Below are positions 1 through 64,000 of a DNA stretch of 64,000 bases, one piece after another. How positions within the stretch are numbered: the stretch's first letter is position 1; each line of letters begins with the position of its first letter. The translations under genes and the position numbers were made by a program. The notes beneath the pieces were generated by a model. That model ran no database searches, was not told the origin of the DNA, and was given only the letters and a program-made list of their open reading frames with translations. The stretch comes from an uncultured Acidimicrobiia bacterium. GTDB taxonomy: Bacteria > Actinomycetota > Acidimicrobiia > Spongiisociales > ZC4RG35. Location of the stretch: contig CAWIXU010000004.1 of assembly GCA_963840175.1 (NCBI GenBank), positions 9,288 through 73,287 on the forward strand, given 5' to 3'.

Positions 1-400
1 ACTCGACATCTCGATTGACAATGCACCCGGCACCGTGATCATCGCTATGACCCAGGCCGGCAACTCTGGTACGCCTGGTCTGTTGGATACAGGTGACATG
101 ATCCTCATCTACTTCTCTGAGGATGTCGTTGTCGCTCCCGGTGCCACGATCCAGCTTCTCGACCCTGACGGAACCACCGCCACGATCACATGTGGCGTCG
201 AGGCGACTTGCGCCTCCGGTCCTGCCGACCAACTGTTGATCACGATTACGGTTGCACTGCCCACCTCCGGCGGGACCACGCCCGGCATCGAGAATCAAGC
301 CGAGATAACAGCGGTAGGCGGCATCACCGCCTCTGACAACGGCGCTGCGGTCAACACTGCGGATTCGAGCGTTTTCGGCCGCACATTCTTCGACTTCTAG
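1..400 (+). CDS. C-terminal fragment of a secreted/surface protein (Thr/Gly-rich, beta-rich). It probably continues from upstream of the window.
   Basis: ORF 35..400 has no convincing start. Its composition resembles the Big-like surface domains further downstream, and it ends 40 bp before an SLH protein gene. Confidence 0.3.
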   Translation, partial: LDISIDNAPGTVIIAMTQAGNSGTPGLLDTGDMILIYFSEDVVVAPGATIQLLDPDGTTATITCGVEATCASGPADQLLITITVALPTSGGTTPGIENQAEITAVGGITASDNGAAVNTADSSVFGRTFFDF

Positions 401-441
401 CAGTTGACTCCAACGGGGAACGTGAGCGTCCCCGGCAACGT

Positions 442-1154
442 TTGACACCCATAGTGTCGAGGAAAATTTCGTTTGGGTTGGTGGTCGTTCTGATGGGCCT
501 TCTTGCGTCGCCGGCACAAGCTCATCCGGTTCCGATCGACACCTCGAGCGTCGTGCCCGGCGACCACCCCCAATGCGGGGTTCACCGACATTGGAACCTT
601 CGACGCCACTACTCGGACCGCCATCAACTGCCTGGCGGCCTTCGGGATCGCGCAGGGCACCACTGCTGCGACCTATTCGCCCAACGCCAACGTCGCCCGC
701 TGGCAGATGGCGCTCTTTCTCATTCGTCAGGCCGAGGACCATGGCCTGACCGTACCGGCGCCGGTCGATCAGGGTTTCACTGATATCGGCGGGCAGGCAG
801 CGGCGACGCAGAGACGCGATCAATCAGGTCGCGCAGATGGGGATCAGCAGCGGGACGACTTCGACCACCTTTTCGCCCAACGACACTGTTACTCGCTGGC
901 AGATGGCGCTTTTCCTCTATCGACTCGCCGTTCAGGCCGGGGTGACGGTCACCGACGATCCAACCAGCGATTCCTTTAGCGACATCGGCGGCTACGGCAG
1001 CGAGATTCAAACCGCGATCAACTTCCTCGCGGACGGGCACATCGCGCTCGGAACCAGCGAAGGAATCTTCTCGGGCAACGTAAATGTCACCCGCTGGCAG
1101 ATGGCTCTGTTCATCACCCGGGTGCTGGCGGCCGACGGCATCACGCAGTCGTGA
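442..1154 (+). CDS. SLH-domain protein: signal peptide plus about three S-layer-homology repeats; frame disrupted.
   Basis: N-terminus MGLLASPAQA is signal-like. Repeated FTDIG...AINxLAxxGIxxGTxxxTFSPNxxVTRWQMALFLxR motifs (the SLH signature) appear in two overlapping frames, 503..979 and 837..1154. Confidence 0.6.
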
Positions 1155-1164
1155 GAGCGTATCA

Positions 1165-3255
1165 TGCGCCGTTTGCTCATCGTTTCGGCAGTTCTTGCGC
1201 TGATTGCGGGCTGATGGCACTGCCCGCCGGAGCGTTGGTTTCGGAGGCCTGTCCTTCCAACCTGCCCGCCGGAGCGCTTCGGTGACCTGGCCGGTTTGAG
1301 CACGGATGCTCTGGATGCCATCGATTGCGTTGCCCATTACAAGATCGCCGCAGGGCACCTCGGCGACGACATTCAGCCCCAATTCTTCTGTGCTTCGCTG
1401 GCAGATGGCCCTGTTCCTCACCAGAACGGTGACGGCTCTGGGAGTCGCCCTTCCCAACGGAGCCGGCCAGGGGTTCACCGACATCGGATCTATGCCGGCG
1501 GCGACCCAGACCGCCATCAATCAGATCCGCCAACTCGGAATCAGCCTGGGGACCTCCGCTACCTCCTTCAATCCGTTGGGCGTGGTGCCTCGCTGGCAAA
1601 TGGCTCTGTTCCTGAGCCGGCTCCTCTCAAGCGGTCGGGGTCTCGCTTCCCAACGGCGCCAGCCAGGGCTTCACCGACATCTCGGCCATGCCGGTCGGCG
1701 ACGCAGGTCGCGATCAACCAACTTCGCCAGCTCGGCGTCGCGCTGGGGACAACCGCAACCAGACCTTCTCGCCGTTCAGCGACGTCTTGCGCTGGCAGAT
1801 GGCGCTCTTCCTGGCCCGGTCGACCGAAACCGCGGGTGGCCTTCCGTTCCGATTGGCGGCGGCGCTGCCAGTCGACCACTCCTCCGACCTCGGGCACTGT
1901 CCCCTTGACAGTCACCGTCCGCAATCCCGACGGAAGCCTGGCCAGCGAACCGGCGAGTGGACGTGTTCGTGGCGGCATCGCTCGACAGCAACGGGCGCTG
2001 CGTGCTCGACAACGATGCTCATGTCAACGGAGGCGATGCCGGCTACCAACAGCAACTGCGTGCTCGACAACAATGATCCGCTCACCAATGGCAGCGGTGT
2101 CGTTACGGTCAACCTCACCCACGATGCGACTCAGGAAGTCGACACGATTTACTCCTGGACCGGCGAGGTCGGTGAAACGTTCGATTTGCAGGACGTCCGA
2201 GGCGAAGCGGCGGTGCAGCTCACCTGGGGTGCGGCTCCAACCGGCCTGACCATTCCAGCAAACGTGAGCGCCGGATTTGCTACGTCAGCGCGCGGTCAGG
2301 GCCCAACTGATCGGGCCCGGGGGCGCGGCAGTGACCCTGTCGGGTCAGAACATCAGGTTCACGGTGCAGCGCGGCAACCAGACGATTCTCACCCAGACGG
2401 TGATGACGGGAGCCGACGGAAGCGCCACTCTGACCTATGTCGGTCCGGCCGATCCTTCGGGAGCAGACGACGCTGCGGTCATCGACAACGTCACGGCGTT
2501 CTGGGACAAGGACCGGGACAACGTCGACGACGGCGCGGCCGAGTTCGACGACAGCGGCACCGTTACTTGGGACGATCTGCTTGCCCCCGGTTACGACCGC
2601 CTCTCTCAGCCAGAGTTCCTTGACGCAATCTGCTCGGCGAGTTCGCTTCGATCTCGGTCACCGTCCGCGACAAGTTCAGTCAGCCGATCGCCAACGCCGA
2701 CGTGACGTTCCAAACCGGACAGGCCGGTCCGACCGTCGCCACCACCAACGCCTCTGGAGTGGCCACTTTCCAGTACACGGTCGTTGGCACGGGCTTGGCG
2801 GACTCCGTCGACGCCAGCGTGGATCTCAATCGAGATGGCGACACCAACGATCCCGGTGACCTGGGCTTTGGTGGCGTCACCAACCTCATTCACTACTGGG
2901 TCGCGACCGCGCCGACGCTGGCCGGGATTGACCGTCGTTCGATGTGATTGCGATCAATGCCGGCGCCAACACGGTCGACGTCGTCCAGATCGGCACCGCC
3001 AACTACTACCGGCTCACCTACGACGCGAATGACCAGTTCAATGTCAACGGGGGTGGCTCGGAGAGCCTGGACCAGTTCGAGTCGGCATTGGTCGGTATGC
3101 TGCTTCCGGATCTCGACGGTCCGGGAGGCCAGGAGCTGATCGACCAATCCCTACTCCACACCTGCCGGCGCCGCCAGCGCGTTCCTGCTGAATACCTAGA
3201 GCACGCTCTGGCTAGCGCCTCGAGCGATTTTTGGGACGCGGAGCCGTCGCCGTAG
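1165..3255 (+). CDS. Large S-layer/surface protein with N-terminal SLH repeats and C-terminal Big-like Ig domains; several frame disruptions.
   Basis: Signal peptide MRRLLIVSAVLALIAG at 1165. At least four SLH repeats (TFSPNSSVLRWQMALFLTR, NPLGVVPRWQMALFLSR, FSPFSDVLRWQMALFLAR). From ~2280 the pieces read as Ig-like repeats (GSATLTYVGPAD, ASGVATFQYTVVG). Confidence 0.5.
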
Positions 3256-4292
3256 GGGCTCGGGATGTCTCCGAGGTCGCTCCCATCCGACTTCGAGCAG
3301 GCGGCGCGCCTCGGCGCCGATCCCGGCACCGGCCGCGACTCGGACCGCGAACGTGCCCATGACCTCGGGGCGTTCGGTCGAGTTGCGGACCACCACCAAG
3401 GGTCGTTTCAAAACCGACACCTCTTCGGCGATCCCTCCCGAATCTGAAATCATCAACGCCGCCTCGGCCTCGAGAGCCAAGAAAGTCGCGATAGCCGATC
3501 GGTTCAACGACCATGAGCTTGTGCGAGCAGAGGCTCCGAGGCCGAACTCCTCGGCCCGGGCGACCGAGCGAGGATGCAACGGCAGCAGGACCGGCAGTGG
3601 CAGCGAGGCGAGCTCGATTCAGAATGGTCGAGTACGTGTCTCGCGTCGTCGACATTCTCGGGTCGATGAAAGGTCGAGAGGATGAAGCGGCCGCTTCCAC
3701 GCCGATACCGAGCCAGAATTTCTCCTACGATCCGTGGGAGCAAGGCGGCGACCGCTTCGACCACCGTGTTGCCTGTCAACGCCACCCGTCCGCCGCGATC
3801 CCCTCGGCGTGCGAGGTTGTCGACCGAAGTTGGCGTCGGGGCGCAACAGAGGTTGCTCAGGTGGTCGGTGACCACCCGGTTGTGCTCCTCGGGCATCCCC
3901 CAGTCGTGGCTCCGCAGCCCCGCCTCGATATGACAGAGGAAGACCGAGCGGGCGTTGGCGGCGAGGGCTCCGGCCGTCACCGAGTTGGTATCCCCTTGAA
4001 CGAGGACGGCACGAGGCTGCTGCTCGGCGAATAGTTCGTCGAGTGAAGCGATGGCCGAACCGATCTGTTGGCCGCGGCTGATCCCGCCGACTTCGAGGAA
4101 GGTGTCAGGGGTTGGGAGGCCGAGGTCGCGGAAGAAGACCTCAGAGAGGTTGGGGTCGTAGTGCTGGCCGGTATGGACGACGAAGGCGGCGTCGCCCAGC
4201 AGATGAATGATGTGGGAGAGCTTGACGATCTCGGGCCGGGTACCCAGCACGACCGCGATTGACTTGGGTGGGAATCCGTACTGGTTGGTCAT
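3190..4292 (-). CDS. wecB: UDP-N-acetylglucosamine 2-epimerase (non-hydrolysing), frame disrupted near the C-terminal third.
   Basis: N-terminus KSIAVVLGTRPEIVKLSHII...HTGQHYD. C-terminal pieces MISDSGGIAEEVSVLKRPLVVVRNSTERPE and SPYGDGSASQKSLEAL lie in other frames. These are typical WecB/MnaA motifs. Confidence 0.8.
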
Positions 4293-4325
4293 AACCTCGG
4301 CCGGGCATGCTACGGGCTCTCCTCC

Positions 4326-5200
4326 TTGTTCTTGAGCTGGCCCTCATCGCCCTCATCGCCTACAACCTGCGTTGTCGCTCTGCTTTGGATGGAGAAATCC
4401 CGTGACGAGGGCCAGCGGCAGTCGCGCAGCCACCGCTTCGTCATCGTGATCCCCGCTTACAACGAGGAGCGCGTCGTTGTCGCCCGGCCGGTCGCCGATC
4501 TGACACCACAACTAAGGGAAGGTGACGAGTTGTGGGTGCTCGCCGACCGATGCACCGACGACACGGCCGAGGTGGCGCAGGCGGCCGGAGCGCGCGTCGA
4601 CCGAACGCTCCGAGCGGGCCCGACGGAAAAGGCACCGGCACTGGCATGGTTCGTTGCCAAGCGACCGCTAGTTAGCGACGAGGCGCTCGTCGTGATCGAC
4701 GCCGACAATCGGGTCCCCGGCAAGCTCCTCGATCGGTTCGGCGCCGAACTGACCGACGGGCACTCGGTGCTGCAGGCCTACCTCGATGTGGCCAACCCCG
4801 ACGAGTCGGCGTTGGCGACCGCCTCGGCACTCTCGTATTGGGCTTCGAACCGCATGGTCCAGCTGGCGCGGGCCAACCTGGGTTGGACAGCCGATCTCGG
4901 CGGCACCGGCATGTGTCTGACTTCTCGAGGCGCTGAACGCACGCGGGCGGATTCGGGACATCGTTGGTCGAGGACCAGGACCTCGGAGTTCGCTGCTTTC
5001 TCGCCGGACACCCGGTCCGTTGGCTGCACGACGTTCGAATCGCCGATGAGAAACCTCCCACGGCCACCGTCGCTGTACGCCAACGGTCACGCTGGACAAG
5101 TGGACGTCGTCAGGTCGCTCGCCGTTGGTTGGAGAAGGTTGTCAGCCGAGCGACAGCCGGCGTCGCTTGATCTCGCGCTTGCGTCTGGTGCAACCTTCGC
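4326..5200 (+). CDS. Family 2 glycosyltransferase with a membrane N-terminus; frame disrupted.
   Basis: FVIVIPAYNEERVV, VIDADNRVPGKLL, then DLGVRCFLAGHPVRWLHDVRIADEKP and QRSRW in a second frame. These are the GT2 DXD and QxxRW hallmarks. Confidence 0.6.
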
Positions 5201-5458
5201 GGATGGGGATGGCGTTGCTCAGCGCCGCGCTGGCCGTGGCCTCGGCTCTCGGCGCGTCCTCTGCTTGCCCTGGCCGTTGTGGACGGCGGTTGCGCTGGTC
5301 CAGTTGCTCGCCCCGATCCCGTTTCTGATCCGCGACCGGGTGCCGTCTCGCTATCTGAGGAAATATCCGCTGCTGGCGTTGCTCCCACTGCTCAAGATTC
5401 CGGGCACGCTTCGTCGCAACCGGGAGTGGTATCACACGCCCCACGGGTTATCGGACGG

Positions 5459-6380
5459 TTATCCGACTGGGCCCTGACGGCCCGGGGCGAGCGGAGTAGC
5501 CCGCGAACCAAGCCCGACGCCGTAACTCAGGTGCATGATCGCGATTGACCCAATACCTCGAGCAGCCGTCCCCGACTCGCCGAGGGCGAGCACCACGATC
5601 CAGACGACGATCAGGAGAAGCAGCGGCCACCAAATCGTGGTGAGCAGGCCGAAGGCGACCGCGACGACCAGGCCGAGAACCAGGGCTAGCGGAGCCAGCG
5701 GTCGCCATGACGGGAATTCGCCGTTGAGATAGAGCATGTCGGCCTTGCCCAGTCCGTATCGGTAGAACTGGCGCCACAGAGCTGCCGGTGTGGACCGGGG
5801 TCGATAGGTCGTACGGATACTAGGATCGATGAGGATCCGTCCTCCACGTTGGCGAAGTCGATAGAAGAAGTCGGCATCCTCGGCGACACGAGACGGCAGT
5901 GATCTCATCCCGCCGTTGGCGAGGAAAGTCTGCCCGGGTCATGGTTCCGAGATAGACGGTGTCACCTTCGGTTGGCTCCTCGGTGTGATGAAACGGCGCT
6001 GGTCCGATTCCGAACTTTCGAGCGGTAGGCCGCCGCGACCGCCCGGCCAAAAGCGTTGTCGCCTTGCGGACGCATCGGACCGCCGACCGCTGCGGCTCCC
6101 GAAGCGAGGAGTGCTTGCACCGAACGAGTTACGTAAGTCAGGGCCGTAGGTGGTGTGAGCATCGGCTCGGATCAAGACGTCGGCTGCGGTGTTGTCCGCG
6201 GCGAGGTTGAGCGCGTGCGATTGCAGGCGTCGGGGATTGTCGACGACGCGCAACCTTGGTAGGCGAACCAGCCAGCGGGCAAGATGTTCGGGAGTGGCAT
6301 CGGTGGAACCGCCGTCGGCGACAACGAGTTCCCACTCCCCGGCGTAGTCCTGTTCCTCAATGCTCTGCGAGGCATTCGTC
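5459..6380 (-). CDS. Family 2 glycosyltransferase; frame disrupted.
   Basis: LRVVDNPRRLQSHALNLAADNTAADVLIRADAHTTY (N-terminus) and EDADFFYRLRQRGGRILIDPSIRTTY plus a C-terminal transmembrane segment, across two minus-strand frames. Confidence 0.55.
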
Positions 6381-6450
6381 GATACTCCCGGCCTCGTTGA
6401 AGACCGGAAGCAACACAGCGACCGAGGGCAGTTGATTACGTTCTATCGCA

Positions 6451-7802
6451 ATGACGGATTCGGCCTGGCGCCAGCGGTTGTTTCTGGCAATGGTGGCGGT
6501 GCTCCCGCTTCATACCGTTTATCTAAGCGCCTGGATTTCGTGGAAGCCGTTCATGGTCCTCCTGGCCGTCCTGGCCCTGTGGGACCTGGGCGACGGCATT
6601 CGGCTCCGGCAGTGGCCATGGCACAAGCGAATCACGCTCGCGTTCCTTCCCTTGATGGTGGCGGTTGCGATCGGGTTCCCAGGTCCTGAGCTATCGCGAA
6701 CGATTCATCCGGCTCGCCTTAGCGCTTGTCGTCGGGTTCGGGGTGCTGGCAGTTACCGAGCGACGACTGCGCGGCGTCAGGAATGGGAGCGCGCACCCTA
6801 CGGGTCATCTTCTGGTCCGCGGCCGCCATGGCGGTGACCGGCCTGATCTTCTCGGTGCTGCTTCTCGGCCTCGGGGGGGACGAAGGAATCGACTACCTCA
6901 CAGGGTCGCGCGGTTACGACCTTCCTCTCCTCGACAAAATTGGCAAGCCCGCCTATCTCTTGTCGGGTTTCCTCGCGCTTTCCAACTGGCATCAGGACCC
7001 GGGCTATGGAGCCGCTTGGGCGGTCCTCTGGGCGACATTGGCCCTCATCGCTTCCCTCCGCGGCCTCGGAACCAAAAGTCCTCTGATCGACGGAGCGATC
7101 ATCGGTGTTCTTTGGTCCGCAGTGGTGATGGGATTCTCCCGCACCGGGTGGGTGGCGCTGGCCGTGTCGTTGGTTCTCGTGGCCTGGAAGGTGACACGGC
7201 GAGGATTGGTCAAACGGATCGTCGCTGCAACCGTTGCCCTGATCTTGTCGATGGGGCTTCTCTTCGTCGCTGATGTCGAGAATGTCGGGGGGGAGCTGCC
7301 ACTTCAGTTCGCCTTTCGGCTCCGTCAGGGCTGGGACCTCCTGGCATCGATCACCGGGCTGTTCGAGTCATCCGCAGCCTTCGAGGACCAGTTCCAGCCA
7401 TCCGAGCAACGGGCCGACGTCTGGCCGGAGTACTGGCAACTGTTCCTCGACCACCCGGTCACCGGGGTGGGCTTCGGGGTTGGCTGGGAAACCAACTCCA
7501 TCGGCCAGGAACCGCACAACTTGTTTCTCGAGCTCGGAGCAGAAACCGGGATCATCGGTCTCGTCGCTTTTGCGTTGTTGTTGGGCTTGATCATTCGCGC
7601 CGGCAGCGGAGTTCTCGGGGCGGTGGCGCTGACCGTGTCGTTCTTGCCTGCGTTCACCCAGACAGTGCTCTTCGAACCAACCTGGTGGTTCGCCGCCGGC
7701 CTGTTCTTGGCCGCGGGAGGGAAGTTCGAGGATGCCGCGGAGATGCCTGTAGAGTCGTCTGACGAGTCAGGGGTTGTCACCCCAAAACAAGCTGCTGCCT
7801 AG
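6451..7802 (+). CDS. O-antigen ligase/polymerase family (Wzy_C) polytopic membrane protein; one frame disruption.
   Basis: Many transmembrane segments. The motif HNLFLELGAETGIIGLVAFALLL is characteristic of the Wzy_C/O-antigen ligase domain. Confidence 0.65.
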
Positions 7803-7816
7803 GGTTTTGGCGCGCC

Positions 7817-9727
7817 TTGCGTCTGCCTGGAAAGCTGGAAGGAGCGATTTTGCGCTCGCCAATCAGACAACTCCTCGCTGTGATTTTGGCCTTCGGGCTT
7901 CTCGGCGCGAACCTGCCCGTCGCCCACGCGCAGACGACCGATCCGACGTTCACCGTCACCGGATCGGGATGGGGTCACATGGTGGGAATGTCCCAATACG
8001 GAGCGAGGGCGCTCGCCGCGAATGGATCTTCGGCTGCCGATATCACCGGCTTCTATTACGCCGGAACCACCGTGCGTCAAACCACGGACGTCGTTTCCAA
8101 CTTCATGGTCACCGATCCCGATCCGCTCTGGATCGGACTGTTGCAGAACCGGTCGACCTTCAACTTCCGCGTCGACGGCGCCGGACCGGTCGGCCTTTGC
8201 AAAGCCAACGACGGCGAGGGCGAATGTCCCACCCAATTCGCCCTCTCGGGAGAAACCTGGGAGTTCCGCGCGTTGGGCGGCGGTGCCTGCCAGTACTTCA
8301 AAGCCGGGGTGGCAGTTGGCAATCCCGGAACCTGTCGCGGGGCCCTGACCTGGGACTTTGGCACGGGAACGAAGATCTTCTCACCCGATAACGGGCGGAC
8401 ATATGCCCGGGGCATCATCCGCTTCCGTCCGGCCGGAGCCGGATTCCATGTGGTTCTCGAAATCAACATGGAGGGATATCTCTATGGGCTGGGGGAGATG
8501 CCCTCGAGCTGGCCGATGGCGGCGATGCAGGCCCAGGCGATCGCGGCGCGCACCTACGCCTTGCGACAGGCATTGCGATACGGGCCGGAAGAGACGCTTG
8601 ACGCCTCCCGGCAGGCGACCTGTTGGTGTCAGCTGGTCTCCACGGTGGCCGATCAGGCGTACGTGGGTTGGGGCAAGGAGGTGGAGTCGCAAGGAAACCG
8701 GTGGGTCGAGGCAGTCAACACCAGTGCCGGCCAAGTGATCACCCACCCCCAAGCACCGGACTCGACAGTGATCGTCGCCTACTACGCCTCCTCCACGGGA
8801 GGCCACACCGATAGGAATGTCGAGGGCTTGGGCCACACCAATCCCTTGCCTTATCTGGTGGCGACGCCCGACCCCTGGTCCGTGTCAGCCGCCGCGGCTA
8901 ACCCTTTCGCGACCTGGACGCGCACGCTGACCGCAGCCGAGATCGCCACGGCCTTCGGGCTGGAATCAGTCACAGGCGTGGAGGTGACCCGACGCAATGG
9001 CTCCGGTACGGTGGCAGAGGTCACCATTGCCGGCACGCTTGGCGGACAGTCGACACTTCTTGTGCGCAGCGGCCGTAGTTTTCGTGATGCGTTTGCGATG
9101 CGTTCCACTGCCTACGCGATCAGCGGCGGGAGCGGGATCGGGACCGCCATCTGTGACGGCGTACCGCCCCCGGCGGGGTTCACCGATGTCGCGGTCGGCA
9201 ACATCCATTCCGAGGGAATCAACTGCCTGGCCGCCCTGGAGATCACCACCGGGACCACCGCCACCACGTTCTCGCCCGCCCAGGCGGTGAGCAGGTGGCA
9301 GATGGCAGTCTTCTTGATCCGCACCGCTCACGCCCTCGGGATTGCGGTGCCGGCACCCGTGCCGCAGGGATTCACGGACCTAACCGGCATGGCTCTCACC
9401 ACCGTCGATGCGATCAACCAGCTCAAACAACTCGGGGTCACCTCGGGAACGACCCCGACGACCTTTGCCCCCAACGCCAGCGTGTCCCGCTGGCAAATGG
9501 CGCATTTCCTCACCCGTCTTTTCGCGATCGCCGGCGGCGCACCGGCCGGAGCTGGCGCAAGCTTCAGTGATCTCAACGGCCTGAGCCCCGAGACGATCGC
9601 GGCGATTGGCCAGCTGGCCGGTCTGGGGATCACGCTCGGGACGGGTCCCGGGACCTTCGGCCCCAACGACGTGGTCACCCGCGAACAGATGGCGACCTTC
9701 CTCACCCGCCTGATCCGGCTCCTTTAG
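7817..9727 (+). CDS. SpoIID/LytB-domain protein with three C-terminal SLH domains (a fusion of an amidase-enhancer domain to a cell-wall anchor).
   Basis: Signal peptide; GWGHMVGMSQYGARALA and YYASSTGGHTD (SpoIID/LytB motifs); three C-terminal SLH repeats (TFSPAQAVSRWQMAVFLIRT, FAPNASVSRWQMAHFLTRL, FGPNDVVTREQMATFLTRL). Continuous ORF. Confidence 0.75.
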   Translation: MRLPGKLEGAILRSPIRQLLAVILAFGLLGANLPVAHAQTTDPTFTVTGSGWGHMVGMSQYGARALAANGSSAADITGFYYAGTTVRQTTDVVSNFMVTDPDPLWIGLLQNRSTFNFRVDGAGPVGLCKANDGEGECPTQFALSGETWEFRALGGGACQYFKAGVAVGNPGTCRGALTWDFGTGTKIFSPDNGRTYARGIIRFRPAGAGFHVVLEINMEGYLYGLGEMPSSWPMAAMQAQAIAARTYALRQALRYGPEETLDASRQATCWCQLVSTVADQAYVGWGKEVESQGNRWVEAVNTSAGQVITHPQAPDSTVIVAYYASSTGGHTDRNVEGLGHTNPLPYLVATPDPWSVSAAAANPFATWTRTLTAAEIATAFGLESVTGVEVTRRNGSGTVAEVTIAGTLGGQSTLLVRSGRSFRDAFAMRSTAYAISGGSGIGTAICDGVPPPAGFTDVAVGNIHSEGINCLAALEITTGTTATTFSPAQAVSRWQMAVFLIRTAHALGIAVPAPVPQGFTDLTGMALTTVDAINQLKQLGVTSGTTPTTFAPNASVSRWQMAHFLTRLFAIAGGAPAGAGASFSDLNGLSPETIAAIGQLAGLGITLGTGPGTFGPNDVVTREQMATFLTRLIRLL

Positions 9728-9775
9728 TCCTATTTCCTCTGTAGGGAGAGTTGGGCGCGGCCGATTGATGACAGG

Positions 9776-10960
9776 ATGGCGGTTGTTGGCAATGGACCCG
9801 AAACAGAGTGCAGGCGTGACGTCGAAGAGCTGGACTCACCGCGGGGCTTCAAGGCACCGGGCACTGCTCGCATGATCGCCGGCTCGCTGGTCGGCGCGGT
9901 GGCGGCCTACCTCTTCCAGGTGCGTCGGCGTGCGCAGCGTCTGGGGACGGAAGCCTTCGCGCCGATCGCCGTCCTGTGGACCGTCTTCTTCATCGTCGCC
10001 ACTGTGATCGTCTGATTCCTCTGGAGCATTTCGTGACCCGCGAGGTGGGGCGAGGACGACGGGTGCTGCGTTCGGATCGAGCGGCGATGATCCTCTGATC
10101 CTCCTCTCACCGGCAACGCTGATCGCGGCTGTTCGTATTATCTGATGCGGGACCGCCTCTTTGCCGGCGAGTCGATCTTTGCGTTCCAGGCCTTCCTTCT
10201 GACGATCGGGTTTGGATTGATGCAGGTCGGCAAAGGCATCCTGGCCGGACATCGGCAGTTTGCTCGTTACGGGGCGCGTCCTGGGCTCGAAGGAATCATA
10301 CGGCTCTTGGCGGCCGTCATCTTCCTCGCGCTGTCGGCCAGCGCCGTCTCGCTCGGTTGGGCCATGGTGGCCGCGCCTCTCGGCGATCTTCTTCGTCACG
10401 ACCCTGGAGCCACGATCGGGAGACCGTCGCCGGAGTCGTCGCGACGCCGGCCCGCGGGTTCTTGTCTTCTTACGTTGCGGGCGCGGCAGCTTCCCAGCTT
10501 CTACTGGCCGGAGCCCCGCTCGCGGTAGCAGCTCTCGGTGGCAACGAGCATCTGCGTAGCGTCATGTTCGTCACCTTCACTCTGTATCGGGCGCCGCTGA
10601 CGCTGATTTACAACCTGCAGGGCCGAGTTCTTTCACTCCTGGTCCGCCTCGAAAACGGCGACGCGATTCGACGTCTGGATCGACCAGGGTGGCGACCTTC
10701 GGAGTCGGCATGATCGCGGTCGCCGGTCTGGTCGGATGGTTGGTCGGGCCGGCCGTCGTCGAGCTGCTTTACGGGCAGGATGCTCGTCCGATCGCACTCG
10801 TCGCAGCTTGTGCGGCGGCCGGCGTTATCGCCGCCTCGATCACGCAGATCCTTTCGCAGGCGCTGGTGGCGGGAGGATCAACCGGCGAGTTGGCCGGCGC
10901 GTGGGTCGGCGGCCTCGTCGTCGGGCTGGGGACGATGGCGCTTCTGGAACGGGCCTCCCG
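9776..10960 (+). CDS. Polysaccharide biosynthesis/export membrane protein (MOP-superfamily flippase, Wzx/MurJ-like), fragmented over at least four frames.
   Basis: Successive hydrophobic pieces (LVGAVAAYLFQ..., FQAFLLTIGFGLMQ..., LLAGAPLAVAALGG..., VGMIAVAGLVGWLVGPAVVELLYG...) with flippase-like character and no soluble domain. Confidence 0.4.
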
Positions 10961-11029
10961 ACGTGCGAGTGGCGGTCGGCTTCCTCGCCGGCGGAGGTTG
11001 TTCGCCCTGGCTTTGGCGACTTGGCGCAT

Positions 11030-11450
11030 TCTCCGTCCGCGTTGACATCCACTCGATATGCGCTCGCCGCAATGCCGGCGACATTCTCTTGATGGCCCCG
11101 TCATCGAGGGGTTGAATTCGGTCCCGAGCGATGATCACGTTCCCGTCGAGGTGAACGAGCCCGGCTGATAGCAAAGTCGAGAGGTGCAAGGGCCGCCGTA
11201 GGGAGTTGCCGCGGAAACCTGCTTGCACGATGCGCAACAGGTCAGCGATCGCTTCTACGCCCAGAACTGCGGACCAAAATCTCCGGACGTACAGATCGGT
11301 TGGGGCGAACCCGGACTCGCTTTTCATGATGGAGACGAGATAGAGCGGACGGCGGGCGACTGTCGGTCGGAGCGCCTCGTCCGGAAGCGGTGCGGCCAAT
11401 GTTGCATAGGGAGGACATGGCAACGGCTTCCGGGACGAGACACTCCTCAC
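11030..11450 (-). CDS. Hypothetical protein, possibly a winged-helix regulator-like fold.
   Basis: Minus ORF 10878..11450. The central part LYLVSIMKSESGFAPTDLYVRRFWSAVLGVEAIADLLRIVQAGF...PLHLSTLLSAGLVHLDGNVIIARDRI looks protein-like; the tail is low complexity. No family recognised. Confidence 0.25.
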
Positions 11451-11565
11451 GCTTACGAAGTATCAAGAACCGTTAACTACCGTCAAGTCCCTTAGAAACC
11501 TTCTTTTCGCGACTTCTGGATGCTTCAGCTTCTCCCCGGAGCGGGGATAGCGCGCGATCGCGTTT

Positions 11566-12126
11566 TCTTCCCCCGGAGGGGGGAGTACCCGAGCGAAGCG
11601 AGGGGGTAGGGGGCGTTTTCTCGAGACCCAGGAGCTCAACCCTCTTCTATTCCCCTCGAAAAGGAACTACTCGTTCAACATGGCCCGACCCCGTCACACC
11701 GACCTCGCCGCGAACGAGAGCACGGGAGCTTCAGAAACGGGATGACCGTCTCAGAGGCGCGGGTGTGGCAGGTGATCCGCGGCGGACAATGCGGCGCCCG
11801 GTTCCGTCGGCAGGTTCCGATCGGACGGTGGATCGTCGACTTCGCCAGTCTGCAAGCCACGACTGGTGCTCGAAATCGATGACGAGTCACACGACTGGCG
11901 TGACGAAACGGAACGCATCGAGTACATCGAAGCGGAGGGTTTTCCGATTTTGCGGCTGACAAACAAATACGTCGCCGAGGACCTCGGCGCCGTTCAGCGA
12001 ACGGTGAGCTTGTGGGTGGCGGAGCTCAAGGCAGGGCGAAGGCCGGAGTAGGGATCGCGTCTGGAGAGAACGCCCCCCTCGTCTGCCTCCTTCGTCGGCA
12101 GACACTCCCCCCTCCGGGGGAGAAAC
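11566..12126 (+). mobile_element. Copy 1 of a ~560 bp element bounded by ~50 bp imperfect G-rich terminal inverted repeats, carrying a disrupted DUF559 ORF. Extra partial inverted-repeat satellites lie at 11529-11548 and 12131-12150.
   Basis: Left end TTCTTCCCCCGGAGGGGGGAGTACCCGAGCGAAGCGAGGGGGTAGGGGGCGTT. Right end AACGCCCCCCTCGTCTGCCTCCTTCGTCGGCAGACACTCCCCCCTCCGGGGGAGAAAC, approximately its reverse complement. About 85% identical to copy 2 at 41559-42118. Confidence 0.7.
11680..12051 (+). pseudogene. DUF559 (Vsr/endonuclease-like) ORF of element copy 1, frame-disrupted in the middle.
   Basis: MTVSEARVWQVIRGGQCGARFRRQVPIGRWIVDFAS then shift, then LEIDDESHDWRDETERIEYIEAEGFPILRLTNKYV. Compare the intact copy at 41675..42043. 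Confidence 0.65.
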
Positions 12127-12175
12127 GGGAGATCCCCTCCGGGGGGAGAAATTCAGGTCTGGGGATGAAACGGAT

Positions 12176-14752
12176 TTAGCCCGAGGGTGGCGCAGGGGCG
12201 GCGGCCTGGCCGACGGTGATGTACACCGGGCTCTTGTACGTCATCGCCGTTCCCGGCCCGGGGGTCTGAGCGAGAACGACATCGACCTGGGCGGGGTCGG
12301 TGACCGGCACGTAGGTCGCGTACACGTCGACCCAGGTCCCAGTTGAGTAGATGAATCGGTTGATCGTTCGGTAGGCCTCGCTGATCGGTAGGCCGATCAC
12401 ACTCGGCAACGCGCCGCCAGGGACCTGGCCGTTCGAGACATATATACGAATCGGAAGCCCGGCTTCGACTTCGGCTCCCGAACCGAGCGACTGGAAAACG
12501 ACGGTGCCCGCGGCCTGCAGCGAGGGAATCGGGGTTCACGTTGGGGATGAGTTTGGCCTCGGTCGCCAACGACACTGCCTCGGCTTCGGTCTTGCCGATG
12601 AGATAGGGAACGATGGTGGTCGGGGGCTTGAGGAACGGCTGGAGCTCCTCTTCGGTCAGGCGTGGAAAGTCGAGTGCTTCGACATCGGTCAGCACCATCC
12701 GCATGAACTCGGCCCAGATCGGAGCCGGGACCGAACCACCGAAGACCCGTTCGTAATACTCACCGTGGATGCGAACGTTGCGCAGGGGAACCTGATCTCG
12801 CTCGTACCCCACCCAGACCGCAGTCGTGTACTGCGGAACGAAACCGACGTACCAGGCGTCGCGATAGTCCTGGTGGGTGCCGGTCTTTCCACCCTGGGGC
12901 CGACCGATGGCGGCTCGCTCGGCCGTTCCTTCCGCGGTCGGCACTTCGAGCAGCGGGATTCGCGCTGCCTCGGCGATCGGCGCGGCGATCACCTGCTGCT
13001 GCTCGACCTGGTGCTGGTAGAGCACCTGGCCGTCCTCGTCGAGGATGCGGTCGATCAGATAGGGCTCGGCGTAGAGGCCGTTGGTGGCGAAGGACGAATA
13101 GGCGGAAGCCATCTCCAAGGTCGAAACTGCACCGGTCCCCAGCACGATCGAAGGCACCGGCTGGCAGCGGTGAGGTGATCCCCATTCGGTGCGCGGTCTC
13201 CACTACCTTCTCCGGCCCTACCTGCAAGGAGAGCTGGGCGTAGATCACATTGATCGATCGAGAGGTGGCTTCCTGGAGGGTGATGCGGCCGGCGCTGGCC
13301 CCGGCATTCGACACGGTCCACTTGTTGGGATCGGGCCCATCCGAGCAGATCGTCGGGCAGGTCAGGATGCGAGGGCTCGACCCGTCATATGTGTTGCCGA
13401 GCGTGATGCCGTTCTCGAGCGCCGCGACCAGACCAAACGGCTTGAACGCCGAACCGGGGTTACGTCGACCCTGGACGGCGAGGTCGAACTGGCTCTGTTC
13501 GAAGGGGAGCCCCGAAGCCATCACCTCGACCGCCCCGGTCTGGTTGTTGACCATCGTCAAAGCTCCAGTTGGTGAGCAAGAGTTGGCCTCGGCGTACGAG
13601 GTCAGGTTCTCGATCGGCTCGCTGGGAAAGATTCTCGTGCAGAGTTGCAGGTTCTCTTCGTAGGAATAGAAGGGGAGCCACTCGAGCAGCATCGCATTCG
13701 CCGCTTGCTGCAAATTGAGATCGATGGTCGTTTCGATGGTCAGGCCCCCGCCACCGACGCAGTTGACATCGTCGGATGGGCAACCGAAGACCGAGATGGC
13801 GCGCTCCTCCAGGGTCTGGCCGAGAAAATCGAACTCGTGACGCGAGAGGTCGGACAGCTGCCGCATCACCTCGGTGCGCACGTGTTCCGCCTCGCCGCGG
13901 AACTCGATGTGCTCGAGCACCCCAAGGGGTCTTGACTTGGCGATCTCCGCCTGAGATTCAGTGGTCCAGTCCTGTTCGAGCATGAGGTCGATGACGTCGT
14001 TGCGCCGATCGAGAACTACCTCTGGATTGTCGCCGAGGGTCGTAGAGCGAAGGGTTGCGGATGAGCACCGCGAGGGTGGCGGCCTGATCCAGGGTCAGCT
14101 CGGACATCTCGCGGTGGAAGAACTCACGGGCCGCGGTCTTGACCCCGTAGGCGCCGGCACCGAAGTAGACCGAGTTCATGTAGAACTCGAGGATCTTGTC
14201 CTTCGAGTGGCGACGCTCGAGCTCGGCGGCGATAAACGCCTCTTTGATCTTCCGCTCGATCGTGACCTCGTCGCCGACGAAGACGTTTTTCACGACCTGC
14301 TGGGTGATGGTCGAACCGCCGCGGGTGTTGCCGCTGCGGAAGTTGTCGAGGGCAGCCGAGGCGATGGCCGGGAACGAGACGCCCTGATGGTCGTAGAAGC
14401 CTTTGTCCTCCGCCGCCAGGATCGCGTGTTGAAGGAGCAACGGCACCTCGTCGATCGGGGCCGGCTCGGAGTTGCGCCCGTCGTGGAGCTCGCCGATGAT
14501 TTCTCCGCTTGCCCATATCCGCGACACCCGTGACAGGTCGGGGAGGGTCAGAGTCAACGTCTCGACTTCAGGGACGTACTCGGCTCTTACCTTGTCGATG
14601 GCGGCATAGGCGGAGTTGGCGCCGAGGAAAGTGAAGAGGCCAACCCAGGTGCTGCCCAGGAGCGCGATCGACAGCAGTCCCGCCAGAGCCGGGAACCAGC
14701 GGCCACGACGCTCGCGCGCTTCCAGTTGGTGGATGAGGGATCGATTGGCCAT
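12176..14752 (-). CDS. ponA: Class A penicillin-binding protein (transglycosylase + transpeptidase + C-terminal PASTA); frame disrupted.
   Basis: N-terminal transmembrane segment; EDKGFYDHQGV and GGSTITQQVVKN (GT51); SAFKPF (SxxK) and KTGT in the transpeptidase part; PASTA-like C-terminus (12176..12409). Confidence 0.8.
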
Positions 14753-14826
14753 AAATCAACCGGAGCCAAAGTCGAATGGATAGTCCCCGGTAGCATCAAA
14801 GGTTACCTCTCGACGTCAGGTATTCC

Positions 14827-16377
14827 TTGCGCACTCCCAGCGGAATCGAAATCGAGGTTGTCTACGACCAACCCGCCGATCCCGACAAAATCGGCAGTCC
14901 GGGTGAGTATCCGTTCACCCGCGGCCCTCATCCCACGATGTATCGCGGACGGCTCTGGACGATGCGTCAGTACGCCGGCTACGGCACCGCCGACGCCACC
15001 AATCGCCGGTTTCGTGAGCTCCTCGCCGCCGGGCAGACCGGCCTATCGACTGCCTTCGACCTGCCGACGCAGATGGGACTCGACAGCGACCACCCGTTGG
15101 CCGAGGGAGAGGTCGGCAAGGTCGGAGTGGCGATCGACACCCTCGACGACATGCGCCGTCTCTTTCGGGAGATCCCTCTCTCCGAGGTGTCCACCTCGAT
15201 GACGATCAACGCCACGGCTCCGATCCTGCTCCTGCTCTATCAGCTGGTGGCGGAGGAGCAAGGCGTCGATGGCAAGGAAATCCGGGGCACCGTGCAGAAC
15301 GACATCCTCAAGGAGTACGTCGCCCGCGGCACCTACATCTACCCGCCGGGGCCGTCGATGCGGATCGTCACCGACGTCTTCTCGTACGCGGCCAAGGAGC
15401 TCCCGGCCTTCAACCCGATTTCGATCTCCGGCTATCACATCCGCGAAGCCGGCTCCACCGCCGCCCAGGAACTCGCGTTCACGATCGCCCATGGCCTCGC
15501 CTACGTGGATGCCGCCCTGAAAGCCGGCCTCGACATCGACGACTTTGCTCCCCGGCTCTCATTCTTCTGGAACAGCCACAACCTCTTCTTCGAGGAGGTA
15601 GCCAAGTTCCGTGCAGCCCGCCGATTGTGGGCCGACCTGATGCGGAATCGCTTCGGAGCCAAAGACGAGCGGTCGTGGGCGATGCGGTTCCACACCCAGA
15701 CCGCCGGTTCGACTCTGACCGCGCAGCAGACCGGAAACAACGTGGTGCGCACGACCGTCCAGGCCATGGCCGCCATCCTCGGAGGGACGCAATCGCTGCA
15801 CACCAACTCTTTCGACGAGGCCGTTGGACTGCCGACCGACGAATCGGCCCGTCTCGCCTTGCGGACCCAGCAGGTACTCGCCCACGAATCCGGCCTCGCG
15901 GATGACAGTCGATCCGCTGGCCGGCTCCTACTTCGTCGAGGAGCTCACCAACCAGCTCGAAGCCTCGGCCCGCTCACTGCTCGACGCAGATCGAAAGGAT
16001 GGGGGGCGCGGTGGCGGCAATCGAGAGCGGGGTGGACGCAACGTCAGATCGAAGAGGCGGCCTACGAAGAGGCCCGTCGCCAGGAGTCAGGCGAATCGAT
16101 CGTGCTCGGGGTGAACCGATATGTAGTCGGCGATGAGGCTGAGATTCCGGCGTTGAGAATCGACCCTGAGCTGGAGCGCGAGCAAAAGGCGCGCCTCGGC
16201 CAATGGAAGGCAGAGCGCTCGGCAACTGAAGTCGAATCCGCCCTCGACGCCGTCACCATCGCAGCCGGAGACGGGACCAATTTGCTTTATCCCATGAAGG
16301 AAGCGCTTGTCGCCGGTGCAACCTTGGGCGAGTGTTCCGAGGCGATGCGGGCCGTGTTCGGGAGCCACCGACCGTGA
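14827..16377 (+). CDS. Methylmalonyl-CoA mutase-family catalytic (TIM-barrel) subunit without a fused B12-binding domain; one frame disruption near 15900.
   Basis: YPFTRGPHPTMYRGRLWTMRQYAGYGTA, TAFDLPTQMG, HTNSFDEAVGLPT, and a C-terminus ending VFGSHRP. This is the typical MCM/ICM large-subunit N-domain. Confidence 0.75.
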   Translation: MRTPSGIEIEVVYDQPADPDKIGSPGEYPFTRGPHPTMYRGRLWTMRQYAGYGTADATNRRFRELLAAGQTGLSTAFDLPTQMGLDSDHPLAEGEVGKVGVAIDTLDDMRRLFREIPLSEVSTSMTINATAPILLLLYQLVAEEQGVDGKEIRGTVQNDILKEYVARGTYIYPPGPSMRIVTDVFSYAAKELPAFNPISISGYHIREAGSTAAQELAFTIAHGLAYVDAALKAGLDIDDFAPRLSFFWNSHNLFFEEVAKFRAARRLWADLMRNRFGAKDERSWAMRFHTQTAGSTLTAQQTGNNVVRTTVQAMAAILGGTQSLHTNSFDEAVGLPTDESARLALRTQQVLAHESGLADDSRSAGRLLLRRGAHQPARSLGPLTARRRSKGWGARWRQSRAGWTQRQIEEAAYEEARRQESGESIVLGVNRYVVGDEAEIPALRIDPELEREQKARLGQWKAERSATEVESALDAVTIAAGDGTNLLYPMKEALVAGATLGECSEAMRAVFGSHRP

Positions 16378-17730
16378 CCACCGACCCCAAGCGAACCCGC
16401 TTTCTGATTATCGGCGCCGGCCCGGCCGGCACCGCCGCCGCCACCAACGCGGCCGCGCTAGGCGCAAAGGTCACTCTGGTCGAGGACCAGATCGTCGGTG
16501 GCGCGGCCCATCTTTGGGATTGCATTCCCTCCAAGACCATGATCGCCACCGCCGTGCGGATCGACTCGATGCGCAACGCCCCCCGGCTCGGGGTGACCGC
16601 CGCGCCCGGGCAGCGTCGACAGCGCCCAACTAGCCGAGCGAATCTCCATCATCTCCGGCGACATCAACCGCAGCTGGGTCGACCTCCTCAGCAGCCAGGC
16701 GGTCGAGATCATCAACGGGAAGGCCCGGCTGACCGGTCCAATCAGGCGATCGTCGAGGGAGATGACGGCGAACAGCACCGATCGAGCTTTGACGTCTGCC
16801 TGCTCTCGACCGGCTCGGCTCCCGCGTGTCCCGGCCTGGGCAGTCATCGACGGAGAACGAATCCTGACGACTCGCGACGCCTACGACCTCGAGCGAGGTG
16901 CCCGAACAGTTGATCGTGATCGGTTCGGGGGTCACCGGAGTCGAGTTCGTGCACATCTTCGAGTCGCTCGGTTCGGACGTCACCCTGGTGGTCAGCCGTC
17001 AGCAGATCCTTCCCCACCGCGATCCCGAGGTCGCAGCGGTGCTGGAAGAGAACTTCCTCGAAAGCGGGAGTGCGTCTGGTCATCGGCGCTCGCGCGATCG
17101 GGATTGATCGAACCGAAGACGGAGTCAGGGTTCGCTGCGACGACGGGCGGGTGGTCGAAGGCACCCACGCCTTGCTGGCGATCGGCTCGGTCCCGAACAC
17201 CGACTGATCTCGGACTGGGCGAGCTCGGCATCAAGGAGAGCGGCGGTTTCATCCAGGTCGACGAGCATCAGCGGACCTCGGTTCCCCACATCTATGCCGC
17301 AGGAGACTGCACCGGCCAGTTGCTGCTTTCCTCGGTGGCTGCAGTGCAGGGCCGGAAGATCGCCCGTCACGCGATGGGCTTGCCGGTCACACCGATCGAC
17401 TACTCCAAGGTGAGCCAGGCGATTTTCACTGAGCCCGAGATCGCCTCGGTCGGCCTTGAGGAGGCCGAGCTGGCCGCGGGAGGTCGCAAGGTGCGCACAA
17501 CCAAAGTGCCCTTTGCCGCCAACGCTCGGGCGGTGCTGCAAGGAAATCCCCGCGGCTTCGTCAAAGTCATGTCGGATCCCGCCACCGGAGTCGTCCTGGG
17601 CGGGAGCATCGTCGGCCACCGCGCCTCGGAGCTGATCGGGATCATGGCCCTCGCGGTCAAAGCGCGGGTCACGGTCAACGTCCTCGTCGACACCCTGATG
17701 GTGCACCCCTCCTCTCGGAAGCGATCAGCG
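16374..17730 (+). CDS. Flavoprotein disulfide-reductase family (LpdA-like NAD(P)H-quinone reductase, single-Cys CIPSKT type); frame disrupted.
   Basis: FLIIGAGPAGTAAA (FAD fold), WDCIPSKTMIA in place of CVNVGC, a second NAD fold (VIGSGVTGVEF), and a C-terminal dimerisation region. The GTG start overlaps the mutase stop. Confidence 0.6.
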
Positions 17731-17740
17731 AAGCAGCGGA

Positions 17741-17775
17741 GTGAGACGTCAGATCAGACGTCAGACATCAGAATG
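17741..17775 (+). repeat. Arm of the tandem GTCAGACAT/GACGTCAGA repeat family (GTGAGACGTCAGATCAGACGTCAGACATCAGAATG).
   Basis: Direct reading. Inverted relative to the arm at 18620-18656 and matching the left arm of the hairpin at 45427-45459. Confidence 0.8.
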
Positions 17776-17799
17776 TCGTTGTAGCCAACGTTCGTGAAC

Positions 17800-18630
17800 T
17801 GCCGACACACGGTTCCAGAGCGCATCTACGGCGCTCGGAGGTCCGTCGGGGCGAATGGCGAAGACATCTGCCAAGGCGGCGAACCAGTCGCCCGGATTAT
17901 CCAGCGTGGTTGAAGTCGACTCGTGCTCTCGACGTCGGGTGAGGACGCATCCCCGGAGAATGTCGGTCCCGTTCTCGAGTCGAAGCTGGGCGGTGACGAC
18001 TCCGGCAAAGCTCGATTCGGGGGACGTCGACAGGTGCTTGTGCCGTTCGCCGACACGCGTCCATCTCCACCTGGCCTGTCCGAAAGCTCATGCCCGAGAA
18101 GGAGCCGGTGGAATCGTGGGTGAAGTGCCAATCGCCAACCCCATCATCGGTCTCCTCGAAGCGAAAGGTCATTGGGTTCTGGGCATAAGTGCCCGAGATC
18201 ATTGGAAGCGGGTCGTATAGCCCGTCGCCAAGTCCCGCGTCCACCCACCAATCTCCATTCGGGTTCTCAGCCGTTGGGAGGTCATGGGCAACAAGCACCA
18301 GGTGATTCGACAACCACTTGACGTCGGGACCCTCGGGTCCATGTACGCCGCCGATGTGGCGGGTCACGTGATAGCCCAGCGAACCCAACACGAGGGATAA
18401 GGCTCCGTTCATCTGATAGCAGTAGCCGCCGCGGCTGTGGTTGGCGATTCGGTCCAGCGAGGCGGTCGGGTCGATGCTCCAGTTCTCGGACATATGAATC
18501 CACACGGATTCGTAAGGCACCCGTTCGACCCAAGCCCGATGGAGCCGGCTGCAGTGCCTCCGCGGAGGGAGGCTCCACCTCGACCCCGATGCGTCCTAGC
18601 GCCCGAACGACGTCCGGCTCTATCTGATGT
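17800..18630 (-). CDS. nat: Arylamine N-acetyltransferase; at least two frame disruptions.
   Basis: LGRIGVEVEPPSAEAL (N-terminus), VPYESV (IPFENL equivalent), and RGGYCYQMNG with the catalytic Cys, in successive minus-strand frames. Aligns by eye to the Mycobacterium smegmatis NAT N-terminus. Confidence 0.7.
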
Positions 18631-18656
18631 CTGAAATCTGATGTCTGATGTCTCAC
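18620..18656 (-). repeat. Inverted arm of the same repeat family (reverse complement GTGAGACATCAGACATCAGATTTCAGACATCAGATAG); overlaps the 5' end of nat.
   Basis: Direct reading. A possible GTG start for nat lies at the first base of the arm. Confidence 0.8.
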
Positions 18657-20154
18657 TGGTAGCTCACGTATACCGGTACGGGGTCGAGGGCTAGCACCTC
18701 CGCTGGAGTGGCTCCTCCCCGAGGGGTGTCTTCGTCGTAGAAGTTCTTCCAGCCCCAGAGGAAATTGTCGCCGTTTGCGGTTAGCGCGTCCCACGTGTCG
18801 TATTTGGTGCCGAGCGGTCCCTGTCCGTCCATCTGGATTACAGTCGCCAGCTCAGGATGAGTGACGATCTGGTCGCGGTTCTCGATCATGTCGAGACGGA
18901 ACTGATGGAGCAGGAAGAACTTCTGCGGGCAGCTTGTTCTCGCGGACGAGAGCGGCGAGCCACTCGGAAACCTGGTTGACCTCGGCGGCGTCGACCGATC
19001 CGATTTGGCGGAGATGGACCTGGTCGGGTTCCAGCCGCCACTCCGGGTCGAGGGCGAGACCGACGTGAGGCAAGCCGAGAAATTCTTCGTACGGCCTTGG
19101 CCTGGGTGAGGAAATCGGTGCGACCTGGTTGCAGATCGAGGATCACGTACACATCGTTGGCGGCGGCAACCTCGATCCACGGTCGGATGACGTCGAGGCT
19201 CATCTCTTCGGAGTAGTTGTTGTCGTCGCCCGGGAAGGCGGACGCGACGGTGGCGATGATTTCGAAGCCCAAGACGACTGGAGTCCCGTCGGCGTCATAG
19301 CCGGCGGCGATCTCAGCCGCCCTCGCGACGGCTTCCTCGGGACCCTGCTCGCCGAGGACCCCAAGCGCCGACGTGGTCGGGTTGCCATAGAGCGCCACCA
19401 ACCTTCGACCCGGGAACAGCTTGAGCCCGCCACCGGGGAGCTCTGGGGCGTTGACGAGCGCGCCGCTTTGCCATTCGATGAGCTCGGGATCAAAGCCCCC
19501 GGCGACGAACATCTCCTGCGCGGGGGTCGATCTCACCGACTCGAGCAACGCCTGGTCGCCGAGCATGTTGTGTGGATCGGCAAGGACGACCCGGTCACCC
19601 CGTAAGCCGGCGAGAGCGGTCACGGGAGCGACGAGGTCGGACCTGGTGGCGTCCGCCAGCCAGATATTTTCGCCTTCTGTGTCATCGGTTGGGTTTCTGC
19701 CGGCGGCCGCGATGGCTTCCTGTAGAGCGATCGAGTTGCTGGGAATTCCGGCCACCCCACTAGGGAGGGCGCCCCCAACGACCGAGATCGAGTGTGGTGC
19801 GAGGCGGCGTAGCTCATCTACGACCTCGGCGTCAGTCCCTGCGACCAAAAGCGGTGCCTTGATGGAGGCGGCGTAAGCGCCTGCTGCCTCGAGTTCCGGC
19901 GTCGAACCGCTCGCCACCACGACGTGGTCGGCGCACGCCAGGGTGGCCTTGGAGAGGGCGATCGAGAGCTCGACGGGGTCGGTGCTGGTGAAGATCTGCT
20001 GATCGGGTGCGATTCGACATTCCCGGGCCGTGGTTGTGGTTATCGCCTCAGTCGTGGTCGTCGCCGACGGTATTGACGAAGGCGTGCTCGTGCCACCGGC
20101 CGAAGTGCATGAAGCCAACACCAGCCAGACAATCACGGCCGATTTTTGGTTCAA
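18653..20154 (-). CDS. Lipoprotein: lipobox LASC, Thr-rich linker, N-terminal cell-wall-binding-repeat-like region and a C-terminal hydrolase-like domain; one frame disruption near 19100.
   Basis: Reverse complement of 20101-20154 gives (M)NQKSAVIVWLVLASCTSAGG. The TTG start overlaps the accA TGA. The remainder is spread over minus ORFs 18886..20343 and 18653..19180. Confidence 0.5.
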
Positions 20155-21909
20155 CGGATGACGGCCAGCACGGCTCCCAGCGAGACGGTGTCGCCGGCTT
20201 GCACCCGGAGGTCGACGACCTCGCCGGCGCTCGGGGAGCGCACCTCGTTCTCCATCTTCATCGCCTCGAGCACGCAGATCGGCTGGTTCGGCTTCGACCT
20301 TGTCGCCTGCCTTCACATGCACTTTGACGATCGTGCCCTGCATCGGCGCGCGTGACGACTCCGTCGTTGCGCACCCGACGCGGCGGGCCGGTCGAGCTTC
20401 GGCCGAGCTCTCCGCGTCATCCCGGGTCCAGTCGCGGGACCAGCGTCAGGTGACCAGTAGGTGACCGCAAACCGCCGTCCCACCGATCTCGACGGTCATG
20501 TCGCGGCGGGCGAGCTCCTCGTCCTCGGGCAGCGTTGGCTGCGACGAGCGGCGTGGCGTCGGGGAACTTGACCTGATCCTCGAGCCAGCGGGTGTAGTGA
20601 CGGCCTTCGAGAAAGTCGGGATGATCGAGCACAATGAGATGCGCAGGGATGGTTGTCGCCACCCCGGTGATCAGAAATTCCTCGAGGGCGCGACGGCCGC
20701 GTCGGATGGCTGGTCGCGATCGCTACCCCACACGACCAGCTTGGCCATCAGGTTGTCGTAGTACTGGCTCACCCTGGTGGTCGGGCTGGATCCAACCATC
20801 GACGCGCACGCCCGGCCCGGCCGGTTCGCGGTAGTCGGCGACCTGACCTGGCGTCGGCAGAAAGCCGCGCAGCGGATCCTCGGCGTTGATCCGGAATTCG
20901 ATGGCGTGGCCCCGCGGGCGTGACCGAGTCGAAGTCGAGCTTCTCGCCCTGCGGCGATCCGCAGCTGCCACTCCACGAGGTCGAGACCGGTGACCATCTC
21001 GGTGACCGTGTGTTCGACCTGGAGGCGGGTGTTCATCTCGAGGAAGTAGAACTCGCCCGATTCGGGATCGAAGAGAAACTCGACGGTGCCGGCGTTGACG
21101 TATCCGCACGAGCGCCCGGCGGCCAGGGCGGCTTCGCCCAAGAGCGTTGCGCTGTTCGGCGGTCATACCCGGGGACGGGGTTTCTTCGATCAGCTTCTGG
21201 TGTCGTCGTTGCACGGTGCAGTCGCGCTCGCCGAGGAAGACACCGTGGCCGGCTGGGTCGAAGAGGATCTGCGCTTCGACGTGACGCGGGCGCGGCAGGT
21301 ACTTCTCGACGTAGACCTCGGGGTTTCCGAAGTAGGCGTCGGCCTCGCGCCTGGCCCCGTCGAACGCCGCCACCGATCTCGCTCGCGCTGTTGACCACGC
21401 GCATTCCTTTGCCGCCGCCGCCGTGGGCGGCCTTGATCGCGATCGGATAGCCGAACTCTTCGGCGAGGGCGGCGACCGTCTCCACCGATTCGGCCGGTTC
21501 GGAGGTCCCTGGAACCGTCGGCAATCGCCGCCTCGGCGGCATGTCGCCGCGAGGTGATCTTGTCGCCCATCGCCTCGATGGCCGCGGGAGGAGGGCCGAC
21601 CCAGGTGATGCCGGCCCTGGTGACCGCCTCGGCGAACCCGGCGTTCTCGGCGAGAAAGCCGTAGCCGGGATGGATCGCATCGGCCCGAGCGGCCGCGGCG
21701 ACCTGGAGGATCTTTTGGGCGTTCAGATAGGACTCGGCCGCGGGCGCCGGTCCCACGTTCCAGGACTCGTCGGCCAACTGCACGTGCAGCGAGTCGCGAT
21801 CGAGGTCCGAATAGATGGCAATCGTGTGGATGCCCATCTCCTGGGCGGTGCGGATGACCCGCACCGCGATCTCTCCCCGGTTGGCGATGAGGAGGCGGGA
21901 AATGGTCAC
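20152..21909 (-). CDS. accA: Acyl-CoA carboxylase alpha subunit (biotin carboxylase plus C-terminal biotinyl domain); multiple frame disruptions.
   Basis: [17 protein letters not shown]-grasp [29 protein letters not shown], and the biotinyl motif [13 protein letters not shown], which is recovered only after shifting frame inside ORF 18886..20343. Confidence 0.8.
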
Positions 21910-21911
21910 TA

Positions 21912-23462
21912 GAGCGGCATGTTCCCATGCTTTTTCTGGGGGAGGTGCTCGCGTTTGGTGCGCAGCATCTCTAGCGCCCGGATGAGCTTGCCGCGGGTCT
22001 CGCGTGGCTCGATCACCTCATCGACCAGACCGAGTTCGGCTGCCCGATAGGGATTGTTGAATTGCTCCTCATAGTCGTGGATCAGCTCGGTTCGCTTTTC
22101 CTGGGCGATCGGTGGCCTCGGCGAGCTCGCGTCGGAAGATCACGTTGACCGCCCCCTGCGCACCCATCACGGCGATCTCGGCCGACGGCCAGGCAAAGAC
22201 CATGTCAGCACGAATGCCGCGGGCATTCATAACGAGGTAGGCCCCTCCGTAGGCCTTGCGCGTGATCACCGTCACCCGCGGCACGGTCGCTTCGCAGTAG
22301 GCGTAGAGGAGCTTGGCGCCGTGGCGAATGATGCCTCCGTGCTCCTGGCCGACGCCGGGAAGGAACCCGGGCACGTCGACGAAGGTGATCGAGAGGAATG
22401 TTGAACGAGTCGCAGAACCGCACGAAACGGGCCCCTTTCTCCGACGCCTCGATGTCGAGCGTCCCCGCCAGATGAGACGGCTGGTTGGCGACGATCCCGA
22501 CCGCCTGGCCATCGAGCCGTCCAAAACCGACGATGAGGTTGCGAGCCCAATGCTCGTGGACCTGAAAGAACTCGCCGTCGTCGACGACCAATTCGATCAG
22601 CGTGACCATGTCGTAGGGCTGGTTGGGCGAGTCGGGGATGATCGTGTCGAGGACATCTTCGAGCCGGTCGCGACTGTCGGTAGGGGGGAAGTAGGGCGGC
22701 ATCTCGAGGTTGTTCTGGGGGAAGAAGCTGAGCATGTAGCGCACCGCGTCGAGAGCGGTGCTTCCGTTCGGGAACACGAAGTGGGTCACGCCGGAAATGC
22801 TGGCGTGGGTGAAGGCACCACCGAGTTCTTCCATCGCTACCTCTTCGCCGGTGACGGCTTTGATGACATCGGGACCGGTGATGAACATGTGCGACGACCC
22901 GTCGACCTGGATGACGAAGTCCGTCATGGCCGGGGAGTACACGGCCCCGCCCGCGCACGGCCCCATGATCACCGAGATCTGCGGGATCACCCCCGAAGCG
23001 CGCACGTTGCGCTCGAAGATGCGGCCGTACCCGTCGAGGGAAGCAGACCCCCTCCTGAATGCGGGCGCCGCCGGAGTCCTTGAGACCGATGATCGGCGCT
23101 CCAACCTCCATCGCCAGATCCATCAGCTTGCAGATCTTGTCGGCCACCGCCCGGCCGAGTGATCCGCCGAAAACCGTGAAGTCCTCCGCGTAGACAAAGA
23201 CGGTCCGTCCGTCGATCGTGCCGTAGCCGGTGACCACCGCGTCCCCCGGGGGGCGCTTTTGCTCGATGCCGAACCCCGATGGACTGGTGACGGACAAACA
23301 TGTCCATCTCCTGAAAGCTGCCCTTGTCGAGCAGGTGGTCGATCCGCTCTCGAGCGGTGAGCTTGCCCTGCTCGTGCTGGCGGTCGACCGCTCGCCGGCT
23401 CCCGGCGTGATGGGCCTCATCTCGAGTTTGCGTAGTTGCTCGATGCGGGCTTCGGTGCCCAC
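21912..23462 (-). CDS. accD: Acyl-CoA carboxylase beta subunit (carboxyltransferase, PccB/AccD5-like); frame disrupted.
   Basis: [58 protein letters not shown], and a C-terminus [12 protein letters not shown]. Its stop abuts the accA GTG start. Confidence 0.8.
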
Positions 23463-23496
23463 CAGCCTCCTCCGTATGCTCTCCAGGGCCGGGATG

Positions 23497-24060
23497 TCTA
23501 CACCCTATTCGTCCCACGTTTACGAGGAAGTCACCTCGACCCAGGACGTTGCCCGTTCGCTCGGGATCGACAGGTCCGATCCTGGTGATTGCCGCCCGCC
23601 AGACCGAGGGTCGCGGACGGTCGGGCGCGAGCTGGGAAACGGCTCCGCGAGCCCTGGCCGCGAGCCTCCACTTCGCGCCGCGGAGCCTCGGGTGGCCCGC
23701 TGACCGTTGGACGCTGATTCCGCTGGCGACCGGCATCGCCGTCGCACGCTCTTTGCAGCTCAAATCTGAAGTGGCCCAACGATCTCCTGGTCGCGCCGGA
23801 AGAGAAGGTCGGAGGCATCCTGGTCGAGGCGACCGGTCAGACGATGACGATCGGCGTCGGGGTCAATCTCTGGTGGCCGGACCCTCCAGCCGAACGGGCT
23901 GCGACTATGGACCGACGATCCCGGTGCCTGAGGCTCTCACCGCGCCTCGGCGAGACCGTTGGCGAGGCGGTCTGGGAAGAGCTCGGTAACGGCGCCGAGG
24001 CTGGAGCTACGACGACTACTGCCGGGCCTGCTTGACACTCGGCAGCGAAATCACTTGGGG
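23497..24060 (+). CDS. birA: Biotin-[acetyl-CoA-carboxylase] ligase, divergent from accD; frame disrupted.
   Basis: [24 protein letters not shown] (the BirA GRGRxGRxW motif), then [21 protein letters not shown] in another frame. Confidence 0.6.
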
Positions 24061-24112
24061 GCGAAAACCGAACGCGGCAACCGATCGCTTCGCGATCGAC
24101 CGCACGGATGGG

Positions 24113-24900
24113 TCACTCGTAGTCGAGGAATCCGCGTGCGCCGGCGCAAATCCGCAACTGCCGGCGAGTGTGACGCCTCAACCCGTCCGTTAGCCCAGGT
24201 CCTCGGTGACGGCTGGCGGCAGAGGTGGATCGGAAGAACTCAAGCAAACGGGCGGACATGTCGGCGCCGGCTCCACTGTCGAACTCGGGAGATTCTTCGT
24301 TCCAGAAGTCGTGTCCGGCGCCTTCATAAAGGAGCCAGGTGCCATGCCCGTTGCGATTCTGCGCCTCGTCGACGGTGTCGTTGTCGATCAGCTGGTCGCT
24401 CTCGCCGTAGAGGCCGAGGACCGCGACCGGCAGACTTCCCAGGTAGGTCGGCCACCTGATGCTCGCGCTCCTCGTCGCCCGTAAGCGGGGTGGACGACCA
24501 CGGCCACCGAACCCACCCAGGGTCGCGTGGCGGCCGCGATCAAGGCCGGCCGACCACCGACGTCGATACCGAGCAGCCCAACCTTCTCCGGCAAGCGCCC
24601 AGAAGACGTCGTCGCTCTGGAGGAACTCGTATGTCTCCTCGAGCATCACCATCACCTCTCGATCGCTCGTTTCGGAGTAGGCAGCAAGGGCGTCGTCACC
24701 GGCTACCGCGAACAGTTCCACCACGACGGCTCGCGATCCCGTTGCGGGCCAGATCGCCGGGCAAGGGATTTCTCCCCGGAGGAGAGGCCCCCGAGCCCCG
24801 GGAAAGACGAGAACGACCGGAAAACGTCCCGGCTTCGTCGGGGCGGGAAAGGTACCCCGGCCGATAGCCGCGCTCCGATCGGCACCGCGCTGGGCGCCAT
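24113..24900 (-). CDS. Dienelactone hydrolase-family alpha/beta hydrolase; frame disrupted.
   Basis: RFPVVLVFPGARG, ATLGGFGG (nucleophile-elbow region), and a C-terminal His region, across minus-strand frames. Confidence 0.5.
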
Positions 24901-25054
24901 ACATGATTGAAAAAGTGCCCTCGTGGGGAAGTACTGCCAAAGGTTCTCCGGGTTGGTTTGGAGGAGGCTAGCGATTGTCGAATCCCATTGTCGTGCGCTC
25001 TCCGGGTGCAGATGGAACCGGCGTACCCGTATCATGCGTTCTTAGGGGTATTCG

Positions 25055-26377
25055 ATGACCACTGATCCCGATTCCAGTCCCCGTTTCAACGCGTCCACCC
25101 GCTCCCAACGGCCGCTGGTGGAAGCGCCTGGTGATCGGACTTTCTGGTCCTCGCCAACCTGGCTGTTGGCCTGGTTCTCTTCGCCCTCCACTCGAGCCAG
25201 GCCGCATTTGTCGCCAACGCCACCCAGAACACGGACGTCACTCCCGAACTGACGTTCGGCCCACCGCCAAGTCAGAGCCGCTCACGTTTTTGGTGATCGG
25301 CTCCGACACCCGTGAGGGCCTCGACAGCCTGCAGAACTTCGGCGAGTCGGAGGGGGCGCGCGGCGACGTGATCATGCTGATCAAGCTCTACCCCGATGGC
25401 GGCCGCGCCCAGATCCTCTCGCTTCCCCGGGACCTCCTGGTCGACATTCCCGGCCAGGGCACCGATCGAATCAATGCCGCATACGCCTTCGGTGGCGCTC
25501 CGCTGATGGTCCGCACCGTCGGGCAAGCGACCGGTCTCCCCGATCCACCACTACGTCGAGATCGATTTCGTCGGCTTCCAGTCGCTGGTCGACGAGATCG
25601 GAGGCGTCTACATCGACTTTCCCTACGCGGCCCGTGACGCCAACAGCGGATTGTCCGTCGAAGCGGCCGGCAGCTGCTCGACGGCTCCCAGGCTCTCGCC
25701 TATCGCCCGGTCGCGCCACTACGAGGAATTGCAGGACGACACCTGGGTCAGGTCGACGCCGACGACATCGGCCGCACCCGGCGCCAGCAGAGCCTGATCC
25801 TGGCGATCCTCTCGGAGCGTCAAGACTCCTTCGACCCTGACCGAAGCAGGATCGATCGTGGCGTCTTTGCCCAGCACCTGACTGTCGACTCGGCATTCGC
25901 CCGATCGTCGCTGGTCGAGTTGGCCTTTCGGATGCGTTGCATCTCGGCCGCGACGATGGAGACGGCAACCTTGCCCGGTTTACATCGACGACTACGAAGG
26001 CATGTCAGTCGTGAGCATGAGCCATCCTGAGGCGGACAGCATGATCGTCGCCTTTGCCGAACGGGTCAGCCGCTGCAGCGCCGATGACCGAGGCGCTTCG
26101 TTTGCAGGTCCTCAACGGCAACGGAATCAAGGGCTCTGCCGGGCGATGGGCGACCTCCTCGAGGAACAGGGTTTCGAGGTTGCTTCGGTCGGCGATGCCG
26201 AGCGGAACGACTTCGAGACCACGACCGTCATCGTTCGTCCCGGAGGCCTTCGGCCGGCTCAAGCGCTCGTCGACGCCCTTGGGTTCGGCGAGGTTTCGAC
26301 TGGCAGTCTTGACCGACGGCATCGACGCCGTGGTCATCGTCGGATTGGATGCTGACAGGACGGCCCAGACCGGTTAG
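25055..26377 (+). CDS. LytR-CpsA-Psr (LCP) family phosphotransferase with a C-terminal LytR_C domain; frame disrupted.
   Basis: N-terminal transmembrane segment; FLVIGSDTREG...GDVIMLIKLYPDGGRAQILSLPRDLLVDIPGQGTDRINAAYAFGG; C-terminal LQVLNGNGIKGSAGR...VLTDGIDAVVIVGLD. Confidence 0.7.
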
Positions 26378-26417
26378 CTTTTCCAAACGGGGCGGTATCG
26401 CAGGGGAGTCAATCGGA

Positions 26418-27680
26418 TGAAAATTTCTGTTATTGGGGCCGGTTACGTCGGTCTTGTGACCGCCGCCGGACTGGCCCGCCTCGGTCATGAAGTGGCTCTG
26501 GGAGAAGCCGATGCCCGATCGTGTGCGTCGTCTCGAGAACGGCGAGGTCCCGATATTCGAGAGTGGGCTTGACGAGCTGATCCACTGGGCCCGCGCGTCC
26601 CGCCGTCTCACCTTCCACGCATCCAATCGATGCAGTCAAAGGCGCCGATTTGGTCTTCCTGTGCCTTCCGACCCCGGCCGGCGAGGACGGCCGCGCCGAT
26701 CTGACGTTCGTCGAGGCGTCGTCGACGAACTGGCGCACTCGTCGAACCCGACACGGTCTTCGTCGTGAAGTCGACGGTCCCGCCGGGGACAGCCAGGTCG
26801 CTTCAGAAACGATCTCCAATCCTCGGAAGTGAGGCAGCGGTCGTCTCTCATCCGGAGTTTCTACGGGAAGGAAGTGCCGTCCGACTTCCTGGATCCGGAC
26901 CGGATCGTGATTGGAGCCGTCGATCCCACATGGCCAAGTCGGTCACCTCGCTCTACGACAGTCTCGACACCGAGGTCGTCACCACCGACCCGACGTCGGC
27001 GGAGATGATCAAATACGCCTCCAACTCCTACCTCGCCACGCGGCTGACGTTTGCCAACACGCTCGCCAATCTTTGCGAGGCGGTCGGGGCGGACATTCTC
27101 GACGTCCTCGAACGGCGTCGGTCTCGATCATCGGATCGGGCCCCACTTCCTCAAGCCCGGCCCTGGCTACGGAGGCTCGTGCTTCCCGAAGGACACGCTC
27201 GCGCTCATCGGCGTCGCCGAGGACGCCGGCTATGACTTCAAGCTCCTCAAGGCGGTAATCGACGCCGACGAGGAACAGCGTCGGCGGGTCGCCAACAAAG
27301 TCAAGGCTGCCGCCGGTGGGGTCTGCGGGGACGTCGGATCGCGATGTGGGGTGTTGCTTTCAAGGCCGGCACCGACGACGTCCGAGAATCACCCGCCACG
27401 CGGATTGCCGCTCCTGATCGAAGGAGGGGCCGAGGTCATGTCCTACGACCCTGAGGCTCACGCTCCGAACATTCGCCATGCCGACTCTGCGCTCGAGGCG
27501 GTCGACGGGGCCGATGTTCTGTTGATCGCCACGGAGTGGCCCGAGTTCGCCAAGGTCGATTTCGACGAGGTGGCAGCGCGGATGCGCGGCCACCGGATCG
27601 TCGATGCCCGCAATCTGCTCGACCCCGGCAGTGCGGGCCGCCGGTCTCGACTACTCGGGCCTGGGACGGCCCAACGCCTA
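26418..27680 (+). CDS. ugd: UDP-glucose 6-dehydrogenase; frame disrupted three or four times.
   Basis: MKISVIGAGYVGLVTAAGLA, EPGLDELI, VFLCLPTP, GYGGSCFPKDTLAL (catalytic Cys), and a C-terminus VDARNLLDP...GLDYSGLGRPNA. Confidence 0.75.
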
Positions 27681-27730
27681 GCGAACACATATCGGCGCTT
27701 GCCGGTCGCACCAGATCGGTAGCCCGGCCA

Positions 27731-28340
27731 TCACCCCGGGGTAGGAAACGCCCTTATCAACGCGGCCGGGGTGCCAGCAGCCTTGCCGATGGCGAGTTCG
27801 GCGGCCGCGGCCAGCTCGTCGGCGATCGCTATCTCGGTGACCTCGAGCACGCGGCCGTTCATGTCGGGCGTGCCACGAAGGTCGAGGATCGGCAGCATTC
27901 CTGAGACTCCAATCGCCACGTCGACCAGGCCCATGCGCCAGGCCCGACCGAAGGTGTCGGTGACGATGACGGCGATCTCAATCCCAAATTCCCGTTCGAC
28001 GCGGATGCGGATGCGGTGCGCGGACCGGTCGGGATCGGCCGGCAGCAACACCACCTGATCATCGAGCACGTTGGAACGATCGACGCCGGCATTCGCACAG
28101 ACGAATCCGTGCCGGGTCACAGTGATCACCATGGGCGCCCCGTCGACGAAGGATGGACACCGCTTCCCGTTCGACGACGTCCCGATAGTCCTCTTCGGTG
28201 GGGGCGTCGGCCACGGCTCCTTCGGCTTTGGAGACGACCTTTTGCGTTACGACCAGGACGTCGCCGTCGGCTGGACCGAGGGGTCGCAGAGCTTCGATCA
28301 GCAAGCCGGCGCAGGTCATCGCCGGGTCGAACCTCGCCGA
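27731..28340 (-). CDS. cofE: Coenzyme F420-0:L-glutamate ligase (CofE/FbiB ligase domain); frame disrupted.
   Basis: GDVLVVTQKVVSKAEG and LLPADPDRSAHRIR...VIVTDTFGRAWRMGLVDVAIGVSG...ADELAAAAELAIGKAAGTPAALIRA. Confidence 0.7.
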
Positions 28341-28559
28341 TGCCGGTCAGCGGGTGAGATCGTGATGATCATCAAGCTTGGCGATCTCGAGGACCCGTGG
28401 GCCAACTTGGTGGAGGCGGCGACGTCATCCATTCGGGTGTTCGCCGTGTGGATCCGCGGCCGTTTGTCGGTGTTCATCCTCGCTGTCGCTTTCGTCGATG
28501 ACGAGGTCGGTGAGGAGTCCCGAGTAGGACGGAGATCGACGCCGGCAGTATCCGCACCG

Positions 28560-29290
28560 TGACCCATCGACACCAAGCACTCGGTGGGCCGGTCCTTTGA
28601 GCGCGTGCCTCCGATCAGGGGCTCACGCCGATCACCTGCTCATGGCGGCAATCGTGTCGGCCACACCGGGCACGGCCAGGATCGGCCAGATCGATAGGAC
28701 CGGGTTCGAGGGGCCGATGACGACTACGTCGCTCTGCCGGCCAAGGCCTCCATGACCCCGGGCGCCGGCCGGCAGAAACCCGCTCCGCGGAAGCGCACGT
28801 CGCTCACTTCGTCGGCGTGGCGACGGAAGTACGAAATACTCCTGGAAGGAGATCCAGCCTTCACCGGCGAATCCGGACTTCGGTCCGCAGCGGGTCGTCG
28901 GTCACGGGCAGGATGGTGGCCGCGATCCCAAAGGCCGAGGCCAGCGCGGTCGTCACCCAGGTCAGCGACCACCCCGCAAGAAGACGATCCGTGCGAAACA
29001 GGTTGGTGGCAAGGTCGCTGTCTCCGATCCGGAATGTCGTGTCGATCGGCAGAGCGATCGAGGGCCTTCATCGCCGCGAAGGGATCATCGGCCAGGCCCC
29101 AACCGTGCGGCCCCTCGCGCCCCGCCATGGTGTAGATGATCGTGTCGATGTCGGGCGAGACCGCCAAGCCGTAGATGCGGTCGTCGTCGCCGACGTTGGC
29201 GATCACGGTCAATTCGTGGTCGGGCAGAGCCGCAAATCCACGGGCGAGCTTCGCCCCGCCCACTCCTCCTGAAAGCATTGTCACCCGCAC
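28560..29290 (-). CDS. cofD: 2-phospho-L-lactate transferase (CofD/FbiA); frame disrupted.
   Basis: MLSGGVGGAKLARG...VIANVGDDDRIYGLAVSPDIDTIIYTMAG...GWGLADDPF. Confidence 0.65.
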
Positions 29291-29440
29291 AGCGTGCCTC
29301 CCGACCTCGCTGAGAAGCTTGGCAGTCTCGAGAGAGATTGCAGTCGAAGTTAGGCTGCTCCACAATGATCCGGTCCATGAGCAGTCCGCCGCTTTCGTCG
29401 GCCGCTCCTTCCTCTGGCACATCGCAGGCTGTCGCCCGCG

Positions 29441-31600
29441 GTGGCCGTCGCGATCCTGGCCGCTGACGGCATCGATCCCCAGGGAACCCTGCAGGCCCTT
29501 CGCTCGCAAGTTTATGCGCCAACCCAGACTCTGGTCGTGGGCGGTGCCCACTGGTCGGAAAGGGTCGTGCGAGACAGCTCAGACGTGCTCGCGGCACTGG
29601 CACCTGACGTCTCCTTCGTGTGGTGGGTGCACGGCGATACGCGTCCGCGGCCGGACGCTCTGGGCGGGTTGGTCCGCGAGCTCGACCGCACGGAGGCCGC
29701 TGTCGCGGGGTCGAAGATTCTCATCGACGGCGGCAGCGATCGCCTGATTAGTCGGTCGGTGGGGCAACTGACGTCTACGGCGACGTCTACACCGGGCTCG
29801 ATCCCGACGAGCTCGACCTCGAGCAGTACGACGTGGTCCGTGAGGTCTCCTACGTCTCGGCTGTCTCGTTGTTGGTGCGACGCGATCTGTCTGCGCGGCC
29901 TCGGTGGATTCGACCCTGCCCTCGCTCCGCAAGCGTCGAGCATCGACTTTTGTCAGCGGGTGCGTCTCGCAGGAGGAAGAGTCGTCGTGGTTCCGTCCTC
30001 TGAGGTCTTCCACCAGTCTCCTTGCGCGGCCGAGGCTCCCGGGATGGAAGGAGCAAGGCGGTCGCAACAAGGCGATGCTGGTTGCCTATTCGCCGCTGAC
30101 CCTCGCCTGGGTGGTTCCGATCGGGCGCGCTTGTCGGCTTGCTCGATGGGCTGTCGCAACTCGTTCTCGGCAGGTTCCGACCATCTGCTGGCGACGATCG
30201 CCTCGTGGTTTTGGACCCTCGGCCAGGTGCCGTCGGTCATCGCGGCCCGGGCGCGCATGCGCCGGATCAGGGCGGTGGGAGATGAGGAGCTCTTTCGATT
30301 TCAGGTCAGCGGTTCGTCACGTCTGCGGCGCACTTTCTCCGAACTCGGTGATCGCTTCAACACGGCGATTGACGAGGAGGAGAGCGGGTCCTTGGCCGAA
30401 CGAGCTACGAGTGCTTGGCGGCGACCCATCGGCGGGTCTCTCGGCATTGTCTCCGGCCTTGGCGTCCTGGTTGCGTACTCGTTCGATCTGGTTCAGCGGT
30501 CCGCCTGAGGTGGGCTTCGCGCTGCCACCGTCGGGTTTGAGTGGGTTGGTCGCCTCCTACGGCGGCGGACCCAATCCGGCGGGTTTCGGGTCCGATTTGG
30601 TGGTCCCGCCGGTCGTCGGCCTCGGTTCGATCTGCCTATCCTCTTGCTCGGCCGCCGACCGAATCTGGCCTCCGCCCTTTTGCTTGCTGGCCGCGATCGC
30701 CCTCGCCCTCCTGGGCATGGCGCGACTGGCCCGACGGATGGGGGCAGGGTCGCTCGCGGGCGTTCGTCGCCGGCTGGGTCTACGTGGCCGGGGCGACGAC
30801 GGCCGCGGTCGATGCGACCGCCAACTGGCCCGCGCTGATGGCTGTCGGACCCTTGCCCTGGGCGATCGAGGCGATCGTTGCTCCTCCTGTCCAGGGTCGT
30901 CGACGGGTCGGCCGGTTGGCCGCGGCCGGGTTCGCCGCGGGCTTTGTGGCGATCGCTTTTCCGCCGCTTCTCTGGTCGTGGTCGCGCGAGCGGTTTGCTT
31001 TGGGCCGTCGTCGCCCGCCGTTTCGGGGCCGCTGGCCTCGGTCTCGCGGCGACTGCTCTCGGCTGCTCTCTGATCCTCCCCTATGTGTTGGGGGCCGATC
31101 TCAACGACGTGCTCTTTGCCGGCAAGCTCCGCCCCGATATCGCCAACGAGTGGCTCTGGCTGGCGGGGATCGGGCTCGGCTTCGCGGTCGCCGCCCTCTC
31201 TTCGCCGCGGACCCGGCTGCCTCGATCTGGTGGGCGGGAATCATGGCCGCGGCGGGTTATCTCGTTTCGCAGAGTCCCGACGTTGCCCCCGGGGTGGTGG
31301 TCGTGGCGTTGATGGCTGCGCGATTGGGGCCGGCGTGCTTGCGGCCAGTCTCATCGAAGTCGAGGCCGCGACCGAAGCTGCTCGGCGGTCTCGCGGCCGC
31401 GCTTCTCGCTATTGCCAGCCGTCCTCACCATCGCCCAGGGACGCTTTGGACTTCCCGGCCGATCGTTGGACCGACCGGCTCGACTTCGTGACCACGTTGA
31501 GCGCCGACGAGGCCCAGGCCGCGCCCTGCTCATCGGGCCCCGTGGATCTTTGCCTGGCCGTGCTCGGTCTCTGTTCGGGTTCGACTATCGCACGATCGAC
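29441..31600 (+). CDS. Family 2 glycosyltransferase fused to a large C-terminal polytopic membrane domain; frame disrupted.
   Basis: WWVHGDTRPRPDALGGLV and DFCQRVRLAGGRVVVVPSSEVFH (GT2), followed by about 1.4 kb of hydrophobic segments in shifting frames. Confidence 0.45.
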
Positions 31601-31699
31601 GGGGGCCAGACAACACTGACCCAGGCGTATCTGTCGAGTCCCGGCCCCCTCGATGACGAGCTTGCTGGGTGATCAACGATCATCTACTGGCCGGAGTCG

Positions 31700-33300
31700 A
31701 TCTCCGACCGGGTGCCGCGCCTGGCCCGGCTCGGCATCGAGTGGCTTGTGCTCGTCCCCGGCTCCGAGTTCCCGACCGAGATCCTCAATCGGCAGATCGA
31801 TCTCGTGGCCCGACCGGTCGACACCGATCTCGCGGTTTATCAGAACCTCTCCTACCGGCCGGCGGACCTCGCTCCGGCGTGGGACGGGGTCGGAGCTGGC
31901 GCGCACGCGCCGGCTGGGGTCGGGGGCCTTGCTCGTCGTGCTCGTCGCGGTCGCCTACTGGGGACGCAACCGGGGCCGGCAAGTTCCGATCGTGGAGCCG
32001 GTCCCGAGCCAGTGGATCGGGCCGGTGAGCGTCGGATGAGCGAGCGCGTAGCCCGCTGGGGCATCGTGTTGGTCGTCGTTCGCCGCACTGCTTTTCGGCT
32101 TCTTGCTTCCCGGCCGGCCCGGCGCCGGTCGTCGATCCAGCTGACGATCCCCGGTGACCCGCCCCTATGTGACCTGTGCCGCGGCTCTGGCCGGGTCGGG
32201 ATTCGAATCGACGGTGGGTGTGGTGACCGACTCATCCGTCAGCGGGACGCTCAGCGGGGTGGGGGTCGACAGCCCGGGCGACGACTTCGAACTGAGGGCG
32301 ACGAAAGCTTTCGCTTCGAGGTTGGGAGCGTGGCCGAGCTCGGCGTCACCCCGATCCTGGTTGAACGATTCACCGGTGGCGACCTGGGCGCGGGCGTTCT
32401 AGGGCGAGCAGGTGCGCAGGCGTCGACCGCCGGGTGCCAGCCGGCCAGTTCCGCTCCGGTCGCTTTGCTGGGCATGGCCACAAACGAGGGCGAGCAATCG
32501 ACGGTCGTGCTCGCCAATCCCTTCGCGGTCGAGGCCAGCGGCCGGTTGGTGGGGTCGTCGGAGTTTGGACTGGACATGGTCACCGAGCTCGAGTCCGTGC
32601 GGGTCCCGGCGCATTCGACGCTCACCTTGCCGCTCGGCCAGCTGATGGCCGGGCGTCAGCAGCTCGGCTTCACGCTCTACACCGACGGCGGAGCGATCGT
32701 GGCTGGCATGACCCGCTCGGGCGCAGACATCGCGACCTCGGAGGCGATCGCCGGCGCCCAGCAGTGGTTCGTTCCGCTTCCCGCCTTCGGTGTCCACGGA
32801 CAACTGATCGTTCGCAACCTCGCTTCGGTCGAGGCGACCTATCGCATCGACGCATTGAATCACGAAGGCGTGATCGAGGGCGTTGACAATGGCGCCCTTC
32901 CCCCCGACACCGAGTTCTGGCTTCAACTTCGAGGACCTTGGGGACAAGCGGCGGCTATCTCGTCACTGCCGACGAGCCGGTCGCGGTCGCGCTCGCTTAC
33001 GCGGGCGAGAACACCCGCATCGTTTCGACTGCATCTCCGACTGCCGACCGTCGCCTGGTTGGTACCCGTGTCGAGCAACGCCCCCGATTCCGAGACCGCG
33101 GTCTGGATCCTCAATCCCGAGGAGGCTGCGGTGACGGCGGAGGTGGCCGTCTTCGGCGGTGCCACCACCGAGTTCGAGGTTTCGACCGGGAACGACCTTT
33201 GGCCAGATCGTCCGCTTCAATGGCCGCGGCGGAATGATCACCGCCACCGGCGAGGTTGCGGTCTTCCACGGAGTCCTGAGCGACGGCGGCGCCGCGTCGA
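31700..33300 (+). CDS. Large exported, beta-rich protein of unknown function.
   Basis: Long protein-like ORF 31712..33514, e.g. STVVLANPFAVEASGRLVGSSEFGLDMVTELESVRVPAHSTLTLPLGQLMAG..., AVWILNPEEAAVTAEVAVFGGATTEFEVSTGND. No family recognised. Confidence 0.35.
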
Positions 33301-33315
33301 TGACTCTGGCTCATC

Positions 33316-33640
33316 CGCTCGAATGAGCGAGTTCACCCTTCGGCTGCTGGTCCTGGTGGCGCTCGCCGCGCTGGTTGCGGTGGCGGTGTTCTGGCAACGC
33401 CGGATGAAACGAGCGTCGCCCGTACTCCGGTTTTGCGTCCCGATCTCGGTGCCGGGATCCACTTCTTCGCCTCCGCTACCTGCCGACCGTGTCTCGACGC
33501 CCGCAAGGTGTTGACTCAGGCGTACGGCGAGCGGTTCAGTCGAGATCTCCTACGAAGACGATCCGACCCGTTTCGGCGAGCTCGGAATCTCGTCGGTCCC
33601 GACGGTCATGGTCCTTGACGGCGACGGCAACGGCCTCCTC
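33316..33640 (+). CDS. Membrane-anchored thioredoxin-like protein (CxxC); frame disrupted.
   Basis: Transmembrane segment MSEFTLRLLVLVALAALVAVAVFW, then GIHFFASATCRPCLDARKVL and ISSVPTVMVLDGDGNGL (thioredoxin-fold signature). Confidence 0.4.
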
Positions 33641-33731
33641 TGGGAGGGCGTTCCCCGCGCCCTCCGATCTCCCCCGCTGACCGTACGGTCGCTGGTGGAA
33701 AGGCCACAACGAATCCTCCAAGCGTTCTACC

Positions 33732-33959
33732 GTGCTCACGGTGTTCCCCAGCTGTCTCCGCTGTCCGTCACCGGCCTCGGCCGTGATGATGTACTCGTAT
33801 CCCGACCAGCACATGTGGGTCGAGGACCTCGCTGTCACCGACGTTCCTTCCTACGCCCTGTGCAGCGACCATTCCGCCCGTCTCAGCCCGCCGCGCGGTT
33901 GGACCTTGACCGATCGCCGGACCGTCGCCCGGCTCTTCGCCCCGCTCGAAGTGGCCTAG
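33732..33959 (+). CDS. DUF3499 family small zinc-ribbon protein (position equivalent to the one beside pmmA in mycobacteria).
   Basis: CLRCPSPASAVMMYSYPDQHMWVEDL...SYALCSDHSARLSPPRGWTLTDRR matches the DUF3499 pattern C.R.GC...A..TL.Y.Y......L......YDLC..H..RL..P.GW. Confidence 0.6.
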   Translation: MLTVFPSCLRCPSPASAVMMYSYPDQHMWVEDLAVTDVPSYALCSDHSARLSPPRGWTLTDRRTVARLFAPLEVA

Positions 33960-33965
33960 CCGGCC

Positions 33966-34238
33966 TTGGCGCTCGACCGCGACCTGCTTGACGCGGTACG
34001 CGACCTCGATGCACACGATCTGCGCCGGTTGCTGATCCTCACCCAGGCCCAGCTCGAGACGCGACGGGGTCTTCAACTCGGCCAAACGGCCCAAGATCAG
34101 AATGCGGAGCCAAATGGTCAAATGCGGCAAGGCCAGTTGCGCCGCCTGCCCCCATGGCCCCTATTGGTACGCCGTTTGGTGGGAAGACGGCGTCCGCCGA
34201 ACCCGTTACGTCGGGCGCCTGCTCCAAGACGAATAGAA
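33966..34238 (+). CDS. Small protein with a C-terminal KCGKASCAACPHGPYWYAVWWEDGVRRTRYVGR zinc-binding motif; one frame disruption.
   Basis: This CxxC...HGPYWY...R.RYLG motif is a recurring small actinobacterial domain of unknown function. Confidence 0.4.
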
Positions 34239-34322
34239 CGGCCGCCCAAGCGCACCAATCCAGGCCGGTCGCGGCAGCGAAAACCAGGTAGAAATCCGTC
34301 GTCCGATAGAATCCCCGCCTTC

Positions 34323-34535
34323 ATGGACTGCCCCCAATGTGGCGTCGTCGACGTCATCGAGATCAAGCATCGCCTGCCCGACGGCAGCGAGGTCCAGTTC
34401 TTCTCATGCCACAAGTGCGAGGAGAAGTGGTGGGACCGCTCCGGCGACCAGATCAATCTGACCCAGGTGCTCGAGCTGGTTCGCAAGGTCCCGGTCCTGA
34501 CGCACCTGATGCCGGGGAATCTGCGATGCAGCTAG
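34323..34535 (+). CDS. Small four-Cys zinc-ribbon protein.
   Basis: MDCPQCGVVDVIEIKHRLPDGSEVQFFSCHKCEEKWWDRSGDQ. Confidence 0.4.
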   Translation: MDCPQCGVVDVIEIKHRLPDGSEVQFFSCHKCEEKWWDRSGDQINLTQVLELVRKVPVLTHLMPGNLRCS

Positions 34536-34590
34536 CCGGACCACCCTCCGGTACAACGCGCCGTTTCATCCCCTTGATCGTGGGCGTGGG

Positions 34591-36770
34591 TTGCGCTCTT
34601 GGCGATCCTCGCGGTGCTCAACCCCCGGCTCCTCCTCGACGGCCACCACGCCGTCGGGAGGCGACATGGCTGCCCATGTGGCAGTCCCCGCCTATCTCCG
34701 CGATGTTCTGCTCCCGCAGGGCCGAATCCTCGGCTGGTCGCAGGATTGGTTCGCCGGCTATCCGGTCTTCTACTTCTACTTCCCGCTGCCTTCGCTCGTC
34801 ATCGTCCTGCTCGACGTCGTCCTGCCCTACGGCGTCGCCTTCAAAGTCGCCACGATCTCGGGCCTCCTCGCCACCCCGCCAGCCGACTTACTACCTGGCT
34901 CGCAGCCTGCGATTCGGAAGAGCCGGTGTCGACGGTGGCCGCGGCGGGCGGTGCCGCCTTCATCTTCATGGAGAGCTTCACGATCTACGGAGCCAATGTT
35001 CTCTCGACCATGGCGGGCGAGTTCTCGTTCTCGTGGTCGTTGGCCCTCTCGTCTCTTGTATCTCGCTTTTCTGATCCGCTCGATCCGCGACGACCCGAGG
35101 TACGTCCCCTGGCCGGACTCTTTCTGGCCGGCGCGGTCCTCTGCCACATCATCACGATCATCGCTTTCATGGCGGCGAGCCTCGACGGTGCTCCTCTGGA
35201 AAGGGGCCTGCGGCAGGCGCTCAAGGTGTGGGCCATCGGATTCGCCATCAGCCGGGTTCTGGGTGGTCCCGCTGCTTGCCCGTCTCGGGTTCAGCTCCGA
35301 CATGGCGTGGATACCGCTTCGCAGCTGGGATCAGCTGTTCCCGCTCGAGATCTGGCTCCTGCTGCCCGCGCGATCGGCGGAGCCATCTGGGCACTGCGGC
35401 GCACCAACCGCAGGCTTGCCGTTGATGGCGCTGACCCTGCTGCCCGATCATCTACTACCCGCTGCCAATCGTCCTCCCGGACCTGCTCCCCGGGATCTTC
35501 AACGCCCGCTGGAAGCTGTGGAACGGCCGCCTGCTCCCGTTCTGGTATTTCGGGGTCACGTTCTTTGCCGCGATCGGCATCGGCGGCGTTTGCGATGTGG
35601 CTGACGAAGCGCTTCCCCGACCGGGTCTCCGGATTGCTGCCGCGGATCCTGTTCCTCGCAGCCGGGACGGTGGCGGTGATCCTGCTCGCCCGGGAAGAGA
35701 ATGTTCCCAATCCGGTGGTTTGGGCGTGTGGCGATCTGATGCTCGGGGCCTTAGTTGCCTCGATGCTCTGGATGCGAGCCGGTCGATACCCGGTCGTTCC
35801 TGGCCCTGAGCGCAGCCGGGATCCTGGCCTTTGGCGCGCTGGCCGGGATCACGATCATGAACGGATGGGCTCGCTGGAACTACACCGGCTACGAAGGCAA
35901 AGCCAAATGGCCCGAGTACGAGGCGCTGATGACGACAGCGGCCACGACTGGAACCGGGGCGGATTCATTGGGAATACGACGAAGACGATGAACGACTTCG
36001 GCTCGCCGATGGCCCTGATGCTGTTTCCGTACTGGACTCAGGAGGCTTTCGGGTCGATGGAAGGGCTGTTCTTCGAATCGTCGCTCTCGACTCCATTCCA
36101 CTTCCTCAACCAGGCGGAGATGAGCAAGGACCCATCGAGCCCCGATTCCGGGCCTCGACTATCACCGGTTCGACTTCGAACGCGGGCATCCCCCATCTGC
36201 AGATCTTCGGGGTCGACTACTACGTGACCTTCACCCCCGAAGCCACAGGATCTGGCCGACAGCTGGCCGGAACTGACCGAGATCGCCAGCTCACCGGACC
36301 GTTCACCTTCTACGAAGTGGCCGACTCCGCCCTGGTCGAGGCTGCGACTTCCAACCCGCCGTTTACGAAGGCCCCCACAACAGCCTGCCCGGCCCGACTG
36401 GGAGGAGTCGTCGGGATCGGTCCCGGACGAACAGGCGCAACCTTCGAGGAGGTCTCACTCGAGTGGTACGGATGGATGGATCTCCTCGATCGATGGATCA
36501 CCACCGACGGCCCCGCGGATTGGCCGCGGATCACGATCGTCGACCAACTCGGAGCCGGTCTGCTCCGCTGCGGATAACCGAAGCGAAGATCACCGACGTC
36601 GTGATGACCGACGATCGGATCTCGTTCCGCACCGACGCGATCGGGGTGCCCCACCTGGTGAAGGTCTCCTACTTTCCCAACTGGCAGGCCACGGGCGCCG
36701 AAGGGCCCTTCCACGCCGGGCCTTCGCTCATGATCGTGGTTCCGACCAGTCGACGGTGACCCTGCAGTTT
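34591..36770 (+). CDS. Large polytopic membrane protein with a C-terminal soluble domain (GT-C-like envelope glycosyltransferase candidate); frame disrupted.
   Basis: About ten or more transmembrane segments across ORFs 34591..35604 and 34599..36227, then a soluble tail (FTFYEVADSALVEAATSNPPF, VKVSYFPNWQATGAEGPFHAGPSLMIVVP). Confidence 0.45.
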
Positions 36771-36799
36771 GGCAACACGGCCGTCGAGAACCTCGGCTG

Positions 36800-37640
36800 G
36801 ATTCTGACCATCGCCGGACTGGCCGCCGGCCGGGCTCTGCTGCTGGTCAGGAGCCGGGCGAGCCGCAAGCCGCTCGGACGCGGGCTACGCCGTAGCCGAC
36901 GTCCGGCGGTATCCGCCCGCTGAGCGTCCACCACCAGCAGTCGGAGCGTGTCGCGGGCCATCTGCCAGAGCATGCCGCCCCGCACCGGCGCCTGCGGAAG
37001 CGCCCGGTCCCAACTCCACCGGCAGTCTCTTTGATTGAAACCCGCCCGCTGGGCCCGAACCAGCATCTCGAGGTCGTAGGCATATCCATCGATCCGCATC
37101 TGGGGAAGACCTGATCGAGGATCGATCGCCGGAAGATCTTGAGCCCGGTCTGGGTCTCGGGCACGGGCAGCCGAAACAGACCCACCGTCGCCAGCGAAAA
37201 CAGCCGGCTCAGCACTCGCCGGATGAACGGGTAGCGGCCCGTCGCCCATCGAGTCGCGCTTGGCACCGACCAGCACGTCGGCTCGCCCATGTCTTCGAGC
37301 AAGGCCGGCAGCTGCTCGGGCGGAAGGTCGAGATCGGCGTCGAGAAAGACGATCAGGTTCGCCGCGTGGCCCGGGCGCCCGTGAACAGCGCCTGGCCTTT
37401 GCCCCGGTTGACCTCGTGACGGAGGACCCGAACTCCCTCGGCATGTCGCGGTGGCCCGCAGCGCTTCGAGCAGCGTGTTGTCGCGTGCTGCCGTCGTCGA
37501 CCACGACGATCTCCACGGGCCCCATCGCCGACAGGACGGACGCGCACCCGCTCGATGTTGGCGGCGATCACCTGCGAACCCAGGTTGGCAGGCGGCAGGA
37601 CGACGGCGACATCGGACGAGAGGACTGTAGCCATCGAACG
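36800..37640 (-). CDS. Family 2 glycosyltransferase of the polyprenol-phosphate sugar synthase type; frame disrupted.
   Basis: VEIVVVDDGSTD, IVFLDADLDLPPEQLPALLEDM, RRVLSRLFSLATVGLFRLPVPETQTGLKIFRRSILDQV, YAYDLEMLVRAQRAGFN. Confidence 0.6.
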
Positions 37641-37728
37641 GCGTGGAGTGTAAGCATCGGGTCGAAGCCATACAATCACCGGCGACCTCGACCTCAATCC
37701 GCCGAGCCGCCCTGCAAGGCGGCGCACG

Positions 37729-39070
37729 ATGAGCGGAGTTTTCAAGGCCTACGACATCCGAGGGCGAACCGACATCGGTGAGCTCACCCCGGAGCTGGCC
37801 ACGGCGGTCGGAGCCGCTTTTGCCGACCTCACCGGCGCCGAACCAGATCGCGGTCGGGCGGGATTGTCGAGCGTCGTCACCGGCGATGTCGGAGGCACTG
37901 ATCGATGGGATCACCGGCCAGGGGAGCCTCGGTCCTCGCTCTCGGCGAGGTCGCGACCGACTTCGTCTACTACGTCTCCGGCAGCCGGTCGGTCCCCGGG
38001 GTGATGATCACGGCGTCGCACAACCCGGCCGAATACAACGGGATCAAGCTTTGCCGGGAAGGAGCGGCCCCGGTGGGCGAGGACACCGGCCTCAAGGAGA
38101 TCGAGAGGATGGTGGCCGAACCGTCCATGGCCGAGCGACCGTGCGGGGGCATCGGTCGAGACCCTCGATGCCCGCGAGGGCTACGTCAACCATCTGCTCG
38201 CGATCGTCGACGAAGCGGCAATGTCGCGCTGCGAGGTGGCGGTCGACGGCGGGCAACGGCATGGCCGGGGCGGTGGTCGAGGCAGTCTTCGAGCGCATTC
38301 CTCCCACCATCATCGGGCTCTATCTCGAACCCGATGGGACCTTTCCCAATCATCCCGCCGATCCGCTGCAGCCCGAGAACCTGGTCGATGTCATCGCGCT
38401 GGTCAAGCGCGGAGAATGCCGATCTCGGGGTTGCCTTCGACGGCGACGCCGATCGGGCGGTCTTCATCGACGATCAGGGCGAGCCGCTCTCGGGAAGCAC
38501 CACCACGGCCCTGATCGCCCGGTGGTTCCTGGCCCGCCAGCCCGGGGCCACGATCGTCCACAACCTCATCACCTCACGGGCCGTGCCGGAGATCGTCGAG
38601 CTCGCTCGGCGGCAAACCGGTCCGAACCCGGGTCGGTCACTCCTTCATCAAGCAGGTGATGGCCGAGACCGGAGCCGTCTTCGGTGGCGAGCACTCCGGT
38701 CACTACTACTTCGCCGACAACTTCCGGGCCGACTCCGGGATGCTGGCGATGCTGGTGCTCCTCCAGGTCATCTCCGAGTCGGGGAGGAAGCTGTCGGAGA
38801 TCCGGAGCGAAGTCGAGCCGTACTGCCGCCTCGGGCGAGATCAACATTCAGCGTGGCCGATCAGAAGGCTGCCATGGATCGGGTCGAGGAGGAGTTCGCG
38901 GACGCCGAGCTCGACGATCTCGACGGGCTGACGGTCTCGTGGCCCGACCGCTGGTTCAATCTGCGGGCTTCGAACACCGAACCGTTGCTGCGCCTCAACG
39001 TCGAAGGCCCGGACCGACACAGTCGGTCGAAGAGCTGAGCGCGAAGGTCCAAGCCGTGATCGGAGGTGAG
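37729..39070 (+). CDS. pmmA: Phosphomannomutase/phosphoglucomutase; frame disrupted.
   Basis: MSGVFKAYDIRGRTD, MITASHNPAEYNGIKL, and downstream PMM/PGM domain pieces. Confidence 0.75.
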
Positions 39071-39074
39071 CCGA

Positions 39075-39293
39075 TGCCGCTCATTGACCCCGTGCTTGCT
39101 GCGATCATGGTCTGCCCGTTCGATCACGGCGACCTCTTCGAGGACGAGGCCACGTCCCGGCTCGTCTGCGCGGTCTGCGGCCGTGCCTACCCGGTTGACG
39201 ACGGGATACCGATCATGCTCATCGAGGAGGCCGAGCTCCCGGGGGACGGCCCAGCAGAACGGGACGGTCCCGATGCCGGCTGAGGAAATGGAG
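39075..39293 (+). CDS. Trm112-family small protein.
   Basis: MPLIDPVLAAIMVCPFDHGDLFEDEATSRLVCAVCGRAYPVDDGIPIMLIEEAE. Confidence 0.55.
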
Positions 39294-40273
39294 AAGATGA
39301 TCGCCGGTCTTGGCGGACAGCTGCGTTGGGCTGCCGAGCCTGACGCACCGCGACCCGATCCCGGTCCCGGGCGGGTCTGATTGTGGCCGGGATGGGCGGC
39401 TCGGGCATCTCGGGCGATTTGGTCGCGGTGCTGGCGGCGGTGCCCGGTAACCGTCCACAAGAGCTACGGGTTGCCAGCTTGGGCGCGAACCGGCCCCCGG
39501 CTCGTGGTCGCGATGTCCTACACCGGCAACACCGAGGAAACGCTGAGCGCCGTCGAAGCGGCGACCGGCCTTGGGCTGACTCCCGGCGGTGGTCACGCTC
39601 GGGAGGGAAGCTCGGGGAGATGGCCGCGGCCAACGGATGGCCGATCGTCACGGTGCCCGGCGGGCTCCAGCCGCGGGCCGCCCTCGGCTACATGCTCGGG
39701 TCGTCTGCTGCACCTGGTCGAGGATGCGGTCGATCTCAAGCCCGGCGATCTGGCGGCGGCGGCCGACCTGGTCGATCGATCACCGAGCGGGCTCGGGCAC
39801 GACCTGGCAGCCGACCTCGCCGCCGGACTCCACGACCGGATCGCGATCGTCTACGGGATCGGCGGTCTCACCGCTCCGATCGCGCAGCGTTGGAAGACCC
39901 AGATCAACGAGAACGCCAAATGGCCCGCGTGGTGCAACGCGATGCCAGAGCTCGATCACAACGAGATCGTTTCCTGGACCTCGTTGTCGGCGGTGACGAG
40001 CCGCCACGTCGGGATCATCAGCCTCAGCGACGACTCCGAGAGCCCCGGATCGATGGACGCTCGATTCCGCCACACCTCCCGGCTCACCGAGCACGATGTG
40101 CCCTGGGTCGGCGAGGTGTGGTCGCAGGGGGTCAGCCGTCTGGAACGGATGGTGAGCCTCTGCGCCATGGGAGACTTGGTCTCCTCGAGCTGGCCCAGGC
40201 CGGAGGCATCGATCCGGTGCCGCGATACCCGAGCTCGAATCGCTCGAAACAGCTACTCGCCAAGGAGTCCTGA
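39290..40273 (+). CDS. SIS-domain protein (bifunctional phosphoglucose/phosphomannose isomerase-like); frame disrupted.
   Basis: MAGMGGSGISGDLVAVLAA (SIS P-loop-like) and (V)YGIGGLTAPIAQRWKTQINENAKWPAWCNAMPELDHNEI in a second frame. Equivalent to the gene beside pmmA in mycobacteria. Confidence 0.5.
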
Positions 40274-40274
40274 A

Positions 40275-41526
<1,252 letters not shown>

Positions 41527-41558
41527 GCCGAGGCCGGAAGACCAGAAGACCGTTTCTG

Positions 41559-42118
41559 TCTCTCCCCCGGAGGGGGGAGTACCGAAGCGAAGCGGAGGGG
41601 AGGGGGGCGTTATCTCTTAACGACGACGCTCAACCCTCTTCTATCCGGCCCGAAAAGGAACTAGTCGTGAGTGGATGCCAAGACCTGGTCACACCAACCT
41701 CGCCGCGACGAGAGCACGCGACCTTCGAAAGGAAATGACCGTCTCTGAGGCCCGGGTGTGGCAGGTGCTGAAAGGCAGGCAATGCGGGGCCCGGTTTCGC
41801 CGCCAGGTCCCGATCGGTTGTTGGATCGTGGACTTCGCCAGCCTGCGGCCTCGTCTTGTGCTCGAAATTGATGACCAATCACATGACTGGCGCGACGAAA
41901 CGGAGCGCATCGAGTACATCGAGGCGAGGGGCTTTCCGATTCTGCGCCTGACCAATGAATACGTAGCGAAGGATCTAGGTGCTGTTCAGCGAACGATCAG
42001 CTACTGGGTCGCAGACCTCAAAGCAGGACGACGACCGGAATAGGTTTCGAGCTAGAGAAAACGCCCCCCTCGTCTGCCTCCTTCGTCGGCAGCCACTCCC
42101 CCCTCCGGGGGGAGAAAC
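41559..42118 (+). mobile_element. Copy 2 of the inverted-repeat-bounded DUF559 element (intact cargo ORF).
   Basis: Left end TCTCTCCCCCGGAGGGGGGAGTACCGAAGCGAAGCGGAGGGGAGGGGGGCGTT. Right end AACGCCCCCCTCGTCTGCCTCCTTCGTCGGCAGCCACTCCCCCCTCCGGGGGGAGAAAC. Collinear with copy 1. Confidence 0.75.
41675..42043 (+). CDS. DUF559 domain protein (Vsr/restriction-endonuclease-like fold).
   Basis: EARVWQVLKGRQCGARFRRQVPIGCWIVDFASLRPRLVLEIDDQSHDW...RIEYIEARGFPILRLTNEYV is a textbook DUF559 pattern. Confidence 0.8.
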   Translation: MPRPGHTNLAATRARDLRKEMTVSEARVWQVLKGRQCGARFRRQVPIGCWIVDFASLRPRLVLEIDDQSHDWRDETERIEYIEARGFPILRLTNEYVAKDLGAVQRTISYWVADLKAGRRPE

Positions 42119-42421
42119 CGAATTGGGAGACGTGGCCACTCCCCTGCAGGGAGAGCCGAAGGAGAGACAACTAGGCGGTCGACCAGCAGGGGTCGTATTC
42201 GCAGCCGAACTCGAACGGCGGAAGAGTTTGCGGGATCGCCAGCGCCAGCACAACCGTGATTATCGCGAGCACGAGAAAAGCGGTTAAGTCAGTTTTTCGC
42301 GAAGATTGATGGGTGAAGGCACTGAGGTCAGTGCAGACCTTGTACGAAACCAGGGTGATCGCGACCAGATAGAGAACCGTCACCGTGCCCTGCCCCGAGC
42401 CCACATGGGGCGATCATAGAA

Positions 42422-43585
42422 CTACGCCTCCCATACAGCGGGAACCGAACGCGGCTTGCGGAACACCAGACCGGTTGGTCCGTCGACTTCCTGGGCCAGG
42501 CGCAGTCCCGGCCAGTGGTCGAGGGCCGCGTCGAGAGCCGCCAGAGTTTCAAGCTTGGCGAGATGGATGCCAATGCACGCATGCGGACCTTCCGCGAACG
42601 CAAGATGAGTTCGAGCGTTGGCGCGATGAATGTCGAATCGGTCGGGATCGACAAAGACGGACGGATCGCGATTCGCGGCTGTCAAAGAAACGATCACCAA
42701 GTCACCCCGGTTGATCTCTGCCCCGGCCAGCTGCACATCTCTTGTCGCATACCGGTCGACGCGTCCTGCCGCTGGCTCCAACCGAAGCGATTCCTCCATC
42801 GCTTGACGGCCGAGCGACCGATCTTCGATGATCATTTGCAGCTGTTCGGGATGGGTGAGGACATGCCAGAAAAGGCTCGTTGTCATTCCCTCGCTGGTCT
42901 CGATGCCACCGAACATCATCACGGCGGCGTTCGAGACCACCTCTTGCTCACCCAGCTGCCCACTCACTTCGGTCAGAAGCCCGTGCTGGCGGGTAGCGCT
43001 TTCCCGAACTGCGCGCCCGAGATCGCCCATTGCCTCGTGGCCAGCTCCAGTGACGTCTTGACCGGCTGAGATTCGATCGACGTCAGCCACGATCCGCTCG
43101 TACCAGCTGAGAACCGTGTCGACGTCCTCATCGACCAGATCGAGGGCTGCAGTCACCACGGCCACTGCCAGAGGACCGGCCAGCTCACGACGAATTTCGG
43201 CTTGGCCGGTGTCCGCCAAACGTTCGGTAAGGCGGCGCGCCTCTTGATGTACTCGATCAACGAATCGCTCCTTGACTTTTGCATGGACCAGCGCTGCCGC
43301 GAAAGGATCTCGATGTCGACGATGCTCTTCCCCGTCGAGTGACAACATGCTCGGACCGACCACCTGGCCAGTCGAGAAACGAGGGTCATCAACCGTGTAG
43401 GTCTGTGCGTCGCGCATCACTTCAACACAGAGGTCACGCCGGGTCACTAACCACCCATCGAGGGCCGGAACCCAACTCACCGGCTCGTGAGCGCGCAACG
43501 CCGCCAGATGCGGATAGGGGTCACCAGCCAGCTGTTCAAGCGTGACGGCCGCGCCGAGCGGGAATGCCATGAAGCCAATCTTGTC
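42422..43585 (-). CDS. Cytochrome P450.
   Basis: FAEGPHACIG heme loop, EESLR, and N-terminus DPYPHLAALRAHEPVSWVP. The upstream 5' part of ORF 42422..44101 is antisense to comF. Confidence 0.8.
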   Translation of the reverse strand, partial: DKIGFMAFPLGAAVTLEQLAGDPYPHLAALRAHEPVSWVPALDGWLVTRRDLCVEVMRDAQTYTVDDPRFSTGQVVGPSMLSLDGEEHRRHRDPFAAALVHAKVKERFVDRVHQEARRLTERLADTGQAEIRRELAGPLAVAVVTAALDLVDEDVDTVLSWYERIVADVDRISAGQDVTGAGHEAMGDLGRAVRESATRQHGLLTEVSGQLGEQEVVSNAAVMMFGGIETSEGMTTSLFWHVLTHPEQLQMIIEDRSLGRQAMEESLRLEPAAGRVDRYATRDVQLAGAEINRGDLVIVSLTAANRDPSVFVDPDRFDIHRANARTHLAFAEGPHACIGIHLAKLETLAALDAALDHWPGLRLAQEVDGPTGLVFRKPRSVPAVWEA

Positions 43586-43609
43586 ACACCGTTCCGTCAT
43601 GGTGAACCG

Positions 43610-44173
43610 ATGCTTTGTGTGGGCTGCGGAAGGTTGGGCGATGACCTCTGTCGCGCCTGCCGGCAAAATCTGGTGGAGGCGCCCGACCGTTTGCTGGCCT
43701 CCGGATTGCTGGTTCGCTCGTGCTTCGAGCACACGGGCGTCGCCAAAACAGTCGTGCACGCCTTCAAATATCAGGGAAGCGATCGCGCAGGGTGGCTGCT
43801 TGCTCGAGCCCTCGCCTGCCTGCTGCCGCCGACGTGGCACTCTGGTGCCGCTACCTCCGCGAGCTGGCGCACCGTCACTTACGGAGTCGACCCCGCTCGT
43901 GAGCTGGCCAAAAAAGTTTCGTTGCTGACCGGCAGACAGATTTGGATGGGTTTGGAGCCACCATTGCACAGCTCCGCCCAGGCCGGACGCGTACGAACCG
44001 AACGCGACCCTCCGGCGTTTACGGTCAGCGAGGAGCCTCCCACCGACTTGATCCTGATCGACGATGTTGTCACCACTGGCCGAACCCTGATGAGCGCCCA
44101 ACGTTCGCTCGGCCAGGGCGACCGTCCAAAACCGGTTCTTTTGGCCCTGTCCGCGACAGCTACCAGTGACTAG
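43610..44173 (+). CDS. ComF-family phosphoribosyltransferase-domain protein.
   Basis: CVGCGRLGDDLCRACRQ zinc finger and LILIDDVVTTGRTL PRTase motif. Confidence 0.65.
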   Translation: MLCVGCGRLGDDLCRACRQNLVEAPDRLLASGLLVRSCFEHTGVAKTVVHAFKYQGSDRAGWLLARALACLLPPTWHSGAATSASWRTVTYGVDPARELAKKVSLLTGRQIWMGLEPPLHSSAQAGRVRTERDPPAFTVSEEPPTDLILIDDVVTTGRTLMSAQRSLGQGDRPKPVLLALSATATSD

Positions 44174-44228
44174 TCTTTTCTCGGGAGTGTCGATAGTCCA
44201 AGTGCCAAAAGCTCTATTGGGGGAGTGA

Positions 44229-44765
44229 ATGGAAGTTCGTGTTCATACGCGTAACACCAGCATCGACGATCGGGTCAGGGAACTAGCCGCCGAAAAGCTC
44301 GGCCACGCCGCGCGGGTGTTCGAAAGCCAGGTGGCCGACATGGATGTCGAGTTCTCCGAGGAGCACAACCCCCGCCTGGCAGCCGAGCGCTACCGCCTCG
44401 AGGTCACCACGGCGGCAGCTGGCAAGGTGATCCGGGTGGTTTCAACGGCGGCCTCGGCCGAAACGGCCGTTGATCAGGCCGTGGACCGCCTCAACCTCCA
44501 ACTACGGCGTCTTAAAGGGAAATTGATCGAAAAACACCGGAAACACGCCGTCCATGACGGTTTGGTCGAGCCTCCCACAGAACCCACGAACGAGATTGTT
44601 CGTATCAAGCAATTCGTTATGAAGCCGATGACCGTAGAGGAAGCAGTGCTGCAGATGGAGTTGCTTGGTCATGACTTTTTCTTCTTTCACAACGACGGCA
44701 CCCAGCGCCAGAGCGTGCTGTATCGCCGTCGGGACGGTCAATTGGGTTTGATCGAATCAGCGTGA
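44229..44765 (+). CDS. hpf: Ribosome hibernation-promoting factor, long form. Intact.
   Basis: MEVRVHTRNTSIDDRVRELAAEKL and C-terminal domain FFFFHNDGTQRQSVLYRRRDGQLGLIE. Confidence 0.85.
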   Translation: MEVRVHTRNTSIDDRVRELAAEKLGHAARVFESQVADMDVEFSEEHNPRLAAERYRLEVTTAAAGKVIRVVSTAASAETAVDQAVDRLNLQLRRLKGKLIEKHRKHAVHDGLVEPPTEPTNEIVRIKQFVMKPMTVEEAVLQMELLGHDFFFFHNDGTQRQSVLYRRRDGQLGLIESA

Positions 44766-45418
44766 AGAATCCGACTGTTCTTGTTGTCGACGACGCGCCT
44801 ATTTTTCAGGCGGGTTTGGCGGCTGCCCTCAAAGTGGAGGGCTTCGACGTCGTGGCGATTGCCTCCGATGCCCTCACTGCAATTGCTGAAGCCCGCCGTC
44901 ACCGCCCGGCTCTGGTTGTTCTGGACGTGTTGATGCCGGGGATCTCGGGTCTCGATGTCGTTGACAAGATCACCGACGCCTCGCCGGGAACCAAGGTTGT
45001 GCTGCTGACGTCGAGCGACTCCGAGGAGGACTTGCTCACGGCGATCAAGGCAGGAGCTTCCGGCTACATCATCAAAGACACGCCATTCCCCAAGCTGGTG
45101 GCGGCGATGAATGAAGTCGTCAAAGGGGGAGCCGTAGTGTCGCCCAAGCTTGCGGCCCGGCTCTTTGATGTGGTGGCCCATCTGCTGCGCAATCGGGATC
45201 TCAACGCCACCCGCCGGCCCTCTCTCACCGGTCGCGAGGTGGAGATCCTGCAATGGATCGCCGATGGTCGAACCTCGCGCGAGATAGGCGAACAGCTCTA
45301 CATCTCCGAGAACACCGTCAAGAACCACGTCCGCAACATCTTGGACAAGCTGGGGATGCAGTCCCGGCACGAAGCGGTCCGCTACGCCGAACACGCGGGA
45401 CTTCTGAATCGCCGATAG
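44762..45418 (+). CDS. NarL/LuxR-family response regulator (REC + HTH). Intact, with no adjacent kinase.
   Basis: VLVVDDAPIF...LVVLDVLMPG (phospho-acceptor Asp region) and LTGREVEILQWIADGRTSREIGEQLYISENTVKNHVRNIL. Confidence 0.85.
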   Translation: MKNPTVLVVDDAPIFQAGLAAALKVEGFDVVAIASDALTAIAEARRHRPALVVLDVLMPGISGLDVVDKITDASPGTKVVLLTSSDSEEDLLTAIKAGASGYIIKDTPFPKLVAAMNEVVKGGAVVSPKLAARLFDVVAHLLRNRDLNATRRPSLTGREVEILQWIADGRTSREIGEQLYISENTVKNHVRNILDKLGMQSRHEAVRYAEHAGLLNRR

Positions 45419-45426
45419 GCGATTCA

Positions 45427-45506
45427 GAGACGTCAGACATCAGACGTCAGACATCAGACTGGGATTCCATCTGAAGTCTGAAATCTGATGTCTGATGTCT
45501 TCTCAC
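45427..45506. repeat. Imperfect palindrome of tandem GTCAGACAT-type units (33 bp arms, 16 bp loop) between the response regulator and secA. Candidate bidirectional terminator/REP-like element.
   Basis: GAGACGTCAGACATCAGACGTCAGACATCAGAC-tgggattccatctgaa-GTCTGAAATCTGATGTCTGATGTCTTCTCAC. The arms match those at 17741-17775 and 18620-18656. Confidence 0.8.
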
Positions 45507-45528
45507 CCCCGATACCATTCCGGCCTGA

Positions 45529-48124
45529 ATGTCCATCTTTTCCAAGCTGCTCAAGGCCGGTGAAGGCAAGACCCTGCGCGAATTCGAGCGTCTCGTCGTC
45601 GAGGTCAATGCCCTCGAACCGACCATCTCAGCGCTGGATGACGCTCAACTAGCCAACCAGACCGTCGAGTTCCGGCGCCGGCTCGACGCCGGGGAGCCGC
45701 TCGATGACCTGGCCGTCGAGGCCTTCGCCACGGTCCGGGAGGCAGCGCAACGAGTCATCGGGGAGCGTCACTTCGACGTCCAGGTGATCGGCGCTTTGGC
45801 ACTCCATCGGGGGATGGTGGCCGAGATGAAGACCGGCGAGGGCAAAACCCTGGTTTCGTCGATGCCCGCCTATCTCAACGCCCTTCCTGGCACCGGCGTG
45901 CACATCGTCACCGTCAACGACTACCTCGCCTCCCGCGACGCCGACTGGATGGGCGCCATCCATCGTTTCCTCGGGCTCAACGTCGGGCTCATCCAAACCG
46001 GTATGGAACCCGGAAAGCGGCAATCCGGCCTACGCCGCCGACATCACCTACGGAACCAACAACGAGTTCGGGTTCGACTATCTGCGTGACAACATGGCGA
46101 TGCGGGCGAGCGACCGTGTCCAGCGCGGCCACGTTTATGCGATCGTCGATGAGGTCGACTCGATCCTGATCGACGAAGCCCGCACCCCGTTGATCATTAG
46201 CGGCCGGCTGTCGGATGCGGCCAAGTGGTATCGAGACTTCGCTCGAATTGCGAACCGGTTACGACGCGATGAGCACTACGAAGTCGATGAAGCCAAGCGA
46301 CAGGTATTGACCACCGAGGAAGGCGTCGGATTCGTCGAAGAGATACTCGGAGTCGAAAACCTCTATGACCACGCCGCGGTCGACTTCGTCCACCATCTCG
46401 AGTCATCGCTGCGAGCCAAGGAGCTCTACCAGCGGGACGTGGAATATCTCGTTGACCAGGGCGAAGTCAAGATCGTTGACGAATTCACCGGGCGCGTACT
46501 CGAAGGTCGTCGTTATTCAGAAGGGCTTCACCAGGCCATCGAGGCGAAGGAAGGGGTGAAGATCAAAGAAGAGAATCAGACCCTCGCCACGATCACTCTC
46601 CAGAACTACTTCCGGCTCTACCAGAAGCTTGCCGGGATGACCGGCACCGCCGAAACCGAAGCGGCCGAGCTGGCGCAGATTTATGGACTCGAAGTGCTGG
46701 TCATCCCGCCGAACCGGACCGTGGCGCGAGCCGACCAACCCGACCTGGTCTTTAAGTCAGAGGATGCCAAGTTCCAAGCAGTCGTCGATGACATCGTCGC
46801 GCGCCATGAGGCGCAACAGCCCATCCTGCTGGGCACCGTCTCGATCGAGAAGTCCGAGCGTCTCTCGAAGATGTTGCAAAAGCGGGGCATCGAGCATGAA
46901 GTGCTCAACGCCAAGAATCATGCCCGGGAGGCTGAAATCATCGCGCAGGCGGGGCGTCCCGGCGCGGTGACCGTGGCCACCAACATGGCCGGGCGGGGAG
47001 TCGACATCAGGCTGGGTGGGAATCCCGAAGGTCTGGCGCGCGTCGAGCTCAAGCGCCAGCAGGTGCCGGAAGAGGAGTTCGAGAAAAAGCTCGCCGAAAC
47101 CACTGCCCGCTACGCCGCCGAGATCGCTCCGATCAAGGAAAAGGTGATCGAAAGCGGTGGGCTTTACGTCGTGGGCACCGAGCGTCACGAATCCCGCCGG
47201 ATCGACAATCAGCTGCGTGGTCGTTCGGGCCGCCAGGGTGATCCGGGCGAGTCCCGGTTCTATTTGTCGCTGGGAGACGACCTGATGCGTCGTTTCTCTG
47301 GGGATCGAGTTTCGTCGTTGATGGATCGGATGAAGATTCCCGACGACGTACCCATCGAGGCCGGCATGGTGACCAAGGCCATCGAACGAGCGCAGAAAAC
47401 GGTGGAAGCACAGAACTTTGAGCTTCGCAAGAACGTCCTCAAATTCGATGAGGTGATGAACAAGCAAAGAGAAGTCATCTACGACTGGCGCGTGGATTTG
47501 CTCGAGGCGTCGGGTGAGGATCTGGTCACAGAATGGATCGAGGTCGTAGTCGCCGATACCGTCGAGGCGGTTTTTCCACCCGAGCTCGCACCGTCGGAAT
47601 GGGATTGGGAATTGCTCAACAAAGAGCTAGTTCAGATTTATCCGTCAACGCTCAAAGAGCCGGGACCGGAAGGATCCTCGCTGGAGGATGTCATCGACGC
47701 GGCCGTCGAAGAGGCCAACGCGGCCTATGCAGCGAAGAGCAAGGAATTGGGGCTCGAGAACATGCGCCAGGTCGAGCGCCAGGTGATTCTGTCGGTGATC
47801 GACAACAAGTGGCGCGAGCACCTATCCGAAATGGACTACCTGCGCGCTGGAATCGGCCTGCGCGCCATGGGCCAACGCGATCCGCTGGTCGAATATCAGC
47901 GCGAGGGCTACTCGATGTTCAGCGAACTGGTCGAATCGGTGAAGCGTGACACCGTTCGCTATTTGTTCCACGTCCAATTGGCGGAGCCCGCCGCCCCGGC
48001 TGCCCCCAAAGTCGTCAACGATGATCAGTCAAAGTCAATTCGAAGCAGCGGCGCCGTGGGCCGCAACGATCCCTGCCCATGTGGCAGTGGCAAGAAATAC
48101 AAACGCTGCCACGGTGCGGCGTAA
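45529..48124 (+). CDS. secA: Preprotein translocase ATPase SecA; one frame disruption near 46030.
   Basis: [42 protein letters not shown], and C-terminal zinc finger [14 protein letters not shown]. Confidence 0.9.
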
Positions 48125-48145
48125 CCAGGTGCTAGAAGTTCGCTC

Positions 48146-49284
48146 ATGACCGTAGAGACGACGGAACCGCACGCTTTGATCGCCGACATCCGCAACCGCC
48201 TGGCTGAGGCCCGGAGGTTTCTTTGACCTTGACCGCAAAGCCACCGAGCTCGCCGAGTTAAAGGAGCAGGCGGCCGATCCCGGCCTGTGGAACGACCCCG
48301 ACCAAGGGCGCCAGGTCACCCAGCGCCTGGCGGCGTTGGAGCGGACCATCGACAGCGTCGCCAAGCTCGAGCGAACTCTGGATGATTCGGAGGTCCTGCT
48401 CGAGCTCTCCGAAGAGGCCGCCGATCCCTCTGTGCGGGCGGAGGTCGTGTCCGAGCTGGCTGCTCTCTATCGCAGCCTGGCCGGTCTCGAACGCGAGTCG
48501 CTCTACTTCGACGAGTACGACGATCACAACGCCATCCTCTCGGTGCACGCCGGCGCCGGCGGCGTCGATGCGCAGGATTGGGCGGAGATCCTCGTCCGCA
48601 TGTACCAGCGCTTTCTCGAGGAGAACCGGTTCTCGGTAATCGTCGAGGAGATCAGCGAAGGGGAGGAGGCGGGCGTGAAGTCGGTGACCATGACGGTGCG
48701 GGGGGAACACGCCTATGGAACGCTCGAGTCCGAAAGGGGAACCCACCGCTTGGTGCGGATCAGTCCCTTCGACTCGAACTCCCGGCGGCACACCTCCTTT
48801 GCGGGTGTCGATGTGGTGCCCGAACTCGCCGACGAGGAGGGGATGGAGATCGATCCCGATGATCTCCGCATCGACACCTATCGGTCACAGGGAGCAGGCG
48901 GTCAGCATGTGAACAAGACCGACTCGGCCGTGCGGATCACCCACCTTCCCACGGGGATCGTGGTTCAGTGCCAGAACGAGCGGAGTCAACTGCAAAACCG
49001 GACCCGGGCCATGGCGATTCTGAAGGCGCGGCTCCACGAACTCGCTCGTCAGCAACGGATCACCGCAAATCGATGAGATCCGCGGTGAGCAAGGCGCAGC
49101 CGCCTGGGGCCAGCAGATTCGCAGCTATGTCATGCAGCCCTATCAAATGGTCAAAGACCTCCGCACCGATGTCGAGGTCGGCAACATCTCAGGCGTGCTC
49201 GACGGCGATCTCGACGAGTTCATCGACGGCTACCTCCGCTGGCGCCGCCTCCAGCACGAGGAATTGCGAACCCAGGGTTCGTAG
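48146..49284 (+). CDS. prfB: Peptide chain release factor 2, with the natural programmed +1 frameshift at codon 27 and an additional unplanned frame disruption near 49075.
   Basis: Frame 0 reads [26 protein letters not shown] then TGA. The +1 frame continues [15 protein letters not shown]... to [17 protein letters not shown] and ...[19 protein letters not shown]. Confidence 0.85.
48213..48227 (+). promoter_or_regulatory. prfB programmed +1 ribosomal frameshift cassette: internal Shine-Dalgarno GGAGG, a 3-nt spacer, then the slippery CTT TGA C.
   Basis: GGAGGTTTCTTTGAC matches the E. coli AGGGGGTATCTTTGAC architecture. Confidence 0.85.
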
Positions 49285-49393
49285 GTGCGTTGGACGTCTC
49301 TAACGGCCCACAGAACGGACGGAAGTTCGGTTTCGCACTCTGAGCCGGTTACCCTGAACCGGCCATCCGGGCATTCACGATGGGTCAGGACCA

Positions 49394-50111
49394 ATGATTC
49401 GGCTGCGTGACGTCACCAAGGTTTATGAGGGCGGAGTTGTGGCCGTCCGTGACATCAATCTCGACATCCAAAAAGGGCGCTTTCGTCTTCCTGGTCGGCC
49501 CCTCGGGGTCGGGCAAGTCGACGCTGATCCGGCTGTTGCTCCGTCAGGACACCGTGACCCGGGGCACGATCTGGGTCGCAGGCAAAGACATCACCCAGCT
49601 GCCCGCCTGGAAGGTGCCATTCCTCCGTCGTTCGGTCGGCACCGTCTTCCAGGACTTCAAGCTCCTGCCCAATAAGACGGTGAGTGAGAACGTCGCTTTC
49701 GCTCTCGAAGTCCTCGGCAAGCCCCGGGCAGTGATCGGTCCACAGGTCCAGCAAGTGCTCGAACTGGTCGGGCTCAAGGACAAGGCCGATCGCTATCCCC
49801 GCCAGCTGTCCGGTGGCGAACAGCAGCGAGTCTCGATTGCTCGTGCTTTCGTCAACCGGCCACCGATCCTCCTCTGCGATGAGCCCACGGGCAACCTCGA
49901 CCCGGCGACGTCGGTGGGGATCATGCGTTTGCTCGATCGGATCAACCGCTCGGGGACGACGGTCGCGATGGCGACTCATGACCACGCCATCGTCGATGCC
50001 ATGCAACGACGAGTGGTGCAGCTGGAGAACGGACGGATCATCCGCGACGAGCAGGCCGGGCGTTATGAAGAGCAGGTCGCCGAAGTCAGCGACGGGAGTG
50101 TCGCCCCGTGA
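49394..50111 (+). CDS. ftsE: Cell-division ABC ATPase FtsE; one frame disruption near 49470.
   Basis: [35 protein letters not shown]. Confidence 0.85.
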
Positions 50112-51050
50112 ATCGTTTCGGCTTCCTGGCGCGCGAGGCTTTCATCAACCTGCGTCGCAACCTTTTGGTGGTGATGGGAGCGGTGCTCGCGGTGTTCATC
50201 TCGCTGGCCCTTGCCTTCGGAGCCCTGGTCATCAACCAGATGCTGCGGATCAACACGCTCGCCTGGCAAGACGGAGTGCACATCATCGCCTTCCTTCATG
50301 ACGAAGGTCTGCCCGGAATCCCCACGGGCGCCCATGACGCACTTGTGGCCGAGGTTGCGAGTTGGGAGGAAGTCGCTCAACGTCAGCTACATCGACAAGG
50401 CCGAGGCTTACGTCGAGTTCCAGCAGATTTTCGCCGACCGTCCCGAGTATTTGGAGAATGTCGATCCGACTGTGTTGCCGGCGTCGGTTCGGATCGAGTT
50501 AACGGATCTCGAGCTCTACCGAGATGTTCAGTTCCGGCTGGCGAGCGAAAGCCAATTGATCTTTCGGGTAGCGACCTTCGGCGAGCAGATCGAACAACTC
50601 TCTTCACTGTCGACCGTACTCAATCTGCTCGGACTGGGTCTCGCCCTTGTGCTCGGCGTCTCGGCAGTGATCCTTATCGCCAACACCATCCGCATGGCCA
50701 TCTACGCCCGACGCGACGAGGTGGCGATCATGAAATTGGTTGGCGCCTCCAACTGGTTTGTCCGCGTCCCCTTCATCCTCGAAGGGATGATCGAAGGACT
50801 GATCGGGGCGGGTCTGGCGGTCGCCGCGGTGTGGGTGGCTTTCCGCAATCTTCGGTCCCTCGGTGACTCGATCGAGATCGTCTCGTTTGCGGTGCCCGAC
50901 CGGTTCTTCCTCACCTGGTCGATTGTGATTCTTCTCTTCGGAGCGGCAGCAGGAGTGCTGGGCAGCGTGCTGGGGCTCAGCCGATACCTGAAAGACGACG
51001 AGGGGAGCCGGCCGGTTGCGGTCGGTGCGCGGGTCTTAGAGCCGCTGTGA
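50108..51050 (+). CDS. ftsX: Cell-division permease FtsX; one frame disruption near 50370.
   Basis: N-terminal transmembrane segment, periplasmic domain, and C-terminal four-helix region [29 protein letters not shown]. Confidence 0.8.
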
Positions 51051-52243
51051 AGTCCGCACGGCTCGCCGTGCTTTTCGTCGCCCTCGTCCTCTTCTTTGGG
51101 GCGGCTTCACCTGTGGTGGCGCAAGATCCGGCGGCCGAGCTCCGCGAGGTCCAGAACGAGCTCAACCGGGTCGAACAGGCAATCAGAGCCGCTCGCACCG
51201 AAGCCAGTTCAGTCGGCCAGCAGGTTGTCGCCGCCCAAGCCGCCATGGCTGCTGCACTCGACACCTACAACGCCGCCCAGGCCCGGGTCGAGGAACTGAT
51301 TCGCGCCGTTCAACGGACAGCGGCGCAGGTGGTTTCCCTCAAGGGACAGGTGGCGACGCTCGAACGCCTCCTGGCGAAGACTGCGGTCGAGCTCTCGAAC
51401 ACCAAGGAACGACTCGAACAGACCGCGGTCAACCTCTATATGACCGCTAGCGCCGTGCCCGGAGCCGACCTCTTTAGTCGGGCATCCGTCGCCGAGGCCG
51501 CTACTGCTCTGGCTTATTCGTCGGTGCTCTTCGATCAGGACACCGATGTCTTCACTGCGTTCGAGCTACTCCAGCGCGAAGAGGAAAGGCAACGCACACA
51601 GATCGTCGGGATGAAGACTGAAACCGAAGGCGAACTGGCGCGTCTTGGTGAGGAACGAGCGAATCTCGAGATTGAGCGCGACCTTGCCGCCGCCGCCCTG
51701 GCGGAAGCGCAAACCCAAGCCGCCAAGGTGCAGACGCTGCTCGACTCGATCCGCAACCAGATCGCCGCGGCGGAAGAACACAAGGACGGTCTCGAAGCCG
51801 ATGCAGCGGCGCTTGAAGCTGAGATCGACCGACTCGCTACCAAAGAGGGAACTGCGCCCTCGGTCTTGTCGTGGCCGGTCAACGGCGCGGTGAGCTCGCC
51901 GTTCGGCTATCGGGTTCATCCCATTCTCGGAGTGAAAAAGCTTCATACCGGCGTCGACATCAACGGCGCGAGTGGCGCGCCGATCGTCGCGTCCGGTGCA
52001 GGCACCGTGATCCTCGCTCAGACTTATGGGGGTTACGGTCGTGCCGTCGTGATCGACCACGGCGGCGGGTTGACGACTCTTTACGCCCATCAGTCGCAGA
52101 TGGCGGTGTCGGTAGGGGAGGAGGTGAGCCGGGGCGAAGTTATCGGTTACGTCGGTTGCAGTGGAAGCTGCACCGGCCCGCATCTCCATTTCGAGGTTCG
52201 GGTGAGTGGCGTTCCGGTCGATCCGCTTGGCTATCTCCGATGA
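51047..52243 (+). CDS. Coiled-coil M23 metallopeptidase (EnvC/RipC-like FtsEX partner). Intact.
   Basis: Signal peptide, about 250 aa of coiled coil, then HTGVDINGASGAPIVASGAGTV...GHGGGLTTLYAHQS...GCSGSCTGPHLHFEVR (LytM/M23 motifs). Confidence 0.8.
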   Translation: MKSARLAVLFVALVLFFGAASPVVAQDPAAELREVQNELNRVEQAIRAARTEASSVGQQVVAAQAAMAAALDTYNAAQARVEELIRAVQRTAAQVVSLKGQVATLERLLAKTAVELSNTKERLEQTAVNLYMTASAVPGADLFSRASVAEAATALAYSSVLFDQDTDVFTAFELLQREEERQRTQIVGMKTETEGELARLGEERANLEIERDLAAAALAEAQTQAAKVQTLLDSIRNQIAAAEEHKDGLEADAAALEAEIDRLATKEGTAPSVLSWPVNGAVSSPFGYRVHPILGVKKLHTGVDINGASGAPIVASGAGTVILAQTYGGYGRAVVIDHGGGLTTLYAHQSQMAVSVGEEVSRGEVIGYVGCSGSCTGPHLHFEVRVSGVPVDPLGYLR

Positions 52244-52704
52244 AGAAACCCGAAGGCGTCAAGGTCATCGCCTCGAACCGGCGGGCGCGCCACGACTACG
52301 AGATCCTCGATACTTTCGAAGCCGGCCTCGTCCTCATCGGCTCGGAGGTAAAGAGCTTGCGGGAGGGCCAAGGGCAGCTCAAGGACAGCTTCGCCCATAT
52401 TCGCGACGGCGAGATCTTTTTGGTCGGTTGTTATATCGCTCCCTACGTCTTCTCCCGGGCTGGCGGCCATGAACCGGAGCGAACCCGGAAGCTTTTGATG
52501 CACCGTCGCCAGATCGATCGCCTGGCGTCCGAGCTGGCCGAAAAGGGGCTCACCCTGGTTCCGCTTCAGCTCTACTTCAAAGAGGGCAAGGCCAAGGTTG
52601 AGCTGGGGCTGGCACGGGGAAAGCGCACCATCGACAAGCGAGAGACCGTCAAGAAGAGGGAGCAGGAGCGAGAGATGGAGCGCGCGCTCCGGCGTCGGCC
52701 CTAG
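52240..52704 (+). CDS. smpB: SsrA-binding protein. Intact.
   Basis: IASNRRARHDYEILDTFEAGLVLIGSEVKSLR...KLLMHRRQI. Confidence 0.9.
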   Translation: MKKPEGVKVIASNRRARHDYEILDTFEAGLVLIGSEVKSLREGQGQLKDSFAHIRDGEIFLVGCYIAPYVFSRAGGHEPERTRKLLMHRRQIDRLASELAEKGLTLVPLQLYFKEGKAKVELGLARGKRTIDKRETVKKREQEREMERALRRRP

Positions 52705-52709
52705 GTCTT

Positions 52710-53620
52710 GGCAGCGAACAGGTGTTCGACTAGGCTGTCGGAGTGGCGGAGTTTCGGTGGAGCCAGCTGGCGACCTCGCAGGACGGTCTCTTCGAGCAAG
52801 TCACGCCGGGTCGTCGGTCGTGGCGAGTACAAGGGACTGACCTTCCACGAGATCGAGGCTCGCTCGATCATCAGCAAAGCCCCTCCCTCGACCCCGTGGT
52901 TCGGCTACTCGATCAACGCCTACAGGGGATGCTCCCATGCTTGTGAATTACTGCTTCGCTCGGCCTACCCATGAATACCTCGGGTTCAACATGGGCGAGG
53001 ACTTCGAACAGCAGATCGTCGTCAAGACCAATGCGGTCGAGTTGTGTCGCGCCGAGACCGAGCCTGCGCGCTGGGCTGGCGATTCGATCGCGATGGGAAC
53101 GAACACCGATCCGTATCAAGCCGCCGAGGGCAAGTACAAGCTCACCAAGGGGATCATCGAGGTGCTTGGCCGAGCGTGGCAACGGATTCTCGATCCTCAC
53201 CAAGTCACCGCTGGTCCTTCGGGATCTCGACCTGATCGCAGAGGCTGCCAAGACGAGCGCAGGTCTCGGTCTCGTTTTCGGTGGCGACTCTCGACGAGGA
53301 CGTCTGGCGTCGAACCGAGCCCGGTGCACCGCATCCCCGCAAACGACTCGATGCCCTCGCCAAGCTGCGGGAGGCGGGTGTCAGCGGAGGCGTCATGGTG
53401 GCGCCGGTTCTGCCCGGCATCTCTGACAGTCCAGAGCAGGTGGCCGCCGTGAAGAAAGCGGCGCGGGAGGCTGGCGCCGAATGGGTCAACGAGGTGCAAG
53501 CTCCACCTGCGCGGTGTCCGCCCACACTTCCTGAAATGGCTGGCCCAGGACAGCCCGAATCTGGTTGCCAATTATGAGGCAAGCTATCCAGAGCGGCGGC
53601 CCACGCGAGCCCAAGCGAGC
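52710..53620 (+). CDS. Radical-SAM protein of the SPL/photolyase-like (Rv2578c-type) family; frame disrupted.
   Basis: FHEIEARSIISKAPPSTPWFGYSINAYRGCSHAC.YCFARPTHEYLGF and MGTNTDPYQAAEGKYKLT. Confidence 0.55.
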
Positions 53621-53673
53621 CCGACGCAGCTTCTCTCCCCGACCAACTTCGGCTCGGCCGTTCTTCGTAATCG

Positions 53674-54025
53674 TGGAGGCGGCGGGAATCGGACCCGCGT
53701 CCCATGAGTCGTCAGCGCCGGCATCTCCGAGCGCAGCCGTCGGCGAGCTTGTCGGCAAGAAGGACCCCAACGGCGGGCTTCCCACTCGCTTATCCGGAGT
53801 TGATCTTTGCCCTCCGGTCCCGGATCCCGGAGGACGCATCCTGCATTGCGACGCCCGATTCCGGCGAGGCAGGCGCCCACCGGGCGGACGGGCTGCGTTA
53901 TTTAGGCAGCCAGTGCGAAGTTGTCTTCGGCACTTGTGTTTGTTTCCGGCTCTTTAACGAGGTTCCGGAGACCTCGGCTCGCTTCCGACGCATCAACACT
54001 CATGGTCGAAACCATTTCGCCCCCA
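53674..54025 (-). ncRNA. ssrA: tmRNA (ssrA). Predicted tag peptide AEDNFALAA.
   Basis: Minus-strand 5' end GGGGGCGAAATGGTTTCGACCATGAG. Tag reading frame GCC GAA GAC AAC TTC GCA CTG GCT GCC TAA. The 3' end is tRNA-like: GGACGCGGGTCCGATTCCCGCCGCCTCCA. Confidence 0.85.
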
Positions 54026-54086
54026 TGGGCTGATCGCAATTCTACGGGTATTCAGAGAATCCGTGTTCGCCTATCTTCTGCGGAAA

Positions 54087-55226
54087 TGACGATCTACGAC
54101 AACGAGGATCTCGAGGCGATTCGCCAGCAAACCCGGCGCTTCGTCGAGGAGAAAGTCATTCCGGAGGCGGACAAATGGGAGGAGGCCGGTCGGGTCCCCC
54201 GTGAGATCCTCGACGAGATGGCCAGGATCGGCTTCTTCGGTCTGCGGGTCCCGGAGGAGTACGGGGGAGTCGGTTTCGGACCCCTCGCCACCGTCGCCTA
54301 TGCCGAGGAGCTCGGGCGTTCGACCTACGGCGGCTTCGCCATCACCGCCCTGGTCCACACCGAGCTCGCCATGCCGTACCTCTTCAACTTCGGCTCGGAA
54401 GAGCAGAAGCAGCGCTGGCTCCCGGCCATGGTCAACGGCGAGATCATCACCGCCATCGCGGTCACCGAGCCCGACGCCGGTTCGGATGTCGCCAACATTC
54501 GCACGAAGGCGGTGCGCGACGGTGACGGCTGGCGGATCAACGGCTCCAAACTCTTCATCACCAACGGGGGAATCGCCGACCTGGTCTTCGTCGCGGTCAA
54601 GACCAATCCCGAAGCGAAAGGGTCGAGGGGCATATCGATTCTCGCCGTCCCAAAGGACGCTGAGGGATTCAGTGTGAGCCGGGCGCTAACGAAGATGGGA
54701 TGGCACTCCTCGGACACAGCTGAGCTCTCGTTCAACGATTGCTGGGTTCCCGCCGACCACCTCGTCGGCGACGAGAACCGCGGCTTCTACTACATCATGA
54801 CCAACTTCCAGAACGAGCGGCTCGCCATCGCCGCGCAGGCAATCGGCGAGGCGAGCGAGAGCGATCGAGCTCACGCTCGAATACACAAAACAGCGCAAAG
54901 CGTTCGGCAAACCGCTTTTCGACAAGCAGGCCATTCGTCAGCGCCTGGCTATGGCCTCCACCGAGGTCGAGGCTGCCCGACTACTGGTCTATCACGCGGC
55001 ATGGTTGATGGAGCAGGGCGAGGATGCCGTCAAGGAAGTGTCGATGGTGAAGGCGCTAGTCGGCGAGCTCGTCAACGACGTGCTCTACGAATGCGTCCAG
55101 TTCCACGGGGGCATGGGATACATCGCTGAGACCGCGGTGGAACGCCTCTATCGCGACGTTCGCATCCACTCGATCGGCGGTGGTGCCACCGAGGTGATGC
55201 TCGACGAGGTCGCCAAGCGCCTCTAG
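54087..55226 (+). CDS. Acyl-CoA dehydrogenase; one frame disruption near 54860.
   Basis: AVTEPDAGSDVANIRTKA, WRINGSKLFITNG, C-terminus QFHGGMGYIAETAVERLYRDVRIHSIGGGATEVM. Confidence 0.8.
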
Positions 55227-56077
55227 CGGATCCACTGCGTCGACTCGATGCGAGCGGCCTCGACGGCAGATCCGGACTGCCGCCTCGACATGCGTCGGAG
55301 GACCCTTGGCGCGACCGCCATACCGATGACCGCCCAGCCGGCGAGGACAGCCACCGTCTGCAGGGTGCGCCAGGACCCGCCGATCTCCAAAGCGGCCGCC
55401 GCTTCCGGTAGGAACGCCGAGCGCATACCGAGCCCCAGCCAATACATCGGAAAGACCTGGGCCACCCCCTCCAGCCAATCCCACAGATCTTGGATTGGAT
55501 AGAAGATTCCCGATATGCCGAGGAGCACCAGGATCGGCAGCATTCCCCAGGTTCCGACCTTCTGCACGCCCGGAACCGTCGCCCCGATGATGATCCCGAT
55601 CGGCAGGGTCGCAAGCAGACCGAGCACGACAACCCAGGCGAACGTGAGCCAGCCGTTGAGACCGTTGTACATGAAGTTGTCGAACAAGAAAGAAGCGGGG
55701 ATCAGAATCACGGCGAGCGAGGGGAGCAAGCCAAGTGCGTTTCCGAAGATGTGGGCCGACATGTATCCGACGATTCCGTACGGTGCCGCCTTCGATCTCA
55801 GCACGGTTCCGTCCTCACGCTCCATTGCCAATGAATACGCGGGTCCGACGACCAGGCCGAAGGCGATCATGGCCCCCAGGAGGCTCGGCATGGCCAAGGT
55901 CGGGTAGGACAGAGTGGTTCCTTCCACTTCGGTGTTTCGACGAAGGAATAGGTAGCCCAGAGTTGCCAGGGCCATGAACAGGAAGAAACCCTGGTCCTGG
56001 GGACTCTTGAGGCTCAGGACGAATTCCGTCCAGCCTCGCTTGAGGCCGTTGCGAACCGCATGCAGACGGGGATTCAT
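55223..56077 (-). CDS. ABC-2 type exporter permease. Intact.
   Basis: Six transmembrane segments and an ABC-2 family pattern; its stop/start is coupled to the upstream ATPase. Confidence 0.7.
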   Translation of the reverse strand: MNPRLHAVRNGLKRGWTEFVLSLKSPQDQGFFLFMALATLGYLFLRRNTEVEGTTLSYPTLAMPSLLGAMIAFGLVVGPAYSLAMEREDGTVLRSKAAPYGIVGYMSAHIFGNALGLLPSLAVILIPASFLFDNFMYNGLNGWLTFAWVVVLGLLATLPIGIIIGATVPGVQKVGTWGMLPILVLLGISGIFYPIQDLWDWLEGVAQVFPMYWLGLGMRSAFLPEAAAALEIGGSWRTLQTVAVLAGWAVIGMAVAPRVLRRMSRRQSGSAVEAARIESTQWIR

Positions 56078-56992
56078 TTCTCGACCTCCTCAAATCCGGT
56101 CGTACTCGCTTCACCAGCCACTTCGAATTGCTGGACCATCGCTAGATAGGTGTCTTCGAGAGTTGCCCGTCTTACCTCGAGTTCTTCGACCGCATCGCCA
56201 TGTTCGTTCAACAGCGACCGGACGAAACGGCGTCGCGTCCGGCGTGGTTTCGACATGGCGCTCACCGTCGAGCCGCCACCGGACCTCGGAATCGCGCGTC
56301 ACCCTTCGCGCCAGGTCCTCGACTGTGCCGTCCGCCACGATCCGGCCGCCGGCGAGGATCAGAATTCGATCGGCAAGCTTGTCGGCCTCGTCCAAATCGT
56401 GAGTGGTCAAGAGAATCGTTGTGTCCTCAAGCTGGGAGAGCTGAAGAACGAGCCCGTGAAAGTCGCGCTTGGCTTGCGGGTCGAATCCGGCGGTGGGCTC
56501 GTCGAGAAATAGCAGCTCGGGCCTTCCGACGATCCCGATGGCGACGTCGAGTCGACGTCGCTGTCCACCAGAAAGCGTGCGGATCTTCTGGTGGGCCTGC
56601 CCCTCGAGACCGATCATGGAGATCAGTTCCTCAGGCGGGTAGGGGCGGCGCCGTTCCGGTGTCGAGTAAGGCTCGTAGTAGCGGCCGAGATGCTCGAGCA
56701 AACCGAGCGGCGTCCAGCGGGCGTGGTCGCGCCAAGATTGCAGCACCACCCCCACCCGGGCTCGCCAATCCTCGGGGGCATCTTGCGGATTCGTGCCGAG
56801 CACATCGACCCGACCGGCCGAAGGAGATCGAAAACCTTCCAGGATCTCAATCGTGGTGGTCTTGCCCGCGCCATTGGGACCCAGCAACGTCACGACCTCG
56901 CCTCTGCGCACCTCGAAATCGACGCCGTTGAGTACATCGACGTCGCCGTAGCGCATCCGCAAGCCTTCGACTTCGATGACAGGCTGGTCCAT
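56074..56992 (-). CDS. ABC transporter ATP-binding protein; frame disrupted near the C-terminus.
   Basis: GPNGAGKTTT, LSGGQRRRLDVAIG, LFLDEPTAGFD. Confidence 0.8.
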
Positions 56993-57018
56993 GGGCGCAA
57001 ATATTCCTACGGGGCACT

Positions 57019-57420
57019 TTACGAAGCCGTTAGTCGGGACTGAGCGCGCCGGATCTCCTCCTCTTCGAGCGGGTGGACGTAGAGGTCATAAGCCATCCAC
57101 AACGACCGTGCCCAGGGGTAGAAGAACAGCGGCACCAGACCGGTGAACGAGACGACGACAATCGTGAGCCACGTCCATGGGACATCCGGCCAGGTCAAGG
57201 CGAGAAAGAGGCCGAAGGACAGAAACATCGCCAAGATGGCCAGGATCGTGTTGAAGATCACCGCGCCCACCCAGTAGCCCGGCTCGCGTTCGAAGCGATG
57301 CCCGCAGCGGGGGCAGAAATCAGCTAGCGCCCACCAGCGGAAGATTCCTCCCTGCCCGCAATGGGGGCACTGGCGGCGGAAGCCGCGGGCCAACTGAACA
57401 GTGAGCTTCGGCCGGGTCAT
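57019..57420 (-). CDS. DUF983-family small membrane protein with a zinc ribbon.
   Basis: CPHCGQGGIFRWW...CPRCGHRFEREPGYW followed by two transmembrane helices. Confidence 0.5.
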   Translation of the reverse strand: MTRPKLTVQLARGFRRQCPHCGQGGIFRWWALADFCPRCGHRFEREPGYWVGAVIFNTILAILAMFLSFGLFLALTWPDVPWTWLTIVVVSFTGLVPLFFYPWARSLWMAYDLYVHPLEEEEIRRAQSRLTAS

Positions 57421-57448
57421 GTCACTCAGGCTAAGTACCGTGCTGGAC

Positions 57449-58078
57449 ATGAGGCCGCCCCGAATCGAGTACGAGAGCGCCCCGCTCGATCTGATCGACC
57501 TTGACCCCGACCCTTTCGCCCAGTTCTCCCGCTGGCTCGACGACGCCTTCGCCGCCGAAGTGCCCGAACCGGAGGCCTTCGTCCTCTCGACAGTCAGTGC
57601 AGGCGGCAGTCCTTCCTCGCGCACTGTTCTCCTGAAGCAATTCGATCAGGACGGCATCGTGTTCTACTCGAACTACCGCAGTGCCAAAGCAGTCGACCTC
57701 AGCGGCGAGCCGCGAGTGGCCGCTTTGTTCCTGTGGCTGCCAATCCACCGCCAGGTCCGGGTCGAGGGCCGGGCGGAAAAGGTCGAGGCGGAACTCTCCG
57801 ATGCATACTTTGCCACTCGCCCTCCCGAGGCCCGGCTGGCCTCGGCCGCTTCCCCGCAAAGCCAGGTGGTCGTTAGTCGGGAGGAGCTCGATGGAATGCT
57901 CGAGCTCCTAACCCGCCAATATCCCGACGGCAATGTTCCCCGCCCCGCCCATTGGGGCGGCTACCGCATCAAGCCCACGCTGTTCGAGTTCTGGCAGGGG
58001 AGGCGGGCACGATTTCACGACCGTTTCCGCTTCCGACTCGACAAGGAGCGCTGGCTGATCGATCGGTTGGCGCCATGA
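57449..58078 (+). CDS. pdxH: Pyridoxamine 5'-phosphate oxidase.
   Basis: SRTVLLKQFDQDGIVFYSNYRSAKA and C-terminus FWQGRRARFHDRFRF. Confidence 0.8.
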   Translation: MRPPRIEYESAPLDLIDLDPDPFAQFSRWLDDAFAAEVPEPEAFVLSTVSAGGSPSSRTVLLKQFDQDGIVFYSNYRSAKAVDLSGEPRVAALFLWLPIHRQVRVEGRAEKVEAELSDAYFATRPPEARLASAASPQSQVVVSREELDGMLELLTRQYPDGNVPRPAHWGGYRIKPTLFEFWQGRRARFHDRFRFRLDKERWLIDRLAP

Positions 58079-58809
58079 AGCTGGATGTCGTCGGTTCCTC
58101 GGGCACCTATCCCACCCGTGGCCGCCCCGCCGCCGGCTATCTGATTTCTCAGGGCGAAACTCGGATCTGGTGCGACACCGGGCCTGGAACTTTCGTCACG
58201 TTGCCACTCGAGATCGACCTCGTGAGCGCGATCGTGATCTCACACGAACATCCCGATCACTGGCTCGACCTGGTCACCGCCTATCACGCGATTTGCTACG
58301 GACCGAACCCCCGCCAGGGGATCCCAGTCTTCGCTCCCCAGGCGACAATCGAGCACATGTTGAAGATCGGCGGGGAAGACGAATACGAAGGAACCTTCGA
58401 CTTCAAAGCGGTGGCAGGAGGCGACTCGATCGAGATCGGCGGGATCGACGTCACTTTCGCCTGGTCGGATCACTCGGTTCCCACCGTCGCTTCGCGCTGG
58501 GAAGCCAACGGTCGGGTCCTCGCCTACAGCGCTGACACCGGCCCCGGCGGTGACTGGGAGAAAGTGGCCGCGGAAGCTGACCTTTTTCTCTGCGAGGCGA
58601 GCTATCAGGGCGACATCGCCGACTATGCCTATCAGCACCATCTCACCGCGTCTCTCGCCGGATCGATTGCCCGCCGCCAGGGAGCCAAAAAGCTGATGCT
58701 CACTCACATCCCCCCACATCTCGATCCGACGCTTTCCATCAATGAAGCCGAGACTTCCTTCGATCGACCGGTGGAGCTTGCCGTCCCCGGGCTGAGCCGG
58801 AAGATCTAG
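58075..58809 (+). CDS. MBL-fold metallo-hydrolase.
   Basis: ISHEHPDHW (HxHxDH) motif. Confidence 0.7.
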   Translation: MKLDVVGSSGTYPTRGRPAAGYLISQGETRIWCDTGPGTFVTLPLEIDLVSAIVISHEHPDHWLDLVTAYHAICYGPNPRQGIPVFAPQATIEHMLKIGGEDEYEGTFDFKAVAGGDSIEIGGIDVTFAWSDHSVPTVASRWEANGRVLAYSADTGPGGDWEKVAAEADLFLCEASYQGDIADYAYQHHLTASLAGSIARRQGAKKLMLTHIPPHLDPTLSINEAETSFDRPVELAVPGLSRKI

Positions 58810-58814
58810 CGCGC

Positions 58815-59519
58815 ATGCCCCGGGCCCGGCCGTTCGACGAGATCCGTCCCCTGCGGATGCATCTGGGGTTCACCGACATGACCCCGGGGTCGGTGCTGAT
58901 CGAGATGGGCCGCACCCGGGTCCTTTGCACCGCGGTCATCGAGCTCGAGGTTCCGCGCTGGATGCGCGACAGCGGCAAAGGCTGGGTGACCGCCGAGTAC
59001 GGGATGCTGCCCGGATCGTCATCCGAAAGAATCGGGCGCGACCAGTACCAGAAAGGTCGCGCGCTCGAAATCTCCCGCCTCATCGGGCGAGCTTTGCGCT
59101 CGGTCGTCGACCCCACGGCGATGGGGGAGCTGATGGTGCGAGTCGATTGCGATGTCATCCAGGCTGACGGCGGCACCCGCACCGCGGCGATCACGGGTGC
59201 CTGGGTCGCTCTCCACCAGGCTTTCAGCGAGGCAATCGCCAAGGGTCGACTGGCCAGGAATCCGATCGTCGATCAAGTTGCCGCCATCTCGGTGGGGCTG
59301 GTCGAGGGGGAACTGTTGCTCGACCTCGAATACGAGGATGACGCCCGCGCCGAGGTCGATTTCAACGTGGTGATGTCGGGCCGGGGACTCCTCGTCGAAG
59401 TGCAGGGTTCCGCCGAAGGCGCCCCCTACACGCGGGAGGATCTCGACCGCATCCTCGATCTCTCCACTCTCGGCATCAACGTGTTGCTCGATGCCCAGAA
59501 ACAGGCGGTTGCCGAATAG
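58815..59519 (+). CDS. rph: Ribonuclease PH.
   Basis: RPLRMHLGFTDMTPGSVLIEMGRTRVLCTA, VDCDVIQADGGTRTAAITGA. Confidence 0.9.
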   Translation: MPRARPFDEIRPLRMHLGFTDMTPGSVLIEMGRTRVLCTAVIELEVPRWMRDSGKGWVTAEYGMLPGSSSERIGRDQYQKGRALEISRLIGRALRSVVDPTAMGELMVRVDCDVIQADGGTRTAAITGAWVALHQAFSEAIAKGRLARNPIVDQVAAISVGLVEGELLLDLEYEDDARAEVDFNVVMSGRGLLVEVQGSAEGAPYTREDLDRILDLSTLGINVLLDAQKQAVAE

Positions 59520-59529
59520 GGATCGACCA

Positions 59530-60112
59530 GTGATCGAGCGGCTCAAAATCGATCGAGCTGGTCGTCGCTTCGAAGAACCCCGACAAGATCGCCGAGATCG
59601 AAGCCGTGCTGGTTGCCACTGGCGCGGTGGGCGAGATCGTGCAGGGTCTCGACTGGCCCGACGTCGAGGAGACCGAGGACACTCTCGAAGGCAATGCGCG
59701 CCTGAAGGCACAAGCGGTCTACGACGCGACCGGCTTGCCGGCGTTGGCCGACGACACCGGTCTTTTCGTCGACGCCCTCGGCGGTCTGCCCGGAGTGAAC
59801 ACCGCTCGTTACGCCGGTCCCCACGCGAGCTATACCGACAACGTCGCCCTCCTGCTCCAGACTTTGGGCGACCGGGACGACCGTCAAGCAGTCTTTCGCA
59901 CGGTGATGGTGATAGTCGGAGCCGGCAGGAGCCTGGTCGCCACCGGCGAGCTCAACGGCCAGATTGCGTTCGGACCGAGAGGCGCCAACGGGTTTGGCTA
60001 CGACCCGATCTTCGAAGTCGAGGGCCGCACCCTCGCCGAGATGTCCGAAGATGAGAAGAACGAGATGTCGCACCGCGCCCGCGCTATTCGGGCACTGGTC
60101 GCGCTGCTCTAG
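59530..60112 (+). CDS. rdgB: Non-canonical purine NTP pyrophosphatase (RdgB/Ham1); frame disrupted at the 5' end.
   Basis: IELVVASKNPDKIAEI, DTGLFVDALGGLPGVNTARYAG, NGFGYDPIFEV. Confidence 0.8.
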
Positions 60113-61039
60113 CCCTTGGTCGCTCCGGCGGTGAGGGCGCCGATGATCTGTTTCTGGGCGATCAGGAACACCGCCACGATCGGGAGCGCACCCAGCAGCG
60201 CCGTCGCCGCCAGCAGACCCCACTTGGCGTTGTAGCCCTCACCGAGGAAGGCCTGCAGGCCGACCGGGAGCGTGAACTGCTCGGTTCCCTGCAAGAGGAA
60301 CGACGCCAGGATGAACTCGTTGAAGATTCCGACGAAGCTGATGATGAAGATCACCGCGAGCATCGGGCGAGCCAGGGGCAGGATGATGCGCGAGAAGATT
60401 CCGAACTCGGTCGCACCGTCGATCACCGCCGCCTCGTCGAGGGAGGCCGGGATCGAGTCCAGGTAACCCTTGATCAAGAAGGCGTTGAAGCCGGCCGCGC
60501 CACCGAGATAGACCAGGATCAGGTAAAGGTGGGTGTTGAGCCCGACGGCGGGGACGATGCCGCCGATCTGCTGCGCCAGACACAAAGAAGGCGATGAATC
60601 CCAGGAATTGCGGGAAGATCTGCAGCACCAGGAGCAACGTCAGCAATCCCCGCCGTCCTCGGAACCGAAGGCGAGAGAAGGCGTACGCGGCGAACGACGC
60701 GATGATCACGTTGAGCCCGGCCGCGACCAGCGCCACCTTGAAGCTGTTGAAGAGCCACGTCGGGACTGGGGCGACCGTGCTGCGGAAGAGCTGGACGAAG
60801 TTGTCGAGCGTGACCTGCTGGGGGATGAGCCGCGAGGCACCCAGGTTGTCGACGGCGTTGAACGAGGCCGAGATGATCCACACCACCGGAAACAGCGCGA
60901 ACAGGGCGGCAATGATGGCGACCAGGTGCCGCCAGCCGCGCAGCTGGAACCCGCGCTTGTAGTGCGCCCAGCGAGCCTCCCGGGTTGTCTCCGCTGGCCT
61001 GGAGGCGGTGCCGACGACAACGCTCGAATCACCCGCCAT
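60109..61039 (-). CDS. Carbohydrate ABC transporter permease (MalG-like); frame disrupted.
   Basis: EAAVIDGATEFGIFSRIILPLARP (EAA loop) and multiple transmembrane segments. Confidence 0.75.
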
Positions 61040-62790
61040 AGATCTCCTCCAGTCGCTTGGTGAGTCGGAAGCTCGTGGCCGACGAGACGGCGAGGATCAC
61101 GAAGATGATCACGATGACCGCCGAGGCGAGGGCGAATTGATTGCCGCGTCCCGCTCCTTGGGCCAGGTTGAAGGTGAAGGAGATCAGCAGGTCCGACGCC
61201 CCCACCGGGACGTCGTAGCCGCTCAGAGGCGGCCCACCTCCGGAGAGCAAGAAGATCAGGACGAAGTTGTTGAAGTTGAAGGCGAAGGCCCCGATCAGAA
61301 GCGGCGCAGTCGACACCAGCAGAAGCGGCAACGTGACCGATCGAAACACCTTGAACGGGTTGGCACCGTCCACCCGAGCTGCTTCCTGCAATTCGACCGG
61401 AACTGAGGTCAGAGCGCCGGATGAGATCAAGAACATATAGGGGAAACCGAGCCACAAGTTGACAATGAAGATGGCAACGAGGACCCACCATGGGTTCCCG
61501 AGCCAGTCGACTCCCGGTATCCCGAACGTTTCGAGGATGCCGTTGACCTTTCCAAACCGATCATTGAGCAAGCCGCGCCAGATCAGGATCGAGAGGAAAC
61601 CCTGGGATGGCATAGGGGATGATGTAGATCGACCGGTAAAACGCCCGGCCCTTCATCGCCTTCGTCTTGGAGGGCAATGGCCAGGACAAGACCCAAACGC
61701 GAAGTTGAGGATCACCGAGCCGAATGCGAAGACGATGTTCCACGTAAAGACTCGTAGAAAGGGGCCGCGGATTCGTTCGTTGGTGAGAATGTTGGCGTAG
61801 TTGTCAAAGCCAACCACCGAGCGCCAGCCGATGAAGCGGCTCTCGATCGCCGAGGTGGGAACCTGATTGCACACCCCACCAGAACAGGTGATGCTCGTCT
61901 CCGTTGCCGCGATCGCGGTTCGGGCAACGTCCTCTTCGGGCACTCCGTCGCAGAGGAAGTTGCCCGTGCCGGCCACACAGACGCGTTGGGTCTGGTTATC
62001 GGTGAGGGTGTCGGTGGCCGGGTCATAGCTAAAGCGCTGCCCGACGTTGCGGACATTGACGCTGGAAAGCGTCTCGAGAGCTGCCTGCCGGCCATCGGGC
62101 AAGTCGAGGATCAGGTCCTGCAAGGTCCCTGACATCCCGGCCAGACGCAAACGGGGAATCAACGTGTAATCGCCCAGCGTTTCGGGGGGAGCGGCAGGAT
62201 CGATCGCGGCGTCCCCGGTGTTGAGGTGCGAATCGGTTATCGGATCAGAATCGCTCGGCCGCGGAGTGCCAAAGAACGGCTCGGCTTCGCCGCCACCGAT
62301 CAGGAAGGCGAGCTGGCCGTCGTCAGTGGTGTAGACGGACAGCGGCAGAGTTTGATCGGTGCCGTCGCTTGCCATCGGGATCGCCTCGAGGGCGCTGATG
62401 GCCTGCGGCTTGGAGAGGAAGTTGCCAGTTCGCCAGTTGGTCAGCGAAACGTAGAAGGTATAGAAGACCGGGTAGACGACGAAGATCGCCATCAGGATCA
62501 GGCCGGGAGTCAACCAACGCGAAGCCGAGGCTCGCGGGCTCAGATAGGCCCAGTTGACGAGCACCGCGGCCCCAATCAGAAATCCGAACAAGGGTCCAGG
62601 ATTGATTGGCAACGAGCTGGGGGATCGCAAAGATGATCAGCGCGTCGAAGATCGCGACCGCGATGGTGCGAATCCACATTCCTTTCGCGGTTCGCTGCAA
62701 ACCGCGGTCCCACGCCACCTGTTCCTCCTCCCACCAGGCGTTCGAGTTGTGGAGCGAGCCCACCACCGAAGTGGTGGGCTCACTCGGATG
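61029..62790 (-). CDS. Carbohydrate ABC transporter permease with a large periplasmic loop (MalF-like); frame disrupted.
   Basis: EAARVDGANPFKVFRSVTLPLL, an N-terminal transmembrane segment, and a ~250 aa extracytoplasmic loop. Confidence 0.7.
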
Positions 62791-62805
62791 GATCAGCCTC
62801 CGGCG

Positions 62806-64000
62806 ATAGCCGAGCGGACTGCTTCGGCCGCCGTCGTCATCGCTTCGTCCGCGGCGATTTCGCCGTTGCGAATCAGCAGCATGTTGTCGCCAAGGGGACC
62901 CCACACCGAGGCCATCTCGGGCACGTTGGGCATCGGAATCCCGTTGCCTGCCGCCTCGGCGAAGGTCTGCGACTTGTGGATCGGAGCTCAAGCCGTCCTG
63001 CACCGCCTGCCAGGCCGTCCCGCGGGGATCGGCGTCGTACATTGCCTGCATGACTTCATCGGTGGCGATGAAATCGAGCAGGAAGGTCTGGGCCAGGAGC
63101 TTCTGCTCGGAGAAGGCCGAGATGAAGAAACCCTGTGCTCCCACGAACGGCTGGGTCGGCTGGTCACCGATCTGGGGAATCACCGCCACATCCCAGTTGA
63201 CCGTGGTCTGCTCGCGCAGGGCGCCGAGTTCCCAGGGCCCGGTGATCCAGAACGCCGAGGACCCCTCGAGGAAGAGGTTCTTGGCGGTGTCATAGTCGGT
63301 CGACGCAACAACTCCCGCCGACACCTGGTCGGCCAGATATTGCGCTCCCTGGATCGCCTCGGGAGTGTCGAGACGGACTTCGCTCGGGTCGTAGCTCCCG
63401 GTCTCAGGGTCGTAGGCGAAGATCGAGCCGCCATAGGCGGAGACGAACGGGTAGTTGTGGTAGGCGTCGGTGGCTGCGCCGCCGCCGGGGATGCCGAGGC
63501 AGGTATCGACCGCGGCGGCTTCGCAGGCTGCCGCCACCTCGTCGAAGGTCGCCGGGGCCGTGGGGACCAGGTCGGTGTTGTAGTAGAGGGCGATGGTTTC
63601 GGTGACATAGGGCACCGCATAGGTCTGACCCTCGAAACCGAAGGCATTGACCGCAACGGGTACGAAGCTGTCGGCCTTGGCGCCGAGATCGATCGGATCG
63701 ATGACGCCGTTGGCGACGAGCTCGCCGGTCCAGTCGTGGGCACCGACGAAGATGTCCGGACCCTCACCGGCGGGGCCGGCGGTCGAGACCTGGTCACGGA
63801 TCTCGCCGAACGGCACCAACTCGACGATTACCTCGACTCCGGTCGCCTCGGTGAAGGCGGGAGCGATGGCCTGGAGCGGCTCGACCCGCCGTTCGTCCGC
63901 CCAGATCACCAGCGCTTCACCGGCCGCGGCCGCGGTGGTTTCGGCGGCCGCAGAGGTAGTCGTTTCCTCGACCCCGGCGGTAGTGGTCGTTGCCAGATCG
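62806..64000 (-). CDS. ABC transporter sugar-binding lipoprotein (MalE-like); frame disrupted; the N-terminus lies beyond the window end.
   Basis: ORF 62323..63909 reads like a family-1 solute-binding protein (FGEIRDQVSTAGPAGEGPDIFVGAHDWTGELVANG..., TGPWELGAL). A Thr-rich lipoprotein linker continues to 64000. Confidence 0.7.

Follow-up and report, generated by a model that had tools for sequence, protein, structure and literature searches.

In an uncultured Acidimicrobiia bacterium, a conserved gene set for a cell-surface sugar polymer adjoins three SLH proteins

This study addressed whether a cluster of envelope-glycan genes in an uncultured Acidimicrobiia bacterium makes the wall polymer that holds the SLH-domain proteins encoded among them. 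Positions 1-11050 of the window (the whole 64-kb stretch of DNA that was analyzed) carry a conserved cell-surface sugar-polymer gene set adjoining three SLH proteins, and nine genes were counted there. That this set is a factory for the SLH anchor polymer is plausible but unproven. The nearest precedent is the anchoring of SLH proteins to pyruvylated secondary cell-wall polymer (SCWP) in P. alvei and B. anthracis, with SpaA/SlhA or Sap/EA1, CsaB, TagO, TagA, MnaA, WpaA/WpaB, and LCP ligases. The nine genes, and two outside the locus, are:

2..400, + strand: final (3') part of a surface-protein gene whose start lies upstream of the window (tblastn with the upstream protein of relative L002)
442..1154, + strand: small secreted SLH-only protein, three repeats (Pfam SLH, repeat motifs, tblastn)
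1215..3255 (start approximate), + strand: large surface protein, N-terminal SLH triplet plus Ig-like Big_1 (Pfam, tblastn)
3196..4304, - strand: non-hydrolyzing UDP-GlcNAc 2-epimerase of wecB/mnaA type (Pfam Epimerase_2, TIGR00236)
4326..5477, + strand: GT2a, membrane-embedded GT2 of BcsA/hyaluronan-synthase type (Pfam, motifs, AF2 model of an ortholog)
5459..6442, - strand: GT2b, second GT2 with a C-terminal hydrophobic, putatively membrane-spanning stretch (Pfam, PDB profile)
6490..7802, + strand: polytopic membrane protein with Wzy_C domain, O-antigen polymerase/ligase superfamily (Pfam)
7817..9727 (start codon uncertain), + strand: SpoIID/LytB-domain protein with C-terminal SLH triplet (Pfam SpoIID, SLH)
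9737..11045, + strand: Wzx-like MOP-superfamily flippase, ~410 aa (tblastn, fold of an ortholog)
12176..14755, - strand: class A penicillin-binding protein (PBP) with PASTA (Pfam on the L002 ortholog, tblastn)
25059..26352, + strand: LytR-CpsA-Psr (LCP) family protein (Pfam LytR_cpsA_psr, LytR_C)

A first-pass annotation had placed most of these families here, and all were present with significant Pfam scores, the flippase excepted (see below): three SLH proteins (SLH-only, SLH with Ig-like domains, and SpoIID-SLH; Pfam SLH (PF00395), Big_1, and SpoIID, and a motif scan), a UDP-GlcNAc 2-epimerase, two GT2 enzymes (4263-5474 on the + strand and 5462-6442 on the - strand), and an O-antigen ligase/polymerase-family protein (Wzy_C at 6723-7799, E 4e-20). 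The mycobacteria-like background that it also proposed was not borne out, as the host belongs to an Acidimicrobiia MAG lineage and the likeness extends only to gene content generally common among actinobacteria.

Within the window, 1-nt indels interrupt seven of the nine genes; only the SpoIID-SLH gene is one unbroken ORF, and the first gene begins outside the window. Judged against intact orthologs in the Illumina MAG L002, there are about two frame changes each in wecB, the small SLH gene, the Wzy N-terminus, and the flippase gene, at least one in GT2b, and at least five in the large SLH gene. GT2a matches L002 in one frame, yet at 52% identity where the relative L001 gives 71%, which points to compensating shifts, and its second half appears to be locally out of frame. 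We regard the breaks as probable long-read consensus errors, and the locus as one to be treated as functional, because housekeeping genes are hit too, break positions differ in a relative, dN/dS is 0.08-0.22 in the locus genes, with broken genes like intact ones, and the substitution analysis found no substitution-derived stop codons in them. It is very improbable that the locus is truly decaying, with the frameshifts as real mutations in an SLH/glycan system that is being lost. Uneven indel density would fit such a loss (5-11 per kb over 1-7 kb, but none in the SpoIID-SLH gene over ~2 kb or in a mutase gene over ~1.1 kb), as would the position of most indels outside homopolymers. However, essential or housekeeping genes suffer to the same degree (class A PBP, acyl-CoA carboxylase subunits, and SAHH, with splits also in the biotin carboxylase, carboxyltransferase, and Lpd genes), and the frameshift positions in the PBP gene (three frame changes; tblastn frames -1/-2/-3/-1) are not those of L001, a 92%-identical relative. 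Relative to L001, 91 of 123 non-3n indels are insertions in the window, 61 of 83 1-nt insertions have no neighboring identical base, and 18 insertions lie near GACGC where 3.8 were expected; this strong +1 bias and the context bias fit a systematic consensus error, and contigs from the nearest relative's project carry the same kind of breaks.

The motif scan of the 64-kb window found nine SLH repeats, arranged as three triplets, all within 698-9703 and no further than 9.7 kb from the glycan genes. The fragment at 2..400 shares 45% identity over 130 aa with the upstream protein of L002 (tblastn); its homologs are a 465-aa GH26-like plus SLH protein on the nearest relative's contig (L049) and the Big_5-like protein that opens L002, on which Big_5 scored under the Pfam cut-off. 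The small SLH protein, 239 aa in L002, is spread over three frames in the window, with Pfam SLH pieces at 494-976 and 750-1151, repeat motifs at 698, 894, and 1092, and a start resembling a signal peptide in another frame (tblastn frames 2 then 3). In the large SLH-Ig protein (746 aa in L002; tblastn HSP frames 1/2/3/1/2/1), SLH matches span 1300-1905 with motifs at 1396, 1591, and 1790, and Big_1 lies at 2268-2702 and 2624-2944. In SpaA of P. alvei, SLH-Gly29 and SLH-Arg43 bind pyruvate and SLH-Trp13 stacks on ManNAc (PMC6081394). The readable repeats of the locus keep SLH-Gly29 and SLH-Arg43, as in the P. alvei/B. anthracis system, while differing from it in that SLH-Trp13 is absent from all six fully readable repeats of the window and that [ST]R[WE]Q stands in place of the TRAE motif. 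The retention of SLH-Gly29 and SLH-Arg43 without SLH-Trp13 is newly described here.

Epimerase_2 covers the epimerase in two parts, profile positions 13-199 matching 3507-4343 and 216-317 matching 3199-3618, with E-values of 6.5e-54 and 5.9e-13, and the gene's pieces are 82% and 69% identical to the L002 ortholog by tblastn. That ortholog reaches 261 bits on the TIGR00236 wecB equivalog against a cut-off of 210, which makes a supply of UDP-ManNAc credible. A ManNAc precursor is not universal to the module, since the relative L006 has a DegT aminotransferase in the wecB position of other loci. In P. alvei, the epimerase MnaA is reported to supply SCWP synthesis (PMC11464976).

GT2a proved to be a BcsA/hyaluronan-synthase-like membrane enzyme with QRxRW, also a new observation. 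In the window Glyco_tranf_2_3 stops at profile position 174 of 230, and it is full length in L002. Its orthologs share with BcsA and hyaluronan synthase the D, DxD (DAD), ED (EDQ), and QRxRW motifs, of which DAD, EDQ, and QRxRW are invariant in the alignment, together with an N-terminal helix and a C-terminal helical bundle; the top PDB sequence matches are BcsA, and JGI names homologs 'cellulose synthase/PNAG synthase-like'. An AF2 model of ortholog P0245 (pLDDT 89.8) matched BcsA with a TM of 0.68 and hyaluronan synthases with values no higher than 0.66; the target-normalized values were only 0.39-0.53, so that any translocation channel is hypothetical. Processivity is putative. Unlike BcsA, GT2a is short (~390 aa versus ~730-890 aa) and has no PilZ domain or partner subunits. 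GT2b is matched by Glycos_transf_2 on 5942-6442 and Glyco_trans_2_3 on 5462-5938, lies in at least two frames (intact orthologs 314-347 aa), and has PDB profile matches to the membrane GT2 PcManGT, chondroitin/heparosan synthases, and DPMS.

The N-terminal ~95 residues of the Wzy_C protein lie in two other frames (tblastn frames 1, 2, and 3), and intact orthologs are 449-481 aa. The proposed MOP flippase is a case apart: neither the window pieces (tblastn frames 2/1/3, 59-86% identity to the L002 protein) nor the intact ortholog gave a Pfam, NCBIfam, or PDB-sequence match, yet the AF2 model of ortholog P0128 (pLDDT 90) resembles the lipid III flippase WzxE best (9g9p, TM 0.71), which is a new observation. 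A Wzx-like assignment is thus confirmed only by fold, via an ortholog; JGI names homologs 'O-antigen/teichoic acid export membrane protein'. A WbaP/WcaJ-type phosphoglycosyl transferase is fused to the flippase in L035 and adjacent in L021, linking the module to lipid-carrier chemistry. With the Wzx/Wzy pathways of O-antigen, ECA, and capsule the locus shares a single cluster that brings together a WzxE-fold MOP flippase of ~410 aa, a Wzy_C protein, precursor genes, and glycosyltransferases of the cytoplasmic face, and its relatives share the initiating transferase fused or adjacent to the flippase. Unlike those pathways, no initiating phosphoglycosyl transferase or chain-length regulator was seen in the locus, and one GT2 resembles processive synthases, which normally operate without Wzx/Wzy. 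'Wzy-dependent', as the first-pass annotation described the assembly line, is therefore too simple.

Many Acidimicrobiia assemblies carry the module wecB–GT2a–GT2b–Wzy_C–SpoIID-SLH–flippase in intact, syntenic form. Among 27 orthologous Acidimicrobiia loci, the flippase is directly 3' of SpoIID-SLH in about 20, and Wzy_C is 5' of it in at least 14; the order is also kept in L048 (a 2.93-Mb contig) and L049. The class A PBP gene (Transgly, Transpeptidase, and PASTA on the L002 ortholog) is a conserved neighbor. Some Wzy_C proteins are protein O-oligosaccharyltransferases (such as WsfB, WsaB, and PglL) or ligases, and the cluster could be of the S-layer-glycan (slg) type, glycosylating SLH proteins, with the Wzx-like protein flipping a lipid-linked glycan and the Wzy_C protein transferring it to SLH-Ig. 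The glycan genes do adjoin putative surface-layer proteins, the sole NCBIfam match of the Wzy_C ortholog is the O-linking oligosaccharyltransferase TfpM (E 3e-6, 26.5 bits, far below the cut-off of 600), and ~8 kb upstream in L049 are a methyltransferase and an ABC-2 transporter pair, an arrangement that resembles ABC-transporter-type S-layer glycan clusters. We consider this reading unlikely, however: the most tightly conserved neighbor is SpoIID-SLH with the class A PBP, which points away from the decoration of a single structural protein and toward wall assembly, the SLH-Ig gene is apart from the module in several relatives, and the Wzy_C protein has neither a PDB relative nor a sequence feature that would tell an oligosaccharyltransferase from a polymerase or ligase.

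The statement that csaB is missing from the window held for the parts scanned, and tagO and tagA were likewise not found there. Pfam (CsaB PF04230, TagO/WecA PF00953, TagA PF03808) gave none in the locus pieces and, for 16-64 kb, in the best-frame pieces other than ORFs of obvious housekeeping identity. WcaK searched by phmmer against every six-frame ORF of 60 aa or longer in the window gave no csaB-like match, no WcaK-like protein or CsaB motif occurred in ~0.7 Mb of window and related loci, and CsaB is absent from the Pfam lists precomputed for L048 and L049. None of csaB, tagO, and tagA adjoined the module in any related locus examined. SLH/CsaB is reportedly retained in a few Actinobacteria (bioRxiv 10.1101/2021.05.31.446380). 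These gaps, the absence of SLH-Trp13, and the synthase-like GT2a would suit a different product, a polysaccharide of the wall or the extracellular space that is not the SLH ligand. Such a product could be teichuronic-like, a capsule, or EPS, and possibly a beta-glycan made by GT2a. The SLH genes would lie nearby only through the clustering of envelope genes, and the SLH domains would bind another ligand, such as modified peptidoglycan or a polymer whose csaB-dependent synthesis is encoded elsewhere. Variation of the precursor gene (DegT in L006) and the PAPS-synthesis genes beside the module in L048 are both typical of variable surface-polysaccharide loci. Nevertheless, we rate this as improbable, since numerous divergent genomes keep SpoIID-SLH between Wzy_C and the flippase, which is hard to explain without functional coupling, and the SLH repeats conserve the arginine and glycine on which the binding of an anionic ligand depends.

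The reading that we prefer, with belief and doubt evenly balanced, is that the region is an Acidimicrobiia cell-wall glycopolymer assembly module encoded with proteins held to the wall by SLH trimers, and that its breaks are sequencing or consensus errors. Its likeness to the P. alvei/B. anthracis system includes the SLH triplets, the adjoining epimerase, a Wzy/WaaL-clan protein, and an LCP gene in the vicinity; it departs from that system in its two membrane GT2s, in the CsaB, TagO, and TagA results above, and in its host, an Acidimicrobiia actinobacterium. In B. anthracis the Wzy/WaaL-clan proteins WpaA and WpaB are implicated in SCWP (PMC6030368). The picture of an SCWP factory beside its SLH clients, which is based on association, is thus partly supported: an envelope-glycan set interleaved with SLH genes, in a conserved arrangement with wecB, a Wzx-like flippase, and an LCP gene, speaks for it, and GT2a, the failure to find CsaB, TagO, and TagA in the parts scanned, and the lack of SLH-Trp13 speak against it. 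The module's glycan is therefore linked to the SLH domains as their ligand only by guilt by association.

In this assembly module the WecB-type epimerase would supply UDP-ManNAc, and the two membrane GT2s, GT2a possibly processive, would build a glycan on polyprenyl-phosphate at the inner membrane face, after initiation by a phosphoglycosyl transferase probably encoded elsewhere in this lineage. The Wzx-like transporter would flip the lipid-linked glycan outward, and the Wzy_C protein would polymerize or transfer it. LCP enzymes attach wall polymers to peptidoglycan; the one encoded ~15 kb downstream, in a gene split across three frames, is a candidate ligase for this last step. The SLH triplets of the small SLH, SLH-Ig, and wall-remodeling SpoIID-SLH proteins may then bind the anionic polymer through the conserved SLH arginine.

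The SpoIID-SLH protein (ORF 7763-9724; SpoIID E 2.5e-16, SLH E 5e-23 in three stretches) shares its SpoIID domain with SpoIID/LytB peptidoglycan-remodeling proteins (Pfam; its ortholog matches TIGR02669), and differs from them in its fused C-terminal SLH triplet and its place within a glycan-assembly cluster. Its lineage is not known to sporulate. Hundreds of homologous clusters were found for it, the named ones being from Acidimicrobiia/Actinomycetota.

The locus at the left end of the window (1-11050) defines a compact six-gene module that is widely conserved in Acidimicrobiia. Maps of related loci, of a 2.93-Mb ENA contig (L048, ERZ28493282) and of the contig of the nearest relative (L049) showed the recurrent order wecB(-)–GT2a(+)–GT2b(-)–Wzy_C(+)–SpoIID-SLH(+)–flippase(+), usually followed downstream by a class A PBP gene(-) and then a methylmalonyl-CoA mutase gene(+). 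The SpoIID-SLH protein found 46 related loci, nearly all of them from Acidimicrobiia MAGs. The first-pass annotation had described the background as mycobacteria-like, a host that was rejected given these relatives: it belongs to the Acidimicrobiia, and its gene content is simply actinobacterial. The nearest locus, L001 (CAVXIT010000007.1, MFD09206.bin.1.94), shares ~91-92% DNA identity over window positions 416-20095, and L002, which comes from a short-read MAG assembled with megahit, keeps synteny over 520-17742 at 70-79% identity. Some loci carry an ECF sigma/anti-sigma pair (DUF5667) or an IS110 transposase between GT2b and Wzy_C, and one (L006) has a DegT aminotransferase at the place that wecB occupies in other loci. 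The contig of the nearest relative extends upstream of the point equivalent to the start of the window, and that part (L049 1-5830) has genes for a methyltransferase, for an ABC-2 pair of permease and ATPase, and for two more SLH proteins, of 205 aa and 465 aa (the latter GH26-like + SLH); the SLH cluster therefore reaches past the left edge of the window.

Raw ORF lists were noisy because of the G+C content of the window (~63-65%), and Pfam was run on stop-to-stop pieces and on X-joined pieces. All of the gene families named in the first-pass annotation were found in this way except the flippase, which was recognised by its Wzx fold only, and the genes are fragmented in this assembly by errors.

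Features of the locus in the window (strand given where assigned)
2-400, truncated first gene, the tail of a homologue of the 465-aa GH26-like + SLH protein of L049
494-1151 and 1300-1905, SLH (Pfam PF00395)
2268-2944, Big_1 (Pfam)
3507-4343 (profile 13-199) and 3199-3618 (profile 216-317), minus strand, Epimerase_2 in two frames (Pfam)
4263-5474, plus strand, first GT2, GT2a (Pfam)
5462-5938 and 5942-6442, minus strand, second GT2, GT2b, in two pieces (Pfam)
6723-7799, Wzy_C (Pfam)
7763-9724, SpoIID and three SLH stretches (Pfam)
9728-11042, pieces of the proposed flippase, no Pfam match

A scan of codon usage found repeated jumps of the coding frame over 1-11 kb, yet L002 has each of the locus genes as a single clean ORF (small SLH 239 aa, SLH-Ig 746, wecB 384, GT2a 387, GT2b ~320, Wzy_C 481, SpoIID-SLH 657, flippase 444). 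Against the L002 proteins, frame changes occur in the small SLH and SLH-Ig proteins, in wecB, GT2b, Wzy_C and the flippase, as well as in the adjoining class A PBP and one gene further downstream; SpoIID-SLH and methylmalonyl-CoA mutase are clean. GT2a aligns in a single frame, and is read from its sequence as carrying compensating shifts because this one-frame match reaches only 52% identity, compared with 71% for L001. In total, 123 indels of a length other than a multiple of three separate the window from L001, 91 of them insertions in the window, and most of the single-base insertions (61 of 83) do not lie beside an identical base. The neighbourhood of GACGC has an excess of insertions (18 observed, 3.8 expected). 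A single methylation motif was rejected as the cause, as the enrichment is partial and GACGC accounts for ~20% of cases.

True decay of the locus in the host organism is very improbable. Breaks are also found along the rest of the window in biotin carboxylase, carboxyltransferase, LCP, an Lpd-like gene, UDP-glucose dehydrogenase and SAHH. Examples of housekeeping genes with single-base indels, the class A PBP included, lie at 12176-14755, 20420-23122, 25059-27719 and 40279-41523. The wecB, GT2a, GT2b and Wzy_C genes of L001 are intact, and its PBP gene is broken at other positions than that of the window. With indels aligned out, dN/dS between the window and L001 is 0.08-0.22 for broken genes and 0.07-0.08 for intact ones, and no nonsense substitutions were found in the locus genes. 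On the broken housekeeping genes, the unshared PBP breaks and the dN/dS values, locus-specific pseudogenisation was rejected. Our conclusion is that an error-prone assembly introduced the breaks as consensus errors, with the caveat that the GACGC bias is partial and the density of errors uneven (some 2-kb stretches, such as 7851-9819 and 14764-15899, have no indels). As a practical caution, apparent pseudogenes of this assembly represent such errors and not genome decay.

SLH surface display has been characterised almost entirely in Firmicutes and diderm Terrabacteria, and our literature search found no paper that links SLH proteins with Acidimicrobiia. A motif scan located nine SLH repeats in the 64-kb window, forming three triplets with a spacing of ~195 nt, all within 698-9703. 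In SpaA of P. alvei, SLH-Arg43 (TRAE motif) and the backbone amides of SLH-Gly29 (GIIxG motif) hold the pyruvate ketal of the ligand, and in groove 2 ManNAc stacks on SLH-Trp13 (PMC6081394). Those repeats of the locus that are undisturbed by frameshifts keep SLH-Gly29 and SLH-Arg43: a GxxxG-type motif stands 14 residues ahead of an Arg that is conserved in a motif of the form [ST]R[WE]Q, or more fully [ST/A/P/L]R[WE]Q. SLH-Trp13 was present in none of the six fully readable repeats, which have T, E, A, I, T and E at the position 30 residues ahead of the Arg. The SpoIID domain of the third SLH protein was well supported, both in the window (PF08486, E 2.5e-16) and in the orthologue (TIGR02669, cut-off 83 bits, score 134 bits).

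For Actinobacteria there is no more than a report that a few of them retain the SLH/CsaB system (bioRxiv 10.1101/2021.05.31.446380), in which CsaB is the pyruvyl transferase. Two components of that system were found here. A supply of UDP-ManNAc (MnaA/WecB) is represented by wecB, whose orthologue scores above the TIGR00236 equivalog cut-off and whose window copy is the Epimerase_2 match, and a candidate LCP ligase (LytR_cpsA_psr + LytR_C) is encoded outside the locus at 25059-26352. The earlier observation that no csaB lies inside the window holds for the parts scanned (Pfam PF04230; phmmer with WcaK): PS_pyruv_trans had no match in the scanned window pieces, from which ORFs of obvious housekeeping identity were left out. 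E. coli WcaK found nothing by phmmer among all six-frame ORFs of ~0.7 Mb (the window and 48 related loci), and a scan for peptide motifs of CsaB from P. alvei, derived from primers in the literature, was likewise negative in ~0.7 Mb of the window and related loci. CsaB is absent from the L048 and L049 Pfam tables, Pfam gave no csaB among the genes that relatives variably carry in the stretch from GT2b to Wzy_C (ECF sigma/anti-sigma, IS110, DegT), and a search of the PDB with WcaK, as a route to a CsaB sequence, had no match. Those pieces of the 64-kb window that were scanned also had no match to TagO/WecA (Glycos_transf_4) or TagA (Glyco_tran_WecG); these linkage-unit enzymes may be encoded elsewhere in the genome.

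The proteins of the glycan pathway were compared with known systems through their orthologues. In the GT2a orthologues the DAD, EDQ and QRxRW motifs are invariant (alignments A2 and A5), corresponding to the D, DxD, ED and QxxRW motifs of BcsA/HAS-type GT2 synthases; in the window, the stretch carrying them appears partly out of frame. Their best PDB sequence matches are BcsA, and the AlphaFold model of one orthologue (P0245, pLDDT 89.8) matched BcsA with a TM score of 0.68 and hyaluronan synthases with up to 0.66. With regard to a transmembrane glycan channel and processive synthesis, the fold match spans the GT domain and helices, and the BcsA score is 0.68 when normalised by the query and 0.39 when normalised by the target. 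GT2a is about half the size of BcsA. On the basis of motifs, sequence matches and modelled fold, GT2a is a small, synthase-like membrane GT2. GT2b matched generic membrane GT2s.

The flippase had no family match in Pfam, NCBIfam or a PDB profile search, and none by phmmer with E. coli WzxC. None of the 120 homologues listed has a Pfam domain, and many are named as O-antigen/teichoic acid export proteins by JGI. The model of its orthologue P0128 (pLDDT 90, pTM 0.87) was most similar to the lipid III flippase WzxE (9g9p, TM 0.71), with structures of MATE and MurJ next, so that the Wzx (MOP/PST) component of a Wzx/Wzy pathway was identified by the fold of the orthologue model alone. In two relatives, and only in these, a WbaP/WcaJ-type sugar-phosphate transferase accompanies the flippase, as a C-terminal fusion to the Wzx-like protein in L035 (5481-7409, -) and as a separate gene directly upstream of it in L021 (6696-8009, +), which ties the flippase to polyprenyl-phosphate-linked glycans. 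Neither an initiating phosphoglycosyl transferase nor a chain-length regulator was found in the scanned window pieces. The Wzy_C protein has no PDB relative by sequence, and its domain is common to polymerases, ligases and O-OTases. Glycosylation of the SLH proteins themselves is a rival reading that we consider unlikely.

The first-pass annotation had proposed a Wzy-dependent assembly line for an SCWP (secondary cell-wall polymer), encoded beside its SLH clients. The conserved glycan module beside SLH genes, and the presence of wecB, agree with this, but CsaB, TagO and TagA were not found in the scans and SLH-Trp13 is absent from the fully readable repeats. Our best-supported reading, at about even odds, is that of a conserved wall-glycopolymer assembly module with a product that is probably the ligand of the SLH proteins encoded beside it. 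The substrates and the order of steps are inferred; the polymer would be attached by the LCP protein and bound by the SLH repeats. The enzymes not found in the scans count in favour of a polysaccharide unrelated to SLH anchoring, a reading which appears improbable beside the recurrent synteny with SpoIID-SLH and the retained SLH-Gly29 and SLH-Arg43. In L048 (11707-20023) the genes that come after the module encode a CysQ-like protein of the inositol-monophosphatase family, a transporter of the CitMHS/Na-sulfate-symporter type, a fused ATP-sulfurylase/APS-kinase (PAPS synthesis) and two large GT4 proteins, which hints at a sulfated surface glycan there.

A further proposal, quite unlikely as it stands, is that SLH anchoring in Acidimicrobiia is independent of CsaB and uses a polymer from a hybrid synthase/Wzx/Wzy_C route. 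The Trp13-less SLH trimers, with their RWQMA motif, would then bind a non-pyruvylated anionic wall polymer, which might be uronic-acid-bearing, sulfated or otherwise acidic. The small BcsA/HAS-like GT2 would act with the Wzx-like flippase and the Wzy_C protein, and the SLH-tethered SpoIID, next to the class A PBP, would link the insertion of polymer with the remodelling of peptidoglycan.

Acidimicrobiia are abundant in environmental metagenomes, and the module is a concrete candidate for wall building and decoration in their uncultured members. Its testable parts are the SLH trimer, the epimerase, the small synthase-like GT2 and the Wzx protein without a family assignment.

Elsewhere, the window carries cofD/cofE, LCP, UDP-glucose dehydrogenase, DUF5719, phosphomannomutase, SAHH, secA, ftsEX, smpB and tmRNA genes. 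Rfam matched nothing in the locus, the tmRNA being its sole match in the window.

Other features of the window
18889-20445, minus strand, ORF of 519 aa, start resembling a signal peptide, Thr/Ser-rich linker, no Pfam match
25059-36224, actinobacterial envelope region with LCP, UDP-glucose dehydrogenase, cofE and cofD
29381-30505, GT2-like ORF in the same region
31673-33511, DUF5719 in the same region
34578-36224, large membrane protein, no Pfam match
53671-54024, minus strand, tmRNA gene (Rfam RF00023, 157.7 bits), adjoining smpB
11570-12150 and 41570-42150, copies of a ~560-bp repeat, ~85% identical

Inside each repeat copy there is an ORF with DUF559 (endonuclease-like), and on either side of the copy stand G/C-rich palindromes (CCCCCGGAGGGGGGAG ... 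CTCCCCCCTCCGGGGGG). The first of the two separates the flippase gene from that of the class A PBP, a gap in which several relatives have small ORFs of similar size.

Follow-up and report, generated by a model that had tools for sequence, protein, structure and literature searches.

To our knowledge, SpoIID-type enzymes have been studied almost solely in endospore formation. Bacillus subtilis LytB has N-terminal CWB2 repeats, the canonical domain order and a partner of the Amidase_3 type. In P. larvae, LytC amidases bearing SLH repeats have been reported. The catalytic Glu of the SpoIID family resides in a GVVxxEMP/S motif (PMC6934232); activity of C. difficile SpoIID requires E101, and a Zn site has been described in the same enzyme (PMC6221140). 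SpoIID cleaves denuded glycan only (PMC6221140, PMC6934232). Catalysis is not to be assumed from domain membership, because B. subtilis LytB is reported not to hydrolyze peptidoglycan (PMC10653849).

Here we analyze a gene coding for a SpoIID-SLH protein in a 64,000-nucleotide stretch of DNA from an uncultured Acidimicrobiia bacterium (hereafter the window). We consider that its product is probably a secreted glycan-strand cutter of the SpoIID/LytB superfamily, tethered non-covalently to the wall through its SLH repeats and acting as a lytic transglycosylase on strands stripped by an amidase. The literature searched contains no description of the SpoIID and SLH combination, of a SpoIID permutation, of SpoIID in Actinobacteria or Streptomyces, or of SLH in Acidimicrobiia, in keeping with the first-pass annotation, which had supposed the architecture to be uncharacterized in Actinomycetota.

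Gene, start site and export signal

The gene forms a single uninterrupted ORF of 636 aa on the forward strand (7817..9727), as read from the sequence and as first annotated. Residue numbers used throughout count from TTG 7817, the mechanical ORF start. The actual start is most likely TTG 7850 rather than 7817, since a Shine-Dalgarno sequence, GGAAGGAG (7837..7844, +), can be read in the sequence with a 5-nt spacing before TTG 7850, and the 625-aa orthologue from locus L082 begins, in the alignment, at position 7850. The coding sequence would consequently span 7850..9727 (+), for 625 aa plus a stop; the originally annotated ORF thus exists, with a start that probably has to be moved. Orthologues are 613-634 aa long and their alignments begin at 7850.

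A Sec-type signal peptide, also proposed at first, is predicted at residues 12-38 (7850..7930, +; MRSPIRQLLAVILAFGLLGANLPVAHA, followed by QT), with cleavage predicted after VAHA. The region exhibits two Arg, a hydrophobic core and an A-x-A pattern whose position is kept across all full-length homologues, and its residues 15-31 are modeled as a helix with low pLDDT; it would therefore act as a Sec-type export signal. The SpoIID-SLH assignment is well above chance, since 643 database proteins match the protein at E<=1e-10, the best with 91% identity.

A permuted SpoIID/LytB catalytic domain

The SpoIID domain held up in HMM searches, with scores above the cut-offs of both TIGR02669 (SpoIID_LytB, NCBIfam; 145.1 bits, cut-off 83.3) and Pfam PF08486 (SpoIID, residues 209-310; E 2.3e-16, 60.6 bits, cut-off 23). 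The protein is not an orthologue of sporulation SpoIID, because its score against the sporulation SpoIID equivalog TIGR02870 (127.8 bits) is below the cut-off of 234.75. The SpoIID/LytB core (8453..9136, +; residues 213-440), equivalent to residues 66-265 of 4RWR, bears a YGLGEMPSSW catalytic motif, a CWC loop and the YYASSTGGHTD sequence, and has a beta-rich portion at its end. The putative catalytic residue, Glu227 (codon 8495..8497, +), is found within YGLGEMPSSW, in agreement with the superfamily motif, and its counterpart in the alignment to C. difficile SpoIID (5TXU) is E101. It is invariant in 84 homologues with identities down to 35%. H54, G57, Q60, Y61, G62, Y323, S325, S326 and G329 are invariant as well. 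Cys269-Trp-Cys271 (8621..8629, +) aligns with Zn-loop residues C140/C146 of C. difficile SpoIID; C269 and C271 are both invariant in the homologue alignment. The pair of His ligands known from the C. difficile Zn site is missing from the SpoIID-SLH protein. The GHGVGMSQxGA motif is present as GWGHMVGMSQYGA at residues 51-63, residue 55 being Met in the clade of the window (GHM) as opposed to the near-universal Gly (GHG).

The order of these elements differs from that of solved SpoIID structures. The N-segment (7946..8110, +; residues 44-98), consisting of a strand, the GWGHMVGMSQYGA motif, two helices and a second strand, is the counterpart of the C-terminal end of canonical SpoIID (4RWR residues 276-329). 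In phmmer alignments, residues 45-98 of the query match 4RWR 276-329 while residues 216-431 match 4RWR 66-265, and the alignments to 4RWR, 5I1T and 5TXU are all non-collinear. Solved SpoIID structures have the Glu core first and the GHGVGMSQYGA segment at the C-terminus; the catalytic domain of the SpoIID-SLH protein instead opens with the GHxVGMSQYGA segment, continues with a Cys-containing beta insert of ~115 aa and ends with the Glu227 core. As far as such alignments can tell, the catalytic domain is a circular permutant, and the non-collinear segment order makes the protein a homologue of permuted topology rather than a standard-order member. The first-pass annotation had rightly quoted GMSQYGA (residues 57-63) and YYASSTGGHTD (residues 322-332), but had overlooked that these motifs flank the insert and stand in reversed order relative to solved SpoIID.

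This topology extends well beyond the window. An HMM of the N-segment placed it before the core in 43 proteins (permuted) and after the core in 26 (canonical), for 69 proteins in all. Among the matches listed, 39 actinomycetotal proteins were permuted versus 3 canonical, and the permuted order was not seen in cyanobacterial or Firmicutes proteins, this taxon tally being drawn from a biased sample, the 600 contig stretches listed, which missed close relatives. Among the 150 closest 50%-identity representatives, 141 were permuted. No duplication intermediate, in which GHG segments would flank the core at either end, was found in 80 genome loci or the 150 representatives.

The insert (8111..8452, +; residues 99-212) is all-beta with ~11 strands according to the AF2 secondary structure, and contains the conserved pairs Cys128/137 and Cys158/173. 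Its HMM matches in close relatives only, and the insert has no sequence match in the PDB. Its last ~20 residues (YARGIIRFRPAGAGFHV) resemble the Y-R-G start of canonical SpoIID/LytB domains. That residues 99-212 represent a displaced canonical N-terminal beta region was considered but not supported, hhalign against canonical N-terminal regions giving a probability of 1-5% and aligning only the Y-R-G stretch. Foldseek returned a weak, non-significant likeness of the insert to lectin/CBM-like beta-sandwiches.

The SLH module

The three C-terminal SLH repeats initially noticed were recovered by Pfam (PF00395, E 4.5e-23, three stretches), and a family-derived HMM positions them at residues 453-512, 517-574 and 582-636. 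Repeat 1 (9173..9352, +; residues 453-512) and repeat 2 (9365..9547, +; residues 517-577) contain the conserved Arg493 and Arg558, each within SRWQ, and repeat 3 (9557..9724, +; residues 581-636) contains the conserved Arg622 within TREQ. These three Arg are at least 90% conserved, and SbsB has its TR(L/V/G)x motifs at the aligned positions. The three repeats are predicted to form a pseudo-trimeric fold: the AF2 model of the module (pLDDT 92.9) matches 3PYW and 6BT4 in Foldseek (E 4.5e-9 and 2.7e-8; target TM 0.82 and 0.85), i.e., B. anthracis Sap-SLH, including its complex with a pyruvylated secondary cell-wall polymer. Neither CsaB nor a PS_pyruv_trans domain was found among the 46 scanned ORF translations of the window, and PS_pyruv_trans is absent from the Pfam lists of nine related loci.

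Distribution of the SpoIID-SLH architecture

The fusion, suspected at first to be rare, proved common once surveyed. SpoIID and SLH occur together in more than 100 90%-identity clusters of ~625 aa, mostly from Acidimicrobiia MAGs and amounting to ~108 of the 120 best such clusters; C-terminal SLH repeats are found in 46 of the 141 permuted representatives among the closest 50%-identity ones. Nitriliruptorales also have SLH-SpoIID proteins, as does Citricoccus, where the SLH part is N-terminal. At E<=1e-30, 424 50%-identity clusters match, and relatives devoid of SLH carry PG_binding_1/2/3, LysM-like or CWB2 partner domains. The SpoIID-SLH protein is thus common in Acidimicrobiia but unstudied, and the gene of the window is a typical, already auto-annotated member of its family.

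Neighboring genes and the amidase partner

Upstream of the gene lies a Wzy_C (O-antigen ligase/polymerase-like) membrane protein gene split over three reading frames (6469..7802, +), and downstream a gene in three frame pieces for a conserved polytopic membrane protein of ~415 aa without a family match (9776..11042, +). The former belongs to a conserved glycan-synthesis block consisting of a UDP-GlcNAc 2-epimerase (Epimerase_2; 3504..4292, -), two GT2s and Wzy_C. This block adjoins SLH proteins and was found in L083, L084, L085, L087 and L089; the adjacent UDP-GlcNAc 2-epimerase of the window would supply ManNAc. Our analysis indicates that Acidimicrobiia anchor several surface proteins via SLH. 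A class A PBP gene in four frame pieces (12206..14752, -), whose orthologues contain Transgly, Transpeptidase and PASTA domains, is also a conserved neighbor. A scan of 6200-11600 for promoters and terminators gave no more sites than shuffled sequence did and is therefore uninformative.

In relatives, an Amidase_2 gene is placed between the Wzy_C gene and the SpoIID gene. It directly precedes the SpoIID gene in L083, L084, L086, L088 and L089, and also in L014 and L052, where the two genes share 4 nt, the usual overlap of this pair in relatives; in L025 and L072 both domains are fused in one ORF. This amidase-SpoIID operon is kept in ~50%-identical Acidimicrobiia relatives, in Cellulomonas and in Kribbellaceae. 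Pairs in which the amidase and the SpoIID protein each have an anchor use the same anchor type (SLH with SLH in L083, of Acidimicrobiia; CWB2 with CWB2 in L014, of Cellulomonas). The window has no adjacent amidase of this kind: only 47 nt separate the Wzy_C stop from TTG 7850, tblastn with two Amidase_2 catalytic regions matched SLH parts only across the 64 kb, and Pfam scans of the 46 window ORF translations returned no amidase. The amidase gene is likewise missing at the SpoIID loci of L001, L082 and L087, and L085 retains a 157-aa SLH-only remnant. Judging by these locus comparisons, the clade of the window has lost the ancestral amidase gene from its operon by deletion. This amidase-less clade comprises at least 20 90%-identity clusters at 64-91% identity, all full length.

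That the SpoIID gene itself is heading to pseudogenization after the loss of its partner, amid frameshifted neighbors, is hardly credible. Compared with L082, Wzy_C, the downstream membrane protein, GT2b, PBP1 and Pyr_redox are indeed broken into frame pieces, and no long homopolymers were obvious on inspection of the junctions. Yet all 625 residues of the SpoIID-SLH ORF align to the L082 orthologue without indels, all invariant residues are retained, and every cluster of the amidase-less clade is full length; moreover, finding an essential class A PBP in four pieces suggests assembly or sequencing indels rather than biology.

The neighborhood could also be read as that of an enzyme whose target is not peptidoglycan but an envelope glycan produced by the adjacent genes, be it the secondary cell-wall polymer or a different one, which the enzyme would act on or help to assemble. 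Of the 9 family loci sampled, 7 have Epimerase_2, both GT2s and Wzy_C upstream, and all 9 have Wzy_C there; in 6, the next gene after SpoIID is that of the ~415-aa membrane protein, which lies further downstream in L083. According to the scan above, no terminator-like site separates the SpoIID stop of the window from this gene, and the lectin/CBM-like resemblance of the insert, non-significant as it is, would fit such a role. We nevertheless consider this reading very unlikely: other Actinomycetota (L014, L052, L025 and L072) have a permuted SpoIID paired with a peptidoglycan amidase, as a coupled gene or in one fused protein, and lack this glycan cluster, the partner domains of the non-SLH relatives are peptidoglycan-binding, the conserved neighbors include the class A PBP, and peptidoglycan glycan strands are the target of every characterized family member.

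A closer competitor to glycan-strand cutting is a non-catalytic modifier that, like LytB, would bind peptidoglycan beside an SLH-anchored amidase and stimulate it. The domain layout of the protein parallels LytB/LytC, as does the arrangement of the two genes in relatives. LytB is listed as a protein that "does not hydrolyze PG" (PMC10653849) and stimulates amidases (PMC10653849, PMC6934232), and stimulation of SpoIIP by a catalytically dead form of B. subtilis SpoIID has been reported (PMC6934232), although this effect was not reproduced with the C. difficile enzymes (PMC6934232). However, the invariance of the catalytic Glu and its surroundings down to 35% identity argues for chemistry being retained, and a pure amidase-activator role is hard to reconcile with a clade that keeps all catalytic residues while its partner amidase gene is missing. 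On balance, a modifier without cutting activity appears unlikely.

Proposed function

We therefore favor a cutter of glycan strands, as stated at the outset. Following Sec export, the signal peptide would be removed after Ala38, and the predicted SLH pseudo-trimer would dock on a secondary cell-wall polymer, probably anionic (pyruvylated), via the Arg of each SRWQ/TREQ motif. Glu227 would serve as the acid catalyst, and MurNAc-GlcNAc bonds would be cut by lytic transglycosylase chemistry by analogy with B. subtilis and C. difficile SpoIID; as for SpoIID, the preferred substrate would be strands already stripped of their peptides by an amidase. The pair encoded by the ancestral operon would act in sequence, amidase before glycan cutter, like SpoIIP/SpoIID and LytC/LytB. 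With the partner gene deleted, the enzyme of the window would either depend on an amidase from another part of the genome or have changed in what it requires. The general idea of the first-pass annotation, a SpoIID-type peptidoglycan enzyme localized by SLH repeats, accordingly finds backing in the invariant E227, the conserved SLH Arg and the predicted SLH fold.

A bolder proposal, which we regard as quite unlikely, is that actinobacterial SpoIID/LytB proteins form a distinct permuted clade, ancestrally co-translated with Amidase_2, within which the window's clade (GHM for GHG, S324A, S327T) became autonomous after partner deletion, with a changed substrate requirement such as cutting peptide-bearing glycan or pairing with an unrelated amidase. 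If true, the autonomous GHM clade would be a natural experiment on the denuded-glycan gating of SpoIID-type enzymes.

The practical message for the gene of the window itself is modest. The wider significance lies in a large vegetative SpoIID-type branch in Actinomycetota, as outlined by the cluster counts above, whose members depart from the known domain topology, carry an extra beta module and interchangeable wall anchors, and are repeatedly coupled or fused to an amidase. This branch yields testable predictions on ordered peptidoglycan degradation, amidase first and glycan cutter second, in a phylum in which autolysin control is medically and ecologically relevant.

Comparison with known systems

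The catalytic module is homologous to those of the B. subtilis, B. anthracis and C. difficile SpoIID proteins (4RWR, 5I1T, 5TXU; E 1.5e-21 to 4RWR), with which it shares the catalytic Glu, GHGVGMSQxGA, an aromatic residue plus SSxGG motif and two Zn-loop cysteines. The amidase dependence expected of SpoIID fits with the amidase gene that relatives of the window protein have next to their SpoIID gene. Unlike SpoIID, the window protein is neither membrane-anchored nor linked to sporulation, and SpoIIM and SpoIIP are missing from its gene context; it is also permuted, carries the ~115-aa insert and has no equivalents of the His residues that bind Zn in the C. difficile enzyme. With the SLH-anchored surface proteins and autolysins known from Firmicutes (Sap and EA1 of B. 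anthracis, SpaA of P. alvei, LytC-type amidases with SLH repeats) it shares the predicted three-repeat pseudo-trimer and a conserved Arg per repeat, but its host belongs to the Actinomycetota (Acidimicrobiia) and its motifs are SRWQ/SRWQ/TREQ rather than of the TRAE type.

The closest parallel is B. subtilis LytB (CwbA), which likewise combines a SpoIID/LytB domain with three wall-binding repeats and is a protein of the vegetative wall rather than of sporulation. LytB is encoded beside an N-acetylmuramoyl-L-alanine amidase with the same repeat type (LytC, lytABC operon), and the same logic is seen in L083 and L014. Relative to LytB, the repeats of the SpoIID-SLH protein are C-terminal and of the SLH type, and its catalytic domain is permuted with an extra beta insert; relative to the LytB/LytC pair, the partner in relatives is an Amidase_2 in the order amidase then SpoIID, and its gene is absent from the window. 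The design is not new: wall-binding repeats, a SpoIID/LytB domain and pairing with an amidase are the B. subtilis LytB/LytC arrangement.

Domain composition and start codon of the SpoIID/LytB-SLH gene

The SpoIID/LytB-SLH gene lies in a single unbroken ORF at 7817..9727 (+), which would encode 636 aa from a TTG start codon. A strong Shine-Dalgarno sequence (GGAAGGAG, 7837-7844) is found 5 nt ahead of a second TTG at 7850, and the 625-aa orthologue of the related locus L082 aligns from exactly this codon across all 625 residues with zero indels. Based on this spacing and alignment, 7850..9727 most likely represents the real gene; residue numbers nevertheless count from 7817. The N-terminus, MRSPIRQLLAVILAFGLLGANLPVAHA/QT, resembles a Sec-type signal peptide, the position of which is conserved in the family alignment. 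Pfam searches, proposed by the first-pass annotation for both domains, detected a SpoIID domain (E 2.3e-16, residues 209-310) and three SLH repeats (E 4.5e-23), and the protein scored 145 bits against NCBIfam TIGR02669 (SpoIID/LytB domain; cut-off 83). The architecture initially claimed, a putative signal peptide followed by a SpoIID/LytB domain and three SLH domains in one continuous ORF, is thus confirmed. The score against the sporulation-specific equivalog TIGR02870 was 128 bits, far under its cut-off of 235.

A circularly permuted catalytic domain

Three solved SpoIID structures (4RWR, 5I1T and 5TXU) aligned with the protein in two non-collinear pieces. Residues 45-98 (FTVTGSGWGHMVGMSQYGA...YYAGTTV) match the final ~55 residues of solved SpoIID (4RWR 276-329), and residues 216-431 align to its residues 66-265. 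The catalytic domain therefore appears to be circularly permuted, the GHxVGMSQ segment preceding the core that bears the putative catalytic glutamate. Foldseek searches of the PDB library with two high-confidence models returned zero SpoIID structures, though phmmer finds 4RWR at E 1.5e-21, so that either the structure library lacks these entries or the sequential aligner fails on a permuted domain. The intervening residues 99-212 have no PDB match and are predicted to fold as an all-beta insert of about 11 strands, with Cys128/137 and Cys158/173 conserved in the family alignment. Only the last ~20 insert residues resemble the Y-R-G start of the canonical domain; hhalign detected no counterpart of the remainder in that domain (probability 1-5%).

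Three HMMs, one for each piece of the family alignment, were run on 80 listed loci of species-representative genomes. The canonical order, with the core immediately followed by the segment at the very end of the protein, was found in 26 proteins (e.g., core 136-334 and segment 336-381 in a protein of 384 aa). The permuted order was found in 43, the segment standing 97-446 residues ahead of the core (97-204 in all but that of L026), and none of the 80 loci showed the segment on both sides. Among the matches listed, a tally biased by a query that is itself permuted, Actinomycetota accounted for 39 permuted, 3 canonical and 10 undetermined cases, all classifiable matches from cyanobacteria, Firmicutes, Bacteroidota, Gemmatimonadota and Ignavibacteriales were canonical, and the four permuted cases outside the Actinomycetota came from three unclassified MAGs and one member of the Limnocylindrales. 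When 1.84 billion 50%-identity representatives were searched exhaustively with HMMER, 13,967 proteins matched at E<=1e-3, of which 424 reached E<=1e-30; 141 of the 150 best representatives are permuted. Judging from the profile score and the catalytic residues, the protein belongs to the SpoIID/LytB superfamily; it departs from the canonical segment order and is not a SpoIID orthologue.

Conservation of catalytic residues

Glu227 (YGLGEMPSSW) aligns to E101 of Clostridioides difficile SpoIID, a residue of the family motif GVVxxEMP/S (PMC6934232) that is needed for in vitro activity and sporulation (PMC6221140). Across 84 homologues, the most distant at 35% identity, it never varies, and the same holds for H54, G57, Q60, Y61, G62, Y323, S325, S326, G329 and the CWC pair C269/C271. 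These cysteines align to C140 and C146 of the Zn loop of the C. difficile enzyme, the His ligands of which are absent from the aligned protein. The invariance of catalytic and motif residues speaks for an active enzyme and against a degenerate binding domain.

SLH module and alternative anchors

The SLH repeats (residues 453-512, 517-577 and 581-636) are predicted with high confidence, and their model superposes on the Bacillus anthracis Sap SLH trimer with a TM of 0.82-0.85, a range that takes in Sap SLH complexed with a pyruvylated wall-polymer unit. The Arg of the TRAE-type motif is retained in all three repeats (SRWQ, SRWQ, TREQ), with a conservation of at least 90%. A second SLH-rich coding region (~455-1915, on to ~2944, +) carries at least five repeats in three reading frames and would correspond to one or two frameshifted genes. 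Downstream of ~455-1915 are ORFs that match no family, along with a weak Ig-like (Big_1) match at 2624-2944; the equivalent region of L085 encodes three SLH proteins, one with a GH26 domain. Related loci likewise encode between one and four additional SLH proteins, so anchoring by SLH domains is general in these organisms. The CsaB pyruvyl-transferase was not found within the 64-kb window or nine related loci. ManNAc would be supplied by a UDP-GlcNAc 2-epimerase, encoded by a conserved neighbour gene.

The architecture had been considered rare, a view that the survey of its distribution overturned. Among the 120 top-ranking 90%-identity clusters, ~108 combine both Pfam domains at a length of about 625 aa; those with names come from MAGs of Acidimicrobiia or Actinomycetota and already bear the label 'SpoIID/LytB domain-containing protein'. 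C-terminal SLH domains are present in 46 of the 141 closest permuted 50%-identity representatives. The combination also occurs in Nitriliruptorales and, with SLH at the N-terminus, in Citricoccus. The gene is an ordinary member of a large, auto-annotated yet unstudied family. Anchors in 65 non-SLH representatives included FG-GAP/VCBS (17), PG_binding_1 (7), RTX repeats (6), CWB2 (5), PG_binding_3 (5) and LGFP (3). Thus, the permuted module pairs with many wall-binding modules, of which SLH is individually the commonest in this region of sequence space.

Gene neighbourhood

Genes for the UDP-GlcNAc 2-epimerase (-), two GT2 proteins (+ and -) and Wzy_C (+) precede the SpoIID-SLH gene (+), which is followed by genes for a polytopic ~415-aa membrane protein (+), a class A PBP (-) and a methylmalonyl-CoA mutase (+). 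This complete order is common to L082, L085 and L087, and most of nine sampled loci have Wzy_C directly upstream and the PBP-mutase pair downstream. Compared with L082, the genes for the PBP (12206-14752, -; four frame pieces), Wzy_C (6469-7799, +; three), the membrane protein (9776-11042, +; three), a GT2 (5510-6437, -) and a pyridine-nucleotide oxidoreductase (16374-17741, +) are interrupted by frameshifts; their L082 orthologues are intact. No long homopolymers are obvious at the junctions. The PBP being essential, its broken gene points to indels from assembly or sequencing more than to true pseudogenes. The mutase and SpoIID-SLH genes are intact, and decay of the latter is very improbable given its unaffected, conserved ORF.

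Neither Pfam nor NCBIfam gave a match for the ~415-aa protein. A 189-aa ORF (10884-11450, -), 63% identical to a called L082 gene, overlaps the 3' end of its gene; either may be spurious. Elsewhere, a housekeeping block (45830-54024) encodes SecA, a peptide chain release factor with PCRF and RF-1 domains (assigned as RF2 because its gene precedes ftsE), FtsE, FtsX and, directly after, an M23 peptidase that is likely an FtsEX-controlled hydrolase, with a tmRNA (157.7 bits) at 53671-54024 (-). GC content peaks at 30001-34000 (0.67-0.68), where AT skew is strongly negative (-0.34 at 30-32 kb) and the only ORF with a Pfam match encodes a DUF5719 protein (31673-33514).

An amidase partner and its loss

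In five related loci (L083, L084, L086, L088 and L089; SpoIID proteins about 50-54% identical to that of the window), a gene for an Amidase_2 protein of 664-687 aa lies between the Wzy_C and SpoIID genes. SLH domains were detected on all of these amidases except that of L089, and in four of the five loci the end of the amidase gene and the beginning of the SpoIID gene share 4 nt. The slot is filled in L085 (56% identity) by a 157-aa SLH-only ORF (9531-10004) with the same 4-nt overlap, which appears to be a remnant left by deletion of the catalytic part, intermediate between paired and orphan states. It is empty in L001, L082, L087 and the window (67-100% identity); in the window, the SpoIID start codon follows Wzy_C after a gap of just 47 nt, and tblastn with amidase catalytic regions gave zero matches within the 64 kb.

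The pairing reaches far outside Acidimicrobiia. In Cellulomonas persica, an Amidase_2-FlgD_ig-CWB2x3 gene overlaps a SpoIID-CWB2x3 gene by 4 nt, and in a Kribbellaceae MAG an Amidase_2-LGFP gene overlaps a SpoIID gene by 4 nt. Single polypeptides combining Amidase_2, FlgD_ig, (CWB2) and permuted SpoIID are encoded in two MAGs, one from Nanopelagicales and one unclassified (L025 40-4746, L072 8129-11377). That the two genes recur side by side, are translationally coupled, specify matching anchors wherever both products are anchored and are in places fused makes a strong case, from homology and context, that both enzymes work together.

The near-universal GHGVGMSQ reads GHMVGMSQ (Met55, 7979-7981) in 20 of the 84 sequences, namely all those at least 64% identical to the window protein. 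S324A and S327T in YYASSTGG are specific to this clade, which is also the amidase-less clade (neighbourhoods agree in 4/4 GHM and 5/5 GHG loci). Both traits being clade markers, they count as one event and not as an independent correlation.

Proposed function and comparison with known systems

Like every functional statement made here, our preferred reading draws on homology and context: the protein is probably an SLH-tethered lytic transglycosylase acting on denuded glycan strands. A LytB-like amidase activator without catalysis seems unlikely, as the catalytic residues are invariant and were retained after the partner gene was lost. Action on the product of the neighbouring glycan cluster is less likely still, partners being of the peptidoglycan type everywhere else. 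The permutation, the insert and the amidase coupling appear undescribed, no description having been found in the literature searched. The pairing in relatives matches the order of action of SpoIIP then SpoIID, the latter acting only on amidase-stripped glycan (PMC6221140, PMC6934232), and also matches LytC with LytB (PMC10653849, PMC6934232). The design resembles LytB/LytC in its anchor repeats and a SpoIID domain beside an anchored amidase. It differs from LytB/LytC in its SLH anchor, its permuted topology and its partner, an Amidase_2 protein in relatives that is missing in the window.

Follow-up and report, generated by a model that had tools for sequence, protein, structure and literature searches.

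Short structured repeats of the BoxC, PIT and TM_ECO type are found in hundreds of bacterial genomes, where they mark rearrangement hot spots, and their origin and spread are unexplained. They were reportedly described in 1999 by Bachellier, in 2000 by Hoyne and in 2015 by Holder et al., while the REP and REPIN-RAYT systems were reportedly described by Nunvar in 2010, Bertels and Rainey in 2011 and Ton-Hoang in 2012; RAYTs are also considered domesticated. On the protein side, the very large DUF559 family has no known function, its members being routinely annotated as Vsr by mistake, and the EDxHD homing endonucleases with I-Bth0305I (PDB 3r3p) were reportedly described by Taylor et al. in 2011. 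The TM_ECO repeats form triplexes in vitro and stall polymerases, and their loci are rearrangement hot spots between close relatives, with no gene or mobility function reported (PMC4666352). I-Bth0305I (PDB 3r3p) is a proven homing endonuclease of the same PD-(D/E)xK clade as Vsr and DUF559 (PMC3424549), and VsrA from Caulobacter, itself a DUF559 protein, causes DNA damage in vivo, is induced by SOS and is functionally linked to a cytosine methyltransferase (PMC12907096). In a search that covered mainly literature outside the subscription journals, no paper linking DUF559, ycjD or COG2852 to mobility or to repeats was found, which agrees with the initial annotation of this DNA, according to which a mobilising activity of DUF559 was previously unshown, yet the fold relative I-Bth0305I does home.

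The window, i.e., the whole 64-kb stretch of DNA analysed here, contains two collinear units of about 570 bp, copy 1 at 11562-12126 and copy 2 at 41552-42118, both of which have inverted bipartite ends of about 60 bp, a leader of about 58 nt and a DUF559 gene inside. The initial annotation had placed two collinear copies of about 85% identity at these positions, and MAFFT indeed gives a column identity of 85% (L-end 82%, leader 67%, ORF 81%, trailer plus R-end 88%). Its terminal repeats of about 50 bp stand as inverted ends, now redrawn as bipartite and about 60 bp long with left boundaries refined to 11562 and 41552, the start of a conserved GTTTCT. The satellite hairpins it had noted outside the ends of copy 1 are real and lie on both sides (11530-11548 and 12133-12151), and copy 2 has one as well (42139-42155). 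The features are as follows:

11530 to 11548, unstranded: copy 1 left satellite, one outer hairpin TTCTCCCCGGAGCGGGGAT standing alone immediately outside the unit
11562 to 11622, plus strand: copy 1 L-end, containing GTTTTCTT followed by outer hairpin CCCCC-GGA-GGGGGGAG, loop 2 with a GCGAAGC mini-hairpin, mirror G-run and box GGGGGCGTTTTCTC
11623 to 11679, plus strand: copy 1 leader, with the conserved motif CGAAAAGGAAC at its end
11680 to 12051, plus strand: copy 1 DUF559 ORF, split over three frames
12052 to 12126, plus strand: copy 1 trailer and R-end, with box GAGAGAACGCCCCCC, hairpin CTGCC-N9-GGCAG and outer hairpin CTCCCCCC-TCC-GGGGGAG, then AAAC
12133 to 12151, unstranded: copy 1 right satellite, an outer-hairpin unit 1 nt short of the stop (12153-12155) of the 3'-most PBP-frame ORF
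17753 to 17782, unstranded: site unoccupied in the window, where the syntenic locus of a MAG, L012, has an ORF-less doublet of about 175 bp (3005-3179) plus about 50 nt on each side
41531 to 41551, unstranded: copy 2 left extra flank, GAAGACC repeats AGGCCGGAAGACCAGAAGACC, common to the sister MAG L005 and missing from empty sites
41552 to 41616, plus strand: copy 2 L-end, GTTTCTGTCTCTCCCCCGGAGGGGGGAGTACCGAAGCGAAGCGGAGGGGAGGGGGGCGTTATCTC
41617 to 41674, plus strand: copy 2 leader, with CCCGAAAAGGAAC at 14-20 nt upstream of the ATG
41675 to 42043, plus strand: copy 2 DUF559 gene, 122 aa, intact, predicted Vsr-like PD-(D/E)xK fold
42044 to 42118, plus strand: copy 2 trailer and R-end, AGAGAAAACGCCCCCCTCGTCTGCCTCCTTCGTCGGCAGCCACTCCCCCCTCCGGGGGGAGAAAC
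42119 to 42170, unstranded: copy 2 right extra flank, in which one satellite hairpin CTCCCCTGCAGGGAGAG stands alone (42139-42155); the flank is missing from empty sites and abuts the stop codon of a convergent 77-aa gene (42171-42404, minus strand)

The outer part of each end is a hairpin CTCCCCCC-GGA-GGGGGGAG and the inner part a box GGGGGGCGTT(T/A)TCTC. Read in this way, the end module combines an 8-bp C/G hairpin with another small hairpin, whose loop is of the GNA type, and with a G-run mirroring the purine arm of the C/G hairpin, and this mirror arrangement, GGGGGGAG ... GAGGGGGG, is seen in the end sequence. The core CTCCCCCGGAGGGGGGAG, allowing up to three mismatches, has four matches in 64 kb, all at the four unit ends, where 0.33 were expected from shuffled controls and none of 100 shuffles reached four. 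Perfect pyrimidine/purine hairpins with a stem of at least 7 bp are also confined, window-wide, to the unit ends. Loop 2 measures 13-27 nt and contains its own covarying hairpin; across the alignment 98% of the cells pair, and the loop-2 helix is changed on both sides in four of five pairs, a pattern indicating that the hairpin structure of the ends is under selection. Single-strand folding likewise predicts the hairpins, with z-scores of about 0 for the L-ends, -2.7 for the copy 1 R-end and -2.3 for the copy 2 R-end. The scores are thus weak for the L-ends and modest for the R-ends. Shuffled sequences with many C-runs and G-runs fold just as readily, and covariation is the better evidence for the structure of the ends. 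An intrinsic terminator was ruled out by reading the sequence, as no T-run follows the hairpins, and Rfam at gathering threshold finds nothing at the elements, its sole match in the window being a tmRNA (53671-54024).

Judged by their layout, the closest described relatives of the unit repeats appear to be the BoxC, PIT and "intrastrand triplex motif" repeats. These are likewise intergenic, G/C-rich and dispersed, they show the same succession of blocks, with a short loop between the pyrimidine block and its complementary purine block and a mirror purine block after these, and their loci are also rearrangement hot spots between close relatives. The inverted pairing of two subtypes into doublets of about 100 bp is shared as well (PMC4666352). 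However, the blocks differ in sequence (CTCCCCCC / GGGGGGAG in the window, CCCTCNCCC / GGGNGAGGG in TM_ECO), loop 2 has a length of 13-27 nt with a hairpin in the window as opposed to 3 nt in TM_ECO, and the TM_ECO consensus CCCTCNCCC-N3-6-GGGNGAGGG-N3-GGGNGAGGG is not found at the window ends. By this comparison the two are of the same architecture and not of the same family. The REPIN-RAYT systems also consist of multi-copy short extragenic palindromes arranged as inverted doublets, with single-strand hairpins under selection and a low-copy gene flanked by repeats, each gene lineage having its own repeat variant. Their gene, however, encodes a Y1 HUH (IS200/IS605-like) transposase, whereas the window gene encodes a predicted Vsr-like PD-(D/E)xK nuclease and lies inside a doublet, in an "ORF slot"; the tags GTAG/CGTC are absent from the window units, and the repeat number compares as just 10 matches in one MAG, counted in 8-kb blocks and not as a genome-wide copy number.

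The copy 2 ORF matches Pfam DUF559 (PF04480) with 87 bits (E 9.6e-25), above the gathering score of 20.6, and the fragments of the copy 1 ORF reach 35.6 and 20.4 bits. DUF559 is the sole family at E of at most 0.01, with no match to Pfam Vsr (PF03852), and NCBIfam PRK09767, the YcjD equivalog, gives 59.9 bits, under its cut-off of 218, so scored the window protein is a relative of YcjD and not its equivalog. The AF2 model of the 122-aa protein has a pLDDT of 91.7, and its best Foldseek match is PDB 3hrl (TMt 0.91), which also matches by sequence (E 2.6e-12). The second-best PDB match, and the closest functionally characterised one, is I-Bth0305I (3r3p; prob 1.0, TMt 0.68-0.72, 17-19% identity), whereas Vsr (1cw0, 1vsr) matches weakly (E 0.24-0.4, TM 0.39-0.49) and TnsA is a weak match only. 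On the model, the fold is a Vsr/I-Bth0305I-like PD-(D/E)xK fold, matching the catalytic-domain fold of homing endonucleases of the EDxHD/I-Bth0305I type, and in this respect the intact 122-aa DUF559 protein with an endonuclease-like fold proposed by the initial annotation is borne out. Among 34-35 homologues, E25, W29, F41-R-R-Q44, E64, D66, H70, R78 and R91 are invariant and D53 nearly so. The predicted acidic/His catalytic cluster of the Vsr-like fold is kept in both window copies, and its putative form E64-x-D66-D-x-x-H70-D resembles that of I-Bth0305I. The likeness extends to ORF-plus, ORF-minus and empty alleles at one site, with the qualification that the ORF-minus doublet of the sister MAG L005 is not a simple ORF-less allele. 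In contrast to I-Bth0305I, which resides in phage group I introns or inteins in conserved genes and has extra DNA-binding regions, the window protein consists of nothing but its 122-aa domain and is encoded within a repeat doublet between genes, not in an intron, intein or gene, and no homologue occurs among 50,697 phage records. Only 34 plasmid records contain a homologue, and the defence-system models of PADLOC give no match.

The neighbours of the units are a class A PBP gene, itself split over three frames, and AdoHcyase (ahcY), just as the initial annotation had placed them; the other neighbours are an unknown 190-aa ORF, a 77-aa membrane ORF and a P450. No methyltransferase gene is adjacent in the window, and linkage to a 5mC methyltransferase gene, a trait of Vsr, was not found among the immediate neighbours. 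Vsr and Caulobacter VsrA belong to the same fold superfamily as the window protein, which differs from them in having no linked cytosine methyltransferase and no Pfam Vsr match; an embedding in repeats is undescribed for their genes. The broken frame reported earlier for copy 1 was traced to three single-base insertions (about 11713, 11733 and 11854), and the ORF with these removed is 122 aa long without an internal stop, has 85% amino acid identity to copy 2 and retains the catalytic residues (LEIDDESHDW). The insertions are probably an assembly artefact, because the window shows patchy single-base indel errors in its housekeeping genes (ahcY, pgi and the PBP gene). Between the copies, dN/dS is 0.11 and dS 0.81, values that point to purifying selection on the DUF559 gene and support an ancient divergence of the copies, as had been supposed. 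That copy 1 is a decayed pseudogene is doubtful in view of this dN/dS and of the same local indel errors. A duplication artefact of the assembly was ruled out, since the copies are just 81-85% identical and their flanks are unique.

The initial annotation had named further copies, empty sites in relatives and target-site duplications as things to look for, and the first two were found. A scan of reference genomes with the end pattern returned 17 loci, ten of them in one Acidimicrobiia MAG that was sampled in 8-kb blocks, where most of the matches are parts of ORF-less doublets; three other MAGs have matches too. A single Kitasatospora match (L002) without a partner end was treated as chance. 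A tblastn search with the DUF559 protein found neither ORF nor remnant at the 17 loci, and the ends therefore mostly occur without the ORF. Ten doublets could be delimited across these loci, with 99-199 bp between the pattern matches, and doublets of 99-215 bp that have the ends of the window units but no ORF are numerous in related Acidimicrobiia MAGs. The window units minus the ORF align end to end with such doublets, the ORF slot lies at a constant place in eight diverged doublets, and the leader motif CGAAAAGGAAC is retained in the ORF-less doublets of relatives.

Six or more related lineages (L108, L109/110, L111-116, L117, L118/119, L120) show an empty site beside ahcY, which abuts the next gene there. 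According to these alignments, the copy 2 unit is an insertion relative to several related genomes, and gene and repeats were gained or lost together as one indel. The segment missing from the empty sites, 41531-42170, is larger than the TIR-bounded unit by extra flanks of 21 and 52 nt. The sister MAG L005, whose flanks are 86-94% identical, has at the same ahcY site an inverted ORF-less doublet with different end (loop-2) subtypes, which by comparison does not represent copy 2 minus its ORF, nor a simple precursor of copy 2, and under the tree (window,(L005,L108)) the site must have lost its element cleanly or received an insertion twice. Across related genomes, aligned sites are seen in three states, namely without an element, with a doublet or with an ORF-bearing unit. 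Target-site duplications did not materialise: none is consistent, with adjacent matches of 0-3 nt in ten elements, and none is visible at the empty/filled junctions of the copy 2 site. No DDE, HUH, serine or tyrosine transposase is present, DUF559 being the sole ORF of the units.

The link between gene and repeat extends beyond this lineage. A flanking-repeat score of at least 25 (upstream/downstream) was reached by 54% of 68 metagenomic DUF559 loci and by 3% of 65 control ORFs drawn from the same contigs, i.e., 18-fold more frequently (Mann-Whitney p 1e-7), and Y/R hairpins amount to 3.36 per kb beside the DUF559 ORF against 0.139 per kb elsewhere (24-fold). Repeat-flanked loci span 46-69% GC and include an example in a Rhodospirillales MAG, and homologues with 63-72% identity lie in unrelated gene contexts between ends of the same style. 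By these figures, the flanking of DUF559 by such repeats departs strongly from random across phyla, with the genes bracketed by the repeat version of their own lineage. About a third to a half of the DUF559 loci lack a flanking repeat by these criteria, and at many loci the ORF is flanked by long direct and not inverted repeats. In E. coli, the DUF559 gene ycjD has the published TM_ECO no. 9, a BoxC repeat, at a distance of 168 nt on one side only; the gene occurs at a median of one place per genome and is missing from 38% of genomes. An outcome that the initial annotation had named as refuting its reading, REP-like termini unrelated to the ORF, is thus half realised: the termini are REP-like and mostly without ORF, but "unrelated" is contradicted by the 54% versus 3% and by the hairpin enrichment.

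Taken together, we consider it an evenly balanced proposition that the units are ORF-bearing members of a REP-class interspersed repeat family with a REPIN-RAYT-like or homing-like nuclease partnership. For a repeat class to which no enzyme has so far been assigned, DUF559 may be the partner. The protein would be the cognate nuclease of its repeat family and would nick or cleave at or next to the structured end modules, and a further member of the family would be the template from which the break is repaired, the outer hairpins, which are nearly identical, acting as homology arms. Such repair could carry the ORF module over to doublets that lack it, as in homing with co-conversion, and the same cycle might drive replacement, inversion and loss at occupied sites; DUF559 may also mobilise ORF-less doublets in trans. 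The functional partnership would resemble that of REPIN and RAYT, a PD-(D/E)xK nuclease replacing the HUH transposase. Since the L005 doublet is inverted and has other loop-2 types, homing would need co-conversion and would have to work in either orientation. Several points count against this reading, namely that about 20-60 bp of homology is little for RecA-dependent repair, the additional 21 and 52 nt beside the TIR-bounded unit, the topology (window,(L005,L108)), the DUF559 loci without repeats and the one-sided repeat at ycjD. The association of gene and repeat could also be one of regulation or cis-preference and not of catalysis. A broader version, to which we give a little under even confidence, is that DUF559 nucleases including YcjD are the cognate enzymes of the BoxC, PIT and "triplex-motif" repeats and form a second, phylum-spanning system of the REPIN-RAYT type, spread by nuclease-triggered gene conversion and not by transposition.

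An unlikely alternative that partly overlaps with the partnership just described is that DUF559 is a domesticated structure-processing factor, which resolves or nicks hairpins or triplexes, e.g., at stalled forks, in repeats that are structural or regulatory elements of the host, and which is co-inherited with them without spreading them. The covariation of the hairpins would fit this, as would the low number of genes, usually one or a few (in E. coli a median of one place per genome), the pyrimidine/purine/mirror-purine layout shared with TM_ECO, where triplexes form in vitro and polymerases stall (PMC4666352), and the SOS induction of VsrA (PMC12907096). It leaves unexplained, however, why the gene lies inside a doublet in most lineages and why gene and ends behave as one indel, and 38% of E. 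coli genomes do without ycjD although TM repeats are found across E. coli strains (PMC4666352).

Rather improbable is an ordinary host gene for a Vsr-like mismatch or repair endonuclease, copied by duplication or HGT, with REP-like repeats as bystanders in intergenic space. While the purifying selection (dN/dS 0.11), the functional tie of the DUF559 protein VsrA to a cytosine methyltransferase (PMC12907096), the annotation of homologues by their sources as very-short-patch-repair endonuclease and the position of most repeat copies far from any DUF559 gene are all to be expected of such a gene, bystanders would not account for the 18-fold excess of flanking repeats over control ORFs of the same contigs and the 24-fold enrichment of hairpins, nor for gene and repeats being inserted or lost as one indel. 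Furthermore, ends and ORF are collinear and have co-diverged in both window copies and in the homologues of 63-72% identity, and neither an adjacent methyltransferase gene in the window nor a match to Pfam Vsr (PF03852) was found.

Quite improbable is a classical autonomous TIR transposon with MITE derivatives, in which DUF559 would act as a cut-and-paste or copy-and-paste transposase and move the doublets in trans: inverted ends of about 60 bp, ORF-less derivatives with the same ends, empty as well as occupied sites and copies in unrelated contexts speak for it, but there is no consistent TSD (0-3 nt in ten elements), the inserted segment exceeds the TIR-bounded unit, many loci are flanked by long direct and not inverted repeats, the same-site doublet of L005 is inverted with different end subtypes, and a 122-aa single-domain PD-(D/E)xK nuclease has no known strand-transfer activity, TnsA being to our knowledge the only transposition protein of this fold and one that acts together with a DDE partner. 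MITEs and the TIR transposons they derive from (e.g., Correia/NEMIS, Nezha) do share with the units the TIRs, ORF-less miniatures, intergenic positions at gene ends and the potential to form long hairpins, whereas the units have no TSD and no DDE or other transposase, and their palindromic ends also occur solitarily. Because neither TSD nor transposase was found, a classical MITE with a parent transposon is not the best fit, and a REPIN/RAYT-like or homing-like system fits better. Of the MITE-like or homing-type selfish element suggested at the outset, the insertion, the nuclease cargo and the ORF-less miniatures thus remain, and the duplications and transposase of a MITE do not.

A specific partnership between DUF559 nucleases and a repeat family, if true, would explain both the spread of the repeats and the function of DUF559. 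It would provide an enzyme and a mechanism for a repeat class that has been known since the 1990s and was published as being without a mobility function, and a PD-(D/E)xK nuclease would join the few enzymes that sustain populations of repeats within genomes. The partnership is directly testable in E. coli, which has ycjD and 23 TM_ECO copies, and the family could yield small structure- or sequence-specific nucleases.

The two copies placed about 30 kb apart by the initial annotation are both present in the window (copy 1, 11562-12126; copy 2, 41552-42118), and the MAFFT column identity over the units is 85%, in agreement with the identity of about 85% given there. Segment-wise global alignment of the copies resulted in identities of 82% for the L-end, 67% for the leader, 81% for the ORF and 88% for the trailer together with the R-end. 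The inverted ends are structured as claimed, and each is bipartite, consisting of an outer hairpin, CTCCCCCC-GGA-GGGGGGAG, preceded by GTTTCT, and an inner box, GGGGGGCGTT(T/A)TCTC, with a variable “loop 2” in between. With up to three mismatches allowed, the 18-nt core occurs at four places in the 64 kb, which are the four unit ends (shuffled sequences: 0.33), and a separate search for perfect pyrimidine/purine hairpins also returned the unit ends only within the window. The satellites described outside both ends of copy 1 are solitary extra hairpins, and a further such hairpin was found outside the right side of copy 2. The neighbouring genes, a class A PBP and an AdoHcyase (ahcY), were correctly named. 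The sole Rfam match in the window is a tmRNA gene (53671-54024, minus strand; RF00023, 157.7 bits).

Both the hairpins and the protein are under selection. Every loop 2 contains a small hairpin, in most cases with a GNA loop, such as GCGAAGC, CCGGC-GNA-GCCGG, GGCCC-GNA-GGGTC or CTGCC-N9-GGCAG. In 16 ends, collected with a regular expression that forced the outer but not the inner helix, 98% of cells pair and four of the five pairs of the loop-2 helix show changes on both sides, with the controls well under these values. Copy 2 encodes an intact DUF559 protein of 122 aa, as annotated (Pfam DUF559, E 1e-24). The broken frame reported for copy 1 holds in so far as three single-base insertions interrupt its ORF, while decay is unlikely. 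Without these insertions, the ORF has no stop and is 85% identical to copy 2, and the gene comparison gave a dN/dS of 0.11 and a dS of 0.81. Because copy 1 reads through and shows these values, both copies have evolved as functional genes and split long ago. Relative to a syntenic MAG with intact genes, the pgi-like gene and ahcY of the window contain 20 and 7 single-base indels, respectively, as opposed to zero in the P450 gene at 42.4-43.8 kb, and the class A PBP beside copy 1 is broken over three frames. These indels look like patchy consensus errors of the assembly, not pseudogenisation, and in view of those in the pgi-like gene and ahcY and of the PBP split in three frames, the frameshifts in copy 1 are most likely consensus errors too. 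Dense single-base indels, chiefly insertions, were observed at 39200-41100 and 12153-14752.

The proposed Vsr-like fold was examined by structure prediction. The AlphaFold model, based on 34 homologues, is confident (pLDDT 91.7, pTM 0.85), and its best Foldseek match in the PDB is 3hrl (TMt 0.91), a structural-genomics entry of DUF559 that was also the only match in the PDB sequence search (E 2.6e-12). The catalytic domain of the homing endonuclease I-Bth0305I follows (3r3p, prob 1.0, TMt 0.68-0.72), with PvuRts1I/AbaSI and Vsr as the next, weaker matches. This ranking of a predicted model agrees with the grouping of Vsr, DUF559, DUF2726 and I-Bth0305I in one PD-(D/E)xK clade (PMC3424549). Residues E64, D66 and H70 are invariant in 34-35 homologues, and D53 nearly so. 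Foldseek also returned mitochondrial ribosome proteins of Tetrahymena and Toxoplasma with a DUF559-like fold (6z1p_AS, 9i05_X*; prob 0.84-0.98).

Empty, doublet and ORF-bearing states occur at one site, 3' of ahcY. The locus L005 of a sister MAG is syntenic with the window at 38.6-47.0 kb and carries a doublet, i.e., an ORF-less pair of inverted ends, of about 215 bp in place of the ORF-bearing unit. Outer boundaries and an odd left flank of GAAGACC repeats are common to both, whereas the interiors are unrelated, the loop-2 subtypes differ and the orientation is opposite. The short GAAGACC tract adjoins the element on its left (window, 41531-41551; L005, about 2920-2945) and occurs in no empty site. 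Empty sites in relatives, which the initial annotation had suggested looking for, were found in L108, the nearest relative of L005, where only 9 nt separate ahcY and the convergent gene, and in five more lineages in which these genes abut or overlap (L109/110, L111-116, L117, L118/119, L120). With a flank topology of (window,(L005,L108)), the site must have undergone either a single insertion, followed by replacement of the interior and a clean loss, or two insertions at the same spot. Under either history, the locus turns over far more rapidly than its flanks (86-94% identical). A second polymorphism is a doublet of about 175 bp in L012, another locus compared, versus 30 nt in the window (17753-17782). 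Homologues with 63-72% identity lie in three unrelated gene contexts, each surrounded by ends of the same style. The segment absent from the empty sites (41531-42170) extends beyond the unit bounded by the terminal inverted repeats. A classical transposon is a less likely rival reading of the unit; a target-site duplication was looked for, and no consistent one was found.

Scanning the bipartite end pattern against one genome per species gave 17 loci, 10 in the Acidimicrobiia MAG MFD09206.bin.1.94, 3 across two other Acidimicrobiia MAGs and 4 in a MAG labelled Gammaproteobacteria; one Kitasatospora match was rejected as probable chance. At least one contig of this “uncultured Gammaproteobacteria” MAG (L015, CAXMQV010000023.1) is syntenic with the window at about 70% identity; its collinearity covers 45558-54030 with about 68-84% nucleotide identity, and the MAG is probably mislabelled or mis-binned. 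On this contig, the repeat family is present in the form of 99-bp doublets. The majority of matches consist of two inverted ends with 99-199 bp between them, and a DUF559 ORF or a remnant of one is absent from all 17 loci. Without their ORF, the window units align with the doublets over the full length in a common order: L-end, leader ending in a conserved TCGAAAAGGAAC, ORF slot, GAGAAAACGCCCCCC and R-end. As the slot position is constant in eight diverged doublets of different sites and ORF debris occurs in none of the doublets, these are not a set of independent decay products; either they propagate by themselves as a lineage without the ORF, or the ORF constitutes a separate module. In two loci the immediate flanks of the doublet are inverted repeats of one another (L008, 7718-7729/7913-7924, GGTGTTG...CAACAC; L011, 915-926/1042-1053, TCTGG...CCAGA), a hint that insertion took place in hairpins already present, e.g., terminators.

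A less likely rival reading is that DUF559 is a bystander host repair gene. The association between DUF559 and repeats extends across phyla. A metagenome scan gave 80 DUF559 loci (33-63% identity). Local alignment of 220 nt upstream with 220 nt downstream, direct or inverted, reached a score of at least 25 in 54% of 68 testable loci compared with 3% of 65 control ORFs on the same contigs (Mann-Whitney p 1e-7). Up to 200 nt from the ORF, the density of perfect pyrimidine/purine hairpins is 3.36 per kb, versus 0.139 per kb elsewhere. The repeats are lineage-specific and have a common layout, in which a pyrimidine block and a purine block are separated by a short loop and followed, often after a GGCCGAAGGCC-type hairpin, by another purine block. 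Contigs with a GC content of 46-69% and a Rhodospirillales MAG show this layout. Many loci have a periodic R-L-ORF-R-L arrangement, with the ORF between long direct repeats, as could result from integration of a circle with one R|L junction or from unequal recombination. Direct repeats of 115-150 nt, composed of R-end and L-end, flank the ORF in L090, L039, L037, L036 and L025, and L090 contains DUF559 copies in tandem (about 2270-2820). A BIME-like array of about 1 kb with about ten hairpin repeat units lies 3' of a DUF559 gene 59% identical to that of the window (L026, 2355-3301) and is spanned by a called ORF without Pfam match. Several DUF559 ORFs run into the downstream repeat, with tails such as SPLVGEG and SPVKGEGAGG (e.g., homologues P0045, P0047, P0031; YcjD ...RRSPSP), so that in those lineages the repeat begins at or before the stop codon.

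In E. coli K-12, the repeat 3' of the DUF559 gene ycjD is exactly a TM_ECO copy of Holder et al.:

1,351,204-1,351,239, TM_ECO no. 9, 168 nt from the ycjD stop codon

For BoxC/PIT/TM_ECO, 23 copies have been described, types A and B being paired and inverted, with raised rearrangement at TM loci; according to the authors, a transposase, integrase or other mobility function was never found near TM copies (PMC4666352). The gene ycjD is accessory (3378 of 5426 complete E. coli genomes, 62%), and in strains without the eefRABCD efflux operon it takes the place of the operon at the sapF-fabI site, with at least two independent eef losses inferred (PMC12817139). That a nuclease and repeat module lies at a site of recurrent rearrangement is suggestive. 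In the interval from the ycjD stop to TM_ECO no. 9 (L027, NC_000913.3 1351040-1351406), a stretch translated by eye as ...ENMETVLENIRQGLNRPS is similar to the C-terminus of YcjD, NEETVLENILQELNRRSPSP; apparently it is a partial copy of the ycjD 3' end, which, if correct, would point to past recombination at this repeat.

Repeats of this class, the fold of the protein and the concepts of REPIN-RAYT, MITE and homing have all been described before. In the literature searched, with incomplete coverage, no report was found of DUF559 paired with BoxC/PIT/TM-like repeats or of an interspersed-repeat system with a Vsr-like nuclease as its sole protein. A further, less likely rival reading is that DUF559 is a domesticated structure-processing factor. 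A homing-type mechanism is inferred; it is plausible because the Caulobacter DUF559 protein VsrA causes DNA damage in vivo (PMC12907096) and the closest characterised fold is a homing endonuclease. In such homing with co-conversion, the DUF559 nuclease would act on its own repeat family, and repair of the break from another copy would spread the ORF module and reshuffle occupied sites. Both orientations would be possible, as the palindromes that form the outer hairpins are nearly identical, and mobilisation of doublets in trans by the nuclease is a further possibility.

Follow-up and report, generated by a model that had tools for sequence, protein, structure and literature searches.

An arylamine N-acetyltransferase gene (nat), a small gene of a detoxification type, lies between two mutually inverted arms of tandem heptads in the 64,000-nucleotide stretch of an uncultured Acidimicrobiia bacterium analysed here (the window). 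These arms are best explained, with a probability of about 0.6, as two parts of a single palindromic 3'-end element of ~80 bp that were set apart when nat came into its loop, the whole being an old relic and not a mobile unit. Insertion of nat into the loop of a hairpin was the first of two readings offered in a preliminary description of this DNA; it is supported by intact hairpins between the same flanking genes in relatives devoid of nat (L211-L214; related loci are given L numbers) and by the match of the arms to the two halves of an intact copy at 45427-45506.

Two inverted heptad arms bracket nat

Both arm sequences quoted in the preliminary description were found exactly where it had placed them (Table 1). 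Their repeat unit is an AGAC(A/G)TC heptad, arranged in tandem, and the two arms are inverted with respect to each other. With at most one mismatch allowed, CAGACRTCAGAC occurred 11 times in the 64-kb window, always within the three arm sets 17741-17775, 18620-18656 and 45427-45506, compared with 0.87 occurrences expected and a maximum of 3 in shuffled sequence. Period-7 arrays of 4.4-4.6 copies each were called by TRF at 17744-17772, 18623-18653, 45428-45459 and 45470-45500, and nowhere else in the window. The heptad palindrome family is thus sparse, with one intact and one split copy in 64 kb. Its arrays show the features of inverted heptameric arrays, namely at least three tandem 7-nt units, an intergenic position and inverted pairing.

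The left and right arms are complementary over 20 nt at 90%, or over 17 nt at 94%, and are separated by 844 nt as originally quoted, or by 850-864 nt between the inverted repeats as called. When the arms were joined through an artificial tetraloop and folded, as had been proposed, a free energy of -55.1 kcal/mol was obtained (z = -7.8). In the AGAC sense the arms are open in all three reading frames, and in the complementary sense they carry TGA in all three, so that an ORF located between them runs on into one arm and meets a stop codon in the other. Both flanking genes end in their own sense with TGA-GAC..., and nat fills everything between.

Table 1. Coordinates of the features of the nat locus and of the intact palindrome within the window.
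Feature	Coordinates	Strand	Remarks
lpdA-like gene, NAD(P)H-quinone/dihydrolipoamide dehydrogenase family flavoprotein	16400 (approximate)-17744	+	Frameshifted in the assembly
Left arm (lpdA-side)	17741-17775	+	'5-prime-type' half of the heptad palindrome; GTGAGACGTCAGATCAGACGTCAGACATCAGAATG
nat ORF, arylamine N-acetyltransferase	17761-18656	-	Three-frame translation; two frameshifts in this assembly
Right arm (gene X-side)	18620-18656	-	'3-prime-type' half; minus-strand reading GTGAGACATCAGACATCAGATTTCAGACATCAGATAG
Gene X, conserved ~500-aa protein	18653-20155 (start approximate)	-	Without Pfam domain; C-terminus VSYQ*
Intact copy of the heptad palindrome	45427-45506	+	Downstream of the stop of a response-regulator/LuxR-type gene (44762-45418), ahead of secA (start 45529)

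The nat gene and its neighbours

The nat gene occupies the former loop position and portions of both arms. Its GTG start, already proposed as a candidate within the upstream arm, is the complement of 18654-18656 on the minus strand, and in the sequence GTGA it overlaps the TGA that ends gene X (complement of 18653-18655). Residues 1-12 of the product (VRHQTSDFRHQI) are encoded by the right arm, and the stop codon TGA (complement of 17761-17763) lies within the left arm. Gene X, whose stop codon makes up the base of the right arm, is the last member of a carboxylase cluster. On the other side, the lpdA-like gene is convergent with nat and gene X; its TGA stop at 17742-17744 is inside the left arm, in agreement with the earlier placement of that arm at the 3' end of the gene. 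Pyr_redox_2 and Pyr_redox_dim domains were found in the L001 orthologue of the lpdA-like protein.

Homologues of nat are up to 93% identical, with PF00797 in all 120 among the matches listed. The best of the protein matches bear the names Acidimicrobiia or Ilumatobacteraceae, and one fragment of 198 aa agrees exactly with the NAT of the window. The L002 orthologue matched the Pfam Acetyltransf_2 profile over positions 3-234 of 240 with E = 2.6e-35 and 122.8 bits (cut-off 22.8). Residues C79, H118 and D139 are invariant among 18 aligned NAT sequences, in which the cysteine of the GGYC motif is present; by analogy with known NATs, we take these residues to be the catalytic triad. The dN/dS ratio of 0.13-0.17 points to purifying selection, in comparisons that take in L122 and L001, the latter read only from an internal start in an error-prone assembly. 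Because of this ratio and of the Pfam match, nat can be regarded as a functional gene.

Frameshifts were present in every window gene examined, which indicates long-read assembly error throughout the window, not gene decay. The possibility that nat is a pseudogene was discarded, since all the window genes examined are frameshifted and the orthologue in the short-read L002 assembly is intact. The suggested comparison of base composition gave a GC3 of 0.75 for nat and 0.76-0.77 for its neighbours, which lends no support to a recent horizontal transfer.

An intact copy of the palindrome

No other short-range inverted repeat of the window is as strong as the third arm set, at 45427-45506, which is also the best match of the family covariance model (82 bits). 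It forms a hairpin with 31-nt arms that are 87% complementary (-51.7 kcal/mol, z = -7.8). The preliminary description had correctly recognised adjacent arms at this locus, but the 16 bp loop that it gave is reduced to 11 nt between the extended arms.

The halves of the element are of different types, the 5' type alternating GTC and ATC units and the 3' type reading ATC, ATC, TTC. Apart from one 2-nt gap and 1 mismatch, the left arm of the nat locus is identical to the 5' arm of the intact hairpin, and 30 of the 31 bases compared, irregular GAAATC unit included, are shared by the right arm and the 3' arm. Each type of half is therefore represented once at the nat locus, and in the correct order, as expected from a single split element.

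No U-tract was found downstream of the intact hairpin (CTTCTCACCCCC at 45501, with no T run), nor at L211 or L213. The assignment of the element as a canonical intrinsic terminator was rejected on this basis, although its stems are strong.

Relatives that carry nat

The layout of the window is reproduced in L002, a short-read assembly with a NAT 85% identical. Here nat is an uninterrupted ORF of 297 aa, which begins at an ATG overlapping the gene X stop as ATGA, passes through one arm (MRHQTSDFRHQIEP...) and ends within the other at a TGA; the two arms, when joined, fold at -50 kcal/mol (z about -7). In L001 (NAT 93% identical) the gene X-side arm is kept and an in-frame ATG is present, and a ~170-bp MITE-like element stands in place of most of the lpdA-side arm. 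L122 is more distant (NAT 70%, lpdA 81%) and has the same order gene X-nat-lpdA and the same GTGA overlap, with the gene X-side arm unrecognisable and the other reduced to two AGATC-type units. The preliminary description held that relatives with nat at this position without the repeats would speak against a link between the two; L122 approaches this situation in part, since its repeats are vestigial.

Homologues of NAT at 60-68% identity were found in unrelated contexts without heptads, suggesting that the presence of nat at the lpdA/gene X site is derived. A further NAT, P0003 (76% identical), has an arm-like N-terminus, MSDFRDQISDQ.

When L002 is compared with L001, nat shows a dS of 0.67, about 3 times the synonymous divergence of its flanks (0.24 in lpdA and 0.11 in the 3' end of gene X), and the excess begins just within the arms. 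This could be the trace of an allelic exchange of the arm-bounded block, or of a history that differs locally.

Relatives that lack nat

Relatives without nat were located by means of the lpdA-like protein. The preliminary description had asked whether such relatives keep an intact hairpin at this site, and one was found between the same convergent genes in L211/L212 and in L213/L214 (lpdA 79-80% identical). In these genomes lpdA and gene X are directly convergent, and the spacer of 86-106 bp consists of an intact heptad hairpin with both stop codons within the base of the stem, which in L213 reads TAG-ACGCCAGACGC...GGCGTCTCA. The heptads are related to those of the window yet different, with AGACGCC in L213 and GAGACGT in L211. 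The two orthologous hairpins fold at -52 and -68 kcal/mol, and were recognised by a covariance model based on other members of the family with E = 2.7e-6 and 0.017.

Other contents were found at the same junction. In L215/L216 and L217 (lpdA 76-78%) the two stops are 3 nt apart and there is no hairpin. In L204-L209 (lpdA 93%) the junction contains an alpha/beta-hydrolase and an amino-acid permease, and in L210 (lpdA 89%) a 204-aa ORF of no known identity, in both cases without heptads. Because relatives carry different genes there, the lpdA/gene X junction can be regarded as a local hot spot of gene turnover, where differing accessory genes would have been gained and lost.

Three roughly equidistant clades emerged from the identity matrices of lpdA, gene X, MCM and ACC, namely (((window/L001/L002, L204), L210), L122), (L211, L213) and (L215, L217), which correspond to a nat clade, a hairpin-only clade and a clade without spacer. 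A metagenome scan with gene X returned 80 loci, all of them distant homologues (at most 70% identical) with different surroundings, from which nat, lpdA and heptads were missing, and hence of no help in determining polarity.

The heptad palindrome family and known systems

Hairpins of AGAC(A/G)TC units were also found in several other Acidimicrobiia MAGs and in Gemmatimonadota MAGs, where they mostly start at a stop codon. A GTDB pattern scan gave, among the matches listed, mostly single matches in unrelated taxa (Chryseobacterium, Chitinophagaceae and others), and the genome of the window was not represented in them. We estimate that a 17-mer with two R positions would have thousands of chance matches in 596 Gb, and only paired inverted arrays among the matches listed are used in the conclusions. 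Over 591 kb of related loci, the covariance model scored only the hairpin of the window, the two orthologous hairpins and the nat arms. Rfam searches of the sequence at gathering thresholds returned only tmRNA, and at permissive thresholds generic miRNA-hairpin noise far below the cut-offs. No description of the heptad family was found in Rfam or in the searchable literature, which yielded nothing on palindromes of Acidimicrobiia.

The element is a variant of the known REP-like and heptamer-array palindromes. The second reading in the preliminary description is thus upheld as far as a REP- or terminator-like family at gene 3' ends is concerned, but not in the chance flanking of nat by two separate elements. 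As in the REP/BIME elements of Enterobacteria and Pseudomonas, imperfect intergenic palindromes lie at gene 3' ends, often between convergent genes, in dispersed consensus copies that form stable hairpins without a U-tract. The heptad element is likewise a palindrome with a stable hairpin at an extragenic 3' position, and at ~80 bp it is longer than the classic REPs. REP elements typically exceed 100 copies per genome and have an associated RAYT (IS200/IS605-like) transposase. Unlike them, the heptad element has arms of tandem 7-nt units, starts on a stop codon and is present at low copy density in the window and in the 591 kb of related loci; no RAYT transposase was found in the 20-kb neighbourhood of the L001 locus. 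REP elements are thought to act as 3'-UTR stabilisers or modulators of termination (bioRxiv 10.64898/2026.03.23.713779), and they are known landing sites of insertions, an example being the IS110-type ISPpu10 within a conserved intergenic repeat (bioRxiv 10.64898/2026.03.19.712850). The insert at the present locus differs from such insertion sequences in being an ordinary metabolic gene.

Heptamer arrays peculiar to individual genomes have been described in Xanthomonas, with 70-75 inverted pairs of GGGAATC arrays per genome (PMC4692102), and in Beggiatoaceae, with TAACTGA repeats (PMC4679880). The present arrays resemble those of Xanthomonas, cyanobacteria and Beggiatoaceae in their tandem 7-nt units, dispersed intergenically and variable between close relatives, and those of Xanthomonas also in their frequent inverted pairing, with stem-loops possible. 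They differ in that the AGAC(A/G)TC unit does not form G-quadruplexes, in the fusion of the array to stop codons and in the splitting of one pair by a whole gene, as well as in the taxa involved, which are Acidimicrobiia and Gemmatimonadota MAGs. A strong hairpin centred between convergent stops, as in L211-L214, recalls the bidirectional intrinsic terminators, from which the element is distinguished by a stem of tandem repeats that overlaps the stop codons and by the lack of a U-tract on either side. In its intact form the hairpin may serve as a putative terminator or mRNA stabiliser; by analogy with other 3'-UTR hairpins, its roles could include mRNA stabilisation, control of read-through or effects on translation termination.

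The arrangement of nat also has parallels among genes associated with palindromes. Like an integron cassette, nat would be a promoterless single ORF beside an imperfect palindrome, expressed from upstream. In integrons, attC is a complete palindrome on one side of the cassette, whereas here the halves are on opposite sides of nat, and the locus has no intI, cassette array or attC core sites. An assignment as an integron cassette with attC was discarded for this position of the halves and for the lack of an integrase among the 20 genes around the L001 orthologue. The intervening sequences (IVS) of 23S rRNA with a PF05635 ORF are similar in that inverted repeats on both sides pair into a long-range stem whose loop contains the ORF. 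The nat locus differs in lying outside rRNA and in having nat as its cargo.

Alternative explanations

It could be that the lpdA-like gene and gene X each gained a stop-anchored AGACRTC array of their own, and that nat lies between two half-elements that were never one hairpin; any convergent pair of genes would then bear inverted arrays as a matter of course. Such independent arrays would accord with 17 of the 44 arrays in Acidimicrobiia and Gemmatimonadota loci, among the matches listed, beginning a few bases from the stop of a long ORF in the same sense, with array starts that often read TAGAC or TGAGAC, and with the lone arrays without a nearby partner in L034, L060 and L020. In L010, moreover, two inverted arrays stand on either side of pafBC, core genes that did not come in by insertion, so inverted arrays in successive spacers can arise without one. 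We nevertheless consider this origin unlikely for the nat locus, where the arms are of different types that correspond, down to the pattern of mismatches, to the 5' half and the 3' half of the intact element; full hairpins exist where only one gene end is present, as upstream of secA, and a single complete hairpin occupies the orthologous sites in L211-L214. A different proposal concerns the function of the arms, which would pair across ~850 nt of the gene X-nat transcript as a dsRNA stalk of ~30 bp, and would set nat expression by RNase III cleavage or by occlusion of the nat start codon, as in the stalks of rRNA precursors and IVS. The folding of the joined arms in the window and in L002 (-55 and -50 kcal/mol, z about -7) and the position of the nat start codon inside an arm are in line with such a stem, as are the arms around the genes for the 23S rRNA IVS protein (IVP, PF05635) in L213 and L217, which differ between the two genomes yet stay complementary. 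Classically, RNase III cuts out the IVS ORFs of the PF05635 family at stems of this kind. This function seems very improbable, since the lpdA-side arm is lost to the MITE in L001 and both arms are lost in L122, with nat dN/dS at 0.13-0.17 in comparisons with both, and complementarity is expected without selection between arms that are built of the same units.

The arms could also belong to an active process, either with the palindrome as a recombination or fragile site that captures ORFs in its loop, by hairpin-tip cleavage and end joining or by a hairpin-specific recombinase, or with arm-nat-arm as a cargo-carrying, MITE-like element. A second class of gene, PF05635, is found between inverted heptad arms in L213 and L217; the lpdA/gene X junction has at least four alternative contents, nat is more divergent at synonymous sites than its flanks, as an exchange of the arm-bounded block would make it, and the same hairpin is present in two phyla. 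Against these observations stand the lack of any integrase, transposase or HUH gene within +/-10 kb (20 genes) of the L001 nat orthologue, and the lack of a second arm-nat-arm unit in the protein contexts, related loci, plasmids, phages or viral contigs searched. Direct repeats that could represent a target-site duplication were not seen outside the arms in the window or L002, and, together with the lack of a further copy of the whole unit, this led us to reject a MITE or IS with cargo. In addition, the GC3 of nat equals that of its neighbours, nat remains under purifying selection where one arm was lost to the MITE (L001) and where both were lost (L122), and a random insertion in a spacer of 86-106 bp would land in the loop ~30-40% of the time by our estimate. 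Active capture or mobility is thus distinctly unlikely, and the proposal that nat is a cassette or a unit bounded by terminal inverted repeats found no support, with nat homologues elsewhere devoid of arms, no recombinase nearby, no match in the plasmid, phage and viral-contig searches, and a GC3 like that of the neighbours.

A broader form of capture is suggested by the PF05635 gene, which in L213 and L217 lies between the carboxyltransferase and biotin-carboxylase genes. Its arms are built of GACGGAA units in L213 (25 nt, 92% complementary, 599 nt apart) and of GAGACGT units in L217 (24 nt, 96% complementary, 498 nt apart). Taken with nat, these cases indicate that the lineage has more than one small accessory gene between inverted heptad arms, although the arrays around pafBC in L010 call for caution in reading more into them. 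It is conceivable, if unlikely, that the heptad palindromes of Acidimicrobiia are recurrent sites or vehicles of gene capture, where small accessory ORFs enter the loop and the arms, one open and one with stops in all three frames, plug them into the upstream operon and stay complementary over 0.5-0.9 kb. The upkeep of the arms may then be due to co-variation or gene conversion, perhaps as a processing stalk for RNase III.

A proposed history for the nat locus

According to the split-palindrome explanation, a heptad palindrome would have first filled the space where the lpdA-like gene and gene X converge, the two stops forming the base of its stem, as a REP-like bidirectional terminator or 3'-UTR hairpin without a U-tract. 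A segment of ~0.85 kb bearing nat would then have entered the loop in the ancestor of the clade of the window. Since the AGAC-sense arm is open in three frames and the complementary arm has TGA in three, the inserted ORF could have been absorbed seamlessly. It would have come to start at a GTG or ATG overlapping the gene X stop, to run for ~12 codons through the arm and to end at the TGA of the other arm. The GTGA/ATGA overlap suggests translational coupling, and co-transcription of nat with the carboxylase-gene X cluster. Later, the arms would have decayed (L122), one would have been partly lost (L001), or the content would have been replaced (L204, L210). The arms are thus probably a passive relic, partly co-opted as coding sequence, and not the terminal repeats of a mobile unit.

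Insertion of nat, and not its loss, gives the simplest history, with a polarity that we infer from three roughly equidistant clades, so that the ancestral state is not formally fixed. L204 and L210, which branch off between the window and L122, lack nat, and this implies two replacements or two independent gains of nat. Furthermore, the arms are nearly gone in L122 but were kept in the clade of the window over an equal time span, a retention that needs explaining by selection on the sequence, gene conversion or a slower local rate.

The comparison of relatives makes the locus a clear case of a gene that splits an intergenic palindrome, and illustrates how the repeat itself can connect a newly arrived ORF to the host operon, with a start codon that overlaps the stop of the gene before it and with both the N-terminus and the stop encoded by the arms. 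The analysis documents, in addition, a family of heptad palindromes fused to stop codons, apparently undescribed, in Acidimicrobiia and Gemmatimonadota MAGs. If the palindromes were indeed sites of capture, this would represent a chromosomal, integron-independent nesting of genes in hairpins. Should the placement of ORFs in the loop prove recurrent, hairpins would be preferred sites of gene gain in high-GC uncultured bacteria; otherwise, the locus would be a well-resolved relic at a hot spot of gene turnover.

Gene turnover at the lpdA/gene X junction

The point where the lpdA-like gene and gene X converge, occupied in the window by nat between its heptad arms, is a hot spot of gene turnover, as seen in relatives without nat that were found through the lpdA-like protein (L204 to L217). 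Divergence was also uneven across this locus. When nat of the close relative L002 (L002:164-1005) was compared with those of L001, the other close relative carrying nat, and the window, its dS was 0.67, about three times that of the flanks, which gave 0.24 for lpdA and 0.11 for the 3' end of gene X. The segment enclosed by the arms seems to differ in its history from the flanks.

Contents of the lpdA/gene X junction in relatives without nat, and a further feature of the window
Feature	Coordinates	Strand	Content or evidence
Junction, L204-209	L204:6354-8500		alpha/beta-hydrolase and amino-acid permease
Junction, L210	L210:2596-3910		204-aa ORF within ~1.3 kb of lower-GC DNA
Junction, L211-214			hairpin alone, no gene
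Junction, L215-217	L215:6362-6366		spacer of 3 nt
tmRNA gene, window	53671-54024	(-)	Rfam RF00023, 157.7 bits

In L001, a MITE-like element of ~170 bp (L001:10863-11035) stands in place of most of the lpdA-side arm. It has G/C-rich terminal inverted repeats of 20 nt (GTTTCTCCCCCCGGAGGGGG), and its terminus was found twice in the window (11563-11585 and 42096-42118), indicating a separate, dispersed small element.

Frameshifts, absent from the relatives, were found in every window gene examined (e.g. 16332-17784, 14827-16377 and 17761-18656), a pattern that fits a MAG assembled from long (nanopore-type) reads and makes the ORF calls of the window unreliable.

Neighbours of nat

Gene X (window 18653-20155, minus strand) and its orthologues encode a conserved protein of ~500 aa without a Pfam domain, which ends almost without exception in V(S/T)(Y/F)Q*. 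On many Actinobacteria-like metagenome contigs this gene comes after acyl-CoA carboxylase (ACC) genes. A nat homologue adjoins methylmalonyl-CoA mutase genes in a more distant Acidimicrobiia MAG (L123:8001-13233), and in the window an MM_CoA_mutase gene lies one gene away from nat; this proximity may be fortuitous or may reflect a functional link.

Heptad arrays at other loci and in other taxa

A second phylum also carries the AGAC(A/G)TC hairpin joined to stop codons, in Gemmatimonadota MAGs (L003, L006, L040, L083 and L113). A marine Acidimicrobiia MAG has this hairpin fused with the stop codon of pafA (L010:6640-6717), and pafBC there is flanked by inverted composite arrays. In L213 (9979-10850) and L217 (9877-10465), a gene of the PF05635 family (23S rRNA intervening-sequence protein) lies between those for the carboxyltransferase and biotin carboxylase, and inverted heptad arms bracket it, with unlike units, GACGGAA in the former and GAGACGT in the latter; L213 also has a complex upstream array of GACGGAA units (~280 bp). 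Heptad arrays or hairpins were further observed in spacers between the gene X start and the ACC end (L211:7434-7459 and L213:8117-8190), where the units differ again (GAGGCGT; GTGGGTG/CCCACC), indicating that the period of 7 is common, while the unit can vary by site within one genome.

Follow-up and report, generated by a model that had tools for sequence, protein, structure and literature searches.

The interval downstream of cofD in the 64,000-nucleotide window (the whole stretch of DNA analysed, from an uncultured Acidimicrobiia bacterium) is, on sequence comparison, a real and strongly conserved operon, experimentally uncharacterised, whose co-transcription is suggested by the spacing of its genes and which probably functions in the assembly of a cell-envelope sugar polymer. 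The best explanation for the whole, which we regard as rather likely, is a conserved co-directional gene string that builds or decorates a cell-envelope glycan, a function that we infer. The string is embedded in an actinobacterial syntenic block of LCP, F420, PMM, PMI and SAHH genes. Its upstream boundary is CofD, of F420 biosynthesis (28374–29290, minus strand, 11 frameshifts), which is divergent from the first gene of the string, with an LCP ligase and a UDP-glucose dehydrogenase encoded just upstream, and its downstream boundary is a phosphomannomutase/phosphoglucomutase (37729–39087, plus strand, 10 frameshifts), the pmmA of an earlier sequence-only reading. That reading had named six gene products here, and all six are encoded, on the plus strand and in the order it gave.

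Broken frames and conserved gene order

Gene models were derived by frameshift-aware alignment against intact homologues, and contain 33 frameshifting indels within the 5.1-kb interval. Neither of the two large genes has a matching raw ORF in the window, because the ORF list is fragmentary and the GC3 phase along the interval hops every 100–300 bp. Both had been misplaced in the sequence-only reading, which put the GT2 fusion at 29441–31600, compared with 29377–32039 after frame correction, and an exported protein of ~530 amino acids at 31700–33300, compared with 428 amino acids at 32036–33326; the greater length arose because the C-terminal ectodomain and last transmembrane helix of the fusion had been absorbed into the exported protein. 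Its positions for the DUF3499 and zinc-ribbon genes match ours. It had also envisaged that the ORFs might dissolve into unrelated fragments, but the corrected frames join into full-length conserved proteins, and the genes are not chance ORFs, because intact orthologues occur in hundreds of genomes.

The indels are sequencing or assembly errors, not decay. The window is collinear with the locus L001, at 83–86% nucleotide identity, and across the 3661 codons of seven neighbouring genes 94 frameshifts were counted in the window, compared with none in L001; all 16 window genes with L001 protein queries (~20.2–41.5 kb), except the short Trm112 and zinc-ribbon genes, gave split or overlapping matches in more than one frame. 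The number of frameshifts, together with the lack of any concentration of indels in homopolymers, might be taken to indicate that the genes are decaying into pseudogenes as the genome is reduced, the frameshifts being of biological origin, but we find this scarcely credible: there are no in-frame stops in the 3661 corrected codons, where ~26 would be expected under neutrality, and purifying selection is strong, with 67% of substitutions at codon position 3 and 1015 synonymous codon changes against 499 non-synonymous. Core genes are equally struck, SAHH having six frameshifts despite 93% amino acid identity, PMM being affected too, and secA and other genes being truncated in the window. Gene calls are fragmented too in L091, another contig_NNN-named assembly, and L001 itself is not free of frame errors, with at least two.

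Gene order was compared among the 68 species representatives of Acidimicrobiia whose contigs were sufficiently long. The expected conservation in relatives was borne out, as all 68 loci are collinear, at 37–89% protein identity, and all seven genes are present in 63. Overlapping or nearly abutting stop and start codons divide the genes into three sub-modules, and at three junctions the overlap is of ATGA type. The GT2 fusion, DUF5719 and thioredoxin-like genes are joined in most genomes by overlaps of 4 nt (56 of 63 loci) and of 8 or 4 nt (40 of 45); the DUF3499 and DUF6788-like genes are separated by −1 to +4 nt in most loci; and the stop of the zinc-ribbon gene overlaps the start of a large membrane protein gene by 4 nt in 36/60. 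The coupling of the first three genes is compatible with the proposal of one envelope-associated module, but the set as a whole looks like three coupled sub-modules.

The gaps between the three coupled groups (~32 and 47 nt) would be expected if the six genes were not one functional module and their adjacency reflected old synteny only. On that reading, the GT2 fusion and DUF5719 form one unit, DUF3499/DUF6788 go with the sugar-phosphate genes for PMM and PMI, and the downstream membrane protein has the zinc ribbon as its partner. In Corynebacterium glutamicum, the DUF3499 relative Cg0853 is the first gene of the pmmA–manA operon (PMC7775120), and GT2 fusion and DUF5719 are absent from that operon. 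Similarly, a minus-strand Zincin_1 gene lies between DUF5719 and DUF3499 in L086 and L089, and the thioredoxin-like gene is missing in L077, while in L002, L006, L008 and L026 a GH15 gene has been inserted between it and DUF5719. We nevertheless consider old synteny alone somewhat unlikely, given that all seven genes run in one direction, closely spaced, in the collinear loci and that the adjacency of DUF3499 and DUF6788 persists beyond close relatives.

The GT2 fusion and its DUF5719 partner

The GT2 fusion (29377–32039, plus strand) has 884 amino acids after correction of 20 frameshifts, aligns with protein P0001 at 84% amino acid identity with no in-frame stop, and has 530 homologues. In its AF2 model (pLDDT 88.9), this core protein is predicted to consist of a cytoplasmic GT2 domain of GT-A fold, an AftD/ArnT-like polytopic domain, an outward-facing alpha/beta domain and a final transmembrane helix. 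Foldseek matched the N-terminal domain to the GT-A structures of GalNAc-T, GlfT2 (4fix) and RmlT, and the membrane half best to AftD, a mycobacterial GT-C arabinofuranosyltransferase (6w98; E 2.7e-7, 571 columns), and then to ArnT (5ezm; 600 columns); on the model, the membrane half is GT-C-like. A profile search gave no PDB relative of the fusion by sequence. In the loop of residues 365–400, equivalent to the first extracytoplasmic loop, the acidic residue that is canonical for GT-C enzymes is missing and no acidic residue is conserved, so that this domain is perhaps not catalytically active as a GT-C.

AftD itself has a soluble domain, C-terminal transmembrane helices and built-in carbohydrate-binding modules. 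Like AftD, the fusion has a polytopic core followed by an extracytoplasmic soluble domain and a C-terminal transmembrane helix, and both lie in actinobacterial envelope-glycan loci; unlike AftD and ArnT, it has an added N-terminal GT2 domain, with no detectable sequence similarity to either. The GT2 domain shares its GT-A fold and its motifs (HGD replacing NPD/DXD, VRRD and a C-terminal His) with the WbbL, GlfT2 and MftF type, but is joined to ~650 amino acids of membrane domain and ectodomain and scores far below the family cut-offs (37.5 against 280 bits), its best NCBIfam match being MftF (E 1e-9).

The stop codon of the fusion (TGA, 32037–32039) overlaps the ATG of the next gene (32036–33326, plus strand), which after correction of nine frameshifts encodes 428 amino acids comprising an N-terminal signal-anchor helix and an all-beta ectodomain of stacked sandwiches. 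This exported protein, earlier said to belong to no recognisable family, is a DUF5719 protein (Pfam PF18986, 31.8 bits against a cut-off of 26.2). Its AF2 model (pLDDT 87.8, pTM 0.85) and the N-in/C-out topology indicated by its flank charges show a membrane-anchored beta-sandwich stack facing outward, in which C133 is invariant and C46 nearly so; structural matches are weak and at domain level. Beta-sandwich modules that are comparable to those built into AftD would thus reside here on a separate, translationally coupled protein. A search of one literature library gave no paper mentioning DUF5719 or DUF6788.

In the mechanism that we propose, the GT2 domain, with its WbbL/GlfT-like HGD and RRD motifs, would use a nucleotide sugar as donor and, at the inner membrane face, add its sugar to a polyprenyl-linked acceptor, and the fused GT-C-like domain and ectodomain would handle the lipid-linked product at the outer face, by transfer or as a scaffold, with DUF5719 acting as a glycan-binding partner. 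The membership of the GT2 domain in PF13632/PF13641, families that include synthases, might instead suggest a processive synthase-exporter of the hyaluronan- or cellulose-synthase kind, in which a glycan polymerised by the GT2 domain would thread its way through the membrane domain fused to it and then be guided through the wall by DUF5719, the GT-C resemblance being structural only. The missing catalytic acid would fit such an enzyme, as would the conserved cytoplasmic W-R/K-E-Q-x-G-R helix and VGDEELFRFQ segment that follow the GT2 domain, and hyaluronan synthase structures are among the Foldseek matches (~470–495 aligned columns). Their superpositions are poor, however (rmsd ~16 Å), compared with the better membrane-domain matches to AftD and ArnT, the QxxRW motif is absent from the fusion, and the GT2 motifs are those of the WbbL/GlfT/MftF type, so that we judge a synthase distinctly unlikely and prefer transfer to a polyprenyl-linked acceptor.

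The small proteins and the downstream genes

The start of the thioredoxin-like gene (33323–33680, plus strand, ~118 amino acids, three frameshifts) overlaps the DUF5719 stop (ATGA). Its product has an N-terminal transmembrane helix and the motifs CRPC and VPT (cis-Pro), with CxxC and VP invariant in 36–45 orthologues, and the family profile matched thioredoxin 2l6c in the PDB (E 4.5e-9). The flank C-terminal to the helix has a net charge of +3.6, compared with +0.6 for the N-terminal flank, and exceeds it in 41 of 45 sequences; by the positive-inside rule the thioredoxin domain would be cytoplasmic, contrary to the view of this protein as an envelope component.

Three small zinc proteins follow, which, with the thioredoxin-fold protein, may be accessory or regulatory. 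The DUF3499 zinc ribbon (CxxC...CxxH; 33732–33959, plus strand) is an intact ORF (Pfam PF12005, 39.2 bits against a cut-off of 25) and is kept in 68/68 loci. The DUF6788-like protein (33966–34236, plus strand, 89 amino acids, one frameshift at ~34059) has an N-terminal helix and a C-x4-C-x2-C-P-H-G-P-Y-W-Y zinc knuckle that is invariant in 32 sequences; it scores 18.7 bits against PF20586, below the cut-off of 27.2, and orthologues have a precomputed PF20586 match. The four-Cys zinc ribbon (CPxC...CHxC; 34323–34535, plus strand, no frameshift) has a conserved core of 58 amino acids, the window ORF being ~12 codons longer, and a weak similarity of TFIIS type.

The set does not end at 34535, as had been supposed, but extends to a 766-amino acid polytopic membrane protein and a minus-strand GT2. 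The former, memL (34599–36909, plus strand, 24 frameshifts), continues the co-directional string, is present in all 68 loci and matched no Pfam or NCBIfam family and no GT-C family by sequence. Convergent with it is a small GT2 of ~259 amino acids (36850–37634, minus strand, 12 frameshifts) resembling polyprenyl-phosphate sugar synthases of the PpgS, ArnC and GtrB type; its L001 orthologue scores 88.6 bits against PF00535, and its score against the PpgS model (73.6 bits) is below the equivalog cut-off. Together with the zinc-ribbon gene, the two look like a Gtr-type system from their sequences: a PpgS/ArnC-like small GT2 has a large polytopic protein as its partner, as in the three-component Gtr, CsbB–GtcA–YfhO and PpgS–Rv3779 systems, and in L088 a gene of the GtrA flippase family follows memL, lying between it and the small GT2 and overlapping the latter. 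Unlike those systems, the window cluster has no GtrA and couples a zinc-ribbon gene to its membrane protein, memL. By analogy with Gtr-type systems, the polyprenyl-phosphate sugar would come from the small GT2 and be transferred outside by memL, with hexose phosphates supplied by PMM and PMI.

Relation to the whiB2–manA interval

The whiB2–DUF1025–DUF3499–pmmA–manA interval of Mycobacteriales and Streptomyces shares with the window DUF3499 and the flanking F420, PMM, Trm112, PGI/PMI, SAHH and LCP genes. The contrast that had been drawn with mycobacteria agrees with the literature, as the Mycobacterium leprae whiB gene ML0760 adjoins the DUF1025 gene ML0761, and two genes lie between SCO3031 and SCO3034 in Streptomyces (PMC4255298). 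Mycobacteria have neither GT2 fusion nor DUF5719. The order whiB–GT2 fusion–DUF5719–Zincin_1–DUF3499–PMM in L086 resembles that interval; in the reference loci L001–L004, gene calling gave neither whiB nor Zincin_1.

In a distant lineage, a 1014-amino acid GT2 protein that matches the fusion profile (873 columns, probability 100%, E 2e-41) adjoins DUF5719, and the context reads whiB–GT2–DUF5719–Zincin_1–DUF3499–PMM. Because the pair is kept there between whiB and Zincin_1–DUF3499–PMM it appears to be old, and its presence there makes loss in mycobacteria the likelier history. Compared with the whiB2–manA interval, the thioredoxin-like, DUF6788, zinc-ribbon, 766-amino acid membrane protein and small GT2 genes are those of Acidimicrobiia. 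Of the three genes that had been called additional here, the GT2 fusion and DUF5719 are thus not peculiar to this organism, and from these comparisons only the thioredoxin-like gene looks Acidimicrobiia-specific.

Frame-corrected gene content and the origin of the indels

The raw open reading frames at 28.5-36.3 kb were a mosaic of pieces that overlapped one another and lay in each of the three forward frames, and the GC3 phase of the region shifted every 100-300 bp. A hand-spliced GT2 query nevertheless recovered 530 homologues, the best being intact proteins of 876-930 aa from Acidimicrobiia MAGs, and the 312-kb ENA contig that carries one of these (L001, from Acidimicrobiia) was collinear with 19.7-41.6 kb of the window at 83-86% nucleotide identity. 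When 16 genes of this interval were searched by tblastn with the L001 proteins, all but the short Trm112 and zinc-ribbon genes (14 genes) gave split or overlapping matches in two or more frames. Pfam searches of X-masked three-frame translations picked up DUF3499, DUF5719 and some weak ribbons but nothing else, and the GT2 escaped detection before frame correction, for which we used a frameshift-aware protein-to-DNA aligner written for this analysis.

All six genes listed in the sequence-only reading were recovered after correction, each on the forward strand. The first, at 29377-32039, encodes a protein of 884 aa in which an N-terminal GT2 domain is joined to a long membrane part, and carries 20 frameshifts; it is followed at 32036-33326 by a gene for a DUF5719 protein of 428 aa (nine frameshifts), whose ATG overlaps the preceding TGA. 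An exported protein of about 530 aa had been placed at 31700-33300 and described as having no recognisable family; that call merged the C-terminal ectodomain and last transmembrane helix of the GT2 fusion with the DUF5719 protein, and the frame-corrected sequence of the latter passes the Pfam gathering threshold for DUF5719 (PF18986, 31.8 bits against 26.2). Next come a transmembrane-anchored CxxC thioredoxin-like protein (33323-33680, three frameshifts), starting at an ATGA overlap; DUF3499 (33732-33959, no frameshift); a DUF6788-like protein with an HGPYWY motif (33966-34236, one frameshift); and a four-Cys zinc ribbon (34323-34535, no frameshift). Compared with its orthologues, the ORF of the zinc ribbon stops about 12 codons later (34496-34535), which may reflect another indel near the 3' end or a genuine extension.

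The gene string continues with memL (34599-36909, forward strand), a polytopic protein of 766 aa without a family, and a small convergent GT2 of PpgS/ArnC-like type (36850-37634, reverse strand), after which lie PMM, Trm112, PGI/PMI and SAHH; an LCP ligase and UDP-glucose dehydrogenase are encoded just upstream of the F420 genes. Rfam and tRNA scans gave no match inside the interval, their sole match being a tmRNA gene elsewhere in the window, at 53671-54024 on the reverse strand (Rfam 157.7 bits; ARAGORN tag peptide AEDNFALAA).

The disruption is not confined to this set. Nine neighbouring genes carry 4-24 frameshifts each, the short Trm112 gene none, and frameshifting indels occur about once per 130-150 bp in the genes examined, SAHH and PMM included, for example across 19738-41616, 14827-16377, 46094-48124 (secA) and 53921-55129; secA, methylmalonyl-CoA mutase and an acyl-CoA dehydrogenase are truncated elsewhere in the window. 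Pseudogene decay was rejected on the stop-codon and codon-position statistics of seven genes (3661 codons). These contain 94 frameshifts in the window and none in L001. Neutral decay would be expected to produce about 26 in-frame stops, and none was observed; codon position 3 takes 67% of the window substitutions, and there are 1015 synonymous codon changes against 499 non-synonymous, a pattern of strong purifying selection. We tested the indels for association with homopolymers and found none, and therefore did not adopt the classic homopolymer error model. We conclude that the indels are assembly or sequencing errors with no biological origin. The practical lesson is that the apparent pseudogenes of the window are assembly indels, and ORF-based annotation of the contig is therefore unreliable. 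Similar but rarer errors occur in two public contigs with names of the contig_NNN style, L001 and L091. In L001 itself, a frameshift within 12340-14288 has joined DUF5719 and the thioredoxin-like gene in a single call of 557 aa and disturbed the C-terminus of DUF3499, so that database proteins of this clade can be chimeric.

Gene order in close and distant relatives

Searching the species representatives of GTDB with an alignment of the fusion yielded 300 relatives, with 37% to 89% protein identity to the query. Nearly all of the best 80 bear the label Acidimicrobiia or Actinomycetota, and a few are labelled 'uncultured bacterium', 'uncultured Actinomycetes' or Acidobacteriota. The order of the genes was collinear in all 68 loci long enough to test, and 63 of the 68 contained all seven genes. 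The GT2 fusion typically overlaps DUF5719 by 4 nt (56 of 63 loci), and DUF5719 overlaps the thioredoxin-like gene (-8 or -4 nt in 40 of 45); after a gap of about +32 nt (median, n=56), DUF3499 and DUF6788 are separated by 10 nt or less (63 of 71 loci, mode -1), and after a second gap of about +47 nt (median, n=66), the zinc ribbon overlaps memL (-4 nt in 36 of 60). This spacing pattern fits one operon made up of three putative translationally coupled sub-modules. The thioredoxin-like gene is sometimes displaced by a GH15 gene. In one subclade, the GH15 insertion lies at or beside its position, a GH15/trehalase-like gene being found on the opposite strand between DUF5719 and DUF3499 (L002, 14072-16321, reverse strand; also L006, L008 and L026).

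A GT2 fusion lies directly upstream of DUF5719 in L086, L088 and L089 as well, an association observed here and not part of a curated definition of the family. Word-based homologue searches with DUF5719 gave few matches only; an exhaustive profile search gave 1547 DUF5719 clusters. Distant members score 104-135 bits against the Pfam model, far above the orthologues (43 bits). In one distant context (L086), the genes encode an fbiB-type ligase, CofD, fbiC, an ECF sigma factor and then, at 6425-13021, whiB, a GT2 of 1014 aa, DUF5719, Zincin_1 (reverse strand), DUF3499 and PMM, and the GT2 aligns with the fusion profile over 873 columns (probability 100%, E 2e-41); in another (L089, 1-5917), a GT, DUF5719, Zincin_1, DUF3499 and DUF6788 follow in order. 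In M. leprae, whiB and DUF1025 are adjacent, whereas S. coelicolor has two genes between them (PMC4255298). Taken together, these distant contexts and that comparison suggest that the pair of GT2 fusion and DUF5719 is old within the phylum and that mycobacteria have lost it. The thioredoxin-like gene is, judged on the loci compared, the Acidimicrobiia-specific element of the set.

Folds and motifs of the encoded proteins

For the fusion we used P0001, an intact homologue 84% identical to the window protein, whose AF2 model has a pLDDT of 88.9. It begins with a GT-A domain, to which a transmembrane hairpin and a cytoplasmic segment with the conserved sequence VGDEELFRFQ are joined; a core of some 10 helices, an alpha/beta ectodomain (681-830) and a last transmembrane helix complete the protein. 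About 12-13 transmembrane helices are predicted. P0001 scores 25.9 bits against PF13632, for which the cut-off is 27, and many homologues have precomputed PF13641/PF13632 matches. The N-terminal domain has the Rossmann-like GT-A fold, matching GalNAc-T2, GlfT2 and RmlT with a Foldseek probability of 1.00, and H84 and D86 (of HGD), R166, D168 and D188 are invariant, consistent with a metal site of the DXD type. The motifs (HGD, VRRD and a terminal His), together with MftF as best NCBIfam match, point to a GT2 of the WbbL/GlfT type. The QxxRW motif of the processive synthases (hyaluronan synthase, BcsA, chitin synthase) is absent, the conserved helix reading W-R/K-E-Q-x-G-R, and hyaluronan synthase superposes on the model with an rmsd of about 16 A.

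The polytopic core resembles GT-C enzymes in fold: the best Foldseek match of the fusion was the mycobacterial AftD (6w98; E 2.7e-7, 571 columns), and ArnT (5ezm) aligned over 600 columns with a TM-score of 0.47 normalised to the target. However, the catalytic or metal-binding Asp/Glu of the first extracytoplasmic loop, which defines GT-C enzymes, is not conserved in the fusion; no D/E column reached 80% conservation at 332-740 in 88 sequences, and in the loop at 365-400 the only conserved residues are G, P, W and N. We therefore call the domain GT-C-like, without counting it among the catalytic GT-C enzymes. Profile searches with the fusion, memL and DUF6788 found no relative in the PDB.

The confident AF2 model of the DUF5719 protein (pLDDT 87.8, pTM 0.85) shows stacked beta-sandwiches attached to a signal anchor, and its structural matches are only of a generic Ig-, pilin- or CBM-like kind; C133 is invariant and C46 nearly so. 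In the thioredoxin-like family, C52, C55, V90 and P91 (the CxxC and VP motifs) are invariant. Single sequences gave weak Pfam matches only; the family profile matched thioredoxin 2l6c at E 4.5e-9 and many other thioredoxin structures, and this similarity, a CxxC at the start of helix 1 and a cis-Pro loop indicate a predicted thioredoxin fold. An outward-facing disulfide oxidoreductase acting on the DUF5719 cysteines would be one conceivable role, which we down-weighted because the flanking charges of the transmembrane helix (net charge greater on the C-terminal than on the N-terminal flank in 41 of 45 sequences) predict a cytoplasmic domain.

DUF3499 of the window passes its gathering threshold (PF12005, 39.2 bits against 25) with a match covering only 8-61 of the 119 model positions, and is therefore a short form. 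Acidimicrobiia members have this minimal form of about 57-72 aa, compared with 235-281 aa in L086 and L089. The family is that of Cg0853, which heads the pmmA-manA operon of C. glutamicum and was also recovered in an envelope-defect transposon screen (PMC7775120). The window DUF6788 falls short of its threshold (PF20586, 18.7 bits against 27.2), and its orthologues in L001-L004, L088 and L089 have precomputed PF20586 matches at E <= 1e-5. For the zinc ribbon, the PDB search gave TFIIS-type matches only, which were non-significant (E >= 0.02).

The small GT2 scores 73.6 bits against the PpgS model, the equivalog cut-off being 370, and hhalign found no relationship between memL and the membrane domain of the fusion. 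In L088, memL is followed by a gene of the GtrA/DPMS-TM family, a putative lipid-linked sugar flippase (14574-15044), which overlaps the convergent small GT2. This arrangement supports a possible Gtr-type external glycosylation system. A three-component system of that type brings together a GtrB-like polyprenyl-phosphate sugar synthase, a GtrA flippase and a GT-C transferase. The window has the PpgS-like GT2, and GtrA was observed only in L088, being absent from the window's cluster.

A candidate envelope-glycan pathway

Acidimicrobiia are abundant in soil and water and essentially uncultured, and we know of no description of their cell envelope. The best reading of the gene string is probably as an envelope-glycan assembly operon, for which the analysis establishes the anatomy and the conservation, whereas the chemistry is an inference. 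At the inner membrane face, the fusion would act on an intermediate linked to a lipid, which it would also handle on the outer side, DUF5719 being its partner; the product would be decorated by a second system, of Gtr-like type, and the thioredoxin-fold protein and small zinc proteins might serve as cytoplasmic accessories.

Our literature searches found no paper naming DUF5719 or DUF6788 or reporting a comparable GT2/GT-C-like fusion, and nothing functional on SCO3032/SCO3033, the presumed Streptomyces counterparts of the pair. Since the families are catalogued and the genes generically annotated in public MAGs, we regard the locus not as a system of a new kind but as an uncharacterised variant, in which a GT-A/GT-C-like fusion and a split-off beta-sandwich partner are fixed in a phylum-wide synteny block. 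The locus is real and conserved but would not surprise a specialist, and the function given to it is putative. We consider it unlikely, on balance, that the fusion and the DUF5719 coupled to it make up a two-sided glycosyltransferase machine that is widespread in Actinomycetota, has so far gone unrecognised and was lost by Mycobacteriales. In such a machine, one polypeptide, with a GT-C-derived domain lacking the canonical loop-1 acid, would add sugar in the cytoplasm and couple this step to the handling of the lipid-linked glycan on the other side of the membrane; were it so, a new envelope polymer pathway would lie next to whiB and PMM.

The fusion and DUF5719 have a fixed place in the actinobacterial cell-wall/sugar-phosphate synteny block and recur in a distant whiB-containing lineage, which makes them a concrete candidate for an envelope glycan pathway that is conserved and so far unstudied, and that is open to genetic testing in a tractable actinomycete. 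Elsewhere in the window, an ORF at 7817-9727 on the forward strand combines a SpoIID domain with S-layer-homology (SLH) repeats, a hint that this organism has a wall protein anchored through SLH repeats.
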